64,000 nucleotides of DNA, taken from IMG/VR virus record IMGVR_UViG_3300045988_048443; one strand, given 5' to 3'. Source of the DNA: a virus. Within the stretch, counting starts at the first letter, position 1. Each line of letters opens with the position of its first letter. Position numbers and translations under genes: made by a program. A model generated the notes under the pieces. That model had not been told where the DNA came from and did not search any database. It saw nothing but the letters and a program-made list of their open reading frames with translations. Below are positions 1 through 64,000 of this stretch, in pieces.

Positions 1-2
1 AT

Positions 3-1427
3 ACTGTTGCTAATGCTATATATTTAGGTATAGCCGATGGAACTGTATTTAATTATTATTCTAATAAAAGAAGTAATGGTACACTTAAATTTCCAGGTAT
101 TACAACCATAACTCCTGATGCTGCAGCTAGAATTGGAGGTAGTGGTGGTGCTTTATATTTAGGCAATGCTAATAATAGTAGTTGGGTATATGTTCAAGAT
201 ATGTGTAGTCAAAGCGGTATGAGTAATTGGAGTATAGAACAAAATGGTACTGCTAGTTTTAAAGCTCTTAATGTAAATAATTCTATTAGTTGCGGTAATA
301 TTACTATTAATAGTGATGCCCGTATTAATGGTAATTTATCAGTTAACGGTTTAATAAATAATAAAGGTATATTACCCACAAATTATGAAGTTAATAATAA
401 AGGAACTAGTTGTTATGTTTCTGCTGATGAGTTATGTTCTGGAATTACTGCTATTACTGATAGTATACAAGTTAATCAAGTAACTGTACAATATTCTAAT
501 GATAATGGTAATAGTTGGACTAATTATCCTATGAGTAATGATGCTAAATTTAATCTATATGCTAGTAATGCAGGTTTAACTCAAGTTTTCTTAGGTTATA
601 ATGTTATCACTGGTAATACTGATGCTGAAAAGTTAGCTCAAATAAAAAAGAACGAATTAATGTTTTCGTTTGATATTCCTAATTCTTGTTATTCTCAAGT
701 ATATTTTGCTTGTGTTGATATAGGAGAAGATGTTGGTGTTACTTGTACTGTAGAATATTTAAATAGTAAAGGTGTTATAGTCAATACTTATATTAAATAT
801 ATGTACGGATGGAATCAGTTTAATTATATAAATCTATCTAATGGTAATACGGCTTATGGTGTAGGAAATGATAATAGAAGATATATTCGTTTTAGATTTA
901 AACATGACCAAAATACTACTGCATTACGAAATGCTTCAATAAATAAAATACGAATATTTGCTTTTACTAAGTATTCATTTCCTACTGATAGATTTATGGG
1001 GCATACAGGTCATATATATAACTTTGATTATAATATGAATACTTACTTCCCTAATAGTATTCTTGCTAAAGGTGGAGTTACAGCTTATCAATCTTCTGAT
1101 GTTCGTCTTAAAACTAACATTGCTAAACTTAATTGTTTAAATGTTATTAAAAGTATTGGAGGTACTTATGAATTTGATTATATTCGTGACCATAAACATA
1201 GTATTGGTTTTATTGCTCAAAATGTAAATAACCCATTACTTAATGATATAGTTGCTAAAGATGATAATGGTTATCTAAAGATTAACTATTGGAATCCTAA
1301 ACTTATTAGTCTTGCTTTTGGTGCTTTAACTGAAATAGATGATGAAGTTGATAAACTTAAAGCTAGAGTTAGAGAATTAGAAACTAAAGTTGAATATCTA
1401 AAAAATAAAGCTTATGCCTTACAATAG
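3..1427 (+). CDS. Tail fibre/spike protein, 5' end outside the window; C-terminal intramolecular-chaperone (peptidase S74-like) auto-cleaving domain
   Basis: The frame of the listed ORF (201..1427) is open with no stop from nt 3, so the gene starts upstream of the window. The last ~110 aa (YQSSDVRLKTNI...IGFIAQNV...KINYWNPKL... plus a terminal coiled coil) match the S-D-x-R-x-K-x-N-I signature and layout of endosialidase/tail-fibre chaperone domains. Confidence 0.7.
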   Translation, partial: TVANAIYLGIADGTVFNYYSNKRSNGTLKFPGITTITPDAAARIGGSGGALYLGNANNSSWVYVQDMCSQSGMSNWSIEQNGTASFKALNVNNSISCGNITINSDARINGNLSVNGLINNKGILPTNYEVNNKGTSCYVSADELCSGITAITDSIQVNQVTVQYSNDNGNSWTNYPMSNDAKFNLYASNAGLTQVFLGYNVITGNTDAEKLAQIKKNELMFSFDIPNSCYSQVYFACVDIGEDVGVTCTVEYLNSKGVIVNTYIKYMYGWNQFNYINLSNGNTAYGVGNDNRRYIRFRFKHDQNTTALRNASINKIRIFAFTKYSFPTDRFMGHTGHIYNFDYNMNTYFPNSILAKGGVTAYQSSDVRLKTNIAKLNCLNVIKSIGGTYEFDYIRDHKHSIGFIAQNVNNPLLNDIVAKDDNGYLKINYWNPKLISLAFGALTEIDDEVDKLKARVRELETKVEYLKNKAYALQ

Positions 1428-2709
1428 TGAAACTGGAATTATTAGTGCTCCTGTTAGCATTGATGATGTAAAACGAGCTCTTGGAGAGGGTAGTAATGAC
1501 CTTGCTACTCTTTGTAAGAGTGAAAATATAAATATATGGAGTAAGTATAAACCTATTAGTTGTAAAGGTGAATTTAAAGAATATCCTATTAGAGAAGACT
1601 CTGAGGAAATAGTAACATCTTCATATAATAAATATACTTGTGTTGTTCGTTGTGGTATGAATATACCTATGGATACTTATAAGAACTTACGTAATAATTA
1701 TGGAGGAGAAGGTTTTGCTATTGAAGCATGTAAAGAACTTTATATTGATAATGTATATGGAGTTAGAGGTATTGATAAAGATGCAAGTACTAATTCGCAT
1801 ACTGTATATGCTTCAGGAAAACATTTTCCAAAAGGTGGTGCTAATTCTCCTTATAGATTAGGTGATTTTAGAAACTATAATAGTAAAGCAATAAGTAATA
1901 TGTTCAAATCTTCTATTCCTACGTTATTTAATGTTGAAGTTTATTATTCTTCAACTCCTAAATTTAATTGTGTTCTATATAAGAATACAAATGTGGATGA
2001 TAATACAAATGTTACTATGGAAGATATAATTACCGATTTGTATTTAGCTTGGTCTTTTTGGATTCAAATTTGTTATGATTCACCATATAATAATACTGAT
2101 AAGATTTATAAAAATTATTATGTTGGTAATTGCGAAAAACCAACAGATTTTATATATGCAAGTAGAGAAATAACTTTTGATGTAGGTAATGATAAAGATG
2201 TTACTATTGTACCTTTTTTAGCATATACTCGTAATGCAACTTTATATGATAATACAAAAATAATTTTTATATCTCCTCCGGGTGCTATTAGTTTTAAATA
2301 TTATCCTAGACAAATTAATATGGAAAGTATTAAAAGTGGTTCTAGTGGTTTTGTTGATTTCTCATCGTTGAGAGAATTAGTTGGTGCTACTTGTATTTGT
2401 AAAGCTAGAATATATAAACTTCCTGATGCTACATTTACAGTTAGTGATGGTACATTTAGAAGTGTTTGTAAGTATGGTAATAATAAGACAACATACGGAA
2501 GAGGTTATGTATCTAATAGCTCTGGTCAAGGTGCAGGCTCTGTAACTATTCCTGAAGGTGATAGAACAGATTATATTGAAGTATATATAAGATTTGATAA
2601 TATTTATGAAGGAGGATATTATGGACAAATGTGTCAATTATCTTTTGAAATTAATATAGATGGTGGATGGAAACAAGTTCCTCCAGGAGGTAGTTATATT
2701 ATGCGTTAA
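1414..2709 (+). CDS. Hypothetical protein of the tail-fibre module
   Basis: 431-aa ORF that overlaps the upstream fibre gene by 14 nt, suggesting translational coupling. Composition is typical of the + strand genes. No recognisable motif. Confidence 0.6.
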   Translation: MPYNSETGIISAPVSIDDVKRALGEGSNDLATLCKSENINIWSKYKPISCKGEFKEYPIREDSEEIVTSSYNKYTCVVRCGMNIPMDTYKNLRNNYGGEGFAIEACKELYIDNVYGVRGIDKDASTNSHTVYASGKHFPKGGANSPYRLGDFRNYNSKAISNMFKSSIPTLFNVEVYYSSTPKFNCVLYKNTNVDDNTNVTMEDIITDLYLAWSFWIQICYDSPYNNTDKIYKNYYVGNCEKPTDFIYASREITFDVGNDKDVTIVPFLAYTRNATLYDNTKIIFISPPGAISFKYYPRQINMESIKSGSSGFVDFSSLRELVGATCICKARIYKLPDATFTVSDGTFRSVCKYGNNKTTYGRGYVSNSSGQGAGSVTIPEGDRTDYIEVYIRFDNIYEGGYYGQMCQLSFEINIDGGWKQVPPGGSYIMR

Positions 2710-2795
2710 GATGTAGATATTCTTAATATAACAAATGTGATAGAAACAATATTAATTTACTTATAAAATAAGTATAACTATTTAATAATACAATT

Positions 2796-3110
2796 ATGGA
2801 AATTAAAGTAACTAAAATTGTAAGTATGACTTCTAATGTAGAAGCTACTGTAAATGAACTTAGTATCAATGCTAATGTTCGAGTTCGTAACAATGATACT
2901 ATCGAAGGTGTAGATAGTGGTAGTGTAAATGATAGTACTGGTAATCAACTAGCTAGCTTTAGTTATTACGGAAGTAATAATCTTAATATTAACTATAATA
3001 ATATTGAGAATGGTAATGTTGCTTCTGTTAGTTATGTCGTTAATGATTTCATTAAAGAATTAGAGAAAAATCCTACTCTTGTAAGTATTGCAAGTACTAG
3101 TGAAATCTAA
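2796..3110 (+). CDS. Small hypothetical virion-module protein
   Basis: 104-aa ORF with an ATG start, S/N/V-rich, followed by a long palindrome. Confidence 0.5.
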   Translation: MEIKVTKIVSMTSNVEATVNELSINANVRVRNNDTIEGVDSGSVNDSTGNQLASFSYYGSNNLNINYNNIENGNVASVSYVVNDFIKELEKNPTLVSIASTSEI

Positions 3111-3120
3111 GCGATTAGTT

Positions 3121-3192
3121 TGCAAATATATTAAAATATATTATTATATATATAACGTAGTTATATAATAATATATTATTAATATATTTGCA
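3121..3192. repeat. 72-bp imperfect AT-rich palindrome (about 30 bp of stem)
   Basis: TGCAAATATATTAA (3121-3134) pairs with TTAATATATTTGCA (3179-3192). AATATATTATTATATA (3135-3150) pairs with 3162-3177, with a 1-nt bulge at 3178. The loop is about 11 nt. Confidence 0.8.
3183..3190 (+). promoter_or_regulatory. Candidate Bacteroidetes-type -7 promoter box (TAnnTTTG)
   Basis: TATATTTG lies 36 nt upstream of the ATG at 3226. The same box occurs on the opposite strand in the left palindrome arm. Confidence 0.3.
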
Positions 3193-3225
3193 CTACAAAT
3201 TAAACATCAAAATAATAAAGCTATT

Positions 3226-3723
3226 ATGATTAAAGTAAAACAAAGTAATGCTGTCAGTGCATATAATGTACTCAAGCAAATTAAGACTAAAGAACTTCCT
3301 GCTGAAGTAGCTATTGCTATTTGGAAGAATGTAAAAGTATTAAAGCCTATTGCAACTTCTTATGAAGAAGCTATTAAAGATTCTAAAGAATCTCTTAAAG
3401 GTAATAATGATGAAGAGATGTCTAAACTTCTTGCTGAACTTCAAAAGAAAGAAACTGATGAAGCTGCTGGTAAATATACTTTTACTCGTACTGATAATGA
3501 GAATCGTGTTAAAGTAACTGAGTATTATTCTAATGCTCAAAATAAACTTAATGCTTTTATTAAAGAACTCGATGATAAAGAAGTAGAAGTAGAACATACT
3601 ACTATTAATGAGGATGATTTAATTAAAGCTCTTATTGGTACTGATTTTAATATTGGTGTTATTGAGTTTATTGATTTCTTATTTGAAGATGCTCCTAAAG
3701 CAGATGATAAAGAAGATAAGTAA
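3226..3723 (+). CDS. Hypothetical acidic protein
   Basis: 165-aa ORF, K/E/D-rich, bracketed by the palindrome upstream and a GC-motif hairpin downstream. Confidence 0.6.
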   Translation: MIKVKQSNAVSAYNVLKQIKTKELPAEVAIAIWKNVKVLKPIATSYEEAIKDSKESLKGNNDEEMSKLLAELQKKETDEAAGKYTFTRTDNENRVKVTEYYSNAQNKLNAFIKELDDKEVEVEHTTINEDDLIKALIGTDFNIGVIEFIDFLFEDAPKADDKEDK

Positions 3724-3733
3724 AACATTAAAC

Positions 3734-3792
3734 CCGCCCCGTAGAAGATGTAATTGGTAGAACTTCTACTAATCATGCCTTTTACGGGGCGG
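3734..3792 (+). repeat. GC-motif inverted pair (CCGCCCCGTAGAAGAT ... TACGGGGCGG) forming a hairpin element
   Basis: CCGCCCCGTA (3734-3743) is the exact reverse complement of TACGGGGCGG (3783-3792). An inner GTAGAAG (3741-3747) / CTTCTAC (3763-3769) stem has a 15-nt loop. The element starts 11 nt after the stop codon at 3721-3723. Confidence 0.8.
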
Positions 3793-3823
3793 CTTTCATA
3801 TTAATAATTCAAATAATACTACT

Positions 3824-4513
3824 ATGGCTTCACTTGCTCAACTTACTAGTGAAATTTTACATGGTGTAGGTCAGCCTAATAATCATACTCTACGTGAAAG
3901 AGTTCGTAATGCTATAATTCATACTCGTAATGAACTTATACGTAGAAGTTATGAAAACCATGCTTATGTTGATAAAATTCATACTCAACGTTTTAAAGTT
4001 TCACTTATCACAGTTAATGATGGTGACGTAGAACTACCTGAAGATTATGAAGGAGTTCCACTTGATAAAATTAAAAGAACTCTAGATAAAGTTCCAAGAC
4101 CTATTAGACTTACTAATAATCTTCCTTTTGATAGAGTTAGTTCTGTAGGTTATAAAACTAATAGAGAGTTTCCTTATATTAAAGAAACTACTGCTAGATT
4201 TAAAGGAAGTGTTCCTGGTCTTTGTGGTGCTATTAGTTACGACTATATTAATGAATATCTTTATTTATTTCCAGCTAGTAAAGATAAAATTGTTCCAGTA
4301 GATGCTATTGTTATAGAATCAGCTTTTGAACATCCTAATCAAATTCTAGATATTAATGGAGACCTTACTGTTGAGAATCATCTTTATGATGACAACGAGT
4401 GGTTACTTAGTGAAGATATGATTGGTCAAATTAAAGAAATAATATATAAAAGGGAACTATTAAACCAACATCAAGAAACAGATGAAGTTCCTAATGCTAT
4501 AAAATATAATTAG
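3824..4513 (+). CDS. Hypothetical virion structural-module protein
   Basis: 229-aa ORF, tightly packed with the following genes. No motif recognised. Confidence 0.6.
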   Translation: MASLAQLTSEILHGVGQPNNHTLRERVRNAIIHTRNELIRRSYENHAYVDKIHTQRFKVSLITVNDGDVELPEDYEGVPLDKIKRTLDKVPRPIRLTNNLPFDRVSSVGYKTNREFPYIKETTARFKGSVPGLCGAISYDYINEYLYLFPASKDKIVPVDAIVIESAFEHPNQILDINGDLTVENHLYDDNEWLLSEDMIGQIKEIIYKRELLNQHQETDEVPNAIKYN

Positions 4514-4516
4514 TGT

Positions 4517-5449
4517 ATGACTGCTGTAAGACTTAATCCAATAAATATGAGTAAGTATCATCAAGATATGAAAGATGCTTTTACTCTAGAACTTGAAAGA
4601 GCTAGACTTTCTTATGATGAACTAGCTAGTAACATAGTTGAAAAACGTTCTAAGATTGTTCCTTATGTTGATAGTTTTGCTCTTCCTGTAATTGACTATC
4701 CAGAGTTTCAACAGAATAAGTATATAAATGGTCGTCTTGAAAACGCTGCAAAAGGTATGTATGAAGATAAACGTAATGACCTTGAACATAAACATCTATG
4801 TTTTAGACTTGTTGCTTATGCTGTTGATTTACGAAAGATGAGTGAGTTAGAACAAAAGATTAAACTTTATGAGAAATGTATTGCTTTAAATTATGCTGAG
4901 TATAGAAAAATAATTGGTATATTTTATAATAAAGTACATGATGTTCTTATTCTTAAAGCTCATGGTTATCGTCTTGAAGGTAAACTAGGTTATATTTGCA
5001 TTAATAGAGTTCTTAATACTGGTTGTAAGATTTGTGATTTTGTTGCAACTAATAAATACAAGAAAGAACTTGAAGCTAAAGGCATTAGAATTTGGAATAG
5101 AGAAGAAGCTGAATTTGCTAAAGCTAATGGCTTAGAATATGATGCAGTTGACCCTAGGATTTATAAATCTGATGAAAGTTGGTATGAACTTGCTCTTTGT
5201 AATTGTACTCTTCATAGAGCTTATGGTTATAAATTAACCATGATTGATTATCGTTCTGTAAAAGTCAGACAATATAATAATGAAGGTTTGATTAAACTTA
5301 CTGGTGGTGATAAAGAAAAGATATGTCATTTACCTGTATCTCTAAAGATTAAACTAACTCTGTGTTTACAAGTAGATAAATTAATGTATACTAAATTTGT
5401 TAGAAATGAAAATCAAACAAAATGTGGATTTGAAACGCATCATTGGTAA
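4517..5449 (+). CDS. Hypothetical virion structural-module protein
   Basis: 310-aa ORF starting 4 nt after the previous stop. Confidence 0.6.
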   Translation: MTAVRLNPINMSKYHQDMKDAFTLELERARLSYDELASNIVEKRSKIVPYVDSFALPVIDYPEFQQNKYINGRLENAAKGMYEDKRNDLEHKHLCFRLVAYAVDLRKMSELEQKIKLYEKCIALNYAEYRKIIGIFYNKVHDVLILKAHGYRLEGKLGYICINRVLNTGCKICDFVATNKYKKELEAKGIRIWNREEAEFAKANGLEYDAVDPRIYKSDESWYELALCNCTLHRAYGYKLTMIDYRSVKVRQYNNEGLIKLTGGDKEKICHLPVSLKIKLTLCLQVDKLMYTKFVRNENQTKCGFETHHW

Positions 5450-6164
5450 AGTTGATAATGACTTTAATCTTAGCGAAAGCGATTGGATTCCTCGTGCTGC
5501 TGCTTGGATAATTGATGCACTTAGTCAAATGAAATGTCTTCCTATGGCTAAGAAAACTAGAAGACTTCAAATAGTTAATCGTATAGGTATATTTCCTTGT
5601 CAGTTAAATGCTATTGATATTAAAGTATTTGATGATTATGGTTGTGAAATAAAACAACTTGAATCTAATAATAGTTGTTGTAATTCAGGATTTGGTTCTA
5701 AAACTAATGTAGAACCTAGTCCTGAAATTGCTGTTATAGATGATACCAATAAAACTGGTCGTAATTTTATGAGAGTTGCAACTATTAGAAGAGCTGATGA
5801 TAGTCGTAACTTTGTAATAACTAATAATGGTCATATTGAACTTAACTTTGATACTGATTGGATAAACGTTCAAAGTTTTGAACCTATGACTTATTATGAT
5901 GATTATTACGATTGTGAAGTTCCAATGGTTTATGATAACGGTATTCTATTAGAAGCTATAAGTTTTTATATTCTATATAAATATCTTAGTCGTGGTAGTC
6001 ATCATCCAGTATATGATTTAAAAAGTAGTAGTCCTATTACTAATCCTTATATTCAATGGAAAGAATTAAAGAGTAAAGCTATTGCTTCTGTTCGTAATGA
6101 TTTATATAATGCTGATGGTTGGAGAAACTTCTTCTACAACTCAACATTTGACCCAAGAAGATAA
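5406..6164 (+). CDS. Hypothetical virion structural-module protein
   Basis: The ORF track starts at a TTG (5397). The first ATG is at 5406 (MKIKQNV...). Either start overlaps the upstream gene by 44-53 nt. Confidence 0.55.
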   Translation: MKIKQNVDLKRIIGKVDNDFNLSESDWIPRAAAWIIDALSQMKCLPMAKKTRRLQIVNRIGIFPCQLNAIDIKVFDDYGCEIKQLESNNSCCNSGFGSKTNVEPSPEIAVIDDTNKTGRNFMRVATIRRADDSRNFVITNNGHIELNFDTDWINVQSFEPMTYYDDYYDCEVPMVYDNGILLEAISFYILYKYLSRGSHHPVYDLKSSSPITNPYIQWKELKSKAIASVRNDLYNADGWRNFFYNSTFDPRR

Positions 6165-6169
6165 TAATT

Positions 6170-9100
6170 ATGAATATAGTAAAAGAACTCAATTTGAATA
6201 AAACTCCAAACGTTGTTCCTAATGGAAGTTTGGTGTTTGCTAAGAACATTAAAGTTAGTCCTGATAATTCGTATATTACGAATGAAGAAGGATTAACTTA
6301 TGCTTTTAGTACTCCAGTTGAAGGTAAGATAGTAGGTATAATTCCTTGTATGAAAGAGATTGTAATACTTAGTTACCTTAAAGCTGGTACCGGTGAACAT
6401 AGTTCTCATATTTATCGTTGTGTAGAAAATGAAGTTACTGGTCTTCTAGACTTAAATGAAGTAGGTAATGCTTGGACTTATAGCGGTGGTAAAATTGTAG
6501 GTACTTATACTTATAATGTAAATGGTGAACTTATTATAGCTATTGGTGAATACGGTATTGTTAAAGTTGAAGAAATTGCTGGTAGAGATGACGATGTTAT
6601 TAATCCTGGTGATGAAGATGATAATGACAATAAAGTAAACGCTCAAAAAATAACTAAAGAGTATATTCCTTTAAAGACTATAAATCTAGATAGAGCTAAT
6701 GCTAGTGATAATCCTGAAGTATATTCTGTTTGCGCTAATATTCCAATAGCTAATATAAGTCTTGAAGAAAGAGTTCCTGGTAATAGTATGCCTAATGGTA
6801 TATATCAATTCTTTATTCGTTATGAAATAGATAAAGATTATTATACTAATTGGATGCCTTTAGGTGGTTCTTATCATGCTCTTAATATAGAGAATAAAAC
6901 TGTAATTAATCATATATATGATGTTACTGGTGGTTCTAATTTAGCTTTAACTCGTTGTGTAGCTGCATACAATAACGATAATAAAGATTGTAACTATAAT
7001 TTTAAGTTTCGTATAAAGTTTGATGATACTTATAATTATAAAGCTTATCAAATAGGTTATATACTTAAACATGAAGAAACTGCTCTAGCTCGTATTTGGC
7101 GTAAGTTTAATACTGATGTTCGTGACTTCATTTTTGATGCTGGTAATTTTGAAGAAACAACAATAGATGAATTAACTGCTAATAGTTTTAATTTATTTAA
7201 TGTTGCTTCTCTTTGTAATTATGAGAATCGTCTTTATATTGCAAACTATGATGAGAGTGATTATAATGTAGACCTTACAAAATATGCTGAAGGTATTAGA
7301 GCAAACATGATTTATGAACCTTGTTCTGATTTAGATTCAGTTAAGATTAATACTATAAATTATGAGACTTATACATTTAGTTGGTCAACTGGTGGTATAA
7401 GTGCTGCTATTGTTGAAATTAAAAAACCTTCTAAAGATGTTATTGTAAATGTTAATGGTCAACGTACAACTTATCATGCTGTAATTAATGCTAGAGATTA
7501 TAACGAACTTAAAAGATATGTATGTTGGGTAACAACTGAAAGTGAGAATATTGCTGATTTTGATAATTGTGCTTTTGGCGGTTATGGTGGTAATCATGTA
7601 ATTCCATGTACCAATGTAGCTTTTGGTATTTATGGTGGAGATAATCCAACATTTGATATTATTACTGTTCCTGTTAAAGGTTATTCTGATAGATTATACA
7701 GCGGTTTAGGTCAAGGTGGTGGAACAAGTCATAAACATACAGGTCTTAAACTTGCAAAAGATGCTAGAGGTTTTTTGCTTCATGGTTATACTCCTGTATG
7801 TTCATATCGTCCTAATAGATTTAGAATGAGTAAAGGTACAAATACTAGAACTTATTCAAATACTATTATGGTAGATAATGCTGTTAGAACTTTAATGCCT
7901 AATAGTGTATATAACTTCTTTATTCATTATGTTCGTAAAGATGGTAGTTATACTAATGGTTATCAATTAAAGAATGATGTTCGTCCTGATGCTATTCTTA
8001 ACTCTGTATCAATGACAGGTAGTAGCTCTGTAGATGTTCAATTGAGTAAATTAACTACGTTAAGCGAAAGAACTAGTAGTGTTTCTTCTGGTAAAGATAG
8101 AGATTTTACTAATTTACTTTCTATTGATGCTCTTAAAGATAAATATGTTTATGAAGTTGTTAGTACTGCTGTTTCTCCTAGTTATTCTGATACTTTAAGA
8201 GGTACTAGTTTTGGTTATTATAAGAATTATAATGGAGACCTTTTATTTAAAACTGGTTCTACTCATAATTTTAATAATACTAATGATAACGTACTTTATA
8301 GGATTAAAGTTGGTTTTACTAATATAAAAATACCTGATGGTTATATAGGTTTCTTCTTTAGTTATGAAAAGCCAGAAACTACAAATAGTTATCAAGCTTA
8401 TTGCATTAAGAAAACAAACACTGGTGCATTATTTAAAGCTAGTGAAGTAGAAACAGGTAAGATTAACTATAATGGTTCTATTTATATTCCTGAATATAAG
8501 ATAACAGATGAAGGTTTTAAACTTCCTACTACAAATCCTGCTTATATAAATAATGCTGGTATTGTAGCTAGTAATGCAGTAGATGACGATGATTTAACTA
8601 ACACTGTAAATACTGCTGGTTCTGATGGTGGTATAGTTCTTTCTCTTAAAGACGGTAAAAGTAAAGTTACTCCTGAAATAGGAGAAGTAGGAAATGTTAT
8701 GATATTCAATCGTAACATATATTGTAAGAAAGATAAACAACTTATTAGTTTTGGTCCTATATGTTTTAAACATTCAGACATTGAAACTTATAGTTATGCT
8801 GATGTTAAAGACGATACTAAGTTCCCTAATAATTATGTTAATGATTACGATTTTAATTATCCTGCTTTTTATGTTAATGATAAAACTTTAGTATATGACC
8901 GTAAGGTATATATATCTGATACTGGTAAAGTATATGATATATCTGAAAGAAATGCTATTGCTAAAGATTGGACATCGTTTGCTAAAGCTTATGCTAGAAT
9001 TGTCAATTATAGTAAGTTTAGTAGAGTTAATACAAATGCTATTTCAATAAAGAAAGAACCTGAGTATCTAGTAGGTGTTTTAGGTAGTGAAGAAGGAGGT

Positions 9101-10612
9101 ACTGCTACTCATCAACGTAGTGCTAATATTATTGTTAAGCCGTTAAATGCTACAGACCTTATAGAACTAAAAGATACGTATATAGAAAGTAATTATAAAC
9201 TTTATACTAATTATAAAGATAATCTTAATTATGATTCTTATAAACGTGCTACTATTCGTCGTAGTGATGTAATAGGTGATGAAAATCTTGCTAACTCATG
9301 GAGACACTTTAGAGCAAACAATTATAAAGTGCTTTCTAAGAACAAAGGCAACATTACAAATATCGTTGGCGTAGGCACTGCATTTTTCGTCCACACGGAG
9401 CATTCTTTGTTCTACCTTAATAGAGATAACCTCCTCAAGACATCGGGCGATACAGCGCAATTAAAAATGCCAGATTTGTTTGAAGTAGAACCTATTGAAC
9501 TATTTACTAGTAATCATGGTTATGGTGGACTTCAACATTCTCAAGCCTGGACTGTTAATAGTAATGGTTATTGGTTTGTAGATGCAGACAATAGAAGAAT
9601 ATATAACTTTGATAATAATCATCTTACTGATTTAACTAGTGATATTCTTAATTGGATAAACAATGTTCAAATAGCTGATGCTCACATGGTTACAGATTTT
9701 GCTAATGCTCGTGTAATTATGTGTCTTGCTTATTATAGTGAGGATGTTGGAGATAGAGAACATAATCAGCCTGCTTATATTACTTTATCATTTAATATGA
9801 TTAGTAAGAAGTTTGTTAGTCTTCATGATTATAAATTTAATTTAGGTGTAAATACTAAAAATCATTGTTATTTTTATTATGCTGTTAAAACTAGTTCTTT
9901 CCTTTATTGTTTCAATAAAAATACTCCTTTAGGATTCTATGGTAAAACTGGAGATTATGCTGGACTTGATGACCATGCTTATGGGTTCCCAGCTATGAGT
10001 ACAAATCTTACTATAAAAAAAGAAGATGGTACTGAAGAAACTAGAACTGTTCATCCTGCTATATTTGATGTTATTGTAAATGAGAATTATAATATTCCTA
10101 AATGTATTAACGCTATTAGTTATATACTTAATAAAGAATATGCTTACTTTAGTAATCAAGTTACTAGAATGGCTGAACCACTTATGGGTAATGGAACTTA
10201 TGGAGATATAGAACATTATAGTGGTGATAAACTTCGTATTTATACTGATAGTAATGATACAGGTGACTTAGATATTTCAGGACATAAAACAATTAATGAT
10301 GATACTGTAACTAGAGATAAAACTCCAGATTACAAAGTTCCTTATTATGATAAAGGTATTTGGAACTTTAATTATATAAGGAATTATATTAGTAGTAAAC
10401 TTACTAAAGAAGAAATCTGTAAACGTTATAATTTGGATATTAATAATCTTACTCCTACACAAGAAACTAAGATTCAAACTATGCTTAATAATCCAAGTGA
10501 TGAACGTAATCTAGTTTATGGTCGTTATTTCGTTGTTAGATTTATCTTTAGAAATATAGATAATGTTCCTTTTAGATTTGAGGATTTAAATATTAATTAT
10601 TCAAAGTATTAA
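6170..10612 (+). CDS. Large (1480 aa) tail-associated structural protein; by position possibly the tail hub/muzzle-type protein of crAss-like phages
   Basis: Uninterrupted 4.4-kb ORF immediately upstream of the internal-protein/RNAP block. The functional label rests on synteny only. Confidence 0.45.
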   Translation: MNIVKELNLNKTPNVVPNGSLVFAKNIKVSPDNSYITNEEGLTYAFSTPVEGKIVGIIPCMKEIVILSYLKAGTGEHSSHIYRCVENEVTGLLDLNEVGNAWTYSGGKIVGTYTYNVNGELIIAIGEYGIVKVEEIAGRDDDVINPGDEDDNDNKVNAQKITKEYIPLKTINLDRANASDNPEVYSVCANIPIANISLEERVPGNSMPNGIYQFFIRYEIDKDYYTNWMPLGGSYHALNIENKTVINHIYDVTGGSNLALTRCVAAYNNDNKDCNYNFKFRIKFDDTYNYKAYQIGYILKHEETALARIWRKFNTDVRDFIFDAGNFEETTIDELTANSFNLFNVASLCNYENRLYIANYDESDYNVDLTKYAEGIRANMIYEPCSDLDSVKINTINYETYTFSWSTGGISAAIVEIKKPSKDVIVNVNGQRTTYHAVINARDYNELKRYVCWVTTESENIADFDNCAFGGYGGNHVIPCTNVAFGIYGGDNPTFDIITVPVKGYSDRLYSGLGQGGGTSHKHTGLKLAKDARGFLLHGYTPVCSYRPNRFRMSKGTNTRTYSNTIMVDNAVRTLMPNSVYNFFIHYVRKDGSYTNGYQLKNDVRPDAILNSVSMTGSSSVDVQLSKLTTLSERTSSVSSGKDRDFTNLLSIDALKDKYVYEVVSTAVSPSYSDTLRGTSFGYYKNYNGDLLFKTGSTHNFNNTNDNVLYRIKVGFTNIKIPDGYIGFFFSYEKPETTNSYQAYCIKKTNTGALFKASEVETGKINYNGSIYIPEYKITDEGFKLPTTNPAYINNAGIVASNAVDDDDLTNTVNTAGSDGGIVLSLKDGKSKVTPEIGEVGNVMIFNRNIYCKKDKQLISFGPICFKHSDIETYSYADVKDDTKFPNNYVNDYDFNYPAFYVNDKTLVYDRKVYISDTGKVYDISERNAIAKDWTSFAKAYARIVNYSKFSRVNTNAISIKKEPEYLVGVLGSEEGGTATHQRSANIIVKPLNATDLIELKDTYIESNYKLYTNYKDNLNYDSYKRATIRRSDVIGDENLANSWRHFRANNYKVLSKNKGNITNIVGVGTAFFVHTEHSLFYLNRDNLLKTSGDTAQLKMPDLFEVEPIELFTSNHGYGGLQHSQAWTVNSNGYWFVDADNRRIYNFDNNHLTDLTSDILNWINNVQIADAHMVTDFANARVIMCLAYYSEDVGDREHNQPAYITLSFNMISKKFVSLHDYKFNLGVNTKNHCYFYYAVKTSSFLYCFNKNTPLGFYGKTGDYAGLDDHAYGFPAMSTNLTIKKEDGTEETRTVHPAIFDVIVNENYNIPKCINAISYILNKEYAYFSNQVTRMAEPLMGNGTYGDIEHYSGDKLRIYTDSNDTGDLDISGHKTINDDTVTRDKTPDYKVPYYDKGIWNFNYIRNYISSKLTKEEICKRYNLDINNLTPTQETKIQTMLNNPSDERNLVYGRYFVVRFIFRNIDNVPFRFEDLNINYSKY

Positions 10613-10615
10613 ATT

Positions 10616-13177
10616 ATGACTGGAAAAATTAAAAGAAGAAGTCTTCGTTGTGGTGGTAGACCTAAAGCTGACTTCGGTAGTATTTTTACTACATTTATTG
10701 CTCCTGCTTTAGGTGTTGCTGGTTCTGTAGCAGATTCTGCTATAAGTAAAGCTCAAGTTTCAAAGAGCAATACTAAACCAGCTGTTAAAGAGACTAATAC
10801 AGAAGTTACTAATAACAATAATGCTTCTGTTGAAAATCTTCCTACTACTCAAGCTCCTACTAAAGAATCAATTAGCGGACTTGTTACTAGTAATACTATT
10901 ATTCCTCCTGACCCAACTAAAACTCCTGCTATGAGATTAGGCGGTAGAAAGAAATGTTGGATTGGTGCAGCTATTATGGGTGCTACTAGTATAGCAGGTT
11001 CTTTATTTGGTGCTGCTGCTCAAAAAAGAGAAATGCGTCGTCAAAAGAATATTCAAGATTGGCAGAATACTACTCAAGAAGCTGCTAATATGACTTCTGT
11101 TCTTAATAATAGTCAAGATTATCAAGAAGATTATCTTAGACAATTTAGAACTGCTGCTAGACTTGGTAAAACTCTTGGAGCTAAAGGTATTTATATTACT
11201 GATGGTGGAGATGCTACCAAGATAGGAAACAACACATACCTTCTACGGGGCGGCTCTCATGAAGATGTAAATGAGACTGGTCAAACAGGTATAGGTATCA
11301 ATGTTGGTGGTAACGAAGTTGAGGCTGAAGGCGGTGAAGTTGCTCAGAAGAAAAATGGTGCTCTAAGAATCTTTAGTGCTCAACCTATTCTTGGTAATGG
11401 TATGAGTCCTGCTCAAGCTATTCTTAGAGGTTATAATAAAGATTCTGTATTTAGTCAACAACAAGCTTTTAAGAAAAGAAATGGTCTTAAAGATGATGGT
11501 AGTGCTAAATATGGACTTGGTGGAGACATAAAAGGTATTTGGAACTTTATTAGAAGTTATAGAACTCCTGTTAATAACATTGCTGCTCTAGTTACTGCAT
11601 ATCAAAAATTAAATCCTAATAGTAACTATAATAAACAAAAAGGTAAGTTCAAAGGTGGTACTTTTAGAGGTGCTGGTGCAGGTGGTACTTGGACTAACGA
11701 TTATAAATCTAATAAAGGTTTCGATAACTTTAATGATGCTTATGATGACGCTGTAGAACATAATGCTAAAACTTTTATTTTTGGTAATAAGAGATATAAT
11801 ACTCTTAAAGAAAATAATCCTATTAGAGAAATTAATAATAGAGCTGTAGGTTCTTGGAGAGATAGTGTGGTTACTAAAGATAGAACTGGTTATGGTAAAG
11901 ATTTTGGACCTATAAAAGGTGGTGCTTCTTTGATTCCTCTAATTACAGAAACTTACAATCCTAAGAGAATTAAACATAAATTAGGTGGTGGTTTAACTTC
12001 TAAAGATAGAGGTTCTTCTAAACATCCTTATCCTTCTGTATCATCTAAAGATTTTGCAGGTAGTGGTAGAAGTTATCCTATTCCAACTAAAGCTGATGCT
12101 GTTGATGCTTTAAGACTTGCAGGTCTTCATGGAAGAAGTGATGTTAGAAGTAAAGTATTTAGTAAATATCCTAGTCTTAGAAAGAAAAGTTCGTTAGGCA
12201 GCTATACCTCCCCTGTAAAAGACATGAGACCTAAAGCTGGTACTGGTATGTATATTCCTTTTAATAAACGTTATACTTCTATTTATGATGCTCCAGATTA
12301 TGATTATGATTATAATGGTGGTAATGTTTTAGGTAATAATGAAGTAACAGTTACAGCTAAGAGAATTAAGCCTACTTTTATGAAACCAAATAATGATGCT
12401 ATGAATCTTATCAAAGTTCCTAAAGAAGAAGTTCCTTATATTCCACAACATCATAATCGTAGTCGTACTATATTTAGTGGTGGAGATTATTTAGGATTAG
12501 GTATTGATACTCTTGCTGCATTAAGTACAGGTCTCGTAAATTATAATACTGCTGGTAAGTATACTCTTCCTGATAGAGCTCCTATCATTCAAGCTAGTAA
12601 ATTACCTACAACTTATAATGTTAATCCTGAAATAGAAGAGGTTAAACGTTATAGAGATAGACTTACTGGACAAACTTTCAATAATACTTCAAGTTCTGTA
12701 GCTGCTCTTAATAGAAGTGGTGCTATTAATCTTGATGCTCTTTCTAATCTTAGTAAACTTTGGGCTACTAAAGAGAATGAAGAGAACAAGATGCTTACAG
12801 AAGATGCTAAGAATCAACAAACTGTTGCAGCACAAAATGTACAGAATGAACTTGCTCGTCAAAGTGAAATTGCTAGAATTAAAAATGAAGCTATTCAAGC
12901 TAAGGGTGATGCTCTTAATGTTGGTCTTAGTGGATTGTCTCAAGCTTGGACTAATTTCTGGACTGCTGGTAGAACTGCTTATGAAGATGACCAAGCTAGA
13001 CGTGCAATGGTTGCTTCTAGTAAAGATGCTACTCCTACTAGACTTATTGAAATGGGTTATGACTTATCTCCTGACCTTGTAGCTAGTCTTTATAGAACTG
13101 CTAAAGATGATAGAACTAAACGTTTCTATTTGTCTAGATTGTCTTCTGCTCAAAGACAAAGATACGGTATAAATTAA
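10616..13177 (+). CDS. Putative internal virion/ejection protein (853 aa) with Gly-rich hydrophobic segments and a C-terminal coiled coil
   Basis: Hydrophobic Gly/Ala-rich stretches (IFTTFIAPALGVAGSVADSAI; WIGAAIMGATSIAGSLFGAAA). Repeated basic-x-GG motifs. Q/E/A-rich helical C-terminus. Lies upstream of the RNAP block. Confidence 0.45.
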   Translation: MTGKIKRRSLRCGGRPKADFGSIFTTFIAPALGVAGSVADSAISKAQVSKSNTKPAVKETNTEVTNNNNASVENLPTTQAPTKESISGLVTSNTIIPPDPTKTPAMRLGGRKKCWIGAAIMGATSIAGSLFGAAAQKREMRRQKNIQDWQNTTQEAANMTSVLNNSQDYQEDYLRQFRTAARLGKTLGAKGIYITDGGDATKIGNNTYLLRGGSHEDVNETGQTGIGINVGGNEVEAEGGEVAQKKNGALRIFSAQPILGNGMSPAQAILRGYNKDSVFSQQQAFKKRNGLKDDGSAKYGLGGDIKGIWNFIRSYRTPVNNIAALVTAYQKLNPNSNYNKQKGKFKGGTFRGAGAGGTWTNDYKSNKGFDNFNDAYDDAVEHNAKTFIFGNKRYNTLKENNPIREINNRAVGSWRDSVVTKDRTGYGKDFGPIKGGASLIPLITETYNPKRIKHKLGGGLTSKDRGSSKHPYPSVSSKDFAGSGRSYPIPTKADAVDALRLAGLHGRSDVRSKVFSKYPSLRKKSSLGSYTSPVKDMRPKAGTGMYIPFNKRYTSIYDAPDYDYDYNGGNVLGNNEVTVTAKRIKPTFMKPNNDAMNLIKVPKEEVPYIPQHHNRSRTIFSGGDYLGLGIDTLAALSTGLVNYNTAGKYTLPDRAPIIQASKLPTTYNVNPEIEEVKRYRDRLTGQTFNNTSSSVAALNRSGAINLDALSNLSKLWATKENEENKMLTEDAKNQQTVAAQNVQNELARQSEIARIKNEAIQAKGDALNVGLSGLSQAWTNFWTAGRTAYEDDQARRAMVASSKDATPTRLIEMGYDLSPDLVASLYRTAKDDRTKRFYLSRLSSAQRQRYGIN
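11233..11256 (-). repeat. GC-motif copy (reverse orientation) inside a CDS
   Basis: The reverse complement reads GAGCCGCCCCGTAGAAGGTATGTG. In the host gene it encodes L-L-R-G-G-S. Confidence 0.85.
12207..12226 (+). repeat. Decayed GC-motif copy inside a CDS
   Basis: CCTCCCCTGTAAAAGACATG, compared with CCGCCCCGTAAAAGGTATG at 15351. Same reading frame, giving S-P-V-K-D-M. Confidence 0.4.
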
Positions 13178-13189
13178 TATTATATAAAT

Positions 13190-13222
13190 ACTTCTGATAG
13201 TACTATTACTATCAGAAGTTTT
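13190..13222 (+). terminator. Rho-independent terminator
   Basis: Perfect 13-bp stem: ACTTCTGATAGTA (13190-13202) with TACTATCAGAAGT (13207-13219). The loop is 4 nt and is followed by TTTTACTATTTTT. Confidence 0.8.
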
Positions 13223-13224
13223 AC

Positions 13225-13232
13225 TATTTTTG
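13225..13232 (+). promoter_or_regulatory. Candidate Bacteroidetes-type -7 box (TAnnTTTG)
   Basis: TATTTTTG lies 26 nt upstream of the ATG at 13258, directly after the terminator. Confidence 0.3.
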
Positions 13233-13257
13233 TAATCAGTAATTAAATAATAATATT

Positions 13258-14484
13258 ATGGCTTATAAAAACAATCAAAGTGGTATTACTATTGGAGGCT
13301 ATGTTCCTCAACGTGTACCAGTTCGTTCAAATCTTGAAGCTCTTAGTCAAGCATTAAATAAAATTGATGAGCGTTCTGATAAAGCAATTCAACAAAAGTC
13401 TGCTATTACGAATGCTATTGGTCAATTAAAACTTAATGCTGCTGAAGATAAATGGAAATACGATTATGCTAAACGTATTGAACAAAAGATTAATGACGCT
13501 GCTCAATATGGTGATTATAGTAGGGCATTAGATGTTGCTACTGAACTTGCCGGAAGTGCTACTTCTTCTCCTGAAGTTATTGGTCGTATTCGAGCTAATG
13601 AAGCTTATGAAAAAAAGAAAGGCGAAGTTGAATCTCTTGCTAATAGTGGAGTTATTAGTGGACTTACTAAAGAACGTTGGCTTGCTCAAAATAAATATGC
13701 TTATGAAGATATTCGTGATGCAAATGGTAATATAGTTGGAGGTACAGATTGGAAAGCTGGATGGGACCCAGTTAAGAAAGTTGATATGTCTAGACTTGTT
13801 ACACTTGCTGGTCAACTTGCTGCTCCTATAAAACGTGCTACTAGTAGTACTTCTCAACATAGTGTTTCTGATGAACAAGGTGTAGGTAATGGTGGTACTA
13901 GTACTCCTGAAGGTCTTCGTTCTGTAAAAACTGGTTATAGTACTTCTAGTGGTTCTAGTTTTCAAAGAGAAACTTTAACTAAGCAAAAGATTGATGAAGT
14001 TTATAATAAACTCTTTGCTCTTGACCCAGATAATATGAATGCTCTTATTCAACAATTTGATGATGTTCAATGGAAAGTTAATCAACTTAAAGATAAACTT
14101 AGTACTACAACTGACCCTGAAGAACGTAAAACTCTTCAAAATAGTATTGATGCGTTTGGTAATGATATTTACGATGCTAATGGACAACCTCTTAAAGTTA
14201 AAGAATATATGCTTAGTAAAATAGGTGTTATTACTAAAAATATGGCTTATGATAATACTAGTGTTAGTCATACTTCAGGTAGTTCTGAAACTAGAGGTTT
14301 AACCTATGGTACTAAATATGCTCTTAGTTCTGGTACAAATACTAGTAATATAACTGCTCCACTTCCTACATTAGGTGGAACTTATTATAGCAATCCTGGT
14401 GAAGTAAGTTGGAATGTTAAACGTGATGGTTCTTATTTCCAACAAACTAGTAGAAGTCTTTCTGAAAATGGTATTTTAAATTAG
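13258..14484 (+). CDS. Putative internal virion protein (408 aa)
   Basis: Long ORF in the cargo block with helical N-terminal and S/T/G-rich C-terminal parts. No motif recognised. Confidence 0.5.
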   Translation: MAYKNNQSGITIGGYVPQRVPVRSNLEALSQALNKIDERSDKAIQQKSAITNAIGQLKLNAAEDKWKYDYAKRIEQKINDAAQYGDYSRALDVATELAGSATSSPEVIGRIRANEAYEKKKGEVESLANSGVISGLTKERWLAQNKYAYEDIRDANGNIVGGTDWKAGWDPVKKVDMSRLVTLAGQLAAPIKRATSSTSQHSVSDEQGVGNGGTSTPEGLRSVKTGYSTSSGSSFQRETLTKQKIDEVYNKLFALDPDNMNALIQQFDDVQWKVNQLKDKLSTTTDPEERKTLQNSIDAFGNDIYDANGQPLKVKEYMLSKIGVITKNMAYDNTSVSHTSGSSETRGLTYGTKYALSSGTNTSNITAPLPTLGGTYYSNPGEVSWNVKRDGSYFQQTSRSLSENGILN

Positions 14485-14490
14485 TAAACT

Positions 14491-16440
14491 ATGCTTAGTA
14501 AAAAAATATATGATAAATTTATAAGTGATGGAGATTTTGTTGGTGCAGCTAATTATTTATCTCGTGCTCACTTTAGTGACCCAGTTAAACAACAAATGGT
14601 TAATCAAACTATTAAAAGTCTTAGAACTGATGGTCGTAGAATACAAGGTATGATGTCTCATGCTGATGATATTCAAAAAGCTGCATATAGTTTTCTCAAT
14701 GCTGTAAATAATAATAATGTTCTTCCAGGTCTTAATAATGGTATAGATTCTGAAGGTAATAGACGTAAAAGTACTAATGGATTTAGTAAAGCTTATTCTG
14801 ACGCTTTAAGAAATTTAGGTAGTACAAAAACTACTGATGCTGAAGGAATATCTATTAAATTTGGTGGTAAGACTGAAAAAAGAACTTTATTTGGTATTGA
14901 TTGGTTAGCTAAAGATGTAGAATATAACGATGATGCTTTTAATGATATGTTGAAACGTACTCATCTTACTAAAGAAGCTTTAATAAAAGCTGGTGCTAAG
15001 ATTAAAGTTCAAAATGGTCAATATATTCTTGATATTAGTAAACGTAGTTCTTTATTTAATAAGATATACGATGGTATTCGTAATATTAAAAACGATAAAG
15101 GTTTATATAGATTTCAAATAGCTGGAGTTGACGCTAAAGGTAATATAATAAAAAATAATGAAAGTTATCGTCCAGCTTCTGCTATGGAAAGAGGTGAACT
15201 TAAACATCAAGGTGTTAATGTTGCTACAAGAGTTGGAGCTTCCTCAAGTCCTATAGAAGAATCAGATGGATATTACTTTAATCCTAGTGTTTCGATGATT
15301 AATAATTTTGAAGCTCCAGCTAAAACTATAGAAAATGCCAATCAAACTATCCGCCCCGTAAAAGGTATGAGTGGTGATGGAAGTGAAGTATCTACTGTTA
15401 GTTCTATGATTCTTCCTTTTAATAGTGCTCGTAGAAAACAGATTAGTGATGCTCTTAATACTGGTAGACTTAATACTGAATTAGCTAATGCTTTAGTAAA
15501 AGAGAATGGTAATGCTATTCTTAATGGTCTTATGAATGCTGATTTTACTCAATATGAAATGTATGTTACTGATGAGGAAAATCCTGATGACCATACTACT
15601 GTTCGCCATTCAGTAGATACTAGTAACGAAAAAGCTAATATTCAAGATTTATTACGTGCTGCTATTGCTAGTGGAAAGTTTGACCCAGAAACTCAAGTTT
15701 CTCTTGGTATGCAAGGTAATCAAACTGGTTATGTTATTACTATTCCAACTAAGATGGATAAGAATACAGAAACAGGTAATAGAGTTGAAGATATTAAAGA
15801 GAATAGTCGTCAAATATTTATTCCTGATTTTATGAATGGTGAAGCTGAGAAACTATTCTCTCAAAATTCTCAGACTAGAGCTATGAAAGAACTTGCTAGT
15901 ATGGAAATGTATAATTATCCTGTTGATATTCCTCAAGATGGTAGACTTAATGTTTATAATGACCCTTCTACAGGAAAGGCAGTTTATCAAATGGAATATG
16001 ATAGTGGTAGAGTACAATCTTTAACTAGAGATGATGCACTTCGTAAAGTTAATAAAATGCTCATAGTTGAAGATGGTATTGATTTAGCTAATAAACAATT
16101 TTATGATGAAGATGGTAATCTCCGTAAAGGTCTTAAAAATAAAGATGGTTCTTTAAATGCCCAATTTCAACAAGATTTAAGTAGACAAATAGATACTTAT
16201 GTTACTAGTGCTATGAGTGAACTTTATCCACAAGCTTGGCAAAGTTTTGCTCCTATTGCTAATAATGTTATAAATGGAGATTTTTCATCTGAAGAATATA
16301 AGACTAAATTAGCTAAAGCTATGGATAGTTTTGTAGATACAGATAATATTAATCTTATTAATAATCAAAGAGCTATTTATTCTAATTATATTCTTAGTAA
16401 TATAGGAATGTATGATAATGATGCTTATAACATTGATTAA
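14491..16440 (+). CDS. Putative internal virion protein (649 aa)
   Basis: Long ORF tightly packed between neighbours (6-nt and 2-nt gaps). No motif recognised. Confidence 0.5.
   Translation: MLSKKIYDKFISDGDFVGAANYLSRAHFSDPVKQQMVNQTIKSLRTDGRRIQGMMSHADDIQKAAYSFLNAVNNNNVLPGLNNGIDSEGNRRKSTNGFSKAYSDALRNLGSTKTTDAEGISIKFGGKTEKRTLFGIDWLAKDVEYNDDAFNDMLKRTHLTKEALIKAGAKIKVQNGQYILDISKRSSLFNKIYDGIRNIKNDKGLYRFQIAGVDAKGNIIKNNESYRPASAMERGELKHQGVNVATRVGASSSPIEESDGYYFNPSVSMINNFEAPAKTIENANQTIRPVKGMSGDGSEVSTVSSMILPFNSARRKQISDALNTGRLNTELANALVKENGNAILNGLMNADFTQYEMYVTDEENPDDHTTVRHSVDTSNEKANIQDLLRAAIASGKFDPETQVSLGMQGNQTGYVITIPTKMDKNTETGNRVEDIKENSRQIFIPDFMNGEAEKLFSQNSQTRAMKELASMEMYNYPVDIPQDGRLNVYNDPSTGKAVYQMEYDSGRVQSLTRDDALRKVNKMLIVEDGIDLANKQFYDEDGNLRKGLKNKDGSLNAQFQQDLSRQIDTYVTSAMSELYPQAWQSFAPIANNVINGDFSSEEYKTKLAKAMDSFVDTDNINLINNQRAIYSNYILSNIGMYDNDAYNID
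15351..15369 (+). repeat. GC-motif copy inside a CDS
   Basis: CCGCCCCGTAAAAGGTATG, encoding I-R-P-V-K-G-M. Confidence 0.85.
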
Positions 16441-16442
16441 TT

Positions 16443-19400
16443 ATGAATACAGAAAACGTTTTTAATAATAGTGGAGTTATAGTTAGTAATCCTAATTATA
16501 ATCCTAAAACAAAGAATGGTCGTGCTCAACAGCCCTTCTTTCATACTTTAGATGTAAGTCAAGATATTACATCTGGTGCAGCTAATGAATTTGCAAAGAA
16601 CGCAGACAATGCTTTTGTAATGGGTGATACTCATAGTTATCAACGTTATGGTGTTACTCCTAATATTATTACTAATCTTGATAAAGAGCGTGCTGAAGCA
16701 CAATCAAACTTTGCTAAAACATTTAATTCTTTAGGTCAAGCTCTTGTTAGTGAAACAATTCTTGGTACAATTAAAGCTGTACCTGATTTGTTTGATGCTA
16801 TTACTAATGGTATATTTCAATCTGATGGAGATTACCAAAATCCTATTAGTAATAAACTTCAAGAATGGCAAGATTACTTTAGAAATGAAGTTGCTCCAAT
16901 ATATAGTGACCCTACACGTAATGATATTTATAATGGAGGTCTTACAAATTGGGGATGGTGGACTAGTAATGCACCTAGTGTAATGTCTAGTTTAACATTA
17001 CTTCTTCCTAGTACTGGTATTGTTAAAGTTATTGGTTATCTTGGTAAACTTGCAAAGACTTCTAAGTTAGCTAGTATGACTAGAAATGGCATTAAAAGTA
17101 TTGCTGGCATAGATAGAGCTATAAATTCTAATAAAGAACTTAATGCTTTACAAAAAGGTATTAATAAAATTATTGGTAGTAATGGTATTGTTGTTGGTTC
17201 TGATGTAGAAAGTGCTGCTAGTAGATTTGCTAGTATTGGAGGAAATGCTCTTTTACAACGTACTATGGAGAATTATCAAGAAGCTCAAGGAGTATATAAA
17301 GATATGTATAATGAAGCTTATGATAATCTTAATAGAATGAATGCTCAACAATATCAAGCTTTTGTTAATAAGAATCCTGAACTACTTCAAGATACTGATA
17401 CTAATGATAAAGAAGCTGTTGCAAGACGTATTGCTAAGAAGTCTGCTGATACAGATTTCCTTATGAACTATAGTAATATAGTATTTGATGTTATTCAAAT
17501 GTATGGTCTTCGTAACATGTGGAAAGGTATTAGAAATTCTGATGCTGGTAGTGCTGCTGTAAGTAGAGCTGCAAGATTAGAAAAACTTAAAGTTGGTAAA
17601 ACTGCTGAAGAGTTTGAAAAATACTATGCTAATATAGGTAAAATGAAGAAAGCTGGTTGGTGGATTAAAGACCATGCTAAAGCTGAGAAACTTGTAATAG
17701 CTGGAGAACTTAGTGAAGGTATTGAAGAAAGTGTTAACTATATATCTCAAATGGATGGTATGAATGTTGGTAAACTTCTTCTTAGTGAACAAGATGCTGA
17801 CCATTCTCCTTTTGATAATCGTCTTCAAAAGTATCTTAAAAGTGGAGGACTTGCTGACTCTGCTTTTTGGGGTGTATTAGGTGGTGTTGTATTTCATCAT
17901 TTAGGTAGTGGTTTCGGACGTGTTAGACAAACATTTGAAGATAGAGCTAATAAAAAAGAAGATAAAACTACTGGTGAACAAGGAAAAGCTTCACCTTTTA
18001 GTATTAGTGAACTTGGTGAAACTAAGTCTCGTAAAGCAGATATTGCTCACTGGGGAAAAGATACTAATCTTTATATTGAAAGGATGAATAAAATTAATGA
18101 TGGAAAGAATCCTTTTGATAACGATAAAAACTTTACTAGTCCTGAAGAAAGTCAAGCTGCTAAAGAAGCAGCTGAAAATGATTTTATTACTACATTAGCA
18201 TTACGTGCTGGTCATCATGGTAATCTTGATTATTTAAAATCATTCTTACAAAGTGAAGAAGTTCGTAAAGCTATGGTAGAAAAAGGTGTAGTAAACGAAG
18301 CTGAATCTAAACAAATTCAAGCTAATAATGTTGCTAAAGTTGATGCTGTTTTGGACGCATATACTAAAGAACTTTCAGGTCTTATAGGTATTGTTCAAAA
18401 TAGAAATCATAATAAAAAAGAACCAGACCGTGTTCCTATTGAATATCTTCAAGAAATAGCTAGTGCTAATGTTGTTTATAATCAAAAGATAGCAAATACT
18501 AAAAATAAAGAACAAGTTGCAGATAATCTCATAAACACAGTTCTTAATGAAGAAAATATTAGAAGAGTTATTGGTCAAAATTATACTGGTGAGCAAGTAA
18601 AAGGTGCTGTTCGTCACGCTCTTGTAACTAATATGATTAGCGATTTGTATGCTAGAAAGAAAGACCTTATAGCTAAGAATCGTAAGACTATTAGCGACAA
18701 AGTAGCTATTGATAATATTAATCGTACTATCAATGAGTATAGCGATATGCTTTCTAATGATGAACTTCGTCTTACAACTGCTGTTATGCTTGCTAGTGAA
18801 AGAGACGAACAAGGCAATCTTGGACGTAATAGTCAAGACCCTTTAGCTAAAGCTTATGATGACTTATTTAGTGGTGTTGATGAAAAAGGTGTTCAACTTA
18901 CAGACGAAACTATTGTTCGTAATTTTGAAAAATTTGCTAAAGAAAATGGTCTTTCTAAAAGACTTGCTGAATTTGATAGTTCTAGTAATGTACTTAATCA
19001 AATCCAAAATGCTAATAATACTATAACTAGAATTAATAATCTTGTTAAAGAAGCAGATAAAGAAAAGAATAGTACTGGCGTTAAACTTTCTGACCTTATT
19101 CTTAAACAAGCTGAACTTGAACTTTCTCGTAAATATGACCAAGCTCAAGTTGTCAATAATGAGACAGACCTTGCTGCTGAACTTAGTTATAAACAAAACA
19201 CTATGAATGAAGCTCGTAAGAAAGTTGTTGATACTAGTTATAAGTATATTGATGATTTAGCTGATAAATATAAAGATGAGGAAAACGGTAATATTCGTGC
19301 AGCTGTAGATGCTTATTTTAACGATGAGCAAAATAATTTTGATGATGCTACTTCTTTCATGACTAATAAAGAAAGAGAAGCTTTTAAAGAAAGTCTTGAT

Positions 19401-22400
19401 GCTCTTCATCTTAGTAGTGGTCTTAATTATAAATTAGCTAATACAATTCAAGATAGCTTAATTCTTAGAACTAAGATTAAAGCTGCTAGAAATAAAGCTA
19501 ATGATGGAGAAGAAGAACCTGAAAGTGCTACAAATAGTACTACTACAAATGGTAATACTCCAGCTCCTACTCCTAATCCTGCTCCAGCTGCTAGTCTAAC
19601 TCCTGCTCTAGCTCCTGCTCCTAAAGGTGAACCAGAACAGTCAGGTACGCAAAATAATGCGTCAGAATCGCCTCAACATAAGCCGACGGATAATCAATCA
19701 GCACCACAACCCGAAAGCTCTCAGGCGCAAGGAAAGACGCAACAGGGCAATTCTCAAAAGGAAAAGGCTAAGCCAAAGTTCGATGCAAGCAAATCGCAAA
19801 ATTTGTCGTTTGATGATGATGGAAACGTTACTGATATAACTAGTACAGATACTGGTCGTTTTACCCTTGTACCTGGAGAAAATAACCAATATGAAGTTAT
19901 GCCTAATGATGGTAGACATGCTTGGCATGATGATAATCTTTTTGAGAATGCAGAACTTGCTAATGAAGATGATATTGAACTTGTTCATAACCCTTATATT
20001 ACGATTGATAATAATGGTAATGTTGTTGATTTTGAAAAAGGTTTGTTAGGTACAGAAGCTGATGTAGCAGCTTATGAAAAAGCTTTAGATGAACAAGCTA
20101 AACAAGAAGAAGAAAATACAGAAGAAGAGGAGAATAACACAACTACCACATCTTCTACGGGGGGACTTGAGGAAACAATAACTAATACTCCTGCCAGTGT
20201 TAAGGAAAATAATGAAGAAGCAACTACTCCTTCTACTGAGAATAAGAAAACTATTGCCAATCTTGATATGGACGAAAGAACAGATTTAAATATGGAACTT
20301 AGTCGTAATATCATGGGTGCTTTAATGGATGATAATGCCGATGTAGAAGAAGTAATTAGTAAACAAAAAGATTCTCTTATTTCTCAAGGATTTGATAGTG
20401 ACGAAGTTAATAAATATGTAGACGATTATGCAAATGAAGTTAAAGCTATGTTTGGTTCTTCTGTTGCAGATTTATATCTTCAAACTGTTGCTGTAGAAAC
20501 TCAAAAGCTTGATAATCTTACTAAAGATTTTACTAAAGCCGCTAATGAGTTTCTTAATCGTTATGCTAAGAATACAAAGATGGTTCAGCGTAATGGAAAA
20601 TACTATGGTAGACTTGAAGATATACTTAGATATATAGAACAAGAATCTAAATATACTGGTGCTCCTGAGATATTTTATAATTCTCTTAAAGATTATCTTA
20701 CTAGCGAAGCTGCTAAAGATAAATTTGTTTTAACTGATGTTGAAGAAATAGATAAAGCTGACTTTTTACGTAATGTGCATAAAAGTAGTTATGTTCGTAG
20801 TGTAGAACTTGGTGCTCAAAGTCTTATTACTACAGTTAAACTTGATTTATCTGAAGTAACTGATGAAGATGGTATTAAAGCTGCTCAACAAGAACTTAAA
20901 TTAGTCAATTCTAATGATGCTCTTGAAACTGAAATTAGTAAAAAGAATAATACTAATACTACTATTCTTCTTTATAAACATAATGGTGTTACTATAGGTT
21001 GGCAAGCTTTAGCTAGTATTGACAAAGGTACAGGTCTTTATGTTAGACCTGCTGACGATTGGATGCATACTATTGCTGGAGATAATAATACTCCTGATGG
21101 TCCAGTTAAGGAGTTTATTAAAGATATTCTCAGTAGAAATACTATTGATGAAATAGATTATTCTACTCTTGATGATATTATTTATAGAGCAGCTTTTGAT
21201 AAATTATCTAAAGATGAATATAAACAATTAGTTGCTGCCTTTGCTTCTCATAAAGGAATACAATATGCAGTTAATAATAATTATGTTAGAAATGCTGATA
21301 ATCCTAATTATGAGAAACTTCTTAACGGTCTTGCTAAACTTTGGAGATATTGTTATCAAGTAAAACCTACAAATGATGTAGCTACTGGAGAATATAATGA
21401 TATTCTTATTGACAGTATTGATACATATTACGACAAACTTAGAGAAGAAATTAATATTGCTACAAATGTAGCAAATGGAATTTATACTCCTAGAGTTAAT
21501 GTTCTCTCTAAAGGTGAAGTAATTCGTGCTCATAATAAAGAACTTACTCCTGATGGAAAAACTAGACCTTCTAAAGATGTAGCTCGTCCAGTAAAAGAAG
21601 TTCTTAGTAATAGTAGTGAAGCTTATATAGGTGCTACTTCTAACGGTTATGTAGCTGTTTCAGGATTAGGTACTCAAAAGTATACAGGTTATAATAGTGC
21701 TAGCGGACAAACATTCTTAGCTCTTCCTAATACTAATGGTACTATAGATTATGTTGCAGCATTTCCTAGAGTTTATATAGGAGATACTTATTATCGTAAT
21801 GGAGAAAAAGTTAATGCTCCTGAAAATAGAATACTTAATTCTTTAGTAAATTCTGTTACTGCTCAATTAGAAGATAGACTTGCTAATGTTAAGTCTCTTG
21901 ATGATTGGAATGAAGTTAAAGAATTTATTAATGATATATTTAATTTTAGGCGTAATGCTATCTTGTCTTTAGGTAATTCTATTGTTATTCAAAATAATGG
22001 TAATTTAGTTCTTAAAGCTAACGGTAACGAATATACATTCTTTGCTCGTAGCGCTAAAGACCCTAATGCTGCACCAAATGTAATCAAACGTAAAGATGGA
22101 AAGCTTTATAAGTTTGATGATGTATCTGATTTAATAGAAGATATTAAAGCTAGTGCTAAAATTAATATAAGTTCTAGTCTTCTTAACGGAGATAACAATA
22201 CTAATCTTCCTACTAAAAACAAGTTTATTAGTAGAGATAAAACAGGTTTTCATATTAATATTCCAGCATATAATGGAAAGAATGCTTTTGATATTAATAA
22301 TAGTACTTATAGTCAATTCCTTATTGATAACAATTTAGTTCGTGTTGATTTGGAACAAGAAAATAGTTCTAATTATCGAGCTGTTGGTGTTGATAAAATA

Positions 22401-23621
22401 GGTAGTAATCAAACTCTTCAAATTGATATATTCAATACTTCCGAAAGCCACCCCGTAGAAGATGTAGTAGAAGAAACTCCTACTGATACTCCACAAACTA
22501 TTGTACGTAATGCTATAAATAGTATTATTAATGACGATAATGTTGCTAATAAAGGTGAAGCTATTGCTGATTATATTTTTAGTGATAAATCTAAAGAATC
22601 TCTCAATAAAATAGTTAAACTTAAAAAATATAATGGAGTAACAGATACTATATTCCCTGAAAATATTATCTTTGATGATAATAAGATACAAGAATTTAGA
22701 CAAGCTGATGAAGCAAACAAAAATGCTTTAGCTTACTATGATTCAGAAAATGAAGAAATAGTTGTAGGTAATGATTGGTTAAGTAGAACTGTTGATGCTA
22801 ATACCGCTGGCGATGATGCAGTTCGTGTTCTTATTCATGAAAAACTACATAGTCAAATCAATAATAGTAGAAATCCTAAGCAATTTAGAGAAAAGCTTAG
22901 AACTATATATGATGATTTTGTTAAAGCTATTGATGCTGATTTAGCTAATCTTAATGATAGTACTTTCGATGAGATTAATGCTCGCTTTGATAATAAAGCT
23001 GCTAATATAGATGCTCTTCGTAGTTATCTTACTCACATTAAAGAATATCAGTTTGAAAAGTTTAATACAAGACCAGATACTCAACTTGAGGAGTTCATTG
23101 TAGAATCTCTTACTTCTAAAGGTCTTATGGATTATCTTAATTCTGTTAAAGTTGAAGGGGAACATAAAGGTAAAACTAGTAGTCTTTGGCAAAAGATTAT
23201 GGAGTTCATAAGTAGACTGTTTGGTATTGAAATTCGAGATGAATCTCTTAGAGCTAAAGAGTTTAATATTCTTGCTAATAAATTCAAAGAAAATAAGGTT
23301 GCTCCTAAGACTGAAGTTAAAGAAGAAACTAAAACTCCTGTTGAAGGTACTCTTGAATTTAAGGAAGATGAAACTAAACCTGAAGAAAAAGTTCCTGAAG
23401 AAGTTCCTGCTGATGATAATCTTTCAAATATTACAGAAGATAATGATGAGGTTAATGAAGATGACCTTGATGATTTACTTAATATGGGTAGTAGTGTTGA
23501 TGATAAAACTTTAAGCAGTTTTTCTTCGTTATACTCAGCAGTCCGGGCACTTCCAATGGACGAACAATCTCGTATGTTCGATATGGTTGAGCGTGGAGAG
23601 TTTTCTATATCTTGTCGATAG
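16443..23621 (+). CDS. Giant (2392 aa) multidomain virion/cargo protein with a zincin-like HExxH metallopeptidase motif
   Basis: HEKLH at 22836-22850, in the context VRVLIHEKLHSQ. There is a long Pro/Ala/Thr/Gln-rich disordered linker (about 19550-19810) and acidic linkers. The gene sits directly upstream of the RNAP gene, as multidomain cargo proteins do in crAss/N4-type phages. Confidence 0.55.
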   Translation: MNTENVFNNSGVIVSNPNYNPKTKNGRAQQPFFHTLDVSQDITSGAANEFAKNADNAFVMGDTHSYQRYGVTPNIITNLDKERAEAQSNFAKTFNSLGQALVSETILGTIKAVPDLFDAITNGIFQSDGDYQNPISNKLQEWQDYFRNEVAPIYSDPTRNDIYNGGLTNWGWWTSNAPSVMSSLTLLLPSTGIVKVIGYLGKLAKTSKLASMTRNGIKSIAGIDRAINSNKELNALQKGINKIIGSNGIVVGSDVESAASRFASIGGNALLQRTMENYQEAQGVYKDMYNEAYDNLNRMNAQQYQAFVNKNPELLQDTDTNDKEAVARRIAKKSADTDFLMNYSNIVFDVIQMYGLRNMWKGIRNSDAGSAAVSRAARLEKLKVGKTAEEFEKYYANIGKMKKAGWWIKDHAKAEKLVIAGELSEGIEESVNYISQMDGMNVGKLLLSEQDADHSPFDNRLQKYLKSGGLADSAFWGVLGGVVFHHLGSGFGRVRQTFEDRANKKEDKTTGEQGKASPFSISELGETKSRKADIAHWGKDTNLYIERMNKINDGKNPFDNDKNFTSPEESQAAKEAAENDFITTLALRAGHHGNLDYLKSFLQSEEVRKAMVEKGVVNEAESKQIQANNVAKVDAVLDAYTKELSGLIGIVQNRNHNKKEPDRVPIEYLQEIASANVVYNQKIANTKNKEQVADNLINTVLNEENIRRVIGQNYTGEQVKGAVRHALVTNMISDLYARKKDLIAKNRKTISDKVAIDNINRTINEYSDMLSNDELRLTTAVMLASERDEQGNLGRNSQDPLAKAYDDLFSGVDEKGVQLTDETIVRNFEKFAKENGLSKRLAEFDSSSNVLNQIQNANNTITRINNLVKEADKEKNSTGVKLSDLILKQAELELSRKYDQAQVVNNETDLAAELSYKQNTMNEARKKVVDTSYKYIDDLADKYKDEENGNIRAAVDAYFNDEQNNFDDATSFMTNKEREAFKESLDALHLSSGLNYKLANTIQDSLILRTKIKAARNKANDGEEEPESATNSTTTNGNTPAPTPNPAPAASLTPALAPAPKGEPEQSGTQNNASESPQHKPTDNQSAPQPESSQAQGKTQQGNSQKEKAKPKFDASKSQNLSFDDDGNVTDITSTDTGRFTLVPGENNQYEVMPNDGRHAWHDDNLFENAELANEDDIELVHNPYITIDNNGNVVDFEKGLLGTEADVAAYEKALDEQAKQEEENTEEEENNTTTTSSTGGLEETITNTPASVKENNEEATTPSTENKKTIANLDMDERTDLNMELSRNIMGALMDDNADVEEVISKQKDSLISQGFDSDEVNKYVDDYANEVKAMFGSSVADLYLQTVAVETQKLDNLTKDFTKAANEFLNRYAKNTKMVQRNGKYYGRLEDILRYIEQESKYTGAPEIFYNSLKDYLTSEAAKDKFVLTDVEEIDKADFLRNVHKSSYVRSVELGAQSLITTVKLDLSEVTDEDGIKAAQQELKLVNSNDALETEISKKNNTNTTILLYKHNGVTIGWQALASIDKGTGLYVRPADDWMHTIAGDNNTPDGPVKEFIKDILSRNTIDEIDYSTLDDIIYRAAFDKLSKDEYKQLVAAFASHKGIQYAVNNNYVRNADNPNYEKLLNGLAKLWRYCYQVKPTNDVATGEYNDILIDSIDTYYDKLREEINIATNVANGIYTPRVNVLSKGEVIRAHNKELTPDGKTRPSKDVARPVKEVLSNSSEAYIGATSNGYVAVSGLGTQKYTGYNSASGQTFLALPNTNGTIDYVAAFPRVYIGDTYYRNGEKVNAPENRILNSLVNSVTAQLEDRLANVKSLDDWNEVKEFINDIFNFRRNAILSLGNSIVIQNNGNLVLKANGNEYTFFARSAKDPNAAPNVIKRKDGKLYKFDDVSDLIEDIKASAKINISSSLLNGDNNTNLPTKNKFISRDKTGFHINIPAYNGKNAFDINNSTYSQFLIDNNLVRVDLEQENSSNYRAVGVDKIGSNQTLQIDIFNTSESHPVEDVVEETPTDTPQTIVRNAINSIINDDNVANKGEAIADYIFSDKSKESLNKIVKLKKYNGVTDTIFPENIIFDDNKIQEFRQADEANKNALAYYDSENEEIVVGNDWLSRTVDANTAGDDAVRVLIHEKLHSQINNSRNPKQFREKLRTIYDDFVKAIDADLANLNDSTFDEINARFDNKAANIDALRSYLTHIKEYQFEKFNTRPDTQLEEFIVESLTSKGLMDYLNSVKVEGEHKGKTSSLWQKIMEFISRLFGIEIRDESLRAKEFNILANKFKENKVAPKTEVKEETKTPVEGTLEFKEDETKPEEKVPEEVPADDNLSNITEDNDEVNEDDLDDLLNMGSSVDDKTLSSFSSLYSAVRALPMDEQSRMFDMVERGEFSISCR
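20146..20164 (-). repeat. GC-motif copy (reverse orientation, C6 variant) inside a CDS
   Basis: The reverse complement reads CCCCCCGTAGAAGATGTGG. It encodes S-S-T-G-G-L in an acidic linker. Confidence 0.85.
22447..22465 (+). repeat. GC-motif copy inside a CDS
   Basis: GCCACCCCGTAGAAGATGT, encoding S-H-P-V-E-D-V. Confidence 0.85.
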
Positions 23622-23645
23622 ATTATTCACAGAATAAATTTTATG

Positions 23646-23687
23646 GTTCTAGAGGAGAATTTAAAATCCTCTAGAACTTTATTGTTT
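23646..23687 (+). terminator. Rho-independent terminator between the 2392-aa and 4608-aa genes
   Basis: Perfect 11-bp stem: GTTCTAGAGGA (23646-23656) with TCCTCTAGAAC (23667-23677). The loop is 10 nt and is followed by TTTATTGTTT. Confidence 0.75.
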
Positions 23688-23704
23688 AATTAAATAATAT
23701 AATT

Positions 23705-26700
23705 ATGGCTAATTGTCCTATTACACCTAAAGATTTTTTAGGTACTGAGACTGGAACCCGTCTCAAAGAACTTTGTGGTAATGATGTAGTTAAGTTTAAT
23801 GCTATAACTACATTAGTTTATAATCCTGAATCCAAGACTGGATTTACTAAAGAATTTGATGATTACCGTTTAGGTAACGATGCTGCTCAAGAAGCTCTTG
23901 AATTTTATAATTCAAGACATTTTAGTGTTGGTGCTCAAACTACTAAATCTAAATTTAATGATATTGTTACTAGATTTGGTTATACTAGTACTACAGCTAA
24001 AGTTATGGCAAATAGAGTTACAGGTAACAATATACTTACTTTCTTTGCTAATGATGTAGTTAAAGGTAAATTTAATAAAGATAATAATAATGCTAATTTT
24101 TATGCTAATAGAGTTGTATCTTTTGGTGCAGTTCAAGTAGCTAAAAAGTACTTTGAAAATAAAGGTCAAAAGTTTACTAATAAAGAAATACTTGGTTTAG
24201 TTAATCAAATTCTTGGCTTTACTAGTGATGGTGATTTTGAAAAAACAGATGATGTTTTTGCTAATGCTAGTAGAGAAGATAAAAACTTTTATGCTATGGT
24301 TAAAGAAATGATTCTTAATAAAGTTTCTTTCTTTAATTCTATTTATGCTGGTGATAGTCGTTTAGGTATGCTTCGTTTTAAGTCTGATGAAGCTATTGAT
24401 GAAAAGGCAGATTTAGATAGTGAAATGGAATCTATTCTTAATGGAGATGAAAATGACGAACTTGCTGACTTCAATAAAGAATTTGATGTAGATGGTACTA
24501 CCGCTAGATGGGATGATAATAGTGGTATGGGAAGTAATTTTATGAAAGGTATTGATGAAGATATTCGTATGATACTTTTCACTATTCCTAAGCTTAATGA
24601 TATTAATAAAGTTGATGGTAGATATAATTATGATAGAAGTAATGAACTTGGTACTATTGATTTTATTGATGGTAAGAAAGTAACAGCTGCAATTATATCT
24701 AAAATAAGTAGAGATAATATTACTAGTTTTATTAACAGTATTAAGACTATTGCTGAACAGAATAAAGAGATGTCTGGTCTTATTAAACTTTATGAGGATT
24801 TAAAAACTAATAGAGATTTTGCTATTAGATTTAGAAGTCAATTTGTAAAGACTATTATGCCTAAGACTGAAACTAGAACTGAATCTGATGGTACAGTTAG
24901 AGCTGTACTTTCTAATAAAGAATCTAACAGAAGACAATCTCTTATATTTAGTTTTCAAAATAATGTAAAGCATACTACACTTAATGTTGACCCAAATGCT
25001 ATTGAAGTATTTCGTTCTGCTGTAGAAAGTGCTAAAAGAAGATATAAACTTTCTGCTAAAAATGAGATTAGACGTAATGCTGCATTTGCTGATATTGTTG
25101 CTAATTTAACTAAAGCTCTTAAAGCTTATTATCCTGATATGGACGTTAATGCTATAAGAAATTATCTTATTGGTAATAAAACTAATGGTCATGTTGATGT
25201 TGTTATTAACACTAGTAATCTTCTTGCTCATTTGAAAAATATTAGTGATGCTTCTATTAAAGCAAATGATAATCTTCGTGAAGAGCAAGAACATAAAAGA
25301 AAATGGAATAGAGAAGAACATGATGATAATGAAACTTACGTTCCATTACATAGCGAAATTATTCCTGCTACTGCCGTAGCTGCTGCTAACAGTTTTGCTG
25401 CTGATATAGAAGCTTATTCTACTGTTGCTCTTCAGTTTAATTCTAAGAATGTTCTTGGTAATCAAAGTTCTGATATTATTAATAGTTCTATGATTACTTA
25501 TCTTATGAATGCTATTAATGGTACTGAAATGTCTGTTGATGCTGAAGGTAAACTTTCTCCTGAAGCTCTTATTCAATATGGCAATGAAAAGTTCCGTGTT
25601 AATTCTAAAGAAAAGGGTAATCAATATAATCTTAGTAATATTCTTCTTGAGCAACGTGGTGTTGATGGAAAGATTAAAGTATTTGGTCTTTTCCGTAAAC
25701 TTGGAGATAAGTATGTTCCTACAGAATACGCTAAGGATTTGATTAATGTTAGTTTGTTTAATGGTGCTGGTAATCCTAATACTGGTCAGAATGTACTTTA
25801 TTCTGGTATGAGTAAGATGGATTATATTTATAGTGCTGTTGCTAATTTTGTAAATACTGAAGCTGATTATCTTTCTAAGAATGAATATGATATTGATTTT
25901 GCTAATTACTTCATGCGTGTTCCTTCTGATGCTCCTAAGAATTTTATTATTAGAGCTGCTAGATATAAAACTAAAGGAGGAAAGTATGGTAATCTTTTCA
26001 ATGTAGAAAATAGTAAAGAAGTTAGTCAAGCTATTGAAAATTATCTTGATACAGAAATTCCTAGTGAAACTCGTGCAGATAATGAAGTAAAAACTTCTAA
26101 GTTTGTTAATCTTACTACCAATAAAGAGTATAATCAAATGGTTCATGATTTGACTACTAAAACTATTGGTCGTAGAAAGATTATGCCTTTTAATATTCTT
26201 GAAGGTAAAAATCATAAATCAGGTTTTGAAATTACTGTTGGTTATAAGTATACAGATGATAGCGGTAAAGTAGACAAATATGAACTTCACGGAACTCTTG
26301 ATATAGATAGTAATGGAGCTTATTATATTACTGGCGCTAAGCCTGTTCTTATTTCTAGTATGAATGAGATTAAAGTTAGTGATAGATTTTCTCCTACTCT
26401 TTATCAATCTTTAGTATCTAAGATTAATCGTAGAGCTAATGTTACAGGTATGATTGGTAATACTAAAGTAAATAGAGTTATAAACACTAATCATCCTCTT
26501 TATATACAATATAGAAACATGTTTGTGCAAGAACTTACAGACATGGCTCATTCTATTAATCAATGGTTTGAAACTGATAATACTGGTAAAATTCTTCGTT
26601 GGCAAAAGAATGAAAATCCTGAACTTGCTGAGCAACCTAAGTTTAAAGGTGATTGGGGATTTGATGAAGAAAGTGCTAGAAGAGCTTATACTGTTTATGA

Positions 26701-29700
26701 AGTAGGTAAAGGTCATAAACATTTTGTAGAAATGAATCCTACTACTAAAGCTCTTACTTTTACTGGTAGACTATTTCATGATGATAGATTTGAACTTACT
26801 GATAAAGATGGTAATGTAGATAATAAAGCAGAGAAGTTATTAGAAAAGATGTTTCCTTCTCTTTACGGGGCGGATATAGATGGTTATATTCACTTTACTG
26901 CTAATGGTGATGAAGTTACTGTAAATCTTTCTAAAGAACAAGAAGATGAGATTGCTAATATGATTAGCGATTTTATTACTACTTATGTAAATCAACAAGT
27001 TGAAAAGTTTGATAATTTTAAGAGTATAGATGTTGCTAATATTATCAATGATGATAATGTTGCTGATTTTGTACTTAATTATAGACTTATGTGTGGTAAC
27101 TTTAATGACTTATTTGAAGGTGATACTAAGTTCTATAAAGATAATCAAACTCTTCTTAAACGTACTAAGGAAGACCAGGCTAGTGGAGTACCTTATGGCT
27201 TTGCTGATTATACTACTAATTATGCTAATGAAATGGTAGATGTAGCATTTAGTGAACTTAATACTAGTAGAGTTCAAGCTGAATTTGCTAGTTATAAAAA
27301 TCCTCTTAATGTTACACAACGTAATAAGTTTAGAGGTGTAACTATTAAGAATACTATTAGAACTTCTGAAGAATGTAAAGTTGCAACATTTGATAAAGAC
27401 GGTAAACAACTTTCTGAAGATGGTAGTCTTGTAAAAGACCTTGTAAAGAATGCTGGTCTTACTATTGACCAAGCTAGAACTTTAATAGGTGGTCCTATTC
27501 AATATGAAAATGGTAAACCTGTTATTAAGAATGGTGTTGTTCAAAGAAAAGGTGGTTATCAAGGTACTACTGTAAACGATGCTCAATCTTATATTACTTT
27601 TGAAGAATGGGTTCGTCGTATTGCTGGTAGAGGAAAGCTTAGTGAATATCTTCCTCTTATTAAGAAGATTCAGAATGATGAACCTCTTAGTTCTGGCGAT
27701 ATTGATACTTTTGTACAAGTACAAAAGAACTTCTATTATGACCATTATTTTGATAAGTATTCTAAGAGATTTGTACCTCGTCAAATTAAGAATGCCGAAT
27801 TTGTTCTTGTACCTAGATTTATAAAAGGTACTCAACTTGAACAAGTTTATAATCTTATGAAAGATAATGGTATCGACCAACTTAATACAGAAGAAACAAG
27901 TAAAGCCGGTAAAGCTAGAGTACTTGAAATTTTTGATAGTAAGACTGGAGAAGTAACACAGAAACATATTGATGATTTTAATGCACATGCTAAAGATTAT
28001 GTTGAAGAGTATGATTATAATCATCTTTATACTCAGCAAGAAACTCCTCAACACATGAATGCTGAAAATAAAGCTGGTATTCAAATTATGAAGAAGATTG
28101 TTGATAATATCCCAGTTAATAGTCGTCTTTATGAAAAGAAAGAAGAGTTCTTTAAACTTTATAGTACTAATATTAGAGATTCATTTAATAGTCTTGCTAG
28201 TGAACTTAATATTCCTAGAGACGCTAATGGTAATATTCTTTTTGAAGCAGATGGAACTATTAAGGGTATAGATTATCATACATTCTTTAATAAGTTGAAA
28301 GAAGAGTGTATGCGTTTAGGTCTTGATAGTAATATGATGGATTATGTAACTCTTGCTGAACAAGCTGTTAATCCTATTACTGGAAGACCTAATGCTAATA
28401 TGCCTATGATTCTTAGTAACGCTATTACTAAGCTTGAAAGTGTTAGTCAATCTGTATTCAATAGAGCTATTACTCGTCAAACTCTTCCTGGTTTCCATGC
28501 TGCTCAGATTACTAATGTTGGTTTTAAAGCAACTAAAGAGCAAATTAGTTATTCTAAAGAACTTCGTTATCATCCTGTAACTAAAGAACATCCAGAAGGT
28601 GAACGTTATGTTGAAATAATGCTTCCTGCTAGTAACTTTGGTTTTGCTAAGAATGCTGATGGTAGTTATAAAAAGAATAAAGAAGCCCTTCTTAAAGAAC
28701 TTCAAGCTGCACATCTTGATACTCTTATTGGTTATCGTATTCCAACTGAGGGTAAACAATCTGTTTGTGTAATGAAAGTAGTTGGTTTACTTGATGATGC
28801 TCAAGGTTCTACTATTGTTGTTCCTGATGATTGGGTTTCTCAAACTGGTTCTGACTTTGATATTGACTCTGTATATGGTATTCAATATAGTAGTTATGTA
28901 GATAAGCATGGTAATATTCGTAAGCAAAGTTATTCTGATGAACTTGATATTTACGATTATGCTAACTATGTAAATAGACATCTTGAGAAAGCTGATAAGA
29001 TTAAAGATAAGTCAGTTAGAGAAGCTTTTGAAAAACTTAATAAAGAAATAGATGAACAATTTGAAAAGTCTCGTAAAGAATTAGCTGAAGAAGAAACTCA
29101 AGCTTATGATGCTTTATCTGACGAAACTAAAGAGCTTGTAAAAGCTGCTCATAAGGATTTTGAATCTCAAGCTGTAAAGAATCCAGAAACTGGTAAACTT
29201 ACAAAGGATAGTTATCTTAAACAACTTCAATTTGTAGCTGATTATATTCGTACTAATAAAACTAATCTTGATGCTGCTGATGATAATTTCATTTCAGTAC
29301 ATGAAGATATGGTTGATTCTATTAGTAATGAATACATTGATAAAAAAGCTTTTAAATCTGATAAAGCTAAAGAGATTCTTCAAGCTAGAATTGACAAGTT
29401 TAATAAAGCTGCTAAAAATCTTGGTATTATGAGTTATAATGAATATTTAGCACAAAATGTAGAAGATGCTAATACTCGTAATGCTCGTAATAATCGTATT
29501 CTTGATGATATGATTGATATTCTCAAAGATAATATATCTCTTGAGGAGAACTTGTCGCGTTCTAATTTTGATGATATTATTAATGCACGTGATAAAGTAA
29601 TTAATCCTGTAGTTAAGAAAATACGTAATGCTAGAAGTTCTTATGATTTTCTCGACCAAGCTGATTATCAAGAAGATGTTATGAGTGGTGCTAAACTTAA

Positions 29701-32700
29701 AGCATTTAGTGTTACTCGTGATACTTTTGTTTCTGTTTGTAATACGGTTCAACCTACTATCAATAGTGATTATGAAGTAACAATTTCTTATGATAAAGAT
29801 AAGTATGATGCTAAAGAACTTATAGATAGATTTGGCGAAGCTAATGTTACTACTGATGAAGAGACAGGCGATTATCTTGTAACTCATACTACTATTGGTT
29901 GGACTAATGATAATAAAAATGTAGACGGACGTATTCTTACTGCATATACTTCTCAAACTACTGCTCATATTCTTGATGCTGTTAAAGAAGGTGCTATTCC
30001 AAATGTAAATGATTTTACTTTTGCAGTATATAAAACTCTTCCTGATATTGGTAGTAATTATGATACAACTGTTGCATTTATTATGCAACCTGCTATTAGT
30101 CGTATCGTAGAAGAGTATAATGCTAATAAGTCTATTTATGCCGAAAATACTTCTAAGCCTATTCATAATGCTATTAAAAAATTAGCTATTGAAATGAATA
30201 TTGGAGTAACAGAAGATGACAATATTAAAGCTGTAATAGACAAAGTAAATAATGCTCTAGATACGGAATATAGTCTTACTTCTAATAATAGAGTTATTCT
30301 TAATTATAAAGAACTAGCCAATAGACTTAATCAAAAGGAGAGCCGCCCCGTAGAAGATATGATATATGATATGTCTATACTTTTTGCTTATAATGATATT
30401 AATCGTTTAGCTCAAGGTATTAGTTCTTTAGCTCGTGTTTGTAATCCTGATAGATTTGGTGCTAAACAAACTCTTTTTGCTACTAATAAAGTATTTACTG
30501 ATATTCAAGAAATTGTCAATGGTGAAAATGCTAATATAGAAAATGTTCTTTCTGTTAAAGATAAAGATAACGAAATGTCTTTCCTTGAAGCTATTTATCC
30601 TGGTCTTCTTACTAAAAATGCTGCTGGTAACAAAGTTGTAGATATTAGAAGTTATATGATGGATAAACATAATGATAGTCAATCTAAATATCCTTCTCTT
30701 CATTGCTTCTTAAAGTATGCTACTGCTACATCTAGTAGTATTAATAGTATGTTATTTGATACTCAAACTGATAGTTTTAAGAATCTTGTTTATAGTCTTG
30801 AGAATACTTTTAGTGATAGAAGTCGTAATATTAATGAGAAAGAATATAATGATTTTCAACAATATATTCTTAGTAGTATATATAATCATGTTGCTCCAGT
30901 AATGTATAGCAGTAAAGTATTTGCTGAACAAGACGGTACATTAGCTTATGGTTTTGATAACGAAAGTGATACTATTGCTGAACGTCAAAGAATCTTTGGA
31001 TATAATGCTAAACCTCAGTTTAACTTTGATTGTGAATATATTAATAGACCAACTCCTTCTGAAGTAGAAGCTTTTGCTAAACTTACTCCTGCTCAAAAGG
31101 TTGCTTATCTTCAAAGTAAATCGGAAGATGCTGGTATATTTGGTTTGCTTAAAGTAAACTTGTTCAATCAATATGAATATAATACTACTGGTCAATCTAA
31201 GCAAAGCATTCAATTTAAAGATGATACTACTGATGTAGAAACTGCTTATATGTTATTCGACCAAGCAGCTAATAGTGATAATCCTCTTGTTAAACTTGCA
31301 GCTATTGATATGATTAAGTATGCTTTTGCTGTTGAGAATTTCAAGATGAGACGTAATGGTATTAGTAAAGTTATTACAAACGATGCTCTTAGAAATGCTG
31401 ATTTGTTTGGTGGTAAATCTGCTATTGATTATATAGTTGATGAGTTTAATAACTTTGCTGGAACTTATGATGTTGCTGAACGTTATGTTCGTTCTCATAG
31501 TGATAGCAATTTTATCTATCATAAAACAGTTAAGAATGTTCGTAGAAATGGTACTTATGTTTCTGAATTAAGTAAGTTCAAGAAGCCAAATAATCTTTTT
31601 GTATTTGATTTATCTGATGTTAGTATTGTTGGAGAAAAGATTGTTAATCTTAGACGTGACATAGAAGCTACTACTGATGAGAGTGAAATTACTGCACTTA
31701 ATACAGAACTTAAAACAGCTCTTGCTGAATATAATAATTTAAAGTCTCAAAGAGCACTTGCTACTAAGTATGGTTTCATTAATGAATCAAATACTAATGA
31801 TGACTTTTATGCAAATCATTATGTTCATCTTAATGAAAAAGTAGGTAAAGAATATAAAGCTAGACTTTATAAAATCGTTGAAAATAACGATAAAATATAC
31901 GCTTATCCTATTACCAAACTTGATGAAAATGAAACTGGTGAAGTAAGTCTCAATAGAGAAAATACTAAAGGTTATAGAAGTGAAGGTTTTTATATTGATT
32001 ATATTAATAGATTAGAGAAGGGAGATACTCCTAATATGGACGAACTTAATGAAATGGCTCAAGCTTATAAGTTTAATGTAAAACATATTAAACTTAAAAA
32101 CGCTAATGCTTTTGATATTAATAATCCTAGTAAGTATCAGGAAGCTTCTGCTAAGTTTACTATTAATGAAATTCTTAATAAATATCCTCAAAGTAATGGT
32201 AAAGAATTTACTATTCAGAGTTTCTATTTAAGAAGTAAATCGATTGGTACTGTATTTGGTAATCCTCAACACATTAAAGGAACTTATGTTACTATAGAAG
32301 ATGGTAAAGAAGTTACTAATGAAGTTGATGAAATATTTGAATTTAGAGCTCCTAGAAAATCTGAAGTAGAAAGAGCTAAAGATTTAGGTATTAACGTACC
32401 TTATAACACTTACTTTGTAAGAGTTAAATCAAAAGGTAAACCTAATGCTACTTTGAATACTAATTCTAAACTTGGTGCTAGTGTTCTTGATTTCTCTATT
32501 GATGCTTATAATGACATGAATCGTAGAAGTCATGAAGGCGATTATTCTGCTCGTAAAAAAGTAAATAATCTTTCAGCTAAAGGTTTTAATGCTACACGTA
32601 ATGAGTTCCAATCTCAAGCTGAAGATGTTTATTACAATATAACAACTTATGTTGAAGACAAAGTTAATGACATTACTCAACAACTTAATCAGTTTGTTGA

Positions 32701-35700
32701 AGATAAGGGTCATTTCTTACCTGTAAATGATGCTCGTACTATAGATATTATTAGAAATAATCCTGCTGAAAGAAGAAGATATTTAAAGACTCTTCTTGAT
32801 GCTAGAGCATTGATTAGTAAATATGGTAATATTGCTTCAGTTAAAGTTAATAAAGCTGTAGATATTGATAATACTATAGCTTATGTAGAAAGACTTCAAA
32901 ATGCAATTAAACAACTTACAGATACTTCTATTATTGAACAAGCTGAAAAGTTGTTTGCTAATGATTATCTTGCAAAGCTTAGTGATAATCCTCAAATTCA
33001 AAATAATCTTATTAGTGTATTTGATGGTTTTCATTCTACTAGTTGGTTTGATGCTTGGGTTGGTGATTTACAGGATTCTGGTAATGCTTTTATACAAGTA
33101 CTTACTAAAAATGTAATGTCTGATATTAGAGCTAAAGAACTTCAAGCTAGAAGAACTGTAGATATTTTCAATAAAGAGATAGATAAAATATTTGCTGATG
33201 CAAAAGCTGCTGGTGTTAGTTTGTCATTTGATGATATTATTGATGCTGATGGTAGATTTATTCGTCCTTATAATGATAATTTTGAAAATGATTTAAATAA
33301 ACTTAGACAAGATGAGCGTAACGCTAAATCAGATATAATTAATAATCCTGAAGCTTACGTTGAAGCTAAGCATAAACTTGATAAGTTTTTATTAGACCAT
33401 GTAAATCGTAAGTTTGTTGATAGTTATTATAAAGAACTTTATGATGCTCAGGATGAACTTTATAGAAATCATAGACCTATACTTGAAGAGTATATTAAAA
33501 CAAAAGCTATGATTTCTGAAATTAATGACAGTAGGGTTGATGGTACACTTAGTCCTGAAAAGGAAACTGAATTAAAGAATCTTTGGTATCATCTTAATGA
33601 TATTCGTTCTGAATATGATTTAAATAATGGTGAACCTAAAGAAAGTTTTATTATGGGTTATCCTGGTATGAATCCTTCAACTGGTGAAGTTGTAGACAAA
33701 GAAAGATACCATAAAGCTAGAATAAATAATGCTGATGATTGTAAAGCTCTTGATAAATATCTCAAAACTGTCAATGATATTCGTAATAAGTATAATGATA
33801 GTAGAGTTCGTAAAGGTTTTGAAGACCAATTAAAGCGTATGCTTGATATTGTTGAAACTGCTGAAGCTAGAGACCCATCTGGTAGAATTAGTATTCCTGC
33901 TTCTCAACTTGAAATGAATAAAGAATATAAAGCTGCAAAAGCTTGGCTTGCTACTAATGCTAAATGGACAGTTGACCCAAGCATTCAAGAAGCTATACAT
34001 GAAGCATATAAAACTATGGGTTATAAGGGTGAAAATAATAGTAAGCTTAAAGTATATCTTAGAAAACTTAAAGCTACTAATGTAAATCCTTATGATGAAT
34101 TTGGTCGCTTAGATGGTACTATATTTACTGAAGAACAACAAGCTGCTATTCAAGAAGAAGCTCAGAAACGTTTTAATAATACAAAATATGGTATGGAAAA
34201 TGACCGTATTCTTATTAGTAATGGTCCTGAAGATGATGTTGTTTATCCTGCTGAAGTTTATAAAAGACTTGCAGCTAATGGTGTTCCAAATAAAAAGTAT
34301 CAGCAAATAGTGAAACAAGTTAATGAAATACTTGCTCCACATTATGACATTGCTACTAAACATGTTGCTACTTCAGAGCTTACTGAGGAAGAACTTGATA
34401 AACTTTATCAAGCTTATCAACCTTTGTTTGCAGGTATGAAGAAAACAGAAGATAGTACTAATGGTAAATCTATTGCTTATTTTGTTACTCGTTTTGTAGA
34501 TTTAGATAATTACAATAAAGAAGCATTCAATCTAGAAGAAGAACGAGCTAAAGCTAAAGGAGCTAAGTATTATAAAGCTTGGGAACGAGTTAATAAAATG
34601 GGTATTCCAAAACTTGATGATAAATATCAAGTTGTTACTGATGCTTCAGGTAATATAGTTTATGATGAAACTAAGGATAGAATACCTAATCGTTACATCT
34701 ATGGTACTCTTAAAGTAGATATGGATAAATATCTCAAGACAAAAGGTAAAAAGAAAGCTGAACAACTTCGCAAACAAATGAACGAAAGAACTGAAGCTTA
34801 TCGTACTATACATAATAATCTTGAGACTGTTAATACTCCTTATTATGAAGCTGAACTTAAAAAGCAAAGAGCAAAAGGTGATGCTGAGTTTAAGAAGTGG
34901 TATGATAGAAACCATGTATTTAATCCTTATACTCATAGAATGGAGCCTACTGTAATATGGAGAAAAACTCAAGTTATACCTGCTGTTGCAAATGGTGAAT
35001 GGAATGCTGGTTATACTCAAACTGAACTTGCTCCTAAACGTGCATATAAAAATGAAGATTATGCAGAAGGTGTAGGTTATATTGATAATTATAAGAAAAC
35101 TGATGATAAAACTTATGATTCAGAAGTTGTTCTTAATAAATATCAACGAGACCTTATGGAACATATTCAAAAGACTCTTAATGCTCTTGCTCAAACTGAA
35201 TCTGCAAAACGTTTTATAGGTAGAGGTTATCTTCCTTCTATGAATAAAGGTGCAGAACATGATGCAAAATGGTGGGGAAAACAATTCTTAGAGTTCCTTG
35301 GATATAGTGATAAACTTCAAAATGGTAGAGACCCTTTCTATCATATAGATTATGCTGATGATAAAGCTATTGATATGCCTATGTTAATGGAACAACTTAG
35401 AAATAAAGATTCTGTTAATATAGAGAATATTAAAAAGACTAAGCCACAGCGTATATCTTATGCTGATGATGAAGAATATAATGCTGCACTTACAGCTTAT
35501 AATAAACGTATGGAAGAAGCATTGAAGAAGAATAAAGAAATTCATCGTGCTTTACTTAATAGAGATTATCGTACTGTACTTTCAAATTTCATTACTCAAG
35601 CTGCTCATTTTAATGCTATACAAGATAATAAGTATATGCTTTACTATGGTAAAGAAATGCTTGATAGAATGGAAGTGTATCAAAAGAATGTAGGTTGGAG

Positions 35701-37531
35701 TAATCTAAAGAAAGACCATCAAAGAGGTGCTAGAGGTGAAACTCGTTATCTTACTCAAAAAGATGAAAGACTTCAAGGTCAATATGAGAATTGGATACGT
35801 AGAATTATCTATAATCAGTTTAAAGAAAGTAATGCTAACTTTACTAAAGTTAGTAGTCTTCTTCAATCTTTTACTAGTGCTAAATTTATGATGCTTAATA
35901 TTACTGGTGGTATCGGTAACGTTACTGTTGGTGAATCAGGTATAGCAGGTGAGTGGATAGCTAAAGAATTTCTTGGTGCTAAAGACTATGCTCGTGGTAA
36001 AGCTTTATGGATGCACAATTCATGGAGTTTTATTAATGACCTTGGTAAAAATAAAGCTTCAACATTAGCTAGTGCCATAGTTAAAGAGATGAATGTTATT
36101 GACTTTGACCAACTTGCTGGTATTAGTGATGGTAATCATCTTGATGCAGGTACTGCTTTTGAGAAACTTAGAAATGCTCTTTATTCTCCTAATGCTATGG
36201 GTGAACATTTTATGCAAAATGCTGCTATGTTTAGTCTTATGTATAGTAATAGACTTGTACCTGTAGTTGATGCTGAAAACAGAGGTAAACTCAAGTATCG
36301 TGCTATGAGTAAATATGAATATATTGCTGATTGTCATGAGAAAGCTTTAAAGAAGATTATTAAAGGTACTGAATTTGAAGCTAAGTTTAATAATTATGTT
36401 GGTACTATAAAAGAAGACGCTAATAAACTTAAAGAGTTTGTTTTTGGTCGTAAAGATTTTACTACTGAATTTGCTAGAACTCTTCCTAATAAGATGCAAA
36501 AAGAATTTGTTAAAGTAAAGAAGGAACTTGAAAAGACTGCAACTGCTGATTTTGAAAAGAATAGTACTCTTATTGAAAATCTTGATTTAAAAGACGGTAA
36601 ACTAACTTTTAAAGAAGGTAGTAAACTTGCAGAACTTGATGCGCTTAGCGCAGATAAAGAAGTTTCTGATGCTTATAAACTTCTTGGTGAATTTAAAGGT
36701 AAAGTTATTAGTGTTAATAAAGAGATACATGGTGTATACGATAAGCTTGGTGCTGCACAACTTGAAAAGCATTGGTGGGGTAGTCTTGCTATGCAATATC
36801 ATAAACATATATATCCTGGTATTCTTAAACATTATAGAAGACAAGGTTATTTTAATGAAGAACGTGGAGCTTTTACATTAGGTTGTGGTCCTGCTCTTAT
36901 AGATTTCCTTTCAATGCCTTTAGATAAGATTAAAGCTGATAGAGAAATTAATGGTACTCAACTTGGTGCATTACAAACTCTTCAAAAGTTGTTTACAGGT
37001 TATGTAGATATGGCTACAAACTTTAGTACAAACTGGAATATGTTACCTCGTTATCAACGTGCTGCAATACTTAGAGCTATGGGTAATGTTGCCGGTTCAG
37101 TAGCTGCTATTTCTATGGCTCTTGCTGCTCATGCTATTTGGGACGATAAAGAACTTGAAAATAGTACTTTAGGAAATCTTCTTATTTATGAAGCAGATAG
37201 TCTTGCAACACAAGTTATGATGTATACTCCTCCATTTGTTATAACTGAGGGTAAGAAGTTATATAGTTCTCCTATTGCAGCTCAAACTATGCCTAGTGAT
37301 ATTCTTAAAGCTATGAATATTATAGCAGAAGGACTTATAGCTGGTGATGATTATAACTGGGATTATAGTAGTGGTAGATATGCTAAAGAGAATAAACTTT
37401 ATGTTCTTACTACTAGACAGATACCTATTTATAGAGGTTATAGTAATATTGTTGGTCTTGATAAGAGTAACAGTTACTATAAATTAGGAGATAATATACT
37501 TGGTATAATACCTACTAATGTAAATAAGTAA
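23705..37531 (+). CDS. Virion-packaged RNA polymerase-like giant protein (4608 aa, single ORF)
   Basis: A 13.8-kb uninterrupted ORF. DFDID at 28853-28867 (context QTGSDFDIDSVYG) matches the DxDxD metal-binding loop of the double-psi beta-barrel catalytic domain reported for crAss-like/YonO-type single-subunit RNAPs. It is the last gene of the virion module. Confidence 0.65.
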   Translation: MANCPITPKDFLGTETGTRLKELCGNDVVKFNAITTLVYNPESKTGFTKEFDDYRLGNDAAQEALEFYNSRHFSVGAQTTKSKFNDIVTRFGYTSTTAKVMANRVTGNNILTFFANDVVKGKFNKDNNNANFYANRVVSFGAVQVAKKYFENKGQKFTNKEILGLVNQILGFTSDGDFEKTDDVFANASREDKNFYAMVKEMILNKVSFFNSIYAGDSRLGMLRFKSDEAIDEKADLDSEMESILNGDENDELADFNKEFDVDGTTARWDDNSGMGSNFMKGIDEDIRMILFTIPKLNDINKVDGRYNYDRSNELGTIDFIDGKKVTAAIISKISRDNITSFINSIKTIAEQNKEMSGLIKLYEDLKTNRDFAIRFRSQFVKTIMPKTETRTESDGTVRAVLSNKESNRRQSLIFSFQNNVKHTTLNVDPNAIEVFRSAVESAKRRYKLSAKNEIRRNAAFADIVANLTKALKAYYPDMDVNAIRNYLIGNKTNGHVDVVINTSNLLAHLKNISDASIKANDNLREEQEHKRKWNREEHDDNETYVPLHSEIIPATAVAAANSFAADIEAYSTVALQFNSKNVLGNQSSDIINSSMITYLMNAINGTEMSVDAEGKLSPEALIQYGNEKFRVNSKEKGNQYNLSNILLEQRGVDGKIKVFGLFRKLGDKYVPTEYAKDLINVSLFNGAGNPNTGQNVLYSGMSKMDYIYSAVANFVNTEADYLSKNEYDIDFANYFMRVPSDAPKNFIIRAARYKTKGGKYGNLFNVENSKEVSQAIENYLDTEIPSETRADNEVKTSKFVNLTTNKEYNQMVHDLTTKTIGRRKIMPFNILEGKNHKSGFEITVGYKYTDDSGKVDKYELHGTLDIDSNGAYYITGAKPVLISSMNEIKVSDRFSPTLYQSLVSKINRRANVTGMIGNTKVNRVINTNHPLYIQYRNMFVQELTDMAHSINQWFETDNTGKILRWQKNENPELAEQPKFKGDWGFDEESARRAYTVYEVGKGHKHFVEMNPTTKALTFTGRLFHDDRFELTDKDGNVDNKAEKLLEKMFPSLYGADIDGYIHFTANGDEVTVNLSKEQEDEIANMISDFITTYVNQQVEKFDNFKSIDVANIINDDNVADFVLNYRLMCGNFNDLFEGDTKFYKDNQTLLKRTKEDQASGVPYGFADYTTNYANEMVDVAFSELNTSRVQAEFASYKNPLNVTQRNKFRGVTIKNTIRTSEECKVATFDKDGKQLSEDGSLVKDLVKNAGLTIDQARTLIGGPIQYENGKPVIKNGVVQRKGGYQGTTVNDAQSYITFEEWVRRIAGRGKLSEYLPLIKKIQNDEPLSSGDIDTFVQVQKNFYYDHYFDKYSKRFVPRQIKNAEFVLVPRFIKGTQLEQVYNLMKDNGIDQLNTEETSKAGKARVLEIFDSKTGEVTQKHIDDFNAHAKDYVEEYDYNHLYTQQETPQHMNAENKAGIQIMKKIVDNIPVNSRLYEKKEEFFKLYSTNIRDSFNSLASELNIPRDANGNILFEADGTIKGIDYHTFFNKLKEECMRLGLDSNMMDYVTLAEQAVNPITGRPNANMPMILSNAITKLESVSQSVFNRAITRQTLPGFHAAQITNVGFKATKEQISYSKELRYHPVTKEHPEGERYVEIMLPASNFGFAKNADGSYKKNKEALLKELQAAHLDTLIGYRIPTEGKQSVCVMKVVGLLDDAQGSTIVVPDDWVSQTGSDFDIDSVYGIQYSSYVDKHGNIRKQSYSDELDIYDYANYVNRHLEKADKIKDKSVREAFEKLNKEIDEQFEKSRKELAEEETQAYDALSDETKELVKAAHKDFESQAVKNPETGKLTKDSYLKQLQFVADYIRTNKTNLDAADDNFISVHEDMVDSISNEYIDKKAFKSDKAKEILQARIDKFNKAAKNLGIMSYNEYLAQNVEDANTRNARNNRILDDMIDILKDNISLEENLSRSNFDDIINARDKVINPVVKKIRNARSSYDFLDQADYQEDVMSGAKLKAFSVTRDTFVSVCNTVQPTINSDYEVTISYDKDKYDAKELIDRFGEANVTTDEETGDYLVTHTTIGWTNDNKNVDGRILTAYTSQTTAHILDAVKEGAIPNVNDFTFAVYKTLPDIGSNYDTTVAFIMQPAISRIVEEYNANKSIYAENTSKPIHNAIKKLAIEMNIGVTEDDNIKAVIDKVNNALDTEYSLTSNNRVILNYKELANRLNQKESRPVEDMIYDMSILFAYNDINRLAQGISSLARVCNPDRFGAKQTLFATNKVFTDIQEIVNGENANIENVLSVKDKDNEMSFLEAIYPGLLTKNAAGNKVVDIRSYMMDKHNDSQSKYPSLHCFLKYATATSSSINSMLFDTQTDSFKNLVYSLENTFSDRSRNINEKEYNDFQQYILSSIYNHVAPVMYSSKVFAEQDGTLAYGFDNESDTIAERQRIFGYNAKPQFNFDCEYINRPTPSEVEAFAKLTPAQKVAYLQSKSEDAGIFGLLKVNLFNQYEYNTTGQSKQSIQFKDDTTDVETAYMLFDQAANSDNPLVKLAAIDMIKYAFAVENFKMRRNGISKVITNDALRNADLFGGKSAIDYIVDEFNNFAGTYDVAERYVRSHSDSNFIYHKTVKNVRRNGTYVSELSKFKKPNNLFVFDLSDVSIVGEKIVNLRRDIEATTDESEITALNTELKTALAEYNNLKSQRALATKYGFINESNTNDDFYANHYVHLNEKVGKEYKARLYKIVENNDKIYAYPITKLDENETGEVSLNRENTKGYRSEGFYIDYINRLEKGDTPNMDELNEMAQAYKFNVKHIKLKNANAFDINNPSKYQEASAKFTINEILNKYPQSNGKEFTIQSFYLRSKSIGTVFGNPQHIKGTYVTIEDGKEVTNEVDEIFEFRAPRKSEVERAKDLGINVPYNTYFVRVKSKGKPNATLNTNSKLGASVLDFSIDAYNDMNRRSHEGDYSARKKVNNLSAKGFNATRNEFQSQAEDVYYNITTYVEDKVNDITQQLNQFVEDKGHFLPVNDARTIDIIRNNPAERRRYLKTLLDARALISKYGNIASVKVNKAVDIDNTIAYVERLQNAIKQLTDTSIIEQAEKLFANDYLAKLSDNPQIQNNLISVFDGFHSTSWFDAWVGDLQDSGNAFIQVLTKNVMSDIRAKELQARRTVDIFNKEIDKIFADAKAAGVSLSFDDIIDADGRFIRPYNDNFENDLNKLRQDERNAKSDIINNPEAYVEAKHKLDKFLLDHVNRKFVDSYYKELYDAQDELYRNHRPILEEYIKTKAMISEINDSRVDGTLSPEKETELKNLWYHLNDIRSEYDLNNGEPKESFIMGYPGMNPSTGEVVDKERYHKARINNADDCKALDKYLKTVNDIRNKYNDSRVRKGFEDQLKRMLDIVETAEARDPSGRISIPASQLEMNKEYKAAKAWLATNAKWTVDPSIQEAIHEAYKTMGYKGENNSKLKVYLRKLKATNVNPYDEFGRLDGTIFTEEQQAAIQEEAQKRFNNTKYGMENDRILISNGPEDDVVYPAEVYKRLAANGVPNKKYQQIVKQVNEILAPHYDIATKHVATSELTEEELDKLYQAYQPLFAGMKKTEDSTNGKSIAYFVTRFVDLDNYNKEAFNLEEERAKAKGAKYYKAWERVNKMGIPKLDDKYQVVTDASGNIVYDETKDRIPNRYIYGTLKVDMDKYLKTKGKKKAEQLRKQMNERTEAYRTIHNNLETVNTPYYEAELKKQRAKGDAEFKKWYDRNHVFNPYTHRMEPTVIWRKTQVIPAVANGEWNAGYTQTELAPKRAYKNEDYAEGVGYIDNYKKTDDKTYDSEVVLNKYQRDLMEHIQKTLNALAQTESAKRFIGRGYLPSMNKGAEHDAKWWGKQFLEFLGYSDKLQNGRDPFYHIDYADDKAIDMPMLMEQLRNKDSVNIENIKKTKPQRISYADDEEYNAALTAYNKRMEEALKKNKEIHRALLNRDYRTVLSNFITQAAHFNAIQDNKYMLYYGKEMLDRMEVYQKNVGWSNLKKDHQRGARGETRYLTQKDERLQGQYENWIRRIIYNQFKESNANFTKVSSLLQSFTSAKFMMLNITGGIGNVTVGESGIAGEWIAKEFLGAKDYARGKALWMHNSWSFINDLGKNKASTLASAIVKEMNVIDFDQLAGISDGNHLDAGTAFEKLRNALYSPNAMGEHFMQNAAMFSLMYSNRLVPVVDAENRGKLKYRAMSKYEYIADCHEKALKKIIKGTEFEAKFNNYVGTIKEDANKLKEFVFGRKDFTTEFARTLPNKMQKEFVKVKKELEKTATADFEKNSTLIENLDLKDGKLTFKEGSKLAELDALSADKEVSDAYKLLGEFKGKVISVNKEIHGVYDKLGAAQLEKHWWGSLAMQYHKHIYPGILKHYRRQGYFNEERGAFTLGCGPALIDFLSMPLDKIKADREINGTQLGALQTLQKLFTGYVDMATNFSTNWNMLPRYQRAAILRAMGNVAGSVAAISMALAAHAIWDDKELENSTLGNLLIYEADSLATQVMMYTPPFVITEGKKLYSSPIAAQTMPSDILKAMNIIAEGLIAGDDYNWDYSSGRYAKENKLYVLTTRQIPIYRGYSNIVGLDKSNSYYKLGDNILGIIPTNVNK
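26855..26875 (-). repeat. GC-motif copy (reverse orientation) inside a CDS
   Basis: The reverse complement reads ATCCGCCCCGTAAAGAGAAGG. It encodes S-L-Y-G-A-D. Confidence 0.85.
30343..30361 (+). repeat. GC-motif copy inside a CDS
   Basis: CCGCCCCGTAGAAGATATG, identical over 19 nt to 50178-50196. It encodes R-P-V-E-D-M. Confidence 0.9.
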
Positions 37532-37533
37532 AT

Positions 37534-37572
37534 CCGCCCCGTAGAAGACATCAATAGCGATACTTCTACTAA
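37534..37572 (+). repeat. GC-motif copy with an attached hairpin (CCGCCCCGTAGAAG-N15-CTTCTACTAAT), 3 nt after the RNAP stop codon
   Basis: GTAGAAG (37541-37547) pairs with CTTCTAC (37563-37569) around a 15-nt loop. The geometry and trailing TAAT are the same as at 3741-3773. Confidence 0.8.
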
Positions 37573-37587
37573 TAAGAATTAAATAAT

Positions 37588-37653
37588 ACCTTTATCTGTT
37601 GGAGATATTAATATTAATAGTATCTTTGCAACAGATAAAGGTTTTCTTATTTT
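37588..37653 (+). terminator. Strong rho-independent terminator of the late operon
   Basis: Perfect 14-bp stem: ACCTTTATCTGTTG (37588-37601) with CAACAGATAAAGGT (37629-37642). There is inner AGATA/TATCT pairing, then TTTCTTATTTT. Confidence 0.8.
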
Positions 37654-37690
37654 GCCATGAAATTACTACAGATGTATGCGAAACTTTTAT

Positions 37691-37761
37691 TGCTCTATGG
37701 TGTAATGGTAGCACTACAGTTTTTGGTTCTGTCAGTGGTGGTTCGAGTCCGCCTGGAGTAA
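37691..37761 (+). tRNA. tRNA-Gln (anticodon UUG)
   Basis: Hand-folded cloverleaf. Acceptor TGCTCTA/TGGAGTA (two G-U pairs, U1-A72). D arm GTGT-AATGGTA-GCAC. Anticodon arm ACAG(T)-TTTTGGT-(T)CTGT with U33 and anticodon TTG at 37723-37725. T arm GGTGG-TTCGAGT-CCGCC. Discriminator A; no encoded CCA. Confidence 0.75.
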
Positions 37762-37849
37762 CAAATGCTATAAGTTCTAAACTACTTGCTAAAATAAATG
37801 GTTATAGGGTTTTTAAATGCTGTTTATGGTAATACTTATAAAGGCTTCT

Positions 37850-37885
37850 GAGCTAGATAGTCGTGATGACTGTCTAGCTCTTTTT
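37850..37885 (+). terminator. Rho-independent terminator downstream of the tRNA
   Basis: GAGCTAGATAG (37850-37860) pairs with CTGTCTAGCTC (37870-37880). The loop is 9 nt and is followed by TTTTT. Confidence 0.75.
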
Positions 37886-38362
37886 CGTTTAATGTGTTAT
37901 AGTGTGTCGCTACTAATGAATAAAAAAAAGAGTAACTCATCCTCACGGACAAGCTACTCCTAATAATATACAATTGATTGAAATGTAATGCAGCCACTGC
38001 TGCTAATGTTGAATTATAAAATCTTATAACATGGAATGCAAATATCAAAAACATAAGTAATATTTCAATTTCTTTCGTAAGCGGTCAAATAATTAAAGTA
38101 GTATGATTAATCGACATTAATATATAAGTTGCTTAGAAATCATTTATTATGTAATTGTGGGAGTTTCCCACTAAGTTGGCACAGATTAAACTCGTATGCC
38201 TGGAGCTGAAATAAGACTGACAAGTAATAATGATTATTCAATAAATTACACTTTAAATGACTTCTAAGCTACTTTGATATTACAGCTGAATGATTATTCA
38301 GGAGATGAAAATCACCCTCGTACAGAGGATTTCAAAATGTAGGATGTGCCATATAGCTCAAC

Positions 38363-38608
38363 TTAATTAAAAGGAGCTTTAATTATATTACCATTATCAT
38401 CAAGATAAATAACACTATCTGTGTCATATCCATCATTTGTAGAATCAACATCATTGATTTCATAGAAATCATCATTAATTCCACAACTATCTATACTTAC
38501 AGGTTTATTATTAGAAACTTTATTATAACTACAAGCACCAAGTCCGGCAGCTATAATAGCAAGTATAAGTATGGCTATATTCTTATGTTTATTATAATTT
38601 GGATTCAT
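38363..38608 (-). CDS. Small putative lipoprotein
   Basis: N-terminal signal peptide with lipobox (ILILAIIAAGLGA-C). 81 aa. Last gene of the - strand module. Confidence 0.55.
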   Translation of the reverse strand: MNPNYNKHKNIAILILAIIAAGLGACSYNKVSNNKPVSIDSCGINDDFYEINDVDSTNDGYDTDSVIYLDDNGNIIKAPFN

Positions 38609-38622
38609 AATAATTTTAAATT

Positions 38623-38659
38623 AAAAAAAAACTGCTAGTACTTTCACAAACACTAGCAG
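38623..38659 (-). terminator. Rho-independent terminator (- strand)
   Basis: CTGCTAGT (38632-38639) pairs with ACTAGCAG (38652-38659). An A9 run at 38623-38631 reads as a T9 tail on the - strand. Confidence 0.7.
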
Positions 38660-38686
38660 CAACAACAGAAGAAAAATTTTCAGTAT

Positions 38687-38959
38687 TTATTTCAAATACA
38701 AATCTATATACCTCTGTATACAGTTCACATGAGTACTTCCAACAAATTTAAATGTTACTTCATCATCTTCAAGAAATATTGTAGTAGGATAATCATAAGC
38801 TTTATACTTATGAATAAGTCTTTTAGGAAGCTCTGTAAAATCTTTAATTTCAAGAGCTATTTCTTTAGATGATTTAGCAATAACTGTTTGAATGTTATTT
38901 ATTACTATAGAACAACCAAGACAATTCTTAGTCGTTATTATCAGGATTTTTCTTTTCAT
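38687..38959 (-). CDS. Thioredoxin/glutaredoxin-fold protein
   Basis: 90 aa. It has a CxxC motif after the first beta strand (ILIITTKNCLGCS) and a cis-Pro loop-like YPTTIFL. Confidence 0.55.
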   Translation of the reverse strand: MKRKILIITTKNCLGCSIVINNIQTVIAKSSKEIALEIKDFTELPKRLIHKYKAYDYPTTIFLEDDEVTFKFVGSTHVNCIQRYIDLYLK

Positions 38960-39203
38960 TTATCTCAGCTACTTTTTCATAATAAGAACCATCAGGAGTA
39001 AAATGAACTCCTTCATTATTAAGAATAGTCTCATAAGTCTTTGCTGTATTCTTCAAATCTCTAAGAAGTAAAGCAAGATTAGCAAAAGTTACTTTACTAA
39101 CTTTATCACTATTCTCAGCGTTTCCAATAAACTTAGCTACATTGTTAACTTCGATAGCAGTATGTGCGTGCTGCTTAATCATTTCTGATACCCACTTTTT
39201 CAT
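38928..39203 (-). CDS. Hypothetical protein
   Basis: 91-aa ORF overlapping the downstream gene start by 32 nt. Confidence 0.5.
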   Translation of the reverse strand: MKKWVSEMIKQHAHTAIEVNNVAKFIGNAENSDKVSKVTFANLALLLRDLKNTAKTYETILNNEGVHFTPDGSYYEKVAEINEKKNPDNND

Positions 39204-39227
39204 ATTGTTTACTATTTAAATTATTAA

Positions 39228-39836
39228 TTATTTCTTTGCGGTAGAACCAAATCCACCATCACCTCTATCAGTTATGCCAAGGTCTTCAAGATTCTTAACT
39301 GGTTCAAAACAAATTTGTCTATGATGAGGAATCTCAAGTTGACCAATAACATCACCAACCTCAATAGGTTTTGCATTACTTATAATAGAACGGAATACAA
39401 CAAAAAATTCTCCACGATAACTTTCATCACCAGTACAAGGAGAATTAGGTATTACGTAACCCATCTTAGTAATACGTGAATTAGGACGTAAAGTAAGTGA
39501 ATCACGATATTCAGTAGCAACATGAATACCAGTTCCACATTTAACACGACCATCTTTTGTAAGTTCAACACTAGTTGCAATTACATCACAACAAGCATCT
39601 GTAGCATGTCCATAAGCATGACCGTCTTTATCACCTTCACTCATATAATGAGCATACTCTGGAATTTGTGCTTTAACTTTAGGGTCAAGCCAAATCTTAA
39701 CTGGAACAAAATCAATAGCTGTACGAAGAGCTTCTTTAAGCTCTTTTTCAGCTAACTCTCTGTTGTCAGGAGTGTCTTTAAAAGCATTTGCATAATTAAT
39801 CATTGCATCTGCTATACGATTACTTAATTGACTCAT
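39228..39836 (-). CDS. dut: dUTP pyrophosphatase (trimeric dUTPase) with an N-terminal extension
   Basis: Classic dUTPase motifs: GDESYRGEF (motif 3), VGDVIGQLEI (motif 4) and the C-terminal RGDGGFGST (motif 5). Confidence 0.8.
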   Translation of the reverse strand: MSQLSNRIADAMINYANAFKDTPDNRELAEKELKEALRTAIDFVPVKIWLDPKVKAQIPEYAHYMSEGDKDGHAYGHATDACCDVIATSVELTKDGRVKCGTGIHVATEYRDSLTLRPNSRITKMGYVIPNSPCTGDESYRGEFFVVFRSIISNAKPIEVGDVIGQLEIPHHRQICFEPVKNLEDLGITDRGDGGFGSTAKK

Positions 39837-39839
39837 AAT

Positions 39840-40388
39840 TTAATTATATGTTATTTGTAATACATTAGTATCAAAATTATAAACTATAGCATCATATTCA
39901 TTTATCCATAATTGTTTACTATTATTGAATCTATCTTTAGTAGTTTCACAATTACGTTTAAAAGCATTAGTACTACATCGTCTAATAACAAGAGGATTTA
40001 ATAGATAATATTTAGAATCAATATCAAAATTGTATTCATCAATACCTTCTATATCTTTCCAAGCAATCATAACACCAGCTTTAATTAATTCTTTAATTGC
40101 ATCTCTAACTCTATCTGGAGTTTTAGCATTAACTAAACCGGATTTGATTACTTCTTTTGTAACTATTCTAAAACTAGTTTGATTTTGACTAAGTTTCTTA
40201 TAAATATAATAAGCTACTTGAGTTGCAGTTTTAGAACAATGTACGGCTATTTCAGGAGCAAAATATGTTCCTGCTCCTTTAAACACATCATAAATAGTTT
40301 CTACATCTTGTAGTTTACCATTTATTTTAGTTCTAGCTTTACCTGTTGCTTCAGCCATAATTGTTTTATAATTTATAAAAGTAATCAT
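39840..40388 (-). CDS. Hypothetical protein; start uncertain
   Basis: The ORF track starts at a TTG (40436) that abuts a terminator hairpin. The first ATGs are at 40388 and 40358. No motif recognised. Confidence 0.5.
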   Translation of the reverse strand: MITFINYKTIMAEATGKARTKINGKLQDVETIYDVFKGAGTYFAPEIAVHCSKTATQVAYYIYKKLSQNQTSFRIVTKEVIKSGLVNAKTPDRVRDAIKELIKAGVMIAWKDIEGIDEYNFDIDSKYYLLNPLVIRRCSTNAFKRNCETTKDRFNNSKQLWINEYDAIVYNFDTNVLQITYN

Positions 40389-40434
40389 AGTATCATAAGT
40401 ATTATATACATCATCAACGCTTGTGCAAATATAC

Positions 40435-40473
40435 AAAAAAAGTAGGTTGCTATCACAACAACCTACATTTTTT
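40435..40473 (-). terminator. Rho-independent terminator, bidirectional in appearance
   Basis: GTAGGTTG (40442-40449) pairs with CAACCTAC (40459-40466). It is flanked by A7 on one side and T6 on the other. Confidence 0.7.
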
Positions 40474-40640
40474 AGCGTTAAATAATGTTTAATAAACTAA
40501 CACTCAATATGTTACAACGTACCTATATAATATATAATACAGCATATTAATGTTAGTTGCTATGATTATCACTACAAAGATAAGCATTATCATCAGTATT
40601 ACTACTAATAATAAGTACTTTAACAATAGTTTAACCACTA

Positions 40641-40716
40641 ACATCTTCTACGGGGCGGCTTTAGTTGCTTCTAGTATTCTAACACTAGTAGTTGCTCTAT
40701 CCTCCCCGTAAAGAAG
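40641..40716. repeat. GC-motif inverted pair in an intergenic region
   Basis: ACATCTTCTACGGGGCGG (40641-40658, reverse orientation) and CCTCCCCGTAAAGAAG (40701-40716). The 10-nt cores are complementary at 9 of 10 positions. An inner CTAGT/ACTAG hairpin lies between them. The pair starts 5 nt after the stop codon at 40721-40723. Confidence 0.8.
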
Positions 40717-40720
40717 CGTA

Positions 40721-41002
40721 TCAAAAGTTATATAGCATCATTCCTAATGACGTTACCCATTCTTTAGCATCTTCTTTATTATCAAATACTAATTCTTCAG
40801 GAACATTAGGAACACCTTTAGTTTCATCAATCATAATAGTGTAATTTACAACACTTTGATTATTATCAGCATAACTAGTAACTGCATTAATTGTACCAAC
40901 GAAGAATTTACCACTAATATGACTAAAAGCTAGTACCTCATCACCAACTTTGTAATGAGGTACTTTAAATTGATTTTCATTCTTGTTAAAACTAACTTGC
41001 AT
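40721..41002 (-). CDS. Hypothetical protein
   Basis: 93-aa ORF overlapping the upstream gene end by 11 nt. Confidence 0.55.
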   Translation of the reverse strand: MQVSFNKNENQFKVPHYKVGDEVLAFSHISGKFFVGTINAVTSYADNNQSVVNYTIMIDETKGVPNVPEELVFDNKEDAKEWVTSLGMMLYNF

Positions 41003-42044
41003 AAGCTACAACAGAATTAAGAGCTTTATTCATATTATTATTAGCACTACCCCAAACAAGACTATTCATACGTTTCTCACCTTCAAGATTAGCAACGTTA
41101 CAATAGAAACCAGTTACAGCATTATATGCACCCCAGGCAGTACCACAAATATCTTTCTGACCGATACCATCATTATAGTAATCCATCATATTATAAAGTT
41201 GATTAGCTTTACGAGAAGATATTTCAACTGCTTCAAGAAGTCTATAATCACGAGCAACAAGTCGAGCATAACCTTTATTAGGGTCATACTGATTAATTCG
41301 TTCAATCTCAGCAGGAGTAAGTTGTAATTCACAAAGATACTTATAAACTTCTTCATCACTCATCTTAATAGTAGTAAGATGACGATAAAGTTCTTGAGCA
41401 TCTAAAGCGTGAGAACAAGCAACTTTAAGTACTTGAGCACCAAGTTCAAGTTTCTCTTTTATAGACTTAGTATGTCTAAGTCTAATATGACAAGAAGCTT
41501 TATCCAAAGCACCATTAAGCATATTAGTACAAATAACACGAACAGGAGTAATCATAATGTCTACAGATGAACCACCATCATGTCCATTACTGAACACAAG
41601 ATAATTATCTATAACATCATCTTTACTTACAGAAGTTTGTACTGGCAGTTTAGCACTAACATATACTTTTTCTCCCATATTAAGACAAGCAGCTTTATCC
41701 CAAATTGCTTTACCTTCACCAATGGCATTATTAAAGAAATTAAAAGCGTCCATATTTTGAACAACTTCATACTTATCTTTAACTATACCTAAAGGATAAT
41801 TACAATCTGTACGATAGGTAGCATAAGCATTAGCACATTCACGATAAATATTACCATCATGTACAAAAGCATCTTCACCTAAATCGTTATTACTACCTAT
41901 TCTAAAAGGCATTTTACCTACAAGTTCACACTTTTGAACAGACCAATCAAGACCTGCTTTCTTCATTACATCTTGTGCAGTTACACAATCAGATACGTCT
42001 TTACCAATAGCCCAAGGAAGACCACCACGATTAAATTTACTCAT
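40992..42044 (-). CDS. DUF932-like phage/plasmid protein
   Basis: The N-terminus (LPWAIGKDVSDCVTAQDVMKKAGLDWSVQKCELV) resembles, from memory, the conserved start of DUF932/TIGR03299-type proteins. Not verified by HMM. Confidence 0.45.
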   Translation of the reverse strand: MSKFNRGGLPWAIGKDVSDCVTAQDVMKKAGLDWSVQKCELVGKMPFRIGSNNDLGEDAFVHDGNIYRECANAYATYRTDCNYPLGIVKDKYEVVQNMDAFNFFNNAIGEGKAIWDKAACLNMGEKVYVSAKLPVQTSVSKDDVIDNYLVFSNGHDGGSSVDIMITPVRVICTNMLNGALDKASCHIRLRHTKSIKEKLELGAQVLKVACSHALDAQELYRHLTTIKMSDEEVYKYLCELQLTPAEIERINQYDPNKGYARLVARDYRLLEAVEISSRKANQLYNMMDYYNDGIGQKDICGTAWGAYNAVTGFYCNVANLEGEKRMNSLVWGSANNNMNKALNSVVAYAS

Positions 42045-42076
42045 AACTCAGCGTTATTAAATTGTTAAACATTAAA

Positions 42077-42349
42077 TTAAATATTATCAGCAGGAGGAAG
42101 AGCTTCCTGATTATCTTTACTTTCTTCTTTATAATCAGGATTTAAATCACTAACGTTCCATCTATCACGTATTACATTTGAAACAATAAGTTCTACACTA
42201 ATTATATGTTTCTTTAGTTCTTCACCGTTATATTTAAGATATGAAGCACTACTTGTAGCATCAGATAAATCTTCTGCTAGAATATTAATATTAAGAAAAG
42301 TATTAGCTTTTACTTTAATATTTGTTTTAACGAAATATAGATTATACAT
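42077..42349 (-). CDS. Hypothetical protein
   Basis: 90-aa ORF with an ATG start. Confidence 0.5.
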   Translation of the reverse strand: MYNLYFVKTNIKVKANTFLNINILAEDLSDATSSASYLKYNGEELKKHIISVELIVSNVIRDRWNVSDLNPDYKEESKDNQEALPPADNI

Positions 42350-42365
42350 AATATTATTATTTATA

Positions 42366-42506
42366 TTAATAAGACGTTATATTTATAATGTCTAAAGATG
42401 AATCATACTCTACAGTAGTAGCATATACATCATCAACCATAACTTGACAGTCTCCATTAGTTTCTTGGAGACTGTCAAGTTTTTGTATTAGTTCTGAAAC
42501 TCTCAT
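42366..42506 (-). CDS. Possible small ORF (46 aa), below the ORF-track cutoff
   Basis: ATG at 42506, 1 nt after the upstream stop codon; TAA at 42366-42368. It contains a 13-bp perfect inverted repeat, so it may instead be regulatory DNA. Confidence 0.3.
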   Translation of the reverse strand: MRVSELIQKLDSLQETNGDCQVMVDDVYATTVEYDSSLDIINITSY

Positions 42507-42507
42507 G

Positions 42508-43272
42508 TTATTTAATAGTTAAATTATCATTTTCAACAATTTCAGCAATATTGGAAACACAACCATCATCTTTGATTTTAACTTTCATAAGTTTCTTATC
42601 AATACTAGGTTTAAATTTCCAACCATCACGATTAACAGCTCCAATATTAGTCATAAGCTGATAACCATCACCCTTGAGAAGGTCTGTAAGTTTAACTGGA
42701 ACAGTAACCTCAATATTAACATCATCAAGGTCTTCTATTTCAATTTCACTACATTCATAATTACCAGAATCTTTAGCAGTATTAACAATAGCATCAAGTA
42801 ATGCTTGTTCATCTACAGAAGAATTTTGGTTAAGAGTACCGGTATATATACCATTAGCAAAAGTTACTTTAAGCATATCATTAATAGCATCAAGTTTCTT
42901 ACTATTAACTTCAATAGTTTCGCTTTTACGAATAGTTACTTTACCAGTACCCCAATCAATCCATTTCTTACCACTCTTATCTTCTTTACCATACTTTTTA
43001 ATAGCAAAGAGAACAAGATTAGTAAGACCTTTAATTGTATTCTCTTTAGACTTCTTGAGTTTAGCAAGTCTATCAGTCTCAGACTTAATAGCAAGAATAT
43101 CAGCATTCAAATTATTAATAAAGTTAGTTATATTCTTAACTTTATTAGTCATTTCTTGACCGTTAATTTCAAGCTTTTCTTCCATTTCTGGAGTTATTTC
43201 TCCACATGCTTCTTCAATCTCATCATAAAGAGAATAAAGTTCTCTATCAATATCGAAAATACTTTTTGCCAT
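42508..43272 (-). CDS. Gp157-like coiled-coil protein (tentative)
   Basis: The N-terminal half (IFDIDRELYSLYDEIEE...EEKLEI...NKVKNITNFINNLNADILAIKSETDRLAKLKKSKENTIKGL) resembles the Siphovirus Gp157 family pattern as I recall it. Not verified. Confidence 0.35.
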   Translation of the reverse strand: MAKSIFDIDRELYSLYDEIEEACGEITPEMEEKLEINGQEMTNKVKNITNFINNLNADILAIKSETDRLAKLKKSKENTIKGLTNLVLFAIKKYGKEDKSGKKWIDWGTGKVTIRKSETIEVNSKKLDAINDMLKVTFANGIYTGTLNQNSSVDEQALLDAIVNTAKDSGNYECSEIEIEDLDDVNIEVTVPVKLTDLLKGDGYQLMTNIGAVNRDGWKFKPSIDKKLMKVKIKDDGCVSNIAEIVENDNLTIK

Positions 43273-43281
43273 ATTATTTAA

Positions 43282-43470
43282 TTATTTAATAGTTAAATCT
43301 ACATCTGCTCTATGAGTAATTTTACCATCTTCAACAGTAGAATAATTACGACCTACAGTAACACGAACTTCAACTTCAGGATTAGCTACTTCAAAATCAC
43401 TAATCAACTTGAGAATATCATTCTCTAAAGTCTTTGCATTCTTCTTAACTTCATTAATTGTCTTTTCCAT
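43282..43470 (-). CDS. Hypothetical protein
   Basis: 62-aa ORF in a tight gene chain. Confidence 0.45.
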   Translation of the reverse strand: MEKTINEVKKNAKTLENDILKLISDFEVANPEVEVRVTVGRNYSTVEDGKITHRADVDLTIK

Positions 43471-43473
43471 AAT

Positions 43474-43695
43474 TTATAAGTTTAAATGAGTTTCTACATT
43501 ATTTACTACACACAAAGGACATTCATCAGTCAGCATATACTTAACTTCATCAGAATTATAATTATTACTAAGTAACCACATTTCTGCAATTTGATTAATA
43601 TCTACATTAGAATCTTTATCAACATCTGCGTCAAAGTCAGTTATATCAGCAACTTCAATTTGTCCCATATTATAATTTAAAATACTTATCCACAT
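43474..43695 (-). CDS. Hypothetical acidic protein
   Basis: 73-aa ORF overlapping the thyX end by 10 nt. Confidence 0.45.
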   Translation of the reverse strand: MWISILNYNMGQIEVADITDFDADVDKDSNVDINQIAEMWLLSNNYNSDEVKYMLTDECPLCVVNNVETHLNL

Positions 43696-44651
43696 GTTAC
43701 AGCATTAATTAAATTATCAACTTTATCAGCAAGCTCTTTAGCCATAGGATGAGGAGTTCCACTAACACCATTAGAACGTAAATCAATATAATGATTCCAA
43801 TCATCATCAAAAGCAGTATGAACTACTTGAGTTTTAGTATTAAGAGGAAGAATTTCTCTAGCTTGTTGTGCAGCCCAACCAAATTCACGAGTTTTACGAT
43901 AAACTAAATCACAGATTTGAAGACCATAAAAGAACCAATCTACAGCATTCCAATTATCTGTATATTGTTCTTCAATTACATTATTATCAAAGATTTCATT
44001 ATCATTAAAGAAACCTTCACTGTAATCATGACCTTCATCAGTAGGGTCAACATCTGGAATCCAAGGAAGTTTAGCAACAGTTATTCCATTACCAAATTTA
44101 CCTTTATCATAAGCACAATATCTAGTACTTTCTTCACTAATACTATTAACTCTATGACGATTAAGTTCGCGACTGGCACCAATATCAGTTGTAAAAGAAA
44201 TAGTGCTTCTTGACATATAATAAGGAGAATTAGGAGTTGTATCTATAAATTCAAGTTCATCCATCCAATGATGTTCAATAAGAACTCTCATATTAGTAGT
44301 TACATAAATATAACCTTCATGTTCTCTAGTTCTACTATATTGATTATGAATAAATCTAGTAGCTTGAGCAGCAGCTCTAGGCATAAATAGAGGATATTTA
44401 AGATGAACTGTTCCGTGCTCACAGACTGAAAGATGACATTTTACAATATCTTTAGTGTTATACGATTGATTAGCAACATCATTACCTCTAAATAAAGTTC
44501 TAACTAAGAAACCATAATCAGTTTCTCCATTATTCTTTGAAGTCGATTGATAACAAACACGAGCACATCTAGCTATATGTTTCCAAATAGCATCAAGTGT
44601 ATAACCTTCTTGTTTCCAAAGTTCAACACTAGGATTTACAACTTTAATCAT
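43686..44651 (-). CDS. thyX: Flavin-dependent thymidylate synthase ThyX
   Basis: ThyX signature RHR-x7-S is present (SRELNRHRVNSISEESTRY). The length (321 aa) and the C-terminal R..H region are consistent with ThyX. Confidence 0.8.
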   Translation of the reverse strand: MIKVVNPSVELWKQEGYTLDAIWKHIARCARVCYQSTSKNNGETDYGFLVRTLFRGNDVANQSYNTKDIVKCHLSVCEHGTVHLKYPLFMPRAAAQATRFIHNQYSRTREHEGYIYVTTNMRVLIEHHWMDELEFIDTTPNSPYYMSRSTISFTTDIGASRELNRHRVNSISEESTRYCAYDKGKFGNGITVAKLPWIPDVDPTDEGHDYSEGFFNDNEIFDNNVIEEQYTDNWNAVDWFFYGLQICDLVYRKTREFGWAAQQAREILPLNTKTQVVHTAFDDDWNHYIDLRSNGVSGTPHPMAKELADKVDNLINAVTCG

Positions 44652-44656
44652 ATTAT

Positions 44657-45307
44657 TTACTTTTTACGTTTAACAAAATCTTTTCCAGCAGCATAATCAT
44701 TAGGAGACATAGCAACTACGTTTTCTTTATGTTCACTAGTAACAGGAATTTCTTTATCATCAGCAGATAAATTATATACATATCCATCTTTATCTTTACA
44801 AAGATTGTCAAAACCATAGGCAGCTATAATTTCATTAGTTACATCTTTCCTACTAGTTTCTTCAATAAGAACTAATTTATCTGTTTTAACAAGAGTAGAA
44901 ATATCTATGAAAGATGACTCTACACCCCCCGTAAAAGGTATTGTAGGTTCGTTTCCTTCATTACTAGCTTGCCAAGCTAATAACATATTACAATAATTAG
45001 CTAAATCTTGAATAGTATCAAACATACTTTCATCTTTAACATTAGGATTACTGTAACCTTGAAAATCATCTTCAATAAGATGAATCAAACGATTAGCTTT
45101 ATCATACATTCTAGCTAGACCATATCTATAGCCTAGTTTATCACAACCCTTATTGAAAGCATTACCATAATCAGCATTCTTTTTAGCCATAAGATTAAGC
45201 ATCTTATTTTGCTGGTCACGTAATGCAACAACTTCAGGAGTTACAAGGTGCTCTGGAACTACTCTATTAAGCACCGCTTTCCAATACTTTAAATCACTTT
45301 CTGTCAT
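44657..45307 (-). CDS. Hypothetical protein, DUF1599-like N-terminal helical domain (tentative)
   Basis: KNADYGNAFNKGCDKLGY...GLARMYDKANRL resembles helical proteins that often sit next to thymidylate synthase genes in phages. This is from memory and needs an HMM check. Confidence 0.3.
   Translation of the reverse strand: MTESDLKYWKAVLNRVVPEHLVTPEVVALRDQQNKMLNLMAKKNADYGNAFNKGCDKLGYRYGLARMYDKANRLIHLIEDDFQGYSNPNVKDESMFDTIQDLANYCNMLLAWQASNEGNEPTIPFTGGVESSFIDISTLVKTDKLVLIEETSRKDVTNEIIAAYGFDNLCKDKDGYVYNLSADDKEIPVTSEHKENVVAMSPNDYAAGKDFVKRKK
44925..44941 (+). repeat. GC-motif copy (C6 variant), antisense to its host CDS
   Basis: CCCCCCGTAAAAGGTAT. In the - strand gene it encodes F-T-G-G-V. Confidence 0.85.
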
Positions 45308-45315
45308 AATTGTTA

Positions 45316-45561
45316 TTATTTATATTTTACTTTACATTTTGTAGCTTCAACTTCTCTAATAGAATTATCGCTAATTACACGAACAATATAAATAGTTTTA
45401 CCTTTACTAAATAATCTTGGTTGTTCGTGTCTAACATCAATTACTTCTCCAACAAGTATTATTGGAATATCTATAGGAGTATCAAAAACTTCATCACCAT
45501 AATCATCATAATCATTAGAAGAAATAATTTTTGAATTTAATTCTTGCCATTCTACTATCAT
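45316..45561 (-). CDS. Hypothetical protein
   Basis: 81-aa ORF. Confidence 0.5.
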   Translation of the reverse strand: MIVEWQELNSKIISSNDYDDYGDEVFDTPIDIPIILVGEVIDVRHEQPRLFSKGKTIYIVRVISDNSIREVEATKCKVKYK

Positions 45562-45576
45562 AATTATTTTATTAAG

Positions 45577-47043
45577 TTAAATATCTGTCATTCCCACAGC
45601 TTCGATAGTTCTTCCGCTAGGTAAATGAATCAAATGATTTTCCATACATTCTTCAGTAGTTCTATTGAGAGGAAAAGCAAGTCTATTTTGTAGATTATAA
45701 TATCTAGCAAAATCTTTAATATCATCAAACCAAAGAATATGACAACCTATTATAAATTTCCATTCTTTATATCCTGATTTCTCAGGTTCATCTTGTCCGC
45801 ATTTAATAATGTCAACGAACTTATCTTCATAAGAAATACTTGAAACACAAAATGAACCAATTTTAAATTCATCACGTTTAAATCTAAATATAGTTTTGCC
45901 ACTAAGAATATAATTAGTATAAAGCTGATTAAATATATTAATAGCAGTTTCAAGAGGAACTATAGCACCACGACTAGTTTCAACCCAATTAGGTTTACCA
46001 GGTTTAAGTCTAAGTTGAGTATTAGAGAATACAACTTTATTAATAAAACTAGGAATAGGTTCAATGGTTCTTTTATAGTAATTAGCATAATATCTAGTAT
46101 ACTTTATTCTAGAAGTATAATTAGGTTTTCTCCAATCATCAACAGAACTATTTACCTTAGATAAAGCTTCTTTATAATTAGCTTCTGACTTATCAGCATA
46201 TCTCTTAGCAAGTTTATCAAAAGCTTCAGCTTTAGCTTTATCTTTAATTTTTACTTCTTCAATATAATCGTCAGACCAATTCTTATTAAGTTCTTTCCAA
46301 CTAATACCTTTATGAATACAAAACTTAGTATAGAACTTACATTTCTTAATTTTAAGAAGTTCTTCATCAGTAAATAGTTTATCTTCAAGAATGGTTTTAA
46401 TAGTAGGAAAATCAACTTTATAATCATTTATCCAATATGGCTTAGTATATAAAGGTTTACACTTAGATATAAACTTATATTTATCAGCAAAAACTTTAAT
46501 CTCAGTAAAATATCGTAGTCGATGTTCATTACCATAATTAGGAATTTGTTTACTTACACCATTAAGAACTTTATATTCATGATAATACGTTTCAAGATAC
46601 TTTTTAATAACATACGTCATGTGCATCTTAATAAGTACTTTCTTATTCTTTGGTTCAGTTATATCATAAAGAGGAATATCTTCATCAGTTTTATAAATAG
46701 TATAACCTACTGGAAGACCATATTTAATGCTCCAAGAATAATCAGCTCCTTCTTTAATTACAGCTATTTTACGTTCACGGTTAATAATAGCCATACAAGC
46801 ACCTTTAAGACCTCCACACCAGCCTTCTTTATCCCAATTCTCTTTAATGTAATCAGGAGTAAGTTTTGTCCCTAATGATTTTCCTCTATGAAAGAAATAA
46901 CCATAACCAAAACAATAGCAATGATAATTACTATCATACCAACCAGGTTCATCACGATGAATACCTTCATGAATACCGGCATATTTAGTAAACGAATGTT
47001 TAACTTTTCTATTAGGTTCAGCACCTACTTTACTTTTAACCAT
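45577..47043 (-). CDS. Hypothetical protein (488 aa)
   Basis: Long ORF, K/Y/W-rich. No motif recognised. Confidence 0.6.
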   Translation of the reverse strand: MVKSKVGAEPNRKVKHSFTKYAGIHEGIHRDEPGWYDSNYHCYCFGYGYFFHRGKSLGTKLTPDYIKENWDKEGWCGGLKGACMAIINRERKIAVIKEGADYSWSIKYGLPVGYTIYKTDEDIPLYDITEPKNKKVLIKMHMTYVIKKYLETYYHEYKVLNGVSKQIPNYGNEHRLRYFTEIKVFADKYKFISKCKPLYTKPYWINDYKVDFPTIKTILEDKLFTDEELLKIKKCKFYTKFCIHKGISWKELNKNWSDDYIEEVKIKDKAKAEAFDKLAKRYADKSEANYKEALSKVNSSVDDWRKPNYTSRIKYTRYYANYYKRTIEPIPSFINKVVFSNTQLRLKPGKPNWVETSRGAIVPLETAINIFNQLYTNYILSGKTIFRFKRDEFKIGSFCVSSISYEDKFVDIIKCGQDEPEKSGYKEWKFIIGCHILWFDDIKDFARYYNLQNRLAFPLNRTTEECMENHLIHLPSGRTIEAVGMTDI

Positions 47044-47080
47044 AATTTTACTTTTAATGTTTTACAATAAATATATTATT

Positions 47081-47197
47081 TTAAATTGCATGATTGCGAA
47101 TAGCATAATAAAGAAGCATTAAACTTCCTATTATTATATAAGGTGCAACAAGCACTAAACAACCAAACCAACCACTATTATAATCTTCATTGGTCAT
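47081..47197 (-). CDS. Possible small membrane protein (38 aa), below the ORF-track cutoff
   Basis: MTNEDYNSGWFGCLVLVAPYIIIGSLMLLYYAIRNHAI, with one clear hydrophobic helix. ATG at 47197; TAA at 47081-47083. Confidence 0.35.
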   Translation of the reverse strand: MTNEDYNSGWFGCLVLVAPYIIIGSLMLLYYAIRNHAI

Positions 47198-47280
47198 ACT
47201 ATTAAGTTATTTAATATTTTAATTTTGTTTCTAACAAATTGAATTTAGTTATATGAATAACTAATAAGCAGGCACAATAA

Positions 47281-47335
47281 AGCCGCTCACGTATTAAGTA
47301 AAGTGGAAATCTACCACATTTTCTACGGGGCGGCT
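47281..47335. repeat. GC-motif copy with a decayed inverted partner, forming a hairpin element
   Basis: The reverse complement of 47314-47335 reads AGCCGCCCCGTAGAAAATGTGG. The partner AGCCGCTCACGTA is at 47281-47293. AGCCGC (47281-47286) pairs with GCGGCT (47330-47335). The element starts 14 nt after the stop codon at 47350-47352. Confidence 0.75.
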
Positions 47336-47349
47336 CTAGCAATTTAATG

Positions 47350-47706
47350 TTATATGTTCAACTGATACACTTCACCATCATGCTGATTATCAACAAGTTT
47401 AACTTCAACATTAGTATCTTCAACTATAGAATTAAGAATAGAATCTTCAATAACTTCTTTAGGAATAGAAAACTTTAATCTACTATAATTATCTTTATTA
47501 GTTATACTAAATCTACCATCAGTATTATTCATACTAATAGCTAGAAAATAATCATTTCGTTTAATATTTTCGTTCCATCGTTGTAAGAACTTATAGAACA
47601 TTCTAAACTTTATTTCTCGACTATATAGTCTTTTAAACTTTGGAGAATACCAAGTTTTATGTTTGTCTAGTTTTTCTGTTACGTTATCATAAGCGTTTAA
47701 ATTCAT
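47350..47706 (-). CDS. Hypothetical protein
   Basis: 118-aa ORF. Confidence 0.55.
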   Translation of the reverse strand: MNLNAYDNVTEKLDKHKTWYSPKFKRLYSREIKFRMFYKFLQRWNENIKRNDYFLAISMNNTDGRFSITNKDNYSRLKFSIPKEVIEDSILNSIVEDTNVEVKLVDNQHDGEVYQLNI

Positions 47707-47710
47707 ATTA

Positions 47711-48910
47711 CTAATCTATTATATCCACTGCCTTAGCATGAAAAGGAACACTCTTAACTCCAGAACGTTCTCTATATTCTACAAAGGCATATTTACCAAT
47801 AAATTTTTCTTTATTCTTTAATATATGCTCTTGTCTTGAATGGTCAAAATTAAGAGTACATTCAAATAGTTCTTCATTAATGTCATTTCTAAGAACAAGT
47901 TTACAAAGATTAGTTCTAATTCCTTCAGGAACAACATCAACAATTTTGAACTTAGCATCATCAACTCGTTTATATTTAAGCATAGCTAAATTACGAGCAC
48001 CAAATTGATAAGCAGAATTAACATCACGAACAATAAGACCTTCAAAACCGAGACTTATAAACTTATCTCTAAATCTTGTAGCATCATAAATATTATTGAT
48101 ATTAACATCAGGTAATAATATAAGTTTACTCTTATTATTAAGATGCTGTTCGTAAGTATCAAAAGTATAACATAATCTACTTATGTTATCAATTTTAAAC
48201 TTACGTCTAGCTTCATAACTCATATTATCAATAGCAATATCATAACACCAATACTGAAGAAGTAGATGTTGAGGAAGCTTTTCATTCTTAACAAAACTAT
48301 TAATATCATTTACTTTATAACCAGGAATATAAAGTTCACCATCAAGGCAAGCTCCTTCTTCAATCATAGCATCAAGTAAATCATCTTTAATAGCTGGAAG
48401 AATTACTTCATCCATCCAAGTAAGTTTAGGAGTCCAATCAGTACCTTCTCTAGAACGATAAGTAAGTCTAATAGGATTAAACATATCATTAGTTTCTTCA
48501 GCACCAACAATACATCTAACTCCATTAATCTTATACTGACCTAAGTAACTACGTTTATCGAAAGGTTTATTATCTTTAAGTACTTTTGCAAGCATTGGAA
48601 GAACAAAACCTTCATCAGTAGTATTATTTTTTGGAAGATAAGTATTAAGAAAATTAAGAATATTAACATCACCTTCTATGTTTAAAGGAGCATTATCTTT
48701 AAGTTCAGAAACTTCTTTGTATCCCTCTTTACGTTTAGCTTTAATACGAGATTCTATTTCGTTACCTCTACTAAGTTTAGCTTTAATTATTTCGCTATGT
48801 TTATGCCCACCTACAACACCGTAATGAACTATATACTCATTATCTTGACCCCATTCGTGAATACTCCATGAAATAGGGTCACCTTTAGCGTTTCTTTTAA
48901 ATAGTATCAT
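47711..48910 (-). CDS. ATP-dependent DNA ligase with an N-terminal WGR-like domain
   Basis: Nucleotidyltransferase motifs: I YKINGVR (KxNG in place of KxDG), III LDGELY, IV FEGLIVRD, V LKYKR. The N-terminus (WSIHEWGQDNEYIVHYGVVGG) looks WGR-like. Confidence 0.7.
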   Translation of the reverse strand: MILFKRNAKGDPISWSIHEWGQDNEYIVHYGVVGGHKHSEIIKAKLSRGNEIESRIKAKRKEGYKEVSELKDNAPLNIEGDVNILNFLNTYLPKNNTTDEGFVLPMLAKVLKDNKPFDKRSYLGQYKINGVRCIVGAEETNDMFNPIRLTYRSREGTDWTPKLTWMDEVILPAIKDDLLDAMIEEGACLDGELYIPGYKVNDINSFVKNEKLPQHLLLQYWCYDIAIDNMSYEARRKFKIDNISRLCYTFDTYEQHLNNKSKLILLPDVNINNIYDATRFRDKFISLGFEGLIVRDVNSAYQFGARNLAMLKYKRVDDAKFKIVDVVPEGIRTNLCKLVLRNDINEELFECTLNFDHSRQEHILKNKEKFIGKYAFVEYRERSGVKSVPFHAKAVDIID

Positions 48911-49404
48911 ATATTAATTTTAAGTTTACTAATAAGTTTAGCTCTAGCTTGAGCGTTTAACTGAGCAGCACTTTGAGTTTTCTCTTTCTTAGGTTTTTCA
49001 AAACCTTCAAGAGTTCCTTCTTTAGCTTTCTTTCTAGTAGTACGAGTAGTCTTCTTTAAACCTTTCTTCTTATCATATATGATAGGAGGATTATCTTCTT
49101 CATATTTAAGATTACGTTTATGTAAAGCTACAAGTTTAGAAACATATTCGTCTCTTTTATTTTCATCAATCCACCCTTGTTCAAGAGCATAATTAATTCC
49201 ATATAGAGTACGACTAACTTCATATTGATAAGGAGTACCAATAGTTTGCATCATTCTCATATCATCTTTAATACGAGAACAATCAAGACGAACACAAGCT
49301 TTAGCAACAAATTCATCAGCACCACAAGTACTAATGTCTTTAACAGCCATAGCTTGAACTTGTTCATCTACTACCATAGTATAAGCTTTTGGAAATCTTA
49401 CCAT
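48907..49404 (-). CDS. Hypothetical protein with a basic C-terminal tail
   Basis: 165-aa ORF with 4-nt overlaps at both ends. K/R/T-rich C-terminus. Confidence 0.55.
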   Translation of the reverse strand: MVRFPKAYTMVVDEQVQAMAVKDISTCGADEFVAKACVRLDCSRIKDDMRMMQTIGTPYQYEVSRTLYGINYALEQGWIDENKRDEYVSKLVALHKRNLKYEEDNPPIIYDKKKGLKKTTRTTRKKAKEGTLEGFEKPKKEKTQSAAQLNAQARAKLISKLKINI

Positions 49405-49874
49405 CGTTTAGCTATTAATCTAAATATTACAACTTTATCTGGTTTACCTAGACGACCATGAGCATATTGAGCCATAGCACCAATATCATCAGTCTCTCTA
49501 GTTTGATACATTTTTGTAGGAGTTTTACAAGTATGAGTATCATAATCGTAATTAAGAGGAATATGAACAACATCTCTAAAAGGAATTAATTCATTTAAAG
49601 CATCATAATCTTCAGTACCATCATGAAAATCTACTTCACCATACGAAAATATATTATCACTATCCAAGTCAAAAGTAATACCACCTCTAGTTATAGTGAT
49701 AGCTTTACCTTTATCAAGTAAAGCTTCTTCTTTATCACTTATCCAAGTCATAAGAATACGAGTTTGTGATTTAATATTATTACCAACTTTCTCAGTATGG
49801 CAAATCACAGTCTGATAATCTTTTGAAATAGGCATCGGTATCACTCTTATCTTTTCTGTATCGGATTTCAACAT
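49398..49874 (-). CDS. Hypothetical protein; start uncertain
   Basis: The listed start overlaps the primase gene by 83 nt. Internal ATGs at 49835 and 49751 are alternatives. Confidence 0.5.
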   Translation of the reverse strand: MLKSDTEKIRVIPMPISKDYQTVICHTEKVGNNIKSQTRILMTWISDKEEALLDKGKAITITRGGITFDLDSDNIFSYGEVDFHDGTEDYDALNELIPFRDVVHIPLNYDYDTHTCKTPTKMYQTRETDDIGAMAQYAHGRLGKPDKVVIFRLIAKRW

Positions 49875-51018
49875 ATCTAATAGTTTCTTTAATAAAAGTA
49901 TCTATTTCATCATTATTGAATTTATCATGTAAATCAGCAAAATCTTTACACTCATAATCTTCAAGTCCAAATTCTCCACGAGTAATAAAAAGATAAGGAA
50001 TACCATACGTTTCTAAAAGATAATCAGCACCATCACGTCCGGTTCTATCAAAATCTAGAAGACTAACAATCATACCTTCATTATTAAGTCTTTTTCTAAG
50101 CCAAGTATATTCATTAGCTTTAAGTCTATAATTTTCACTAGGAAGATTAACAACTCCAATATTAAGAGTTTTTCCATCCGCCCCGTAGAAGATATGTTTG
50201 CTTAGATGACTACCTAAACTTAATCTATCTTTACTAGACTTAGTTATAATAATATAATCATAATCTTCTCTTTCTAGATTAGGAAGACCTTCAAGTACAT
50301 TACAATTAGTTACAAACTTTAATTCCTTAGTTCTATCACGTAATGGAAAATATAGTTTAATAAGATATACTCCAGATTTATTACGACCAAGCATATAAGC
50401 ATAACAAGGGTCATTCTTAGCATCTTTATATTTAGGAGTAGGATTAGTTACTCTATCAATATAATACTGCTCAACTGGAATAACAAAATGAGTATTAAGA
50501 TAATTCAAATCTACATTTAATTTAGCCCATATAGCTTTATCTTGACGATTCCAACTACGAGGAACAATTTCAATAATAGCTTTTTTCTTACGAGCTTTAA
50601 CGAGAGCATTCTTTATAGATTCGTCTACATTATAATCATTAACACGATTATCGATTTGATATGAAAACGTTCTATAAATATGACTTAGTACAAAATAAAA
50701 ATCTTGTTTATTATTTGTACTAATTGGTCTTTCATATACAATACTTAGTACGTAAGCTACTACACCATATACATCATCAAAGAAACCAGCACCACCAAAA
50801 TCACGAACTTTAAGCCTACCTTTGGCATTGTATGCAATACCCATACTACCATCAGTATCATCATCACGAAATACAGAAGTAATAAGATGATTATGTTCAA
50901 CACAATCTCTAACTACTTCTAATGGTATATCTAAGTATTTACTTACAATTTCTTCTTGACTTACTCTAGATTCTATAAAAGCTTTTGTAAGTTTACTTGT
51001 GTTAGCATTACGTTTCAT
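49792..51018 (-). CDS. DnaG-like DNA primase (Toprim domain)
   Basis: The C-terminal part has Toprim-like IIITKSSKDRLSL and LLDFDRTGRDGADYL (DxD). The N-terminal region aligns by eye to the primase zinc-ribbon region, but the cysteines are absent. Confidence 0.55.
   Translation of the reverse strand: MKRNANTSKLTKAFIESRVSQEEIVSKYLDIPLEVVRDCVEHNHLITSVFRDDDTDGSMGIAYNAKGRLKVRDFGGAGFFDDVYGVVAYVLSIVYERPISTNNKQDFYFVLSHIYRTFSYQIDNRVNDYNVDESIKNALVKARKKKAIIEIVPRSWNRQDKAIWAKLNVDLNYLNTHFVIPVEQYYIDRVTNPTPKYKDAKNDPCYAYMLGRNKSGVYLIKLYFPLRDRTKELKFVTNCNVLEGLPNLEREDYDYIIITKSSKDRLSLGSHLSKHIFYGADGKTLNIGVVNLPSENYRLKANEYTWLRKRLNNEGMIVSLLDFDRTGRDGADYLLETYGIPYLFITRGEFGLEDYECKDFADLHDKFNNDEIDTFIKETIRYVEIRYRKDKSDTDAYFKRLSDCDLPY
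50178..50196 (+). repeat. GC-motif copy, antisense to its host CDS
   Basis: CCGCCCCGTAGAAGATATG. In the primase gene it encodes F-Y-G-A-D-G. Confidence 0.9.
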
Positions 51019-51024
51019 ATTGAT

Positions 51025-51070
51025 AAAAAATTAGGGGCAACAACAGTATTACTACCATCGTTACCCCTTA
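51025..51070 (-). terminator. Rho-independent terminator after the SSB gene
   Basis: TTAGGGGCAAC (51031-51041) pairs with GTTACCCCTTA (51060-51070) with two mismatches. An A6 run at 51025-51030 reads as a T6 tail on the - strand. Confidence 0.65.
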
Positions 51071-51128
51071 GAACATTAAACTTTAGTTGAGAATTAGTAG
51101 GCAAAGAGATAACTCTTTACTTATCTAC

Positions 51129-52106
51129 TTAGAATGGAAGGTCGTCTGTAGCAGTTGGGTCAAATCCACCACCAGCAGGAGCGCCAGCAGCAAATTCACC
51201 ACCAACAGGAGGAACTACAGCACCACCAGCCATACCAGGCATACCAGGAATACCAGGAACACCAACAGTAGGAGTCTTATTGGTCTGCTTAGGAGTAATA
51301 CTCTCCTTAACCTTATCAATAGCAAGAATAACAGGAGGAAGAATCTTTCCTTCCTTCATCTTAACTAGTTCGATAGCACCAGAACCAACAAATGAAGTAA
51401 ACTGCAAATCTTTGCTCTTATCGACATCTACCCAATCACCTTTACGATTACGAGTAGCACGAAGCAACTTAATCCAACAAGAAAGAGGTTTACCATTACC
51501 ATCCTTAAAGCAAGGCTTAGAAACAGCATCATCAGCAACATTAAATTGACCATTGAGCATAGCAGCAACATTCTCAAAGATATGACGATAACCATTAAGA
51601 ACATCCTGTGCGTCTACTGCATTATACTGCAAGTTACCATTCTCATCTTCAGTATAATCTTCAAATGTAAGAGTAAGAGCATCTTCCTCTTCAGGAGTTA
51701 AATCACGACCTTTAAGATAAAATACATCAAGAAGATGCTTTGTCCAATTAAGAAGAGCATCTACTTGCCAAGCATTCTTACCACCAGGAATAGTATCAAC
51801 ATTACTCTCAACTGGGAAGAAAGTCTTAGTAACATAACGACGTTCCTTAACATTCTCATGATTACTAGCAAAAGTAACTACGAGACGAGGCATCTTTAAA
51901 CCGGCAAAAGAATTACCTTCTCCACTCTGAGACCACTCTACACTTACAGAATCAAGATGAGCCATAAATAAACCATTAGCTGGGCTAGCGTCTTTCTCAT
52001 GAAATTTAAGACGAGCAGCAGCTACTGTGTTATTACTAATACCTCTACGATTCTTCTTTACAGCACCATTTGCAACTGCTGCTGCTTCTTTTGTTACATC
52101 TGTCAT
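51129..52106 (-). CDS. ssb: Single-stranded DNA-binding protein
   Basis: A Gly/Pro-rich flexible tail ends in the acidic tip ATDDLPF, the hallmark SSB C-terminal peptide (compare E. coli DDDIPF). It lies within the replication module. Confidence 0.65.
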   Translation of the reverse strand: MTDVTKEAAAVANGAVKKNRRGISNNTVAAARLKFHEKDASPANGLFMAHLDSVSVEWSQSGEGNSFAGLKMPRLVVTFASNHENVKERRYVTKTFFPVESNVDTIPGGKNAWQVDALLNWTKHLLDVFYLKGRDLTPEEEDALTLTFEDYTEDENGNLQYNAVDAQDVLNGYRHIFENVAAMLNGQFNVADDAVSKPCFKDGNGKPLSCWIKLLRATRNRKGDWVDVDKSKDLQFTSFVGSGAIELVKMKEGKILPPVILAIDKVKESITPKQTNKTPTVGVPGIPGMPGMAGGAVVPPVGGEFAAGAPAGGGFDPTATDDLPF

Positions 52107-52144
52107 AACTTAATTAAGTTTTAAAACGTTTATATTAATTGATT

Positions 52145-52173
52145 AAAAAAGGGAACTGATATGCTCAGTTCCC
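52145..52173 (-). terminator. Rho-independent terminator
   Basis: Perfect 9-bp stem: GGGAACTGA (52151-52159) with TCAGTTCCC (52165-52173). The loop is 5 nt. An A6 run at 52145-52150 reads as a T6 tail on the - strand. Confidence 0.75.
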
Positions 52174-52211
52174 TATAATAAAAGCGAATGAATATCTAAT
52201 GAATGAACTAA

Positions 52212-53027
52212 TTACTCAGCAGATTCAGCAGCCTTATTAGCAGCTACACGAGCAGGCTTCTCATCAGTATACTCACCGAGTGGATAATAGATAACATCAA
52301 CAATCTTATGACCATCGTTGAACTTACCTGTCTCACCAGCCTTAACATCAACAGAGAAGACACGCTTCAAAGCAGTCTTATCTTCCATATCAGCTTTAAG
52401 CTGCTCCCAGTTGTTTGTATCAGAGAAGTTAAGCTTCAAACCAGTACCAACTGCATTACCACTAGCAGCAAGCTTGCAACCACTGAATGCCTGGGTCTGA
52501 GGACTCTGCATCTCATCAACTGTATAATGCTCCTTAATCTCTTCATCTGTAGCATCCTCGTTAAGGTTGTAAGCAGCAATGAGCTGAGCACGATTAGCAG
52601 CAATGATAGCATCAACATTCTCATCATAGAGCTTCTTCTTCTCTTCCTTAGTAAGACGAACAGCTACAGTAGCTTCTGAACCATCCTTCTTAAACATAGG
52701 AACACCCTTAGCAATATACCAAACAGTAAGAGACTTAATACAAGCTTCTACACCCTCAGAAGTCTCAAGGTCGAAACCATTATTCTTAGCATACTCCAAC
52801 AAATCGGCATTTTCCTTAGCCATTACAAGTGCTTCAACATCAGCAATGTTATTAGCAAACATAATGTTATCACCAGCCTGCAAACCAAGAGCCTTAGATA
52901 CAGAACCTGTAATAGCAAAACCACCCTTAGTAGTAGCAACAATAAGCTGAGGCTCAGCATTAACTACACTACTCTTAACACCACTTGCAACTGCTGAAAT
53001 ACCGAATGATAAACCGTTAATCTTCAT
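52212..53027 (-). CDS. Hypothetical, probably abundant protein; possible AbrB/SpoVT-like DNA-binding motif
   Basis: 271-aa ORF with its own terminator and visibly GC-richer codons (gag, aag, ctc, gcc). GFAITGSVSKALGLQAGDNIMF resembles a swapped-hairpin barrel motif, but the match is weak. Confidence 0.4.
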   Translation of the reverse strand: MKINGLSFGISAVASGVKSSVVNAEPQLIVATTKGGFAITGSVSKALGLQAGDNIMFANNIADVEALVMAKENADLLEYAKNNGFDLETSEGVEACIKSLTVWYIAKGVPMFKKDGSEATVAVRLTKEEKKKLYDENVDAIIAANRAQLIAAYNLNEDATDEEIKEHYTVDEMQSPQTQAFSGCKLAASGNAVGTGLKLNFSDTNNWEQLKADMEDKTALKRVFSVDVKAGETGKFNDGHKIVDVIYYPLGEYTDEKPARVAANKAAESAE

Positions 53028-53097
53028 AATTTTAAATATTTAAATTGTTAATAAAATAATTATATAGTATAATACTATTTACACACTAAATTGTTCC

Positions 53098-54030
53098 TTA
53101 CTCTGGAGAAACTTCACCATTAGAAATTTCTTCAATATTTACAAAGTCTTCATCATTAGGAACTGAATTGGCAAAGACTTCGGATAATTCATCGTCTGAC
53201 ATAACACCCATAAGAATATCACTAGCTATATCACGAGCACCATACATAAAAGCACGATGTCCAATCATAATACGAGTATATTTCTTAAAAGTATCTTTAG
53301 TAAATAAGTCAGCCGTATTAGCTTCTGTATAAGAGAAATGACCTACAGCATGAGTTTCAACTACTTTACCATATATTCTCTTAAACCTAGTAAACTTATA
53401 TTCAGTAACATAATCTGTAGGAGTAGCCTGAGTTCTAATAACAGGAAACTTACCTTCTTGAGCTACTTTCATAGCTTGTGGTAGATTAATGCACTTAATA
53501 CATTGTTCGTTAATTTGAAATTCATTGTATATTCTACCTTTTAAATCTTTATAGTATTTAAGAGGATAAACACCAACTATTTCATCGTCTGTTTTACTTT
53601 CAGCTTCTGCTTTGGTACGACATTTAACACAATACTGTGGAAGTAGTGTCTCATCATAAACATTATTGCCATCAGTATACTTATACTGAGGTACATAATC
53701 TTTAGTAGTTTCCCAGACTATACCTGCCCTTGACAACAACGCTTTGACGATATGAACATCAACACCGGTCTTACCATTAATTACATGGATATGTTCTATA
53801 CAAGTACTAAAAGGTAATCTTAAATCTTGTGCTCTCATAAGAATAGCAAGACCTTCATTTACACTCTTAACACCGCCTTTTTCTGTAGCAATAATCTTCT
53901 TTAGAAATACTTCTGCATTAGCAAGTTGTTTCTCATCAAGAAGATTTAGAACATGAATACCAGTATTAACATCATCTTGTCTAACAATCAAACTACGATT
54001 GCTACCATTTTCATCTTTAGTATCATTCAT
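53098..54030 (-). CDS. RecT-like single-strand annealing protein (tentative)
   Basis: AILMRAQDLRLPFSTCIEHIHVINGKTGVDVHIVKALLSRAG resembles the RecT core pattern (GL.P...i.liP..g......GY.g...l). Its position next to the SSB gene is consistent with this. Confidence 0.4.
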   Translation of the reverse strand: MNDTKDENGSNRSLIVRQDDVNTGIHVLNLLDEKQLANAEVFLKKIIATEKGGVKSVNEGLAILMRAQDLRLPFSTCIEHIHVINGKTGVDVHIVKALLSRAGIVWETTKDYVPQYKYTDGNNVYDETLLPQYCVKCRTKAEAESKTDDEIVGVYPLKYYKDLKGRIYNEFQINEQCIKCINLPQAMKVAQEGKFPVIRTQATPTDYVTEYKFTRFKRIYGKVVETHAVGHFSYTEANTADLFTKDTFKKYTRIMIGHRAFMYGARDIASDILMGVMSDDELSEVFANSVPNDEDFVNIEEISNGEVSPE

Positions 54031-54090
54031 TATTTCAAAGAGCTTATTAGTTCGTTTTCTAATTTCTGCTGCAAAGATAAGAACTTTTTC

Positions 54091-55506
54091 TTAATCGACA
54101 ATACAATAAGCATTATTATTATCAACTTTAACATTTCTATCAAAATCGTTAATTATTGTATGATTGATTGGAACAGCCCTATCTTCTAGTTTTTTCTCCT
54201 CTAACGTGCCTTTATAAAATAAGGTGTATAATAATACCTCATTACTGAAATGAACCTTAGAAAGCCTATAGAAATAGCTCTCAATAGTATCACATAAGGG
54301 AGAAGTGATTATAACCAAATCAATATCAACATCTAAAGACTTGTCAGGCGAAGCACCACAAGAAATTACATTTATCTTATGAGTGTTCATAAGTTTTTGT
54401 GCAAGTTTCTTTTGAGCAATAACACCTAGAAGTTTAGGTTGACCTTTCTTTGGACCACTCTTTACAAGAATAGGATTTCCATAATCATCTACAGCAGGAA
54501 CATTATCTACTTTATCATGGCAATTAGCACAAATTCTTTTACCAGATTTATCATTAAGATAATCAGTAACAAGATTAGCAAATTCACCATACTTGTTTAT
54601 AATGAGTATATTCTTGTCTGAATTGTTATTGACTATATCTAAGATATTACTAAGTTTATCTTTAGAACTAGCAAGTTTAGTACTACGTTCTCTAACAATA
54701 TTATAAATACTATCAGCACGTTCTTTAATAGCAGAAGGACTATAAAGTCTATCTATATCTCTATTAAATTCTGAAGACATATCTAGATGATTATCCCAAC
54801 CATTAGTACGAGCAATAGCATCACATATCATCATACTAGAACAATTAGTAACACTATTTCCTAATCGAGCATACTTAATATTATCAAAGTTACCAAATAT
54901 AGCTAGAGCAGTAGAAATTTCCCTATTATAATAGTTCATTTCTTTATCTAGTTCACTATCAGGTACTATAGTTAATCCTACCAAACACTCTTTTACGGGG
55001 CGGTTAGACCTAACTTCATCAATAACATTTTGACTAAAGTTACCAATACTAGGAGCAACAGTATAGAAATCATCCATAGTTTTACTATCTAGTAGCTTAT
55101 TGAGAATTACTAGATTAAACTTAGACTTTTCTATCATAGCTATATGTACAAAATGAAATATACTAGGATTATAAATTATAGTCAGTAGAGGACTATAATC
55201 ATTAATATGTTCAGCAGCATATTCAGTAGTTAAAATCCTAAGACTTCCATTATGTATTACAGTACGAAAAGAATTATTCCATACTTCATTGTTCAAAGTA
55301 GTTAAATAACTTTCAATACTACTTCTATCTGCAAAATCTTTCACAATAATAACAACACTAGTCGTAGGAGACTTATTGTAAAGTTGTGGAAGAATATAAA
55401 GCAGAGGTCTTAGAGCATCAAAAGGAGCAGGTATTACAAAAGTACCTATTCCTTTATTTAATCTCCAAACATCAACAGCATTTAAATAAACTTGTTCTTC
55501 TGTCAT
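54091..55506 (-). CDS. Helicase-like protein with degenerate motifs (tentative)
   Basis: 471 aa. The C-terminal LDVDIDLVIITSPLCDTIESYFYRLSKV resembles SF2 motifs V-VI. I could find no canonical Walker A (GxxxxGK[ST]). Confidence 0.3.
   Translation of the reverse strand: MTEEQVYLNAVDVWRLNKGIGTFVIPAPFDALRPLLYILPQLYNKSPTTSVVIIVKDFADRSSIESYLTTLNNEVWNNSFRTVIHNGSLRILTTEYAAEHINDYSPLLTIIYNPSIFHFVHIAMIEKSKFNLVILNKLLDSKTMDDFYTVAPSIGNFSQNVIDEVRSNRPVKECLVGLTIVPDSELDKEMNYYNREISTALAIFGNFDNIKYARLGNSVTNCSSMMICDAIARTNGWDNHLDMSSEFNRDIDRLYSPSAIKERADSIYNIVRERSTKLASSKDKLSNILDIVNNNSDKNILIINKYGEFANLVTDYLNDKSGKRICANCHDKVDNVPAVDDYGNPILVKSGPKKGQPKLLGVIAQKKLAQKLMNTHKINVISCGASPDKSLDVDIDLVIITSPLCDTIESYFYRLSKVHFSNEVLLYTLFYKGTLEEKKLEDRAVPINHTIINDFDRNVKVDNNNAYCIVD
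54986..55005 (-). repeat. GC-motif copy (reverse orientation), co-oriented with its host CDS
   Basis: The reverse complement reads AACCGCCCCGTAAAAGAGTG. It encodes N-R-P-V-K-E. Confidence 0.85.
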
Positions 55507-57776
55507 TATTCTTCTTCATTATCAAATAAACTATTATACATACCAAAGTTCTTCTTTAATAGAGCTTTTCCACTAAGAGTTTTATTCTTTGCATTACCTT
55601 TCTGATTAGGACTTATTCCAAGCTTAATAGGATTGATAATCTTGTAAGCTTCTTCATAATAATAAGCATAATTTATGTTACGCTCACTAATATTTTTATC
55701 ATCAAGTAAATTAAGAATTTGTACTGGTTTACCACTAGCTAAAACACTACGTTTACCAGTAAGTTTGTGTTCTTTCATAATCACAACTCCTCTAGTAGAT
55801 ACATAAAATCTAACATGAGGTTGACTACGAACTTCAACACGCTTTTCATCTACTACTTTTTCATAGACAACTTCAAACTGTTTACCAACATTTTGAGTTT
55901 TACAAAAATCAAGAACATCTTTATGATTACAAAGAGTTTCCATTACAGATGTACCATGAGCAAAATACTCAAATACAGCAGTAGCCACAATAGGCATATC
56001 ATAACCTTTTTTAAGGTCTTTGATATACTGCTTTGGGTCAAGAGCACCTTTATACTCAAGTTTATCGTTACTTTGAATATCAAAATAGTTATTCACATTA
56101 AGACTAACAAGCATCTTATAATGTTCATCATCAGCAGACATTCTATTAGTCTCATTCCATTCCTTACAAATTTGATTATAAACATCAATTTTATCATAAG
56201 GAAGCTTTATAACAATACCATCTGTATTAGCACTAACAACATGTATTCCGGCAAGTTCAAGAGATTCACAAAGAGTCATTGTCATTAACTGACCATTAAT
56301 AGTAACTCTCATTTGTGCAAGTCTATCATAAAGCCAATAATTTTCATAACCATATTTGCCATAAATAGCATTGATTACAATCTTTAATGCTTCAGCTGCT
56401 AGACTATTATGTACACCAGGAACTACAAAACCATCTTCATCCTTAGTATGTTTACACTTAACACGCGTTTGTTTAAAGTAATTTACCATGTTTACAAACA
56501 CCTTAGTATTAAGATGTTCAGGTACTACTTCATAGCTAATCATTATACTCGGATAGTAGGATGTATAATCATGATGAACATAAACATATTTATTAGTACT
56601 TTTAAGTATTACAGGCTTATCTTGAGTATGAATACCTCCAGTAGCTAGAGTATATGTTGTACCATAAAAATCTATTTCACGTACAAAACTATCTTTATTA
56701 GTTCTATATATTACAACTTTCTTCATTTCTTCAAGTAAATCTTGAAGTTGTTTAGTCTTAAACTTAATATGAGGAAATATAATACGTTTAAACGATAAAG
56801 CAGTTCGTTGAGTACGAAGATTTTTAAAAGCATCTTCTTTAAGTCCACTACGTTCAGAATAGAACTTATTAAGAAGTTTATCAGCAATATTACTTCTAGC
56901 ACTACATAGAAGATTAAGTTTAAAAGCATGACCTAGACTATATCTAAGTTTAATCTCATCAGGTTTTTGTCTAGCTATCTCACAAACAAGAAATACATCA
57001 TTCTTATTATAATGAAGCATAGGCTTTATATATTTAGGCATAAGATACCTATTAAAGTCAGCAACAAACAAATGATTTAATTGTTCATTAGTCATACCTT
57101 TATATTCATCTTTTTTCCTATATACATCACCTTCTTCATCATCTATTGGAGGTAACTTAAAATCAAGAAGATTATACCATTTAAGATTAATACTAACTTG
57201 CTTCAAACTTTTACCATACTTCTTACGTTCACCAGTATCTTTATCTACATTTACTCCAGCAGAATTAAGAGCATAAACTTTAAACAAATCAACAGTTACA
57301 TAAGGTAATCTATACTTACGAATAACATTAAGTAGAGGGTCATTCCATAAAGCGTCTTTATCATCTTGTAGAGATATTAGTTTATTATTCACTTCTTTAA
57401 GAAATGAACAAAGTTGTTTACTAGTATCAAAACGATTCCAATACATAAGGAAAGCTCTAGTCATCATATCATCATAAGCTTGATTGTTATAGCCAAATAA
57501 ATCATATCTGTCTACAGTACCATCATCTTTAGTTATAGGACGCATCTTCTCAAAGAAGTCTATCAGTTCTAACATCTGTGAATCATCTGTATCAGTAACA
57601 TAAAATATCCAACTCTTTACACTATCAAGTCTAGACTTAATTTCTTCAACTGTTAAAGTATCAGTTAAAGCACCTTTACAATCTGCAAATTTATCAAGAT
57701 AATCTCTAACATCTACAAAAGTAAATGAAATCATATTCTCAAATACTTCTAAGTCTACAGCTAAACTATGAATCAT
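55506..57776 (-). CDS. Family B DNA polymerase
   Basis: Exo I VDLEVFEN. Motif A DYTSYYPSIM (DxxSLYPS). Motif B KIVINAIYGKYG (KxxxNSxYG). Motif C SANTDGIV (DTD). Confidence 0.85.
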   Translation of the reverse strand: MIHSLAVDLEVFENMISFTFVDVRDYLDKFADCKGALTDTLTVEEIKSRLDSVKSWIFYVTDTDDSQMLELIDFFEKMRPITKDDGTVDRYDLFGYNNQAYDDMMTRAFLMYWNRFDTSKQLCSFLKEVNNKLISLQDDKDALWNDPLLNVIRKYRLPYVTVDLFKVYALNSAGVNVDKDTGERKKYGKSLKQVSINLKWYNLLDFKLPPIDDEEGDVYRKKDEYKGMTNEQLNHLFVADFNRYLMPKYIKPMLHYNKNDVFLVCEIARQKPDEIKLRYSLGHAFKLNLLCSARSNIADKLLNKFYSERSGLKEDAFKNLRTQRTALSFKRIIFPHIKFKTKQLQDLLEEMKKVVIYRTNKDSFVREIDFYGTTYTLATGGIHTQDKPVILKSTNKYVYVHHDYTSYYPSIMISYEVVPEHLNTKVFVNMVNYFKQTRVKCKHTKDEDGFVVPGVHNSLAAEALKIVINAIYGKYGYENYWLYDRLAQMRVTINGQLMTMTLCESLELAGIHVVSANTDGIVIKLPYDKIDVYNQICKEWNETNRMSADDEHYKMLVSLNVNNYFDIQSNDKLEYKGALDPKQYIKDLKKGYDMPIVATAVFEYFAHGTSVMETLCNHKDVLDFCKTQNVGKQFEVVYEKVVDEKRVEVRSQPHVRFYVSTRGVVIMKEHKLTGKRSVLASGKPVQILNLLDDKNISERNINYAYYYEEAYKIINPIKLGISPNQKGNAKNKTLSGKALLKKNFGMYNSLFDNEEE

Positions 57777-58335
57777 TTATTAATTTAATTATTTCCATTC
57801 CATTATAATTATTATCTTTATTAGCAGTAAGCCATTTAACTAGACGATTACGAAATTCATCGTATTTAGTATCATCTATAAACTTAATAAAAGGAGAGTA
57901 ATTTGTACTATAAACATAAGGAGCTATATAATATAGTTTATCTTTACCTTTAGTAATATCAAAACCAAAATTAGTAGCAGCATTACCAAGAAGCATTATC
58001 TTCTTGATATTATTAATTCTAATATCAGCAAATGTATGAAGCATACATCTATTAGCTATATATTGATTTACAGGACAACGTTCGTCAAGCTTACAACGGA
58101 TAAGAGGAACAATATAGGGGTCTAGTTGTTCTAGACCCCCCGTAAGAGATGTGATAGTTTCCTTTACTATTTCCACATACTTACTAAACGTCATTCCTCT
58201 ATTCTTATAAGCATTGTAATCAACATTAGGTACAACAATAATCATACCTGACATTGGATTACCAATACCATCAAAACATTTGCACTTAGTATTAAACATA
58301 CCTAAAGCACAATTATCACATACTTTAGGAATCAT
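57766..58335 (-). CDS. Uracil-DNA glycosylase superfamily-like protein (divergent family 4-like)
   Basis: The N-terminus (CDNCAL...GIGNPMSGMIIVVPNVD) parallels the family-4 UDG layout C..C.L...G.G....lmivGEaPG, but the catalytic residues are diverged. The gene is adjacent to the polymerase gene. Confidence 0.4.
   Translation of the reverse strand: MIPKVCDNCALGMFNTKCKCFDGIGNPMSGMIIVVPNVDYNAYKNRGMTFSKYVEIVKETITSLTGGLEQLDPYIVPLIRCKLDERCPVNQYIANRCMLHTFADIRINNIKKIMLLGNAATNFGFDITKGKDKLYYIAPYVYSTNYSPFIKFIDDTKYDEFRNRLVKWLTANKDNNYNGMEIIKLINDS
58136..58153 (+). repeat. GC-motif copy (C6 variant), antisense to its host CDS
   Basis: CCCCCCGTAAGAGATGTG. It encodes S-L-T-G-G-L. Its C-run also pairs with GGGGTCTAG at 58117-58125. 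Confidence 0.85.
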
Positions 58336-58347
58336 AATTACTTACCA

Positions 58348-58461
58348 TCAACGATAATAACCAAGAGTACCTCCAGGATATTTACTAATAGTCATAAGAC
58401 TAGGAAAGTTACAACCGTTTTCAATACGCTTACGAGCTTTAATTTTATCACTTCTTTTCAT
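58348..58461 (-). CDS. Possible small basic ORF (37 aa), below the ORF-track cutoff
   Basis: ATG at 58461, TGA at 58348-58350 (MKRSDKIKARKRIENGCNF...). It fills an otherwise empty 130-nt gap. Confidence 0.3.
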   Translation of the reverse strand: MKRSDKIKARKRIENGCNFPSLMTISKYPGGTLGYYR

Positions 58462-58467
58462 AATTAA

Positions 58468-58863
58468 TTAATCTTTACTAGGTTCAACATAATCTTCTAC
58501 TTTATCATAATGATTAACATTATAATTGTCATAAATAGAAGCACTAAACATGTATATATTATCACGTTTACCCCAAGTTTTATCTAGTTTACGTTTGTAG
58601 CCATAAACACTAACTCTACCATCAACAGTGGCATCAATTTTAGCAACTTTATAATATTGACGTTTAAGACCCCAAGCATTATTATTTTCAGTTACATAAA
58701 CATCACCAACTTTGATTGGGCAATTAGCAAGAATATCAGCACATGCTTCTTCATTAAGAGCTTTCATGTTATTTTTATATTCAGCTTCTATTTCTTCCTT
58801 TTTACTAATGTAACATTGAACACGTTCATTAAAAGAAAGTTTACTAGGTGGATTACAACACAT
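58468..58863 (-). CDS. Hypothetical protein
   Basis: 131-aa ORF. Confidence 0.55.
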   Translation of the reverse strand: MCCNPPSKLSFNERVQCYISKKEEIEAEYKNNMKALNEEACADILANCPIKVGDVYVTENNNAWGLKRQYYKVAKIDATVDGRVSVYGYKRKLDKTWGKRDNIYMFSASIYDNYNVNHYDKVEDYVEPSKD

Positions 58864-58943
58864 TTTATTTAATATTTTAATTTTTAATTGAGCGCATCAA
58901 ATAATTTTCGTGATTAATTAATCGACTAAACTATTCAAATCGC

Positions 58944-59276
58944 TTAAAACTCAACGAAATTGTCATCTGATGAATTTGGTATCACTTCAATGTTCCATTC
59001 TGCCAGCGAAAACTCAACACTTTCATAAACATAATCAGGACGAATAACAACACCTTTATGATAATTACCATCAATAACAACAATAGTAGCATCTAAGAGA
59101 GTACCGATAACAGTACGACTATTATCTTTTTTGGTTAACTTTACAGTATCACCAAGGTTCAAATCATTTTCATCAAGAATACCATTAGATATAGTATCTT
59201 TAATTCTAGCTACATCTTGTTCTTTTTGTTTAAGAACATGAACTAGTCTAACAAAGCTATTATTATCAATATCCAT
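58944..59276 (-). CDS. Hypothetical protein
   Basis: 110-aa ORF overlapping the helicase gene end by 11 nt. Confidence 0.55.
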   Translation of the reverse strand: MDIDNNSFVRLVHVLKQKEQDVARIKDTISNGILDENDLNLGDTVKLTKKDNSRTVIGTLLDATIVVIDGNYHKGVVIRPDYVYESVEFSLAEWNIEVIPNSSDDNFVEF

Positions 59277-60759
59277 ATCTTAAATATACTTTTTCTTTAG
59301 CTCTACTAACAGCAACATAAAGTCGCTTATTAATATCACTAGCATTAGTGTATGGTCTACCATATTTATCATAAACAATATCCATAACATCTACCATGCT
59401 TACATTATAAGTTGAGCCTTGCGATTTATGACTGCTTATTGCAAAACCATAATCTAAATCTCTATAATAAAGAATAGAACCATCAGGTCTACCAATATTA
59501 ACAAGAAGAAGACATGATTCTTTAAATTTATAATAAGCTTTCCATTTAGAAGCACGAATATCTTTACGAGCATTCTTAGCTTGTTGAATTAAATCATCAG
59601 CAATTTTACAATACATAGCCATAGTATATTTATCTCTATGGTCTATAATAAATAATGGAGAAGTAACTTGACCACCAAATACAGCTTGAAATTTAACCAT
59701 GAAACCTTTAAGCTCATATTGTGGATGAGTATAATTAGCTATCTCTTTTACAATATAATCTTCACTATTCTGAATAATTGCATCATTAAATTGGTCAACA
59801 ATAGTAACATAAGAAGTAATTAAATCATTCTTAGTAATAACAGATTTTTCACTGTCTTTAATTATACTTTCTCTAATAAATTTATTCCAATTAGAAACAG
59901 CTTTATTAGTATAAGATATAACTTTAACATAATCAGTATTACGAGTAATTGCTTCATCGCTAAATTGTTTCACAACTTCTTGTTGAAATTGAGCAGAATT
60001 ACAAACTACAAATCCTTTAGTCATAGTATTATCAAATTTACTACGATTACGAGATATATAATTTAGGAAGTTAAAAGTTCCATTATAAACATCACCACGA
60101 AGAAGTTCAGTAAGAGTTCTTATAGGATTATCTTCATCTTGTCGTACAATCTGTGTAAGTCTGAAAGATGTAACGCCTTTAAAAGCATAACTATCCTTCT
60201 CATTTACGGGCGGGATTTGTGCATCATCACCACATAGTATAAGTTTAATACTATACTTCTTCATCATCTTATCAATATAAGTAACAAGACTACGATTAAG
60301 CATAGAACTTTCATCTACTATATATAGACGATAATCTTCAATCTTTATACGACCATAAGAAGCAAAAGTAACATTATTAATATCAAACTTTTCAATATCA
60401 TAATTAGGTTTAAAACCAAAATCAGATTGAATAGTATTAACATTACAATGAGTACCTCTAATACTATTTTTAAGAACTCTACAAGCTTTATGACTTGGAG
60501 CACTTAAACCTATTTCAGAGAATGGTATATTACAATCTTGAAGTAAAGCTTTAAGAAGAAAAGTTTTACCAGTACCACCAGGACCAATTAAAGCACGCTT
60601 AAAATCTTTAGGATTATAAGGTTCATTAATAAACTTAATAAGTCCATTATAAGCTTTTGTTTGGTCATCTGTAAAAGTAAACTTTTTAGCTCTATCTCTA
60701 GTCATATTAGGAGTATTTATAGGTATAGCTCCAAATGTAAGTTCATCTTCATTGTGCAT
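59266..60759 (-). CDS. SF1 DNA helicase (Dda/RecD-like)
   Basis: Walker A GPGGTGKT. Walker B YIVDESSM. Motif III CGDDAQIPPV. Motif V SSHKSQGSTY. Motif VI LYVAVSRAKEKVY. Confidence 0.85.
   Translation of the reverse strand: MHNEDELTFGAIPINTPNMTRDRAKKFTFTDDQTKAYNGLIKFINEPYNPKDFKRALIGPGGTGKTFLLKALLQDCNIPFSEIGLSAPSHKACRVLKNSIRGTHCNVNTIQSDFGFKPNYDIEKFDINNVTFASYGRIKIEDYRLYIVDESSMLNRSLVTYIDKMMKKYSIKLILCGDDAQIPPVNEKDSYAFKGVTSFRLTQIVRQDEDNPIRTLTELLRGDVYNGTFNFLNYISRNRSKFDNTMTKGFVVCNSAQFQQEVVKQFSDEAITRNTDYVKVISYTNKAVSNWNKFIRESIIKDSEKSVITKNDLITSYVTIVDQFNDAIIQNSEDYIVKEIANYTHPQYELKGFMVKFQAVFGGQVTSPLFIIDHRDKYTMAMYCKIADDLIQQAKNARKDIRASKWKAYYKFKESCLLLVNIGRPDGSILYYRDLDYGFAISSHKSQGSTYNVSMVDVMDIVYDKYGRPYTNASDINKRLYVAVSRAKEKVYLRYGY
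60205..60214 (-). repeat. Decayed GC-motif copy inside the helicase motif III codons
   Basis: TACGGGCGGG; the reverse complement reads CCCGCCCGTAAATGAG. It encodes I-P-P-V-N-E in the same P-V frame as the other co-oriented copies. This may be coincidental, because PPV is a conserved helicase motif. Confidence 0.35.
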
Positions 60760-61268
60760 TATATATCCTCCTCATCATCTATTAAATGTTTAACATTATA
60801 ATCATGACCAACTAGAGTTAAAATTCTATTGAATTTAGCATAAAGCTTACCATCAATTCTAACAATCCAACAAGAACAAATCCAATTATGACAAAAAGGT
60901 ACATAACGATTAGGGTCTGCTTTCTTGAATATTCTATCACTTTCACTAAGAAGTAAACTAATATATTGTCTGTTTCTTTGACCAACTCTAGTAAATATAC
61001 GTTCACATTTAGTTAAATCATAAGAATCTTTAGTAAAAGGAAGAGTTACTCCATCTTTACCTATATCACTTATATTAGTATCTTTGGTAAGTCTATTAAT
61101 ATAATCAAAGTATTTAATACGAACAGTAAAATTACCTTGTTCATCTTGAATAACTTGACCAGGAACTAATTTAGTTAACTTCTTATTAGGAAGTACAGTT
61201 GGTGCTCTACGTTTAGTAGAAGCTTTAGGCTTAAATACAAATTTAAGCTTAGAATAATCTACATTCAT
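60759..61268 (-). CDS. Hypothetical protein
   Basis: 169-aa ORF sharing 1 nt (60759) with the helicase gene start. Confidence 0.55.
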   Translation of the reverse strand: MNVDYSKLKFVFKPKASTKRRAPTVLPNKKLTKLVPGQVIQDEQGNFTVRIKYFDYINRLTKDTNISDIGKDGVTLPFTKDSYDLTKCERIFTRVGQRNRQYISLLLSESDRIFKKADPNRYVPFCHNWICSCWIVRIDGKLYAKFNRILTLVGHDYNVKHLIDDEEDI

Positions 61269-61537
61269 TTCTTCTTATTTGTTAGTTTATGTTCTTTCTT
61301 AATCTTCTTAGCTTCTCTAGCACTTACAGTAGCATCTTCAAAATTAAGATTAGAAGGCTTAATAGTATTACTACCACGATTAATCACATATCCACAATAA
61401 TGGACAAGAAAATCAATTCTTCCCCAAGTACGAATACCAATAACTGCATTAATTGGAATGATAATACAATTACCATCAATCTTTGCAATACGTGATACAC
61501 ACTTTAAATCCTTTCTTTCATCATGTTTCTTTGCCAT
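61265..61537 (-). CDS. Hypothetical basic protein
   Basis: 90-aa ORF with a 4-nt overlap. Confidence 0.5.
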   Translation of the reverse strand: MAKKHDERKDLKCVSRIAKIDGNCIIIPINAVIGIRTWGRIDFLVHYCGYVINRGSNTIKPSNLNFEDATVSAREAKKIKKEHKLTNKKK

Positions 61538-61589
61538 TTTACAAAAAGTTTAATTAATTAATACTATTATTACTTCATCAATAAGATGA

Positions 61590-61895
61590 TTATATTTTCT
61601 TTATATCTTCTATATTACAATAAATATATGTAGTTTTATCTGTAAAACACATAACTCTTGGTGTTTTATTTCTATCTATTATTATTCTGTATATTACAGC
61701 ACCAATATGAGATTTTCCATAAATATTTTTATTTACATTACAGATAACTTTATCGTCTACTTGTAGAGGAATATGATTATCATTAAAGAATTTATTAGTT
61801 AAATTCTTAATTCTATTATTATAATCAATACGAGCAGTATCCGCTTCTTTAATAAAATAAGAAACAGTTTCTTCTTTAATATTTTCCATAATCAT
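61590..61895 (-). CDS. Hypothetical protein
   Basis: 101-aa ORF. Confidence 0.5.
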   Translation of the reverse strand: MIMENIKEETVSYFIKEADTARIDYNNRIKNLTNKFFNDNHIPLQVDDKVICNVNKNIYGKSHIGAVIYRIIIDRNKTPRVMCFTDKTTYIYCNIEDIKKI

Positions 61896-62215
61896 TAAAA
61901 TAAATCGTTTAATTTATATTCTTTTTCAACTTTATAATCAGTATGGTCTTGATATGAATAACCAATTAATATAACTTCATTATTTTCATTAATTCTAGCA
62001 CTAATTGGTTCAAAACGTACAGGAGTACAAACTATATCTATAGTTTTATTAGAAGTAATATTATTCTCTATAAGAATTTTTCTACCTACTTCACGCAAAC
62101 CTTTATTATAAGCTTCCATAAGTTTATTTTTAAACTTATCGTCATTACAATTATTTGCTCTACTTTTAAAATATTCAAAAGGAGCAATAGCTGTTATATA
62201 TTCTTCATATTTCAT
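61895..62215 (-). CDS. Hypothetical protein
   Basis: 106-aa ORF with a 1-nt overlap. Confidence 0.5.
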   Translation of the reverse strand: MKYEEYITAIAPFEYFKSRANNCNDDKFKNKLMEAYNKGLREVGRKILIENNITSNKTIDIVCTPVRFEPISARINENNEVILIGYSYQDHTDYKVEKEYKLNDLF

Positions 62216-62239
62216 AACTTTATTATTTTATTTATTAGG

Positions 62240-62290
62240 AGTTCTGCTTGGTTTCGCACCATAAGCCGTATTACTACACTTAGCAGAACT
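62240..62290. other. Intergenic hairpin (9-bp stem, 33-nt loop)
   Basis: AGTTCTGCT (62240-62248) pairs with AGCAGAACT (62282-62290). No T-run follows on either strand. It lies next to the GC-motif copy at 62303. Confidence 0.5.
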
Positions 62291-62298
62291 TAATTACT

Positions 62299-62640
62299 CT
62301 AGCCTCCCCGTAGAGAAGTTAGCATACAATTGTTTTCCTTTTCTAACTTATCACATATATTAAGTATGAAATTAATACCAGCATGTCTAACATCAATTAT
62401 ATCTTTAATTACAGTAGTCATATCATGCTGACTTAATCTCATAAGATAATATATAGTTCTAAAACCTCTACGAGTATTAAGAGGAAAGTTATAAGGAATA
62501 ACATAACCTTTACGTTTTGAAGAATGTTTATAAAAGTCTTTTTTATCAACATAACCATTACATTGTACAACTTCTCCAAAATCAGGTGGACAACAATGTC
62601 TTGTATCAAACTGATAAAGACAACTATTACATAGTATCAT
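62299..62640 (-). CDS. Hypothetical Cys-rich protein
   Basis: 113 aa. N-terminal CNSC...HCCPP...C cluster, possibly metal-binding. The C-terminus ...TSLRGG is encoded by a GC-motif copy. Confidence 0.5.
   Translation of the reverse strand: MILCNSCLYQFDTRHCCPPDFGEVVQCNGYVDKKDFYKHSSKRKGYVIPYNFPLNTRRGFRTIYYLMRLSQHDMTTVIKDIIDVRHAGINFILNICDKLEKENNCMLTSLRGG
62303..62318 (+). repeat. GC-motif copy, antisense, forming the last codons of a CDS
   Basis: CCTCCCCGTAGAGAAG. It encodes S-L-R-G-G-stop. Confidence 0.8.
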
Positions 62641-62813
62641 AGTCTACCCTTTCTTCTTCTAATAGCTCTACGTCTACTTTCTCTACGTTGAGCTTTACCG
62701 TCAGGAAAACTATCATTACAACATTGCATACCACCACCATTTTCAGGAAACATTATATGACTAGTATTATAATAGTTCCTAACATTACCTACATATAAAT
62801 CTTCGTCACCCAT
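62637..62813 (-). CDS. Possible small ORF (58 aa), below the ORF-track cutoff
   Basis: ATG at 62813. Its TGA stop overlaps the next gene's start as ATGA (62637-62640). Basic C-terminus RRESRRRAIRRRKGRL. Confidence 0.4.
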   Translation of the reverse strand: MGDEDLYVGNVRNYYNTSHIMFPENGGGMQCCNDSFPDGKAQRRESRRRAIRRRKGRL

Positions 62814-62818
62814 AATTT

Positions 62819-62986
62819 TTATATTTTAAAATCTCTTTCTATTTTAACATTACTATTATGATGAAGACTAATAGAACGTAAATAACGTTGAACAGCATTT
62901 TTAATACCACAATATAAAATTGTTGCATTATACTTATCATCTTCATCGTCAACTTTAACAGTTATATTATATTTATACAAACTCAT
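62819..62986 (-). CDS. Possible small ORF (55 aa), below the ORF-track cutoff
   Basis: Its ATG overlaps the upstream gene's TGA stop as ATGA (62983-62986). TAA at 62819-62821. Confidence 0.4.
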   Translation of the reverse strand: MSLYKYNITVKVDDEDDKYNATILYCGIKNAVQRYLRSISLHHNSNVKIERDFKI

Positions 62987-63777
62987 AATTTAAATATCAT
63001 ATCAAGAACATCTCTAAAATTAGGATTATCTATTACATACTGTGCATCAGCTTCATTTTTAAATACTGGATTACCATAATAAGTATAAACAGAATTTTCA
63101 ATTTTACAAACTGAATAATGTGGTTCTTCTACAAATTTATAATAAGCAATAGCATAACCTACATCTTCTTTAGTAACATTATATTCCCAATAACCATTAA
63201 AGTATTTAGCAATATCCATTAAATTAGCTAAAGCAACTAATTTACTATCACTAAAATGTTTAATAGCATCGCGATGTGTAACATGATTACTTTCTTTAGC
63301 TAATTTATACAGTTGTTCAATAGTCAACCATTTACGTCTAAAACGAATAATACCTTTAGACAAATCACTAGATTCTACGTCAATTTCATGACCATTAGGT
63401 AAAACAACTTCTATAGGTCTTAATTGAGTAGGATTATTATATACCCATAAAGGTGAAATCGTATAATATTCATATTTAGAATTATCTTTAGAATCATCTT
63501 TAGAATCATCTTTAGGAATTTCTACAAATACTACAGATTTTTTGTCAAGTCTTCTAAGACTTGAACATTCACCAAATATATTAATTCTTTTATCTCTAGA
63601 TAAAGCATCATCATTTCTATCACCAGCAGATATATCACTACTAGAACAAATAGTAGCAAGAGAACAATCGCAACAAGAGTTACTTTCTCTTACTTCATAT
63701 AATTTGTTCATGTATTCAATCTTAGTATCAATATCAAACGCTTTACCTCTTTCATTGTTACTTCTATTTGATGGCAT
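62983..63777 (-). CDS. Hypothetical protein with a short DDSK tandem repeat
   Basis: 264-aa ORF. KDDSKDDSKDNSK is encoded by a 12-bp unit repeated about 2.8 times at 63484-63517. Confidence 0.55.
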   Translation of the reverse strand: MPSNRSNNERGKAFDIDTKIEYMNKLYEVRESNSCCDCSLATICSSSDISAGDRNDDALSRDKRINIFGECSSLRRLDKKSVVFVEIPKDDSKDDSKDNSKYEYYTISPLWVYNNPTQLRPIEVVLPNGHEIDVESSDLSKGIIRFRRKWLTIEQLYKLAKESNHVTHRDAIKHFSDSKLVALANLMDIAKYFNGYWEYNVTKEDVGYAIAYYKFVEEPHYSVCKIENSVYTYYGNPVFKNEADAQYVIDNPNFRDVLDMIFKL

Positions 63778-64000
63778 AATTAATTCTTATTTTAAATGGT
63801 TTATTAATACCGTCATAAGAAACAGTTGTATGATATATTATATCATGTTTCTTACGCTTAAACTTATTATATAGAATTTCAGCTACAGCACTTATAGTAA
63901 AATAATCAATAGCATTAGTATTAAAACTAGCTTTAATTTCATTACGTAAAAGCACCATAGCTTCAGTGTCTTTATTCCTAAGTTGAACTTGTGTTACAAT
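63764..64000 (-). CDS. Hypothetical protein, possibly 5'-truncated by the window edge
   Basis: The listed ORF starts at the ATG at 63958, but the same frame stays open to nt 64000, so the true start may lie outside the window. Confidence 0.4.
   Translation of the reverse strand: MVTQVQLRNKDTEAMVLLRNEIKASFNTNAIDYFTISAVAEILYNKFKRKKHDIIYHTTVSYDGINKPFKIRINYAIK

Follow-up and report, generated by a model that had tools for sequence, protein, structure and literature searches.

The crAss-like phage genome represented by our window (64,000 nucleotides, IMG/VR record IMGVR_UViG_3300045988_048443) carries a 20–24-nt strand-asymmetric motif that is a cis-acting signal of the phage genome and that the prototypical crAssphage also has. 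The real entity is this unit motif, and the inverted pairs found 3' of several genes are two units at close range. The source phage belongs to the Intestiviridae and is approximately 85% identical to cr8_1. With the consensus CAYAYCTTY-TACGGGG-NGGCT, the unit motif is present in 17 copies in the window versus 0.2 expected; a window scan allowing up to 2 mismatches returned 16 matches versus 0.20 expected, with a maximum of 2 in 100 shuffles. Each unit proceeds from a pyrimidine block free of G, about 12 nt long, through YAYG into a G-run, with conservation that ends approximately 24 nt out.

Versions of the motif particular to their lineage occur in cr8_1, cr110_1, Carjivirus communis (31 copies) and cultured crAss002 (29 copies), while crAss001 carries a shorter 9-mer, of the size of Chi, at a density equal to that of the unit motif. 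In bacterial genomes, the motif is neither enriched nor present as a host repeat, and the literature searched contained no paper in which its sequence is printed.

Single and intragenic copies

Ten of the 17 window copies (59%) lie within open reading frames (ORFs). The single copies are as follows:

11235-11258, plus strand: intragenic copy, sense (LLRGGS), kept in 13 orthologous sequences
15346-15369, minus strand: intragenic copy, antisense (IRPVK), from motif match and ortholog comparison
20147-20170, plus strand: intragenic copy, sense (SSTGGL), in the 2394-aa ORF, from motif match and ortholog comparison
22443-22466, minus strand: intragenic copy, antisense (SHPVED), in the 2394-aa ORF, from motif match
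26855-26878, plus strand: intragenic copy, sense (LYGAD), in the 4613-aa ORF, from motif match
30338-30361, minus strand: intragenic copy, antisense (SRPVED), in the 4613-aa ORF, from motif match
37529-37552, minus strand: single intergenic copy (core 37532-37543) abutting the stop of the 4613-aa ORF, with a cr8_1 ortholog at 3399
44919-44942, minus strand: intragenic copy, sense (FTGGV), 3 mismatches, with the full consensus at the same site in the cr8_1 clade
50173-50196, minus strand: copy in the primase gene, sense (FYGAD), with a cr110_1 ortholog that uses a different frame (LRGV) and compensating indels on either side
54985-55008, plus strand: copy in the SNF2-type helicase gene, antisense (NRPVKE), with a positional ortholog in cr110_1
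58130-58153, minus strand: copy in the uracil-DNA glycosylase gene, sense (LTGGL), from motif match and ortholog comparison
62298-62321, minus strand: copy encoding a C terminus (LRGG*) and overlapping the stop codon of a 114-aa ORF

Single copies outnumber pairs by about 4:1, share the 24-nt consensus with paired copies and are equally conserved at orthologous positions, with no partner motif within 120 nt. Since conserved singles carrying the full consensus without a partner are more numerous than pairs, the unit motif is the functional entity, and the preliminary description's proposal of a dimeric site with intragenic half-sites falls away.

The intragenic copies use all three sense frames and one antisense frame. 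Two of the sites, one in the primase gene and one in a small ORF preceding the terminase gene, persist in two subfamilies but with the frame changed and indels that compensate for it; an orthologous site read in different frames between subfamilies means that selection acts on the nucleic acid. Several intragenic copies are located in indel-rich loops, and the cr110_1 DNA-polymerase copy sits in an inserted stretch of 21 aa that cr8_1 lacks. The G-run of the window copy in the uracil-DNA glycosylase gene pairs additionally with a downstream CTAGACCCC. A look-alike at 60205 (3 mismatches), which encodes SF1-helicase motif III (..QIPPV), was rejected as a copy.

Inverted pairs just 3' of genes

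All four intergenic loci directly follow genes, with stops adjoining the loci at 3732, 37532, 40649 and 47281, and three of the four are inverted pairs, both as initially described. These three, together with a neighbouring terminator, are:

3729-3797, unstranded: outward-facing inverted pair, copies 3732-3743 (−) and 3783-3794 (+), 39-nt palindromic spacer
40640-40719, unstranded: inward-facing inverted pair, copies 40649-40660 (+) and 40699-40710 (−), 1-5 nt past the stop at 40721-40723
47281-47338, unstranded: pair with an imperfect partner, copy 47324-47335 (+), 14 nt past the stop at 47350-47352
40435-40473, minus strand: canonical hairpin and T-run terminator, about 170 nt downstream of the 40649 pair

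The paired loci hold up as real: they are conserved palindromes, extended but imperfect, just 3' of genes. At the 40649 pair, for which the earlier coordinates (inverted copies within 40641-40716) were all verified, TACGGGGCGGCT at 40649-40660 (+) is matched by TACGGGGAGGAT at 40699-40710 (−). Their 10-nt cores, TACGGGGCGG and TACGGGGAGG, match at 9 of 10 positions and are separated by 42 nt (38 nt between the 12-mers), inside which lies a CTAGT...ACTAG hairpin; the adjacent stop codon is the TGA at 40723-40721. The minus strand folds at −33.4 kcal/mol (z −4.4), and the cr8_1 ortholog of this pair (46-119), with a different 54-nt spacer, folds at −48 kcal/mol (z −8). The position of the pair just past the stop and upstream of a canonical terminator was borne out, with the hairpin and T-run themselves at 40442-40466 on the minus strand; this terminator is context, outside the motif system. 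The terminator also shares positions with a match to the FopS sRNA family that stays below threshold.

At the 47281 pair, whose distance from its stop was likewise verified, the partner AGCCGCTCACGTA at 47281-47293 is separated from the intact copy TACGGGGCGGCT at 47324-47335 by 30 nt, outside the 39–44 nt previously given for the spacers. Its folding scores are z −3.5 and −4.4, and on the minus strand UUUAUU follows the hairpin. The partner had been called decayed, but AGCCGCTCACG is unchanged in 14 of 14 related contigs. The pair at 3732 begins 8 nt past the stop at 3721-3723 and 30 nt ahead of the next start codon, and folds at −35.7 kcal/mol (z −7.5).

Folding of both strands, proposed earlier as a check, showed that the three window pairs form long hairpins on either strand (z −3.5 to −7.5 versus shuffles). 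The G-rich ends point inward at the 40649 pair but outward at the other two, and the spacers, 30–66 nt in the window and up to approximately 120 nt in Carjivirus, differ in sequence by locus. Pairing is conserved in related genomes, with orthologous or analogous pairs in cr8_1, cr110_1, Carjivirus and crAss002.

Spacing, strand alternation and one-strand hairpin potential

Copies are evenly spaced in each of the five genomes (P ≤ 0.002), with coefficients of variation of the gap of 0.36 in the window, 0.51 in cr8_1, 0.47 in cr110_1, 0.43 in Carjivirus and 0.58 in crAss002, versus about 0.93 for random placement. Mean gaps are 3.3–4.2 kb (about 1 copy per 3.5 kb) and the longest, in crAss002, is 10.3 kb; such spacing is sensible for a process travelling along DNA and is on the scale of Okazaki fragments. 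Both strands are used equally (7:10 in the window, 14:13 in cr8_1, 17:19 in cr110_1, 13:18 in Carjivirus and 16:13 in crAss002), the strand switches between adjacent copies in 88 of 119 steps (74%) across four independent genomes, and close pairs (<1 kb) are inverted in 37 of 39 independent cases. In every genome, copies on both strands occur at either side of the gene-orientation switch. Copy orientation is independent of transcription direction, which argues against an mRNA signal.

A short hairpin is possible on the motif strand only, with stems averaging 4.6–6.1 bp versus <1 bp on the complement, and is a property of the consensus itself. Among 345 instances, the 5' arm changes only between C and T, facing an invariant G, and the Carjivirus variants GGGGGGT and GGGGAGT both retain the hairpin through a register shift; no instance-level compensatory covariation was found in the stem (P 0.3–0.9). 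The cr110_1 hairpin is G·U-dependent, with a UACG loop and −7 to −12 kcal/mol; other lineages have UAUG or CAC as the loop. In the lineage of the window, the consensus GGGGCGG gives a C×C stem mismatch and a weak fold (−1.5 to −6 kcal/mol).

Possible function and closest known systems

Our best guess from these sequence patterns, held at a probability of roughly 30%, is that the motif could be a strand-specific single-strand initiation (priming) signal. We infer that it would be read as single-stranded DNA, the pyrimidine block and G-run forming a short G·T-containing hairpin, and that it would mark where a phage enzyme begins the RNA synthesis that primes DNA synthesis. The candidate enzyme would be a DnaG-family primase, which all these phages encode, or the giant RNA polymerase of the phage; in vitro, the crAss virion RNA polymerase accepts no template other than single-stranded or denatured DNA. 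One site per approximately 3.5 kb, with strands alternating, would be kept wherever coding sequence permits.

Strand-specific hairpin signals that act only as single-stranded DNA are known from ssiA and ssiB of RSF1010 (used by the RepB' primase), the phage G4 complementary-strand origin and mitochondrial OriL. At such signals a primase or RNA polymerase is made to begin synthesis, and RSF1010 has two, inverted on opposite strands at its origin. Those replicons have one to three signals near the origin, whereas the crAss motif numbers 25–36 genome-wide, also within genes, and its reader and activity are putative. The RSF1010 layout recurs in Carjivirus, where AT-rich palindromes of 130–140 nt, bounded by inverted copies on opposite strands, lie just upstream of both repL genes; one of them coincides with the origin predicted by Schmidtke et al. 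A single bidirectional origin, however, predicts lagging-strand signals that switch strand at origin and terminus, which is not seen. Trinucleotides suffice for known DnaG–DnaB replisomes. Alternation and the inverted-only rule could alternatively arise passively if a RecT-encoding phage is selected to avoid direct repeats, in which case the orientation argument is removed. The hairpin promoters of N4 also resemble the motif in being short one-strand DNA hairpins (5–7-bp stem, small loop), and the virion-packaged RNA polymerase of N4 that reads them requires a single-stranded template. crAss-like phages are described as following an N4-like strategy. The three N4 promoters, unlike the crAss motif, lie upstream of early genes and all point in one direction, and no common upstream motif was found for early transcripts of phi14:2.

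The uptake sequences DUS (Neisseria) and USS (Pasteurellaceae) are short, massively over-represented on both strands, and found both between genes and within them, whatever the frame; inverted pairs that can also act as hairpins are common just downstream of genes, and DUS reportedly form lineage-specific 'dialects' co-evolving with their reader. The crAss motif shares the excess on both strands, genic and intergenic placement, inverted pairs after genes and lineage-specific versions. DUS differ in belonging to bacterial chromosomes, where they serve transformation, occur roughly once per kb and are not known for even spacing or strand alternation, whereas the crAss motif is phage-borne, longer and evenly spaced, with no bacterial repeat.

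Among other readings, a conceivable though doubtful one is an array of double-stranded binding or loading sites for a sequence-specific phage protein with a nucleoid-organizing, silencing, partition-like, shielding or polar-roadblock role. An asymmetric site of 14–24 bp is typical of protein binding, lineage-specific versions suggest a co-evolving reader, a factor spreading or looping from evenly spaced sites would cover the genome uniformly, the claimed phage-plasmid lifestyle of Carjivirus would need silencing or partition, and the putative stem lacks covariation. The stoperators of cluster A mycobacteriophages and the C1 operators of P1 are comparable in comprising 20–30 or more dispersed asymmetric sites of 13–17 bp, some as inverted doublets, in subcluster-specific variants that match the repressor. 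These, however, are intergenic or in promoters, and stoperator orientation follows transcription, while the crAss motif is 59% intragenic and transcription-independent. A search for a candidate protein found none; symmetric readers such as ParB use palindromes; the alternating orientation would need a separate explanation; and a pyrimidine-only arm opposite a G-run, with a one-strand hairpin in four motif versions, would be coincidence. A Chi-like 'self' mark that, correctly oriented, attenuates a helicase–nuclease (host RecBCD/AddAB or a phage SF1 helicase with a PD-(D/E)XK nuclease), protecting phage DNA and promoting recombination, is unlikely. Chi too is G-rich, strand-specific, indifferent to genes, present about once per 4–5 kb and read on single-stranded DNA; interleaved, evenly spaced orientations mean that a break anywhere has correctly oriented sites to either side; these phages encode a RecD-like SF1 helicase, a PD-(D/E)XK nuclease, RecT and Gam; and the crAss001 9-mer fits in size and density. 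Yet known Chi sites are 5–8 nt, host-owned and skewed to one strand per replichore, whereas the motif is 14–24 nt, unskewed, different among phages whose hosts are related and without enrichment in bacterial genomes, and the apparent association of similarity-block ends with sites is confounded, as megablast seeds on the motif. Less likely still are programmed single-strand nicks, made in virion or replicating DNA. The nick-site motifs of T5-like and phiKMV-like phages are also long, asymmetric, dispersed and indifferent to genes, a 2025 paper is said to link a motif to nicks, and the gene sets of the crAss-like phages include HNH endonucleases and a ligase; but known nick motifs are one-stranded, few and unevenly placed, and inverted pairs 30–70 bp apart would nick both strands close together.

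We also consider it improbable that the motif is an RNA-level hairpin that stabilizes, processes or terminates transcripts, with inverted pairs as 3'-end hairpins or terminators. The strong folds just past stop codons, the G·U-dependent UACG-loop hairpin of cr110_1 and the U-rich runs behind the outward-facing pairs (CUUUCAUAUU at 3795 and the UUUAUU after 47281) would suit it. About half of the singles, however, are antisense to genes, where the hairpin is impossible in mRNA; alternation and even spacing on both strands would be senseless for mRNA; the loop is not conserved; a canonical terminator already follows the 40649 pair; and an Rfam search gave no family match. The preliminary description also proposed a palindromic REP- or MITE-like element, and a selfish REP/BIME, MITE or RPE-like repeat spreading by insertion, also in-frame into genes, would account for the hairpin-forming intergenic inverted pairs after genes and for copies in indel-rich loops such as the cr110_1 insertion. 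We regard this as very unlikely: conservation stops about 24 nt out, spacers are unrelated and variable in length, the pairs have two geometries, 10 of 17 copies are in ORFs, the sites are occupied at stable positions in all relatives examined, with no empty sites or target-site duplications visible, the copies have no mobile-element anatomy, and none of the relatives has an annotated RAYT or transposase gene. That copies are evenly spaced, at a density that stays constant from one subfamily to another, points to selection, not spread.

If the motif is a priming signal, the whole set would constitute genome-wide single-strand initiation signals on both strands of these phages. Close inverted units would then give one start per strand at a single locus, and intergenic units, embedded in longer palindromes, may as RNA double as 3'-end hairpins.

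The repeated unit and its inverted pairs

The window comes from a crAss-like phage of about 30% G+C; its nearest record, the uncultured phage cr8_1 (Crassvirales; Intestiviridae; Obtuvirinae), is ~85% identical across the half that can be aligned. Genes run on the + strand to ~37.5 kb (including 2394-aa and 4613-aa open reading frames (ORFs)) and on the - strand beyond. At up to two mismatches, TACGGGGCGGCT matches the window 16 times, against 0.20 expected from shuffled sequence. When 213 distinct instances are aligned, taken from IMG/VR contigs as well as from the window and cr8_1, they yield an asymmetric 24-nt unit with a G-free 5' block, CAYAYCTTY-TACGGGG-NGGCTnKA. Of its 17 copies in the window, 10 lie within ORFs, read in all three sense frames (LLRGGS, SSTGGL, L/FYGAD, F/LTGG) or in antisense (xRPVE/K), 6 occupy the 4.9% that is non-coding and 1 overlaps a stop codon. 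A look-alike at 60205 (three mismatches) was rejected as a copy, being SF1-helicase motif III.

Some intergenic copies form inverted pairs just 3' of genes. The preliminary description took these for a palindromic REP- or MITE-like element, or a dimeric binding site of which the intragenic copies would be half-sites. Its coordinates are all correct on re-examination; the features concerned are listed here with refined positions.

3732/3783: inverted pair, G-rich ends outward
40649(+)/40699(-): inverted pair, G-rich ends inward, with an inner CTAGT/ACTAG hairpin and 38 nt between 12-mers; stop codon TGA at 40723-40721
40442-40466 (-): canonical terminator
47281/47324: inverted pair (47281-47335), G-rich ends outward, one arm intact and the other imperfect; stop at 47350, 14 nt away

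The inverted layout is real, but it comes in two geometries, and the proposed 39-44-nt spacer rule breaks at the third pair (30 nt; the spacers between arms in the window are 30, 38 and 39 nt). The imperfect partner at 47281-47335, AGCCGCTCACG, had been called decayed; it is invariant in 14 related contigs, which makes it a stable imperfect arm. The pairs fold far better than shuffled sequence (z -3.5 to -7.5). In intergenic DNA they are embedded in longer imperfect palindromes, which are kept as structures even where the spacer sequence has been replaced (cr8_1, cr110_1 and Carjivirus communis; z -4.6 to -11); spacers between arms are 34-66 nt in relatives and ~100-124 nt in Carjivirus, with unrelated sequences. 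At 3732 and 47281 the terminal GGCGGCU of the pair runs into a weak U tract (UUUCAUAUU or UUUAUU), whereas the 40649 pair has no U tract and is followed by the canonical terminator.

The remaining copies have no partner within 120 nt and no U run, match the consensus as well as paired copies do and are retained at orthologous positions in relatives. The 47281/47324 locus is occupied in all 14 related contigs, as are all orthologous intragenic sites, and no flanking direct repeats that could be target-site duplications occur at the three pairs. The observation of inverted pairs is therefore confirmed, and its interpretation is not supported: intragenic copies, unrelated spacers and the fact that no empty sites or target duplications were seen speak against a REP- or MITE-like element, and variable spacing, two geometries and consensus-grade single copies against a dimeric site with intragenic half-sites. 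The unit, not the pair, is the entity, and what underlies the pairs first described is a larger and more interesting phenomenon.

Several further features lie close to copies of the unit.

37691-37762 (+): tRNA-Gln (anticodon UUG), at the meeting point of the two convergent gene blocks; the single copy at 37532 is 150 nt away
40432-40503 (-): sub-threshold Rfam match to the Bacteroidetes FopS sRNA family
58112-58144 (-): perfect 9-bp hairpin in the uracil-DNA glycosylase gene, GGGGTCTAG-aacaa-CTAGACCCC
62240-62292 (-): intergenic block TTAAGTTCTGCTAAGTGTAGTAATACGGCTTATGGTGCGAAACCAAGCAGAAC, just downstream of the copy at 62298-62321

The FopS match covers the full model length at 28.9 bits (gathering score 56; E 0.007-0.017) and shares its position with the canonical terminator that separates the motif pair from the next gene. 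Either the phage carries a FopS-like sRNA here, or the match reflects only a likeness between terminators. The 9-bp hairpin includes the G-run of a copy and is kept in relatives; cr8_1 shows a single compensating variant, GGGGGCTAG...CTAGTCCCC. The intergenic block is near-invariant in 12 related contigs despite diverging flanking genes, and contains an 8-bp stem (GTTCTGCT/AGCAGAAC) with a fold z-score of only -1.8. Nothing in Rfam matches the block, which may function as a regulatory site or encode a small RNA. The deposited linear records of cr8_1 and cr110_1 each start within ~100 nt of an inverted motif pair (46-119 and 103-273, respectively), which could reflect chance, an assembly breakpoint at the repeat or physical genome ends near the pair.

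Lineage versions, spacing and strand alternation

Each Intestiviridae lineage examined carries its own version of the motif, and the matches listed in IMG/VR scans include many crAss-like contigs of about 90-98 kb with ~30% G+C. None of the literature searched prints any version of it, and the main crAss genomics papers that were checked do not mention it.

Motif versions and evenness of spacing. Gap CV, coefficient of variation of gaps after merging copies <500 bp apart; random placement gives 0.91-0.95.
Genome; motif; sites; gap CV; P
Window; CAYAYCTTY-TACGGGG-NGGCTnKA; 17 copies; 0.36; 0.0004
cr8_1; CATACCTTTTACGGGGSGGCT; 27 copies; 0.51; 0.0002
cr110_1 (Crudevirinae); aTCCTCTACGGGGGGTC; 36 sites containing TACGGGG; 0.47; <0.0002
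Carjivirus communis (prototypical crAssphage); tCCATCCTC[T/C]ACGGGG[G/A]GT; 31 sites; 0.43; <0.0002
crAss002 (cultured; Churivirinae); cTCCTTTA[C/T]GGGGGAA; 29 sites; 0.58; 0.002

In all five genomes the copies are far more evenly spaced than under random placement, with mean gaps of 3.3-4.2 kb. The two strands are used almost equally (7:10, 14:13, 17:19, 13:18 and 16:13), with no block-wise skew, and from one copy to the next the strand usually changes: across four independent genomes it does so in 22/26, 21/35, 21/30 and 24/28 steps, a total of 88/119 that by our own arithmetic lies ~5 standard deviations above one half. Loci with two copies <1 kb apart are inverted in 37 of 39 independent cases, and the pairs of the preliminary description are the short-range case of this alternation rule. 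The strand of the motif does not switch where gene orientation changes, and a test for lagging-strand bias under simple bidirectional replication gave only a weak excess in cr110_1 and Carjivirus (~59%) and none in cr8_1.

Conservation acts on nucleotides rather than on peptides. A site in the primase gene is common to the window and cr110_1, which belongs to another subfamily and whose DNA polymerase is only 44% identical; it is read in the LRGV frame in cr110_1 and as FYGAD in the window, flanked by +1 and +2 indels, and the site in a small ORF before the terminase gene changes frame in the same way between subfamilies. Such shifts between orthologous copies indicate selection on the DNA or RNA sequence; together with the four different reading frames, they led us to reject a protein-coded repeat. 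The motif is maintained against the needs of the proteins that it interrupts. Only 3 of ~17 mappable cr110_1 sites share a position with cr8_1, and many sites lie in indel-rich loops, from which we conclude that positions turn over while density is held constant. The copy in the cr110_1 DNA polymerase B gene (31619-33925 of sequence L125) lies within a 21-aa insertion absent from cr8_1, and several other copies are also at indels; sites may arise with small insertions or may be tolerated only in variable loops.

Beyond the Intestiviridae, crAss001 (Steigviridae; MH675552) contains no TACGGGG. It carries CTTCTGGAG 27 times in 100 kb, where ~0.3 are expected; both strands and several reading frames are used, and gaps average 3.75 kb (CV 0.74, P 0.08). 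This sequence includes CTG, the start triplet of DnaG, follows a stretch poor in G and may be a functional analogue. The first 50 kb of cr55_1 (Suoliviridae) hold ttACTCTGGa/t 11 times on both strands (~2.6 expected for the 7-mer; the statistics are weak), perhaps as yet another version of such a signal, and a brief look for an analogous motif in phi14:2 found nothing striking.

Known repeat systems and rival explanations

The layout of the motif most resembles that of DNA uptake sequences (DUS): these too use both strands and any frame, form inverted pairs downstream of genes and come in lineage dialects. DUS/USS are, however, abundant in the genome of a competent bacterium and are read by its own uptake machinery, whereas this motif is carried by a phage; a 15-mer scan of 185,579 bacterial genomes returned only scattered single matches in unrelated bacteria, which also dismisses a host repeat. 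The motif lacks defining features of REP/BIME elements, MITEs, Chi, stoperators and dimeric operators. REP/BIME units are imperfect palindromes of 20-40 nt, are extragenic only and are associated with a RAYT (HUH Y1) transposase gene, whereas the motif is mostly intragenic; the annotations of cr8_1, cr110_1, Carjivirus and crAss002 list no RAYT gene. In MITEs, terminal inverted repeats surround an interior of uniform length and family-specific sequence, with target-site duplication and presence/absence polymorphism; the spacers here vary in both respects and both arm geometries occur. Dimeric sites have fixed half-site spacing and orientation, and their isolated half-sites are weaker or degenerate, unlike the single copies here. 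Stoperator and operator arrays are intergenic, are oriented with transcription and have a cognate repressor; the motif is mostly intragenic, sense and antisense copies are about equally frequent and no cognate repressor was identified. To our knowledge, none of these systems, DUS and ssi signals included, has been described as combining even spacing with strand alternation.

These patterns best fit a DNA signal that is directional or strand-specific and that both strands require at regular intervals. The main rival to a priming role, discussed below, is an array of duplex sites at which a phage protein would bind or load, which is possible although doubtful; replication proteins and small proteins scanned against Pfam and PHROGs gave nothing specific as a reader, and a RepL gene was sought beside the 40649 pair and rejected (ORF 39840-40436 has no significant similarity to either Carjivirus RepL, Pfam or PHROGs). 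A Chi-like mark controlling nucleases is improbable: Chi sites are 5-8 nt long, are skewed to one strand per replichore and are read by RecBCD or AddAB, whereas here 14-24 nt are conserved with the strands near equal. Similarly low odds attach to an RNA hairpin, mainly at the pairs. Intrinsic terminators consist of a G+C-rich hairpin with a U run directly after it, and two pairs are followed by a weak U tract; half of all copies are antisense, and strand alternation would be meaningless for mRNA. Across the whole window only tRNA-Gln reached the gathering threshold in Rfam 15, where the motif has no match and nothing better than E=0.4 overlaps the inverted pair. Programmed nicks are a still slimmer prospect. 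A selfish element is very unlikely, since conservation stops at ~24 nt, the spacers are unrelated, neither duplications nor empty sites were seen, and selection appears to have shaped density and spacing. We also rejected a promoter, since orientation is unrelated to genes and some of the intergenic copies are directed back at the 3' end of the gene upstream of them; the promoters that Drobysheva et al. describe for crAss phages are sigma70-like and differ in sequence. Megablast matches end nearer the sites than expected by chance (P 0.0005), but a link to mosaic junctions was discarded because the conserved motif itself seeds short matches.

A putative single-strand initiation signal

We tentatively favour, with a probability of about 0.3 and on sequence grounds, a putative single-strand initiation (priming) signal, whose mechanism would most resemble that of RSF1010 ssiA/ssiB and the G4 complementary-strand origin. 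In ssi/G4-type signals a hairpin forms on one strand, and primer synthesis starts there on SSB-coated single-stranded DNA. In the motif, the pyrimidine arm can pair with the G-run across a YAYG (or YAC) loop: across 345 instances, arm positions are only C or T opposite invariant G. The stem of 4-6 bp relies on G·T pairs; its mean length is 5.6-6.1 bp for Crudevirinae and 4.6-4.9 bp for the lineage of the window, against <1 bp on the complement strand; cr110_1 copies fold at -7 to -12 kcal/mol, and both Carjivirus variants keep the hairpin via a register shift. Arms re-paired between instances give the same stem length, so that there is no instance-level covariation, and the window consensus has a C×C mismatch within the stem; the one-strand hairpin is therefore a property of the consensus, suggestive rather than proven.

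Besides this strand-confined hairpin potential, a priming role is suggested by the G-free block of ~12 nt, which has the length of a primer template (a post hoc observation), by spacing on the Okazaki-fragment scale, by a conserved DnaG-family primase, by a crAss virion RNA polymerase that is active only on single-stranded templates in vitro, and by the AT-rich palindromes with inverted copies that lie upstream of both Carjivirus repL genes. Against it, the motif does not change strand with gene orientation, ordinary DnaG replisomes need no long sites, and selection against direct repeats in a RecT-encoding phage could alone give the alternation.

The Carjivirus palindromes (130-140 nt; sequences L370 and L371) have inverted motif copies at their borders and occupy the long intergenic stretches that immediately precede the two repL genes.

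L370 28060-28200: AT-rich palindrome, -71 kcal/mol, z -11
L371 46730-46890 (Carjivirus communis 95730-95890): AT-rich palindrome, -63 kcal/mol, z -9

The origin region predicted by Schmidtke et al. coincides with one of them.

If the motif is a priming signal, Intestiviridae, and perhaps, in view of the shorter analogous motifs in crAss001 and cr55_1, all Crassvirales, would write evenly spaced start sites on alternating strands into their own genomes. The reader would be a phage enzyme, a primase or an RNA polymerase acting on single-stranded DNA templates, that is stringently specific for sequence and structure. Such a genome-wide code, with DNA synthesis on both strands primed only at these sites, is conceivable but speculative. 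If true, it would represent a replication mode with genome-encoded start sites for Okazaki or strand-displacement synthesis, a mode of which we know no description in any phage.

No viruses of the human gut are more abundant than crAss-like phages, and we know of almost no work on their cis-acting DNA signals. An evenly spaced, strand-alternating 20-nt signal present 25-36 times per genome, in the prototypical crAssphage as well as in the cultured crAss002, offers lineage-specific versions usable for contig classification, an engineering target whose sites can be synonymously recoded and a direct experimental handle on the replication, organisation or protection of crAss-like phage DNA.
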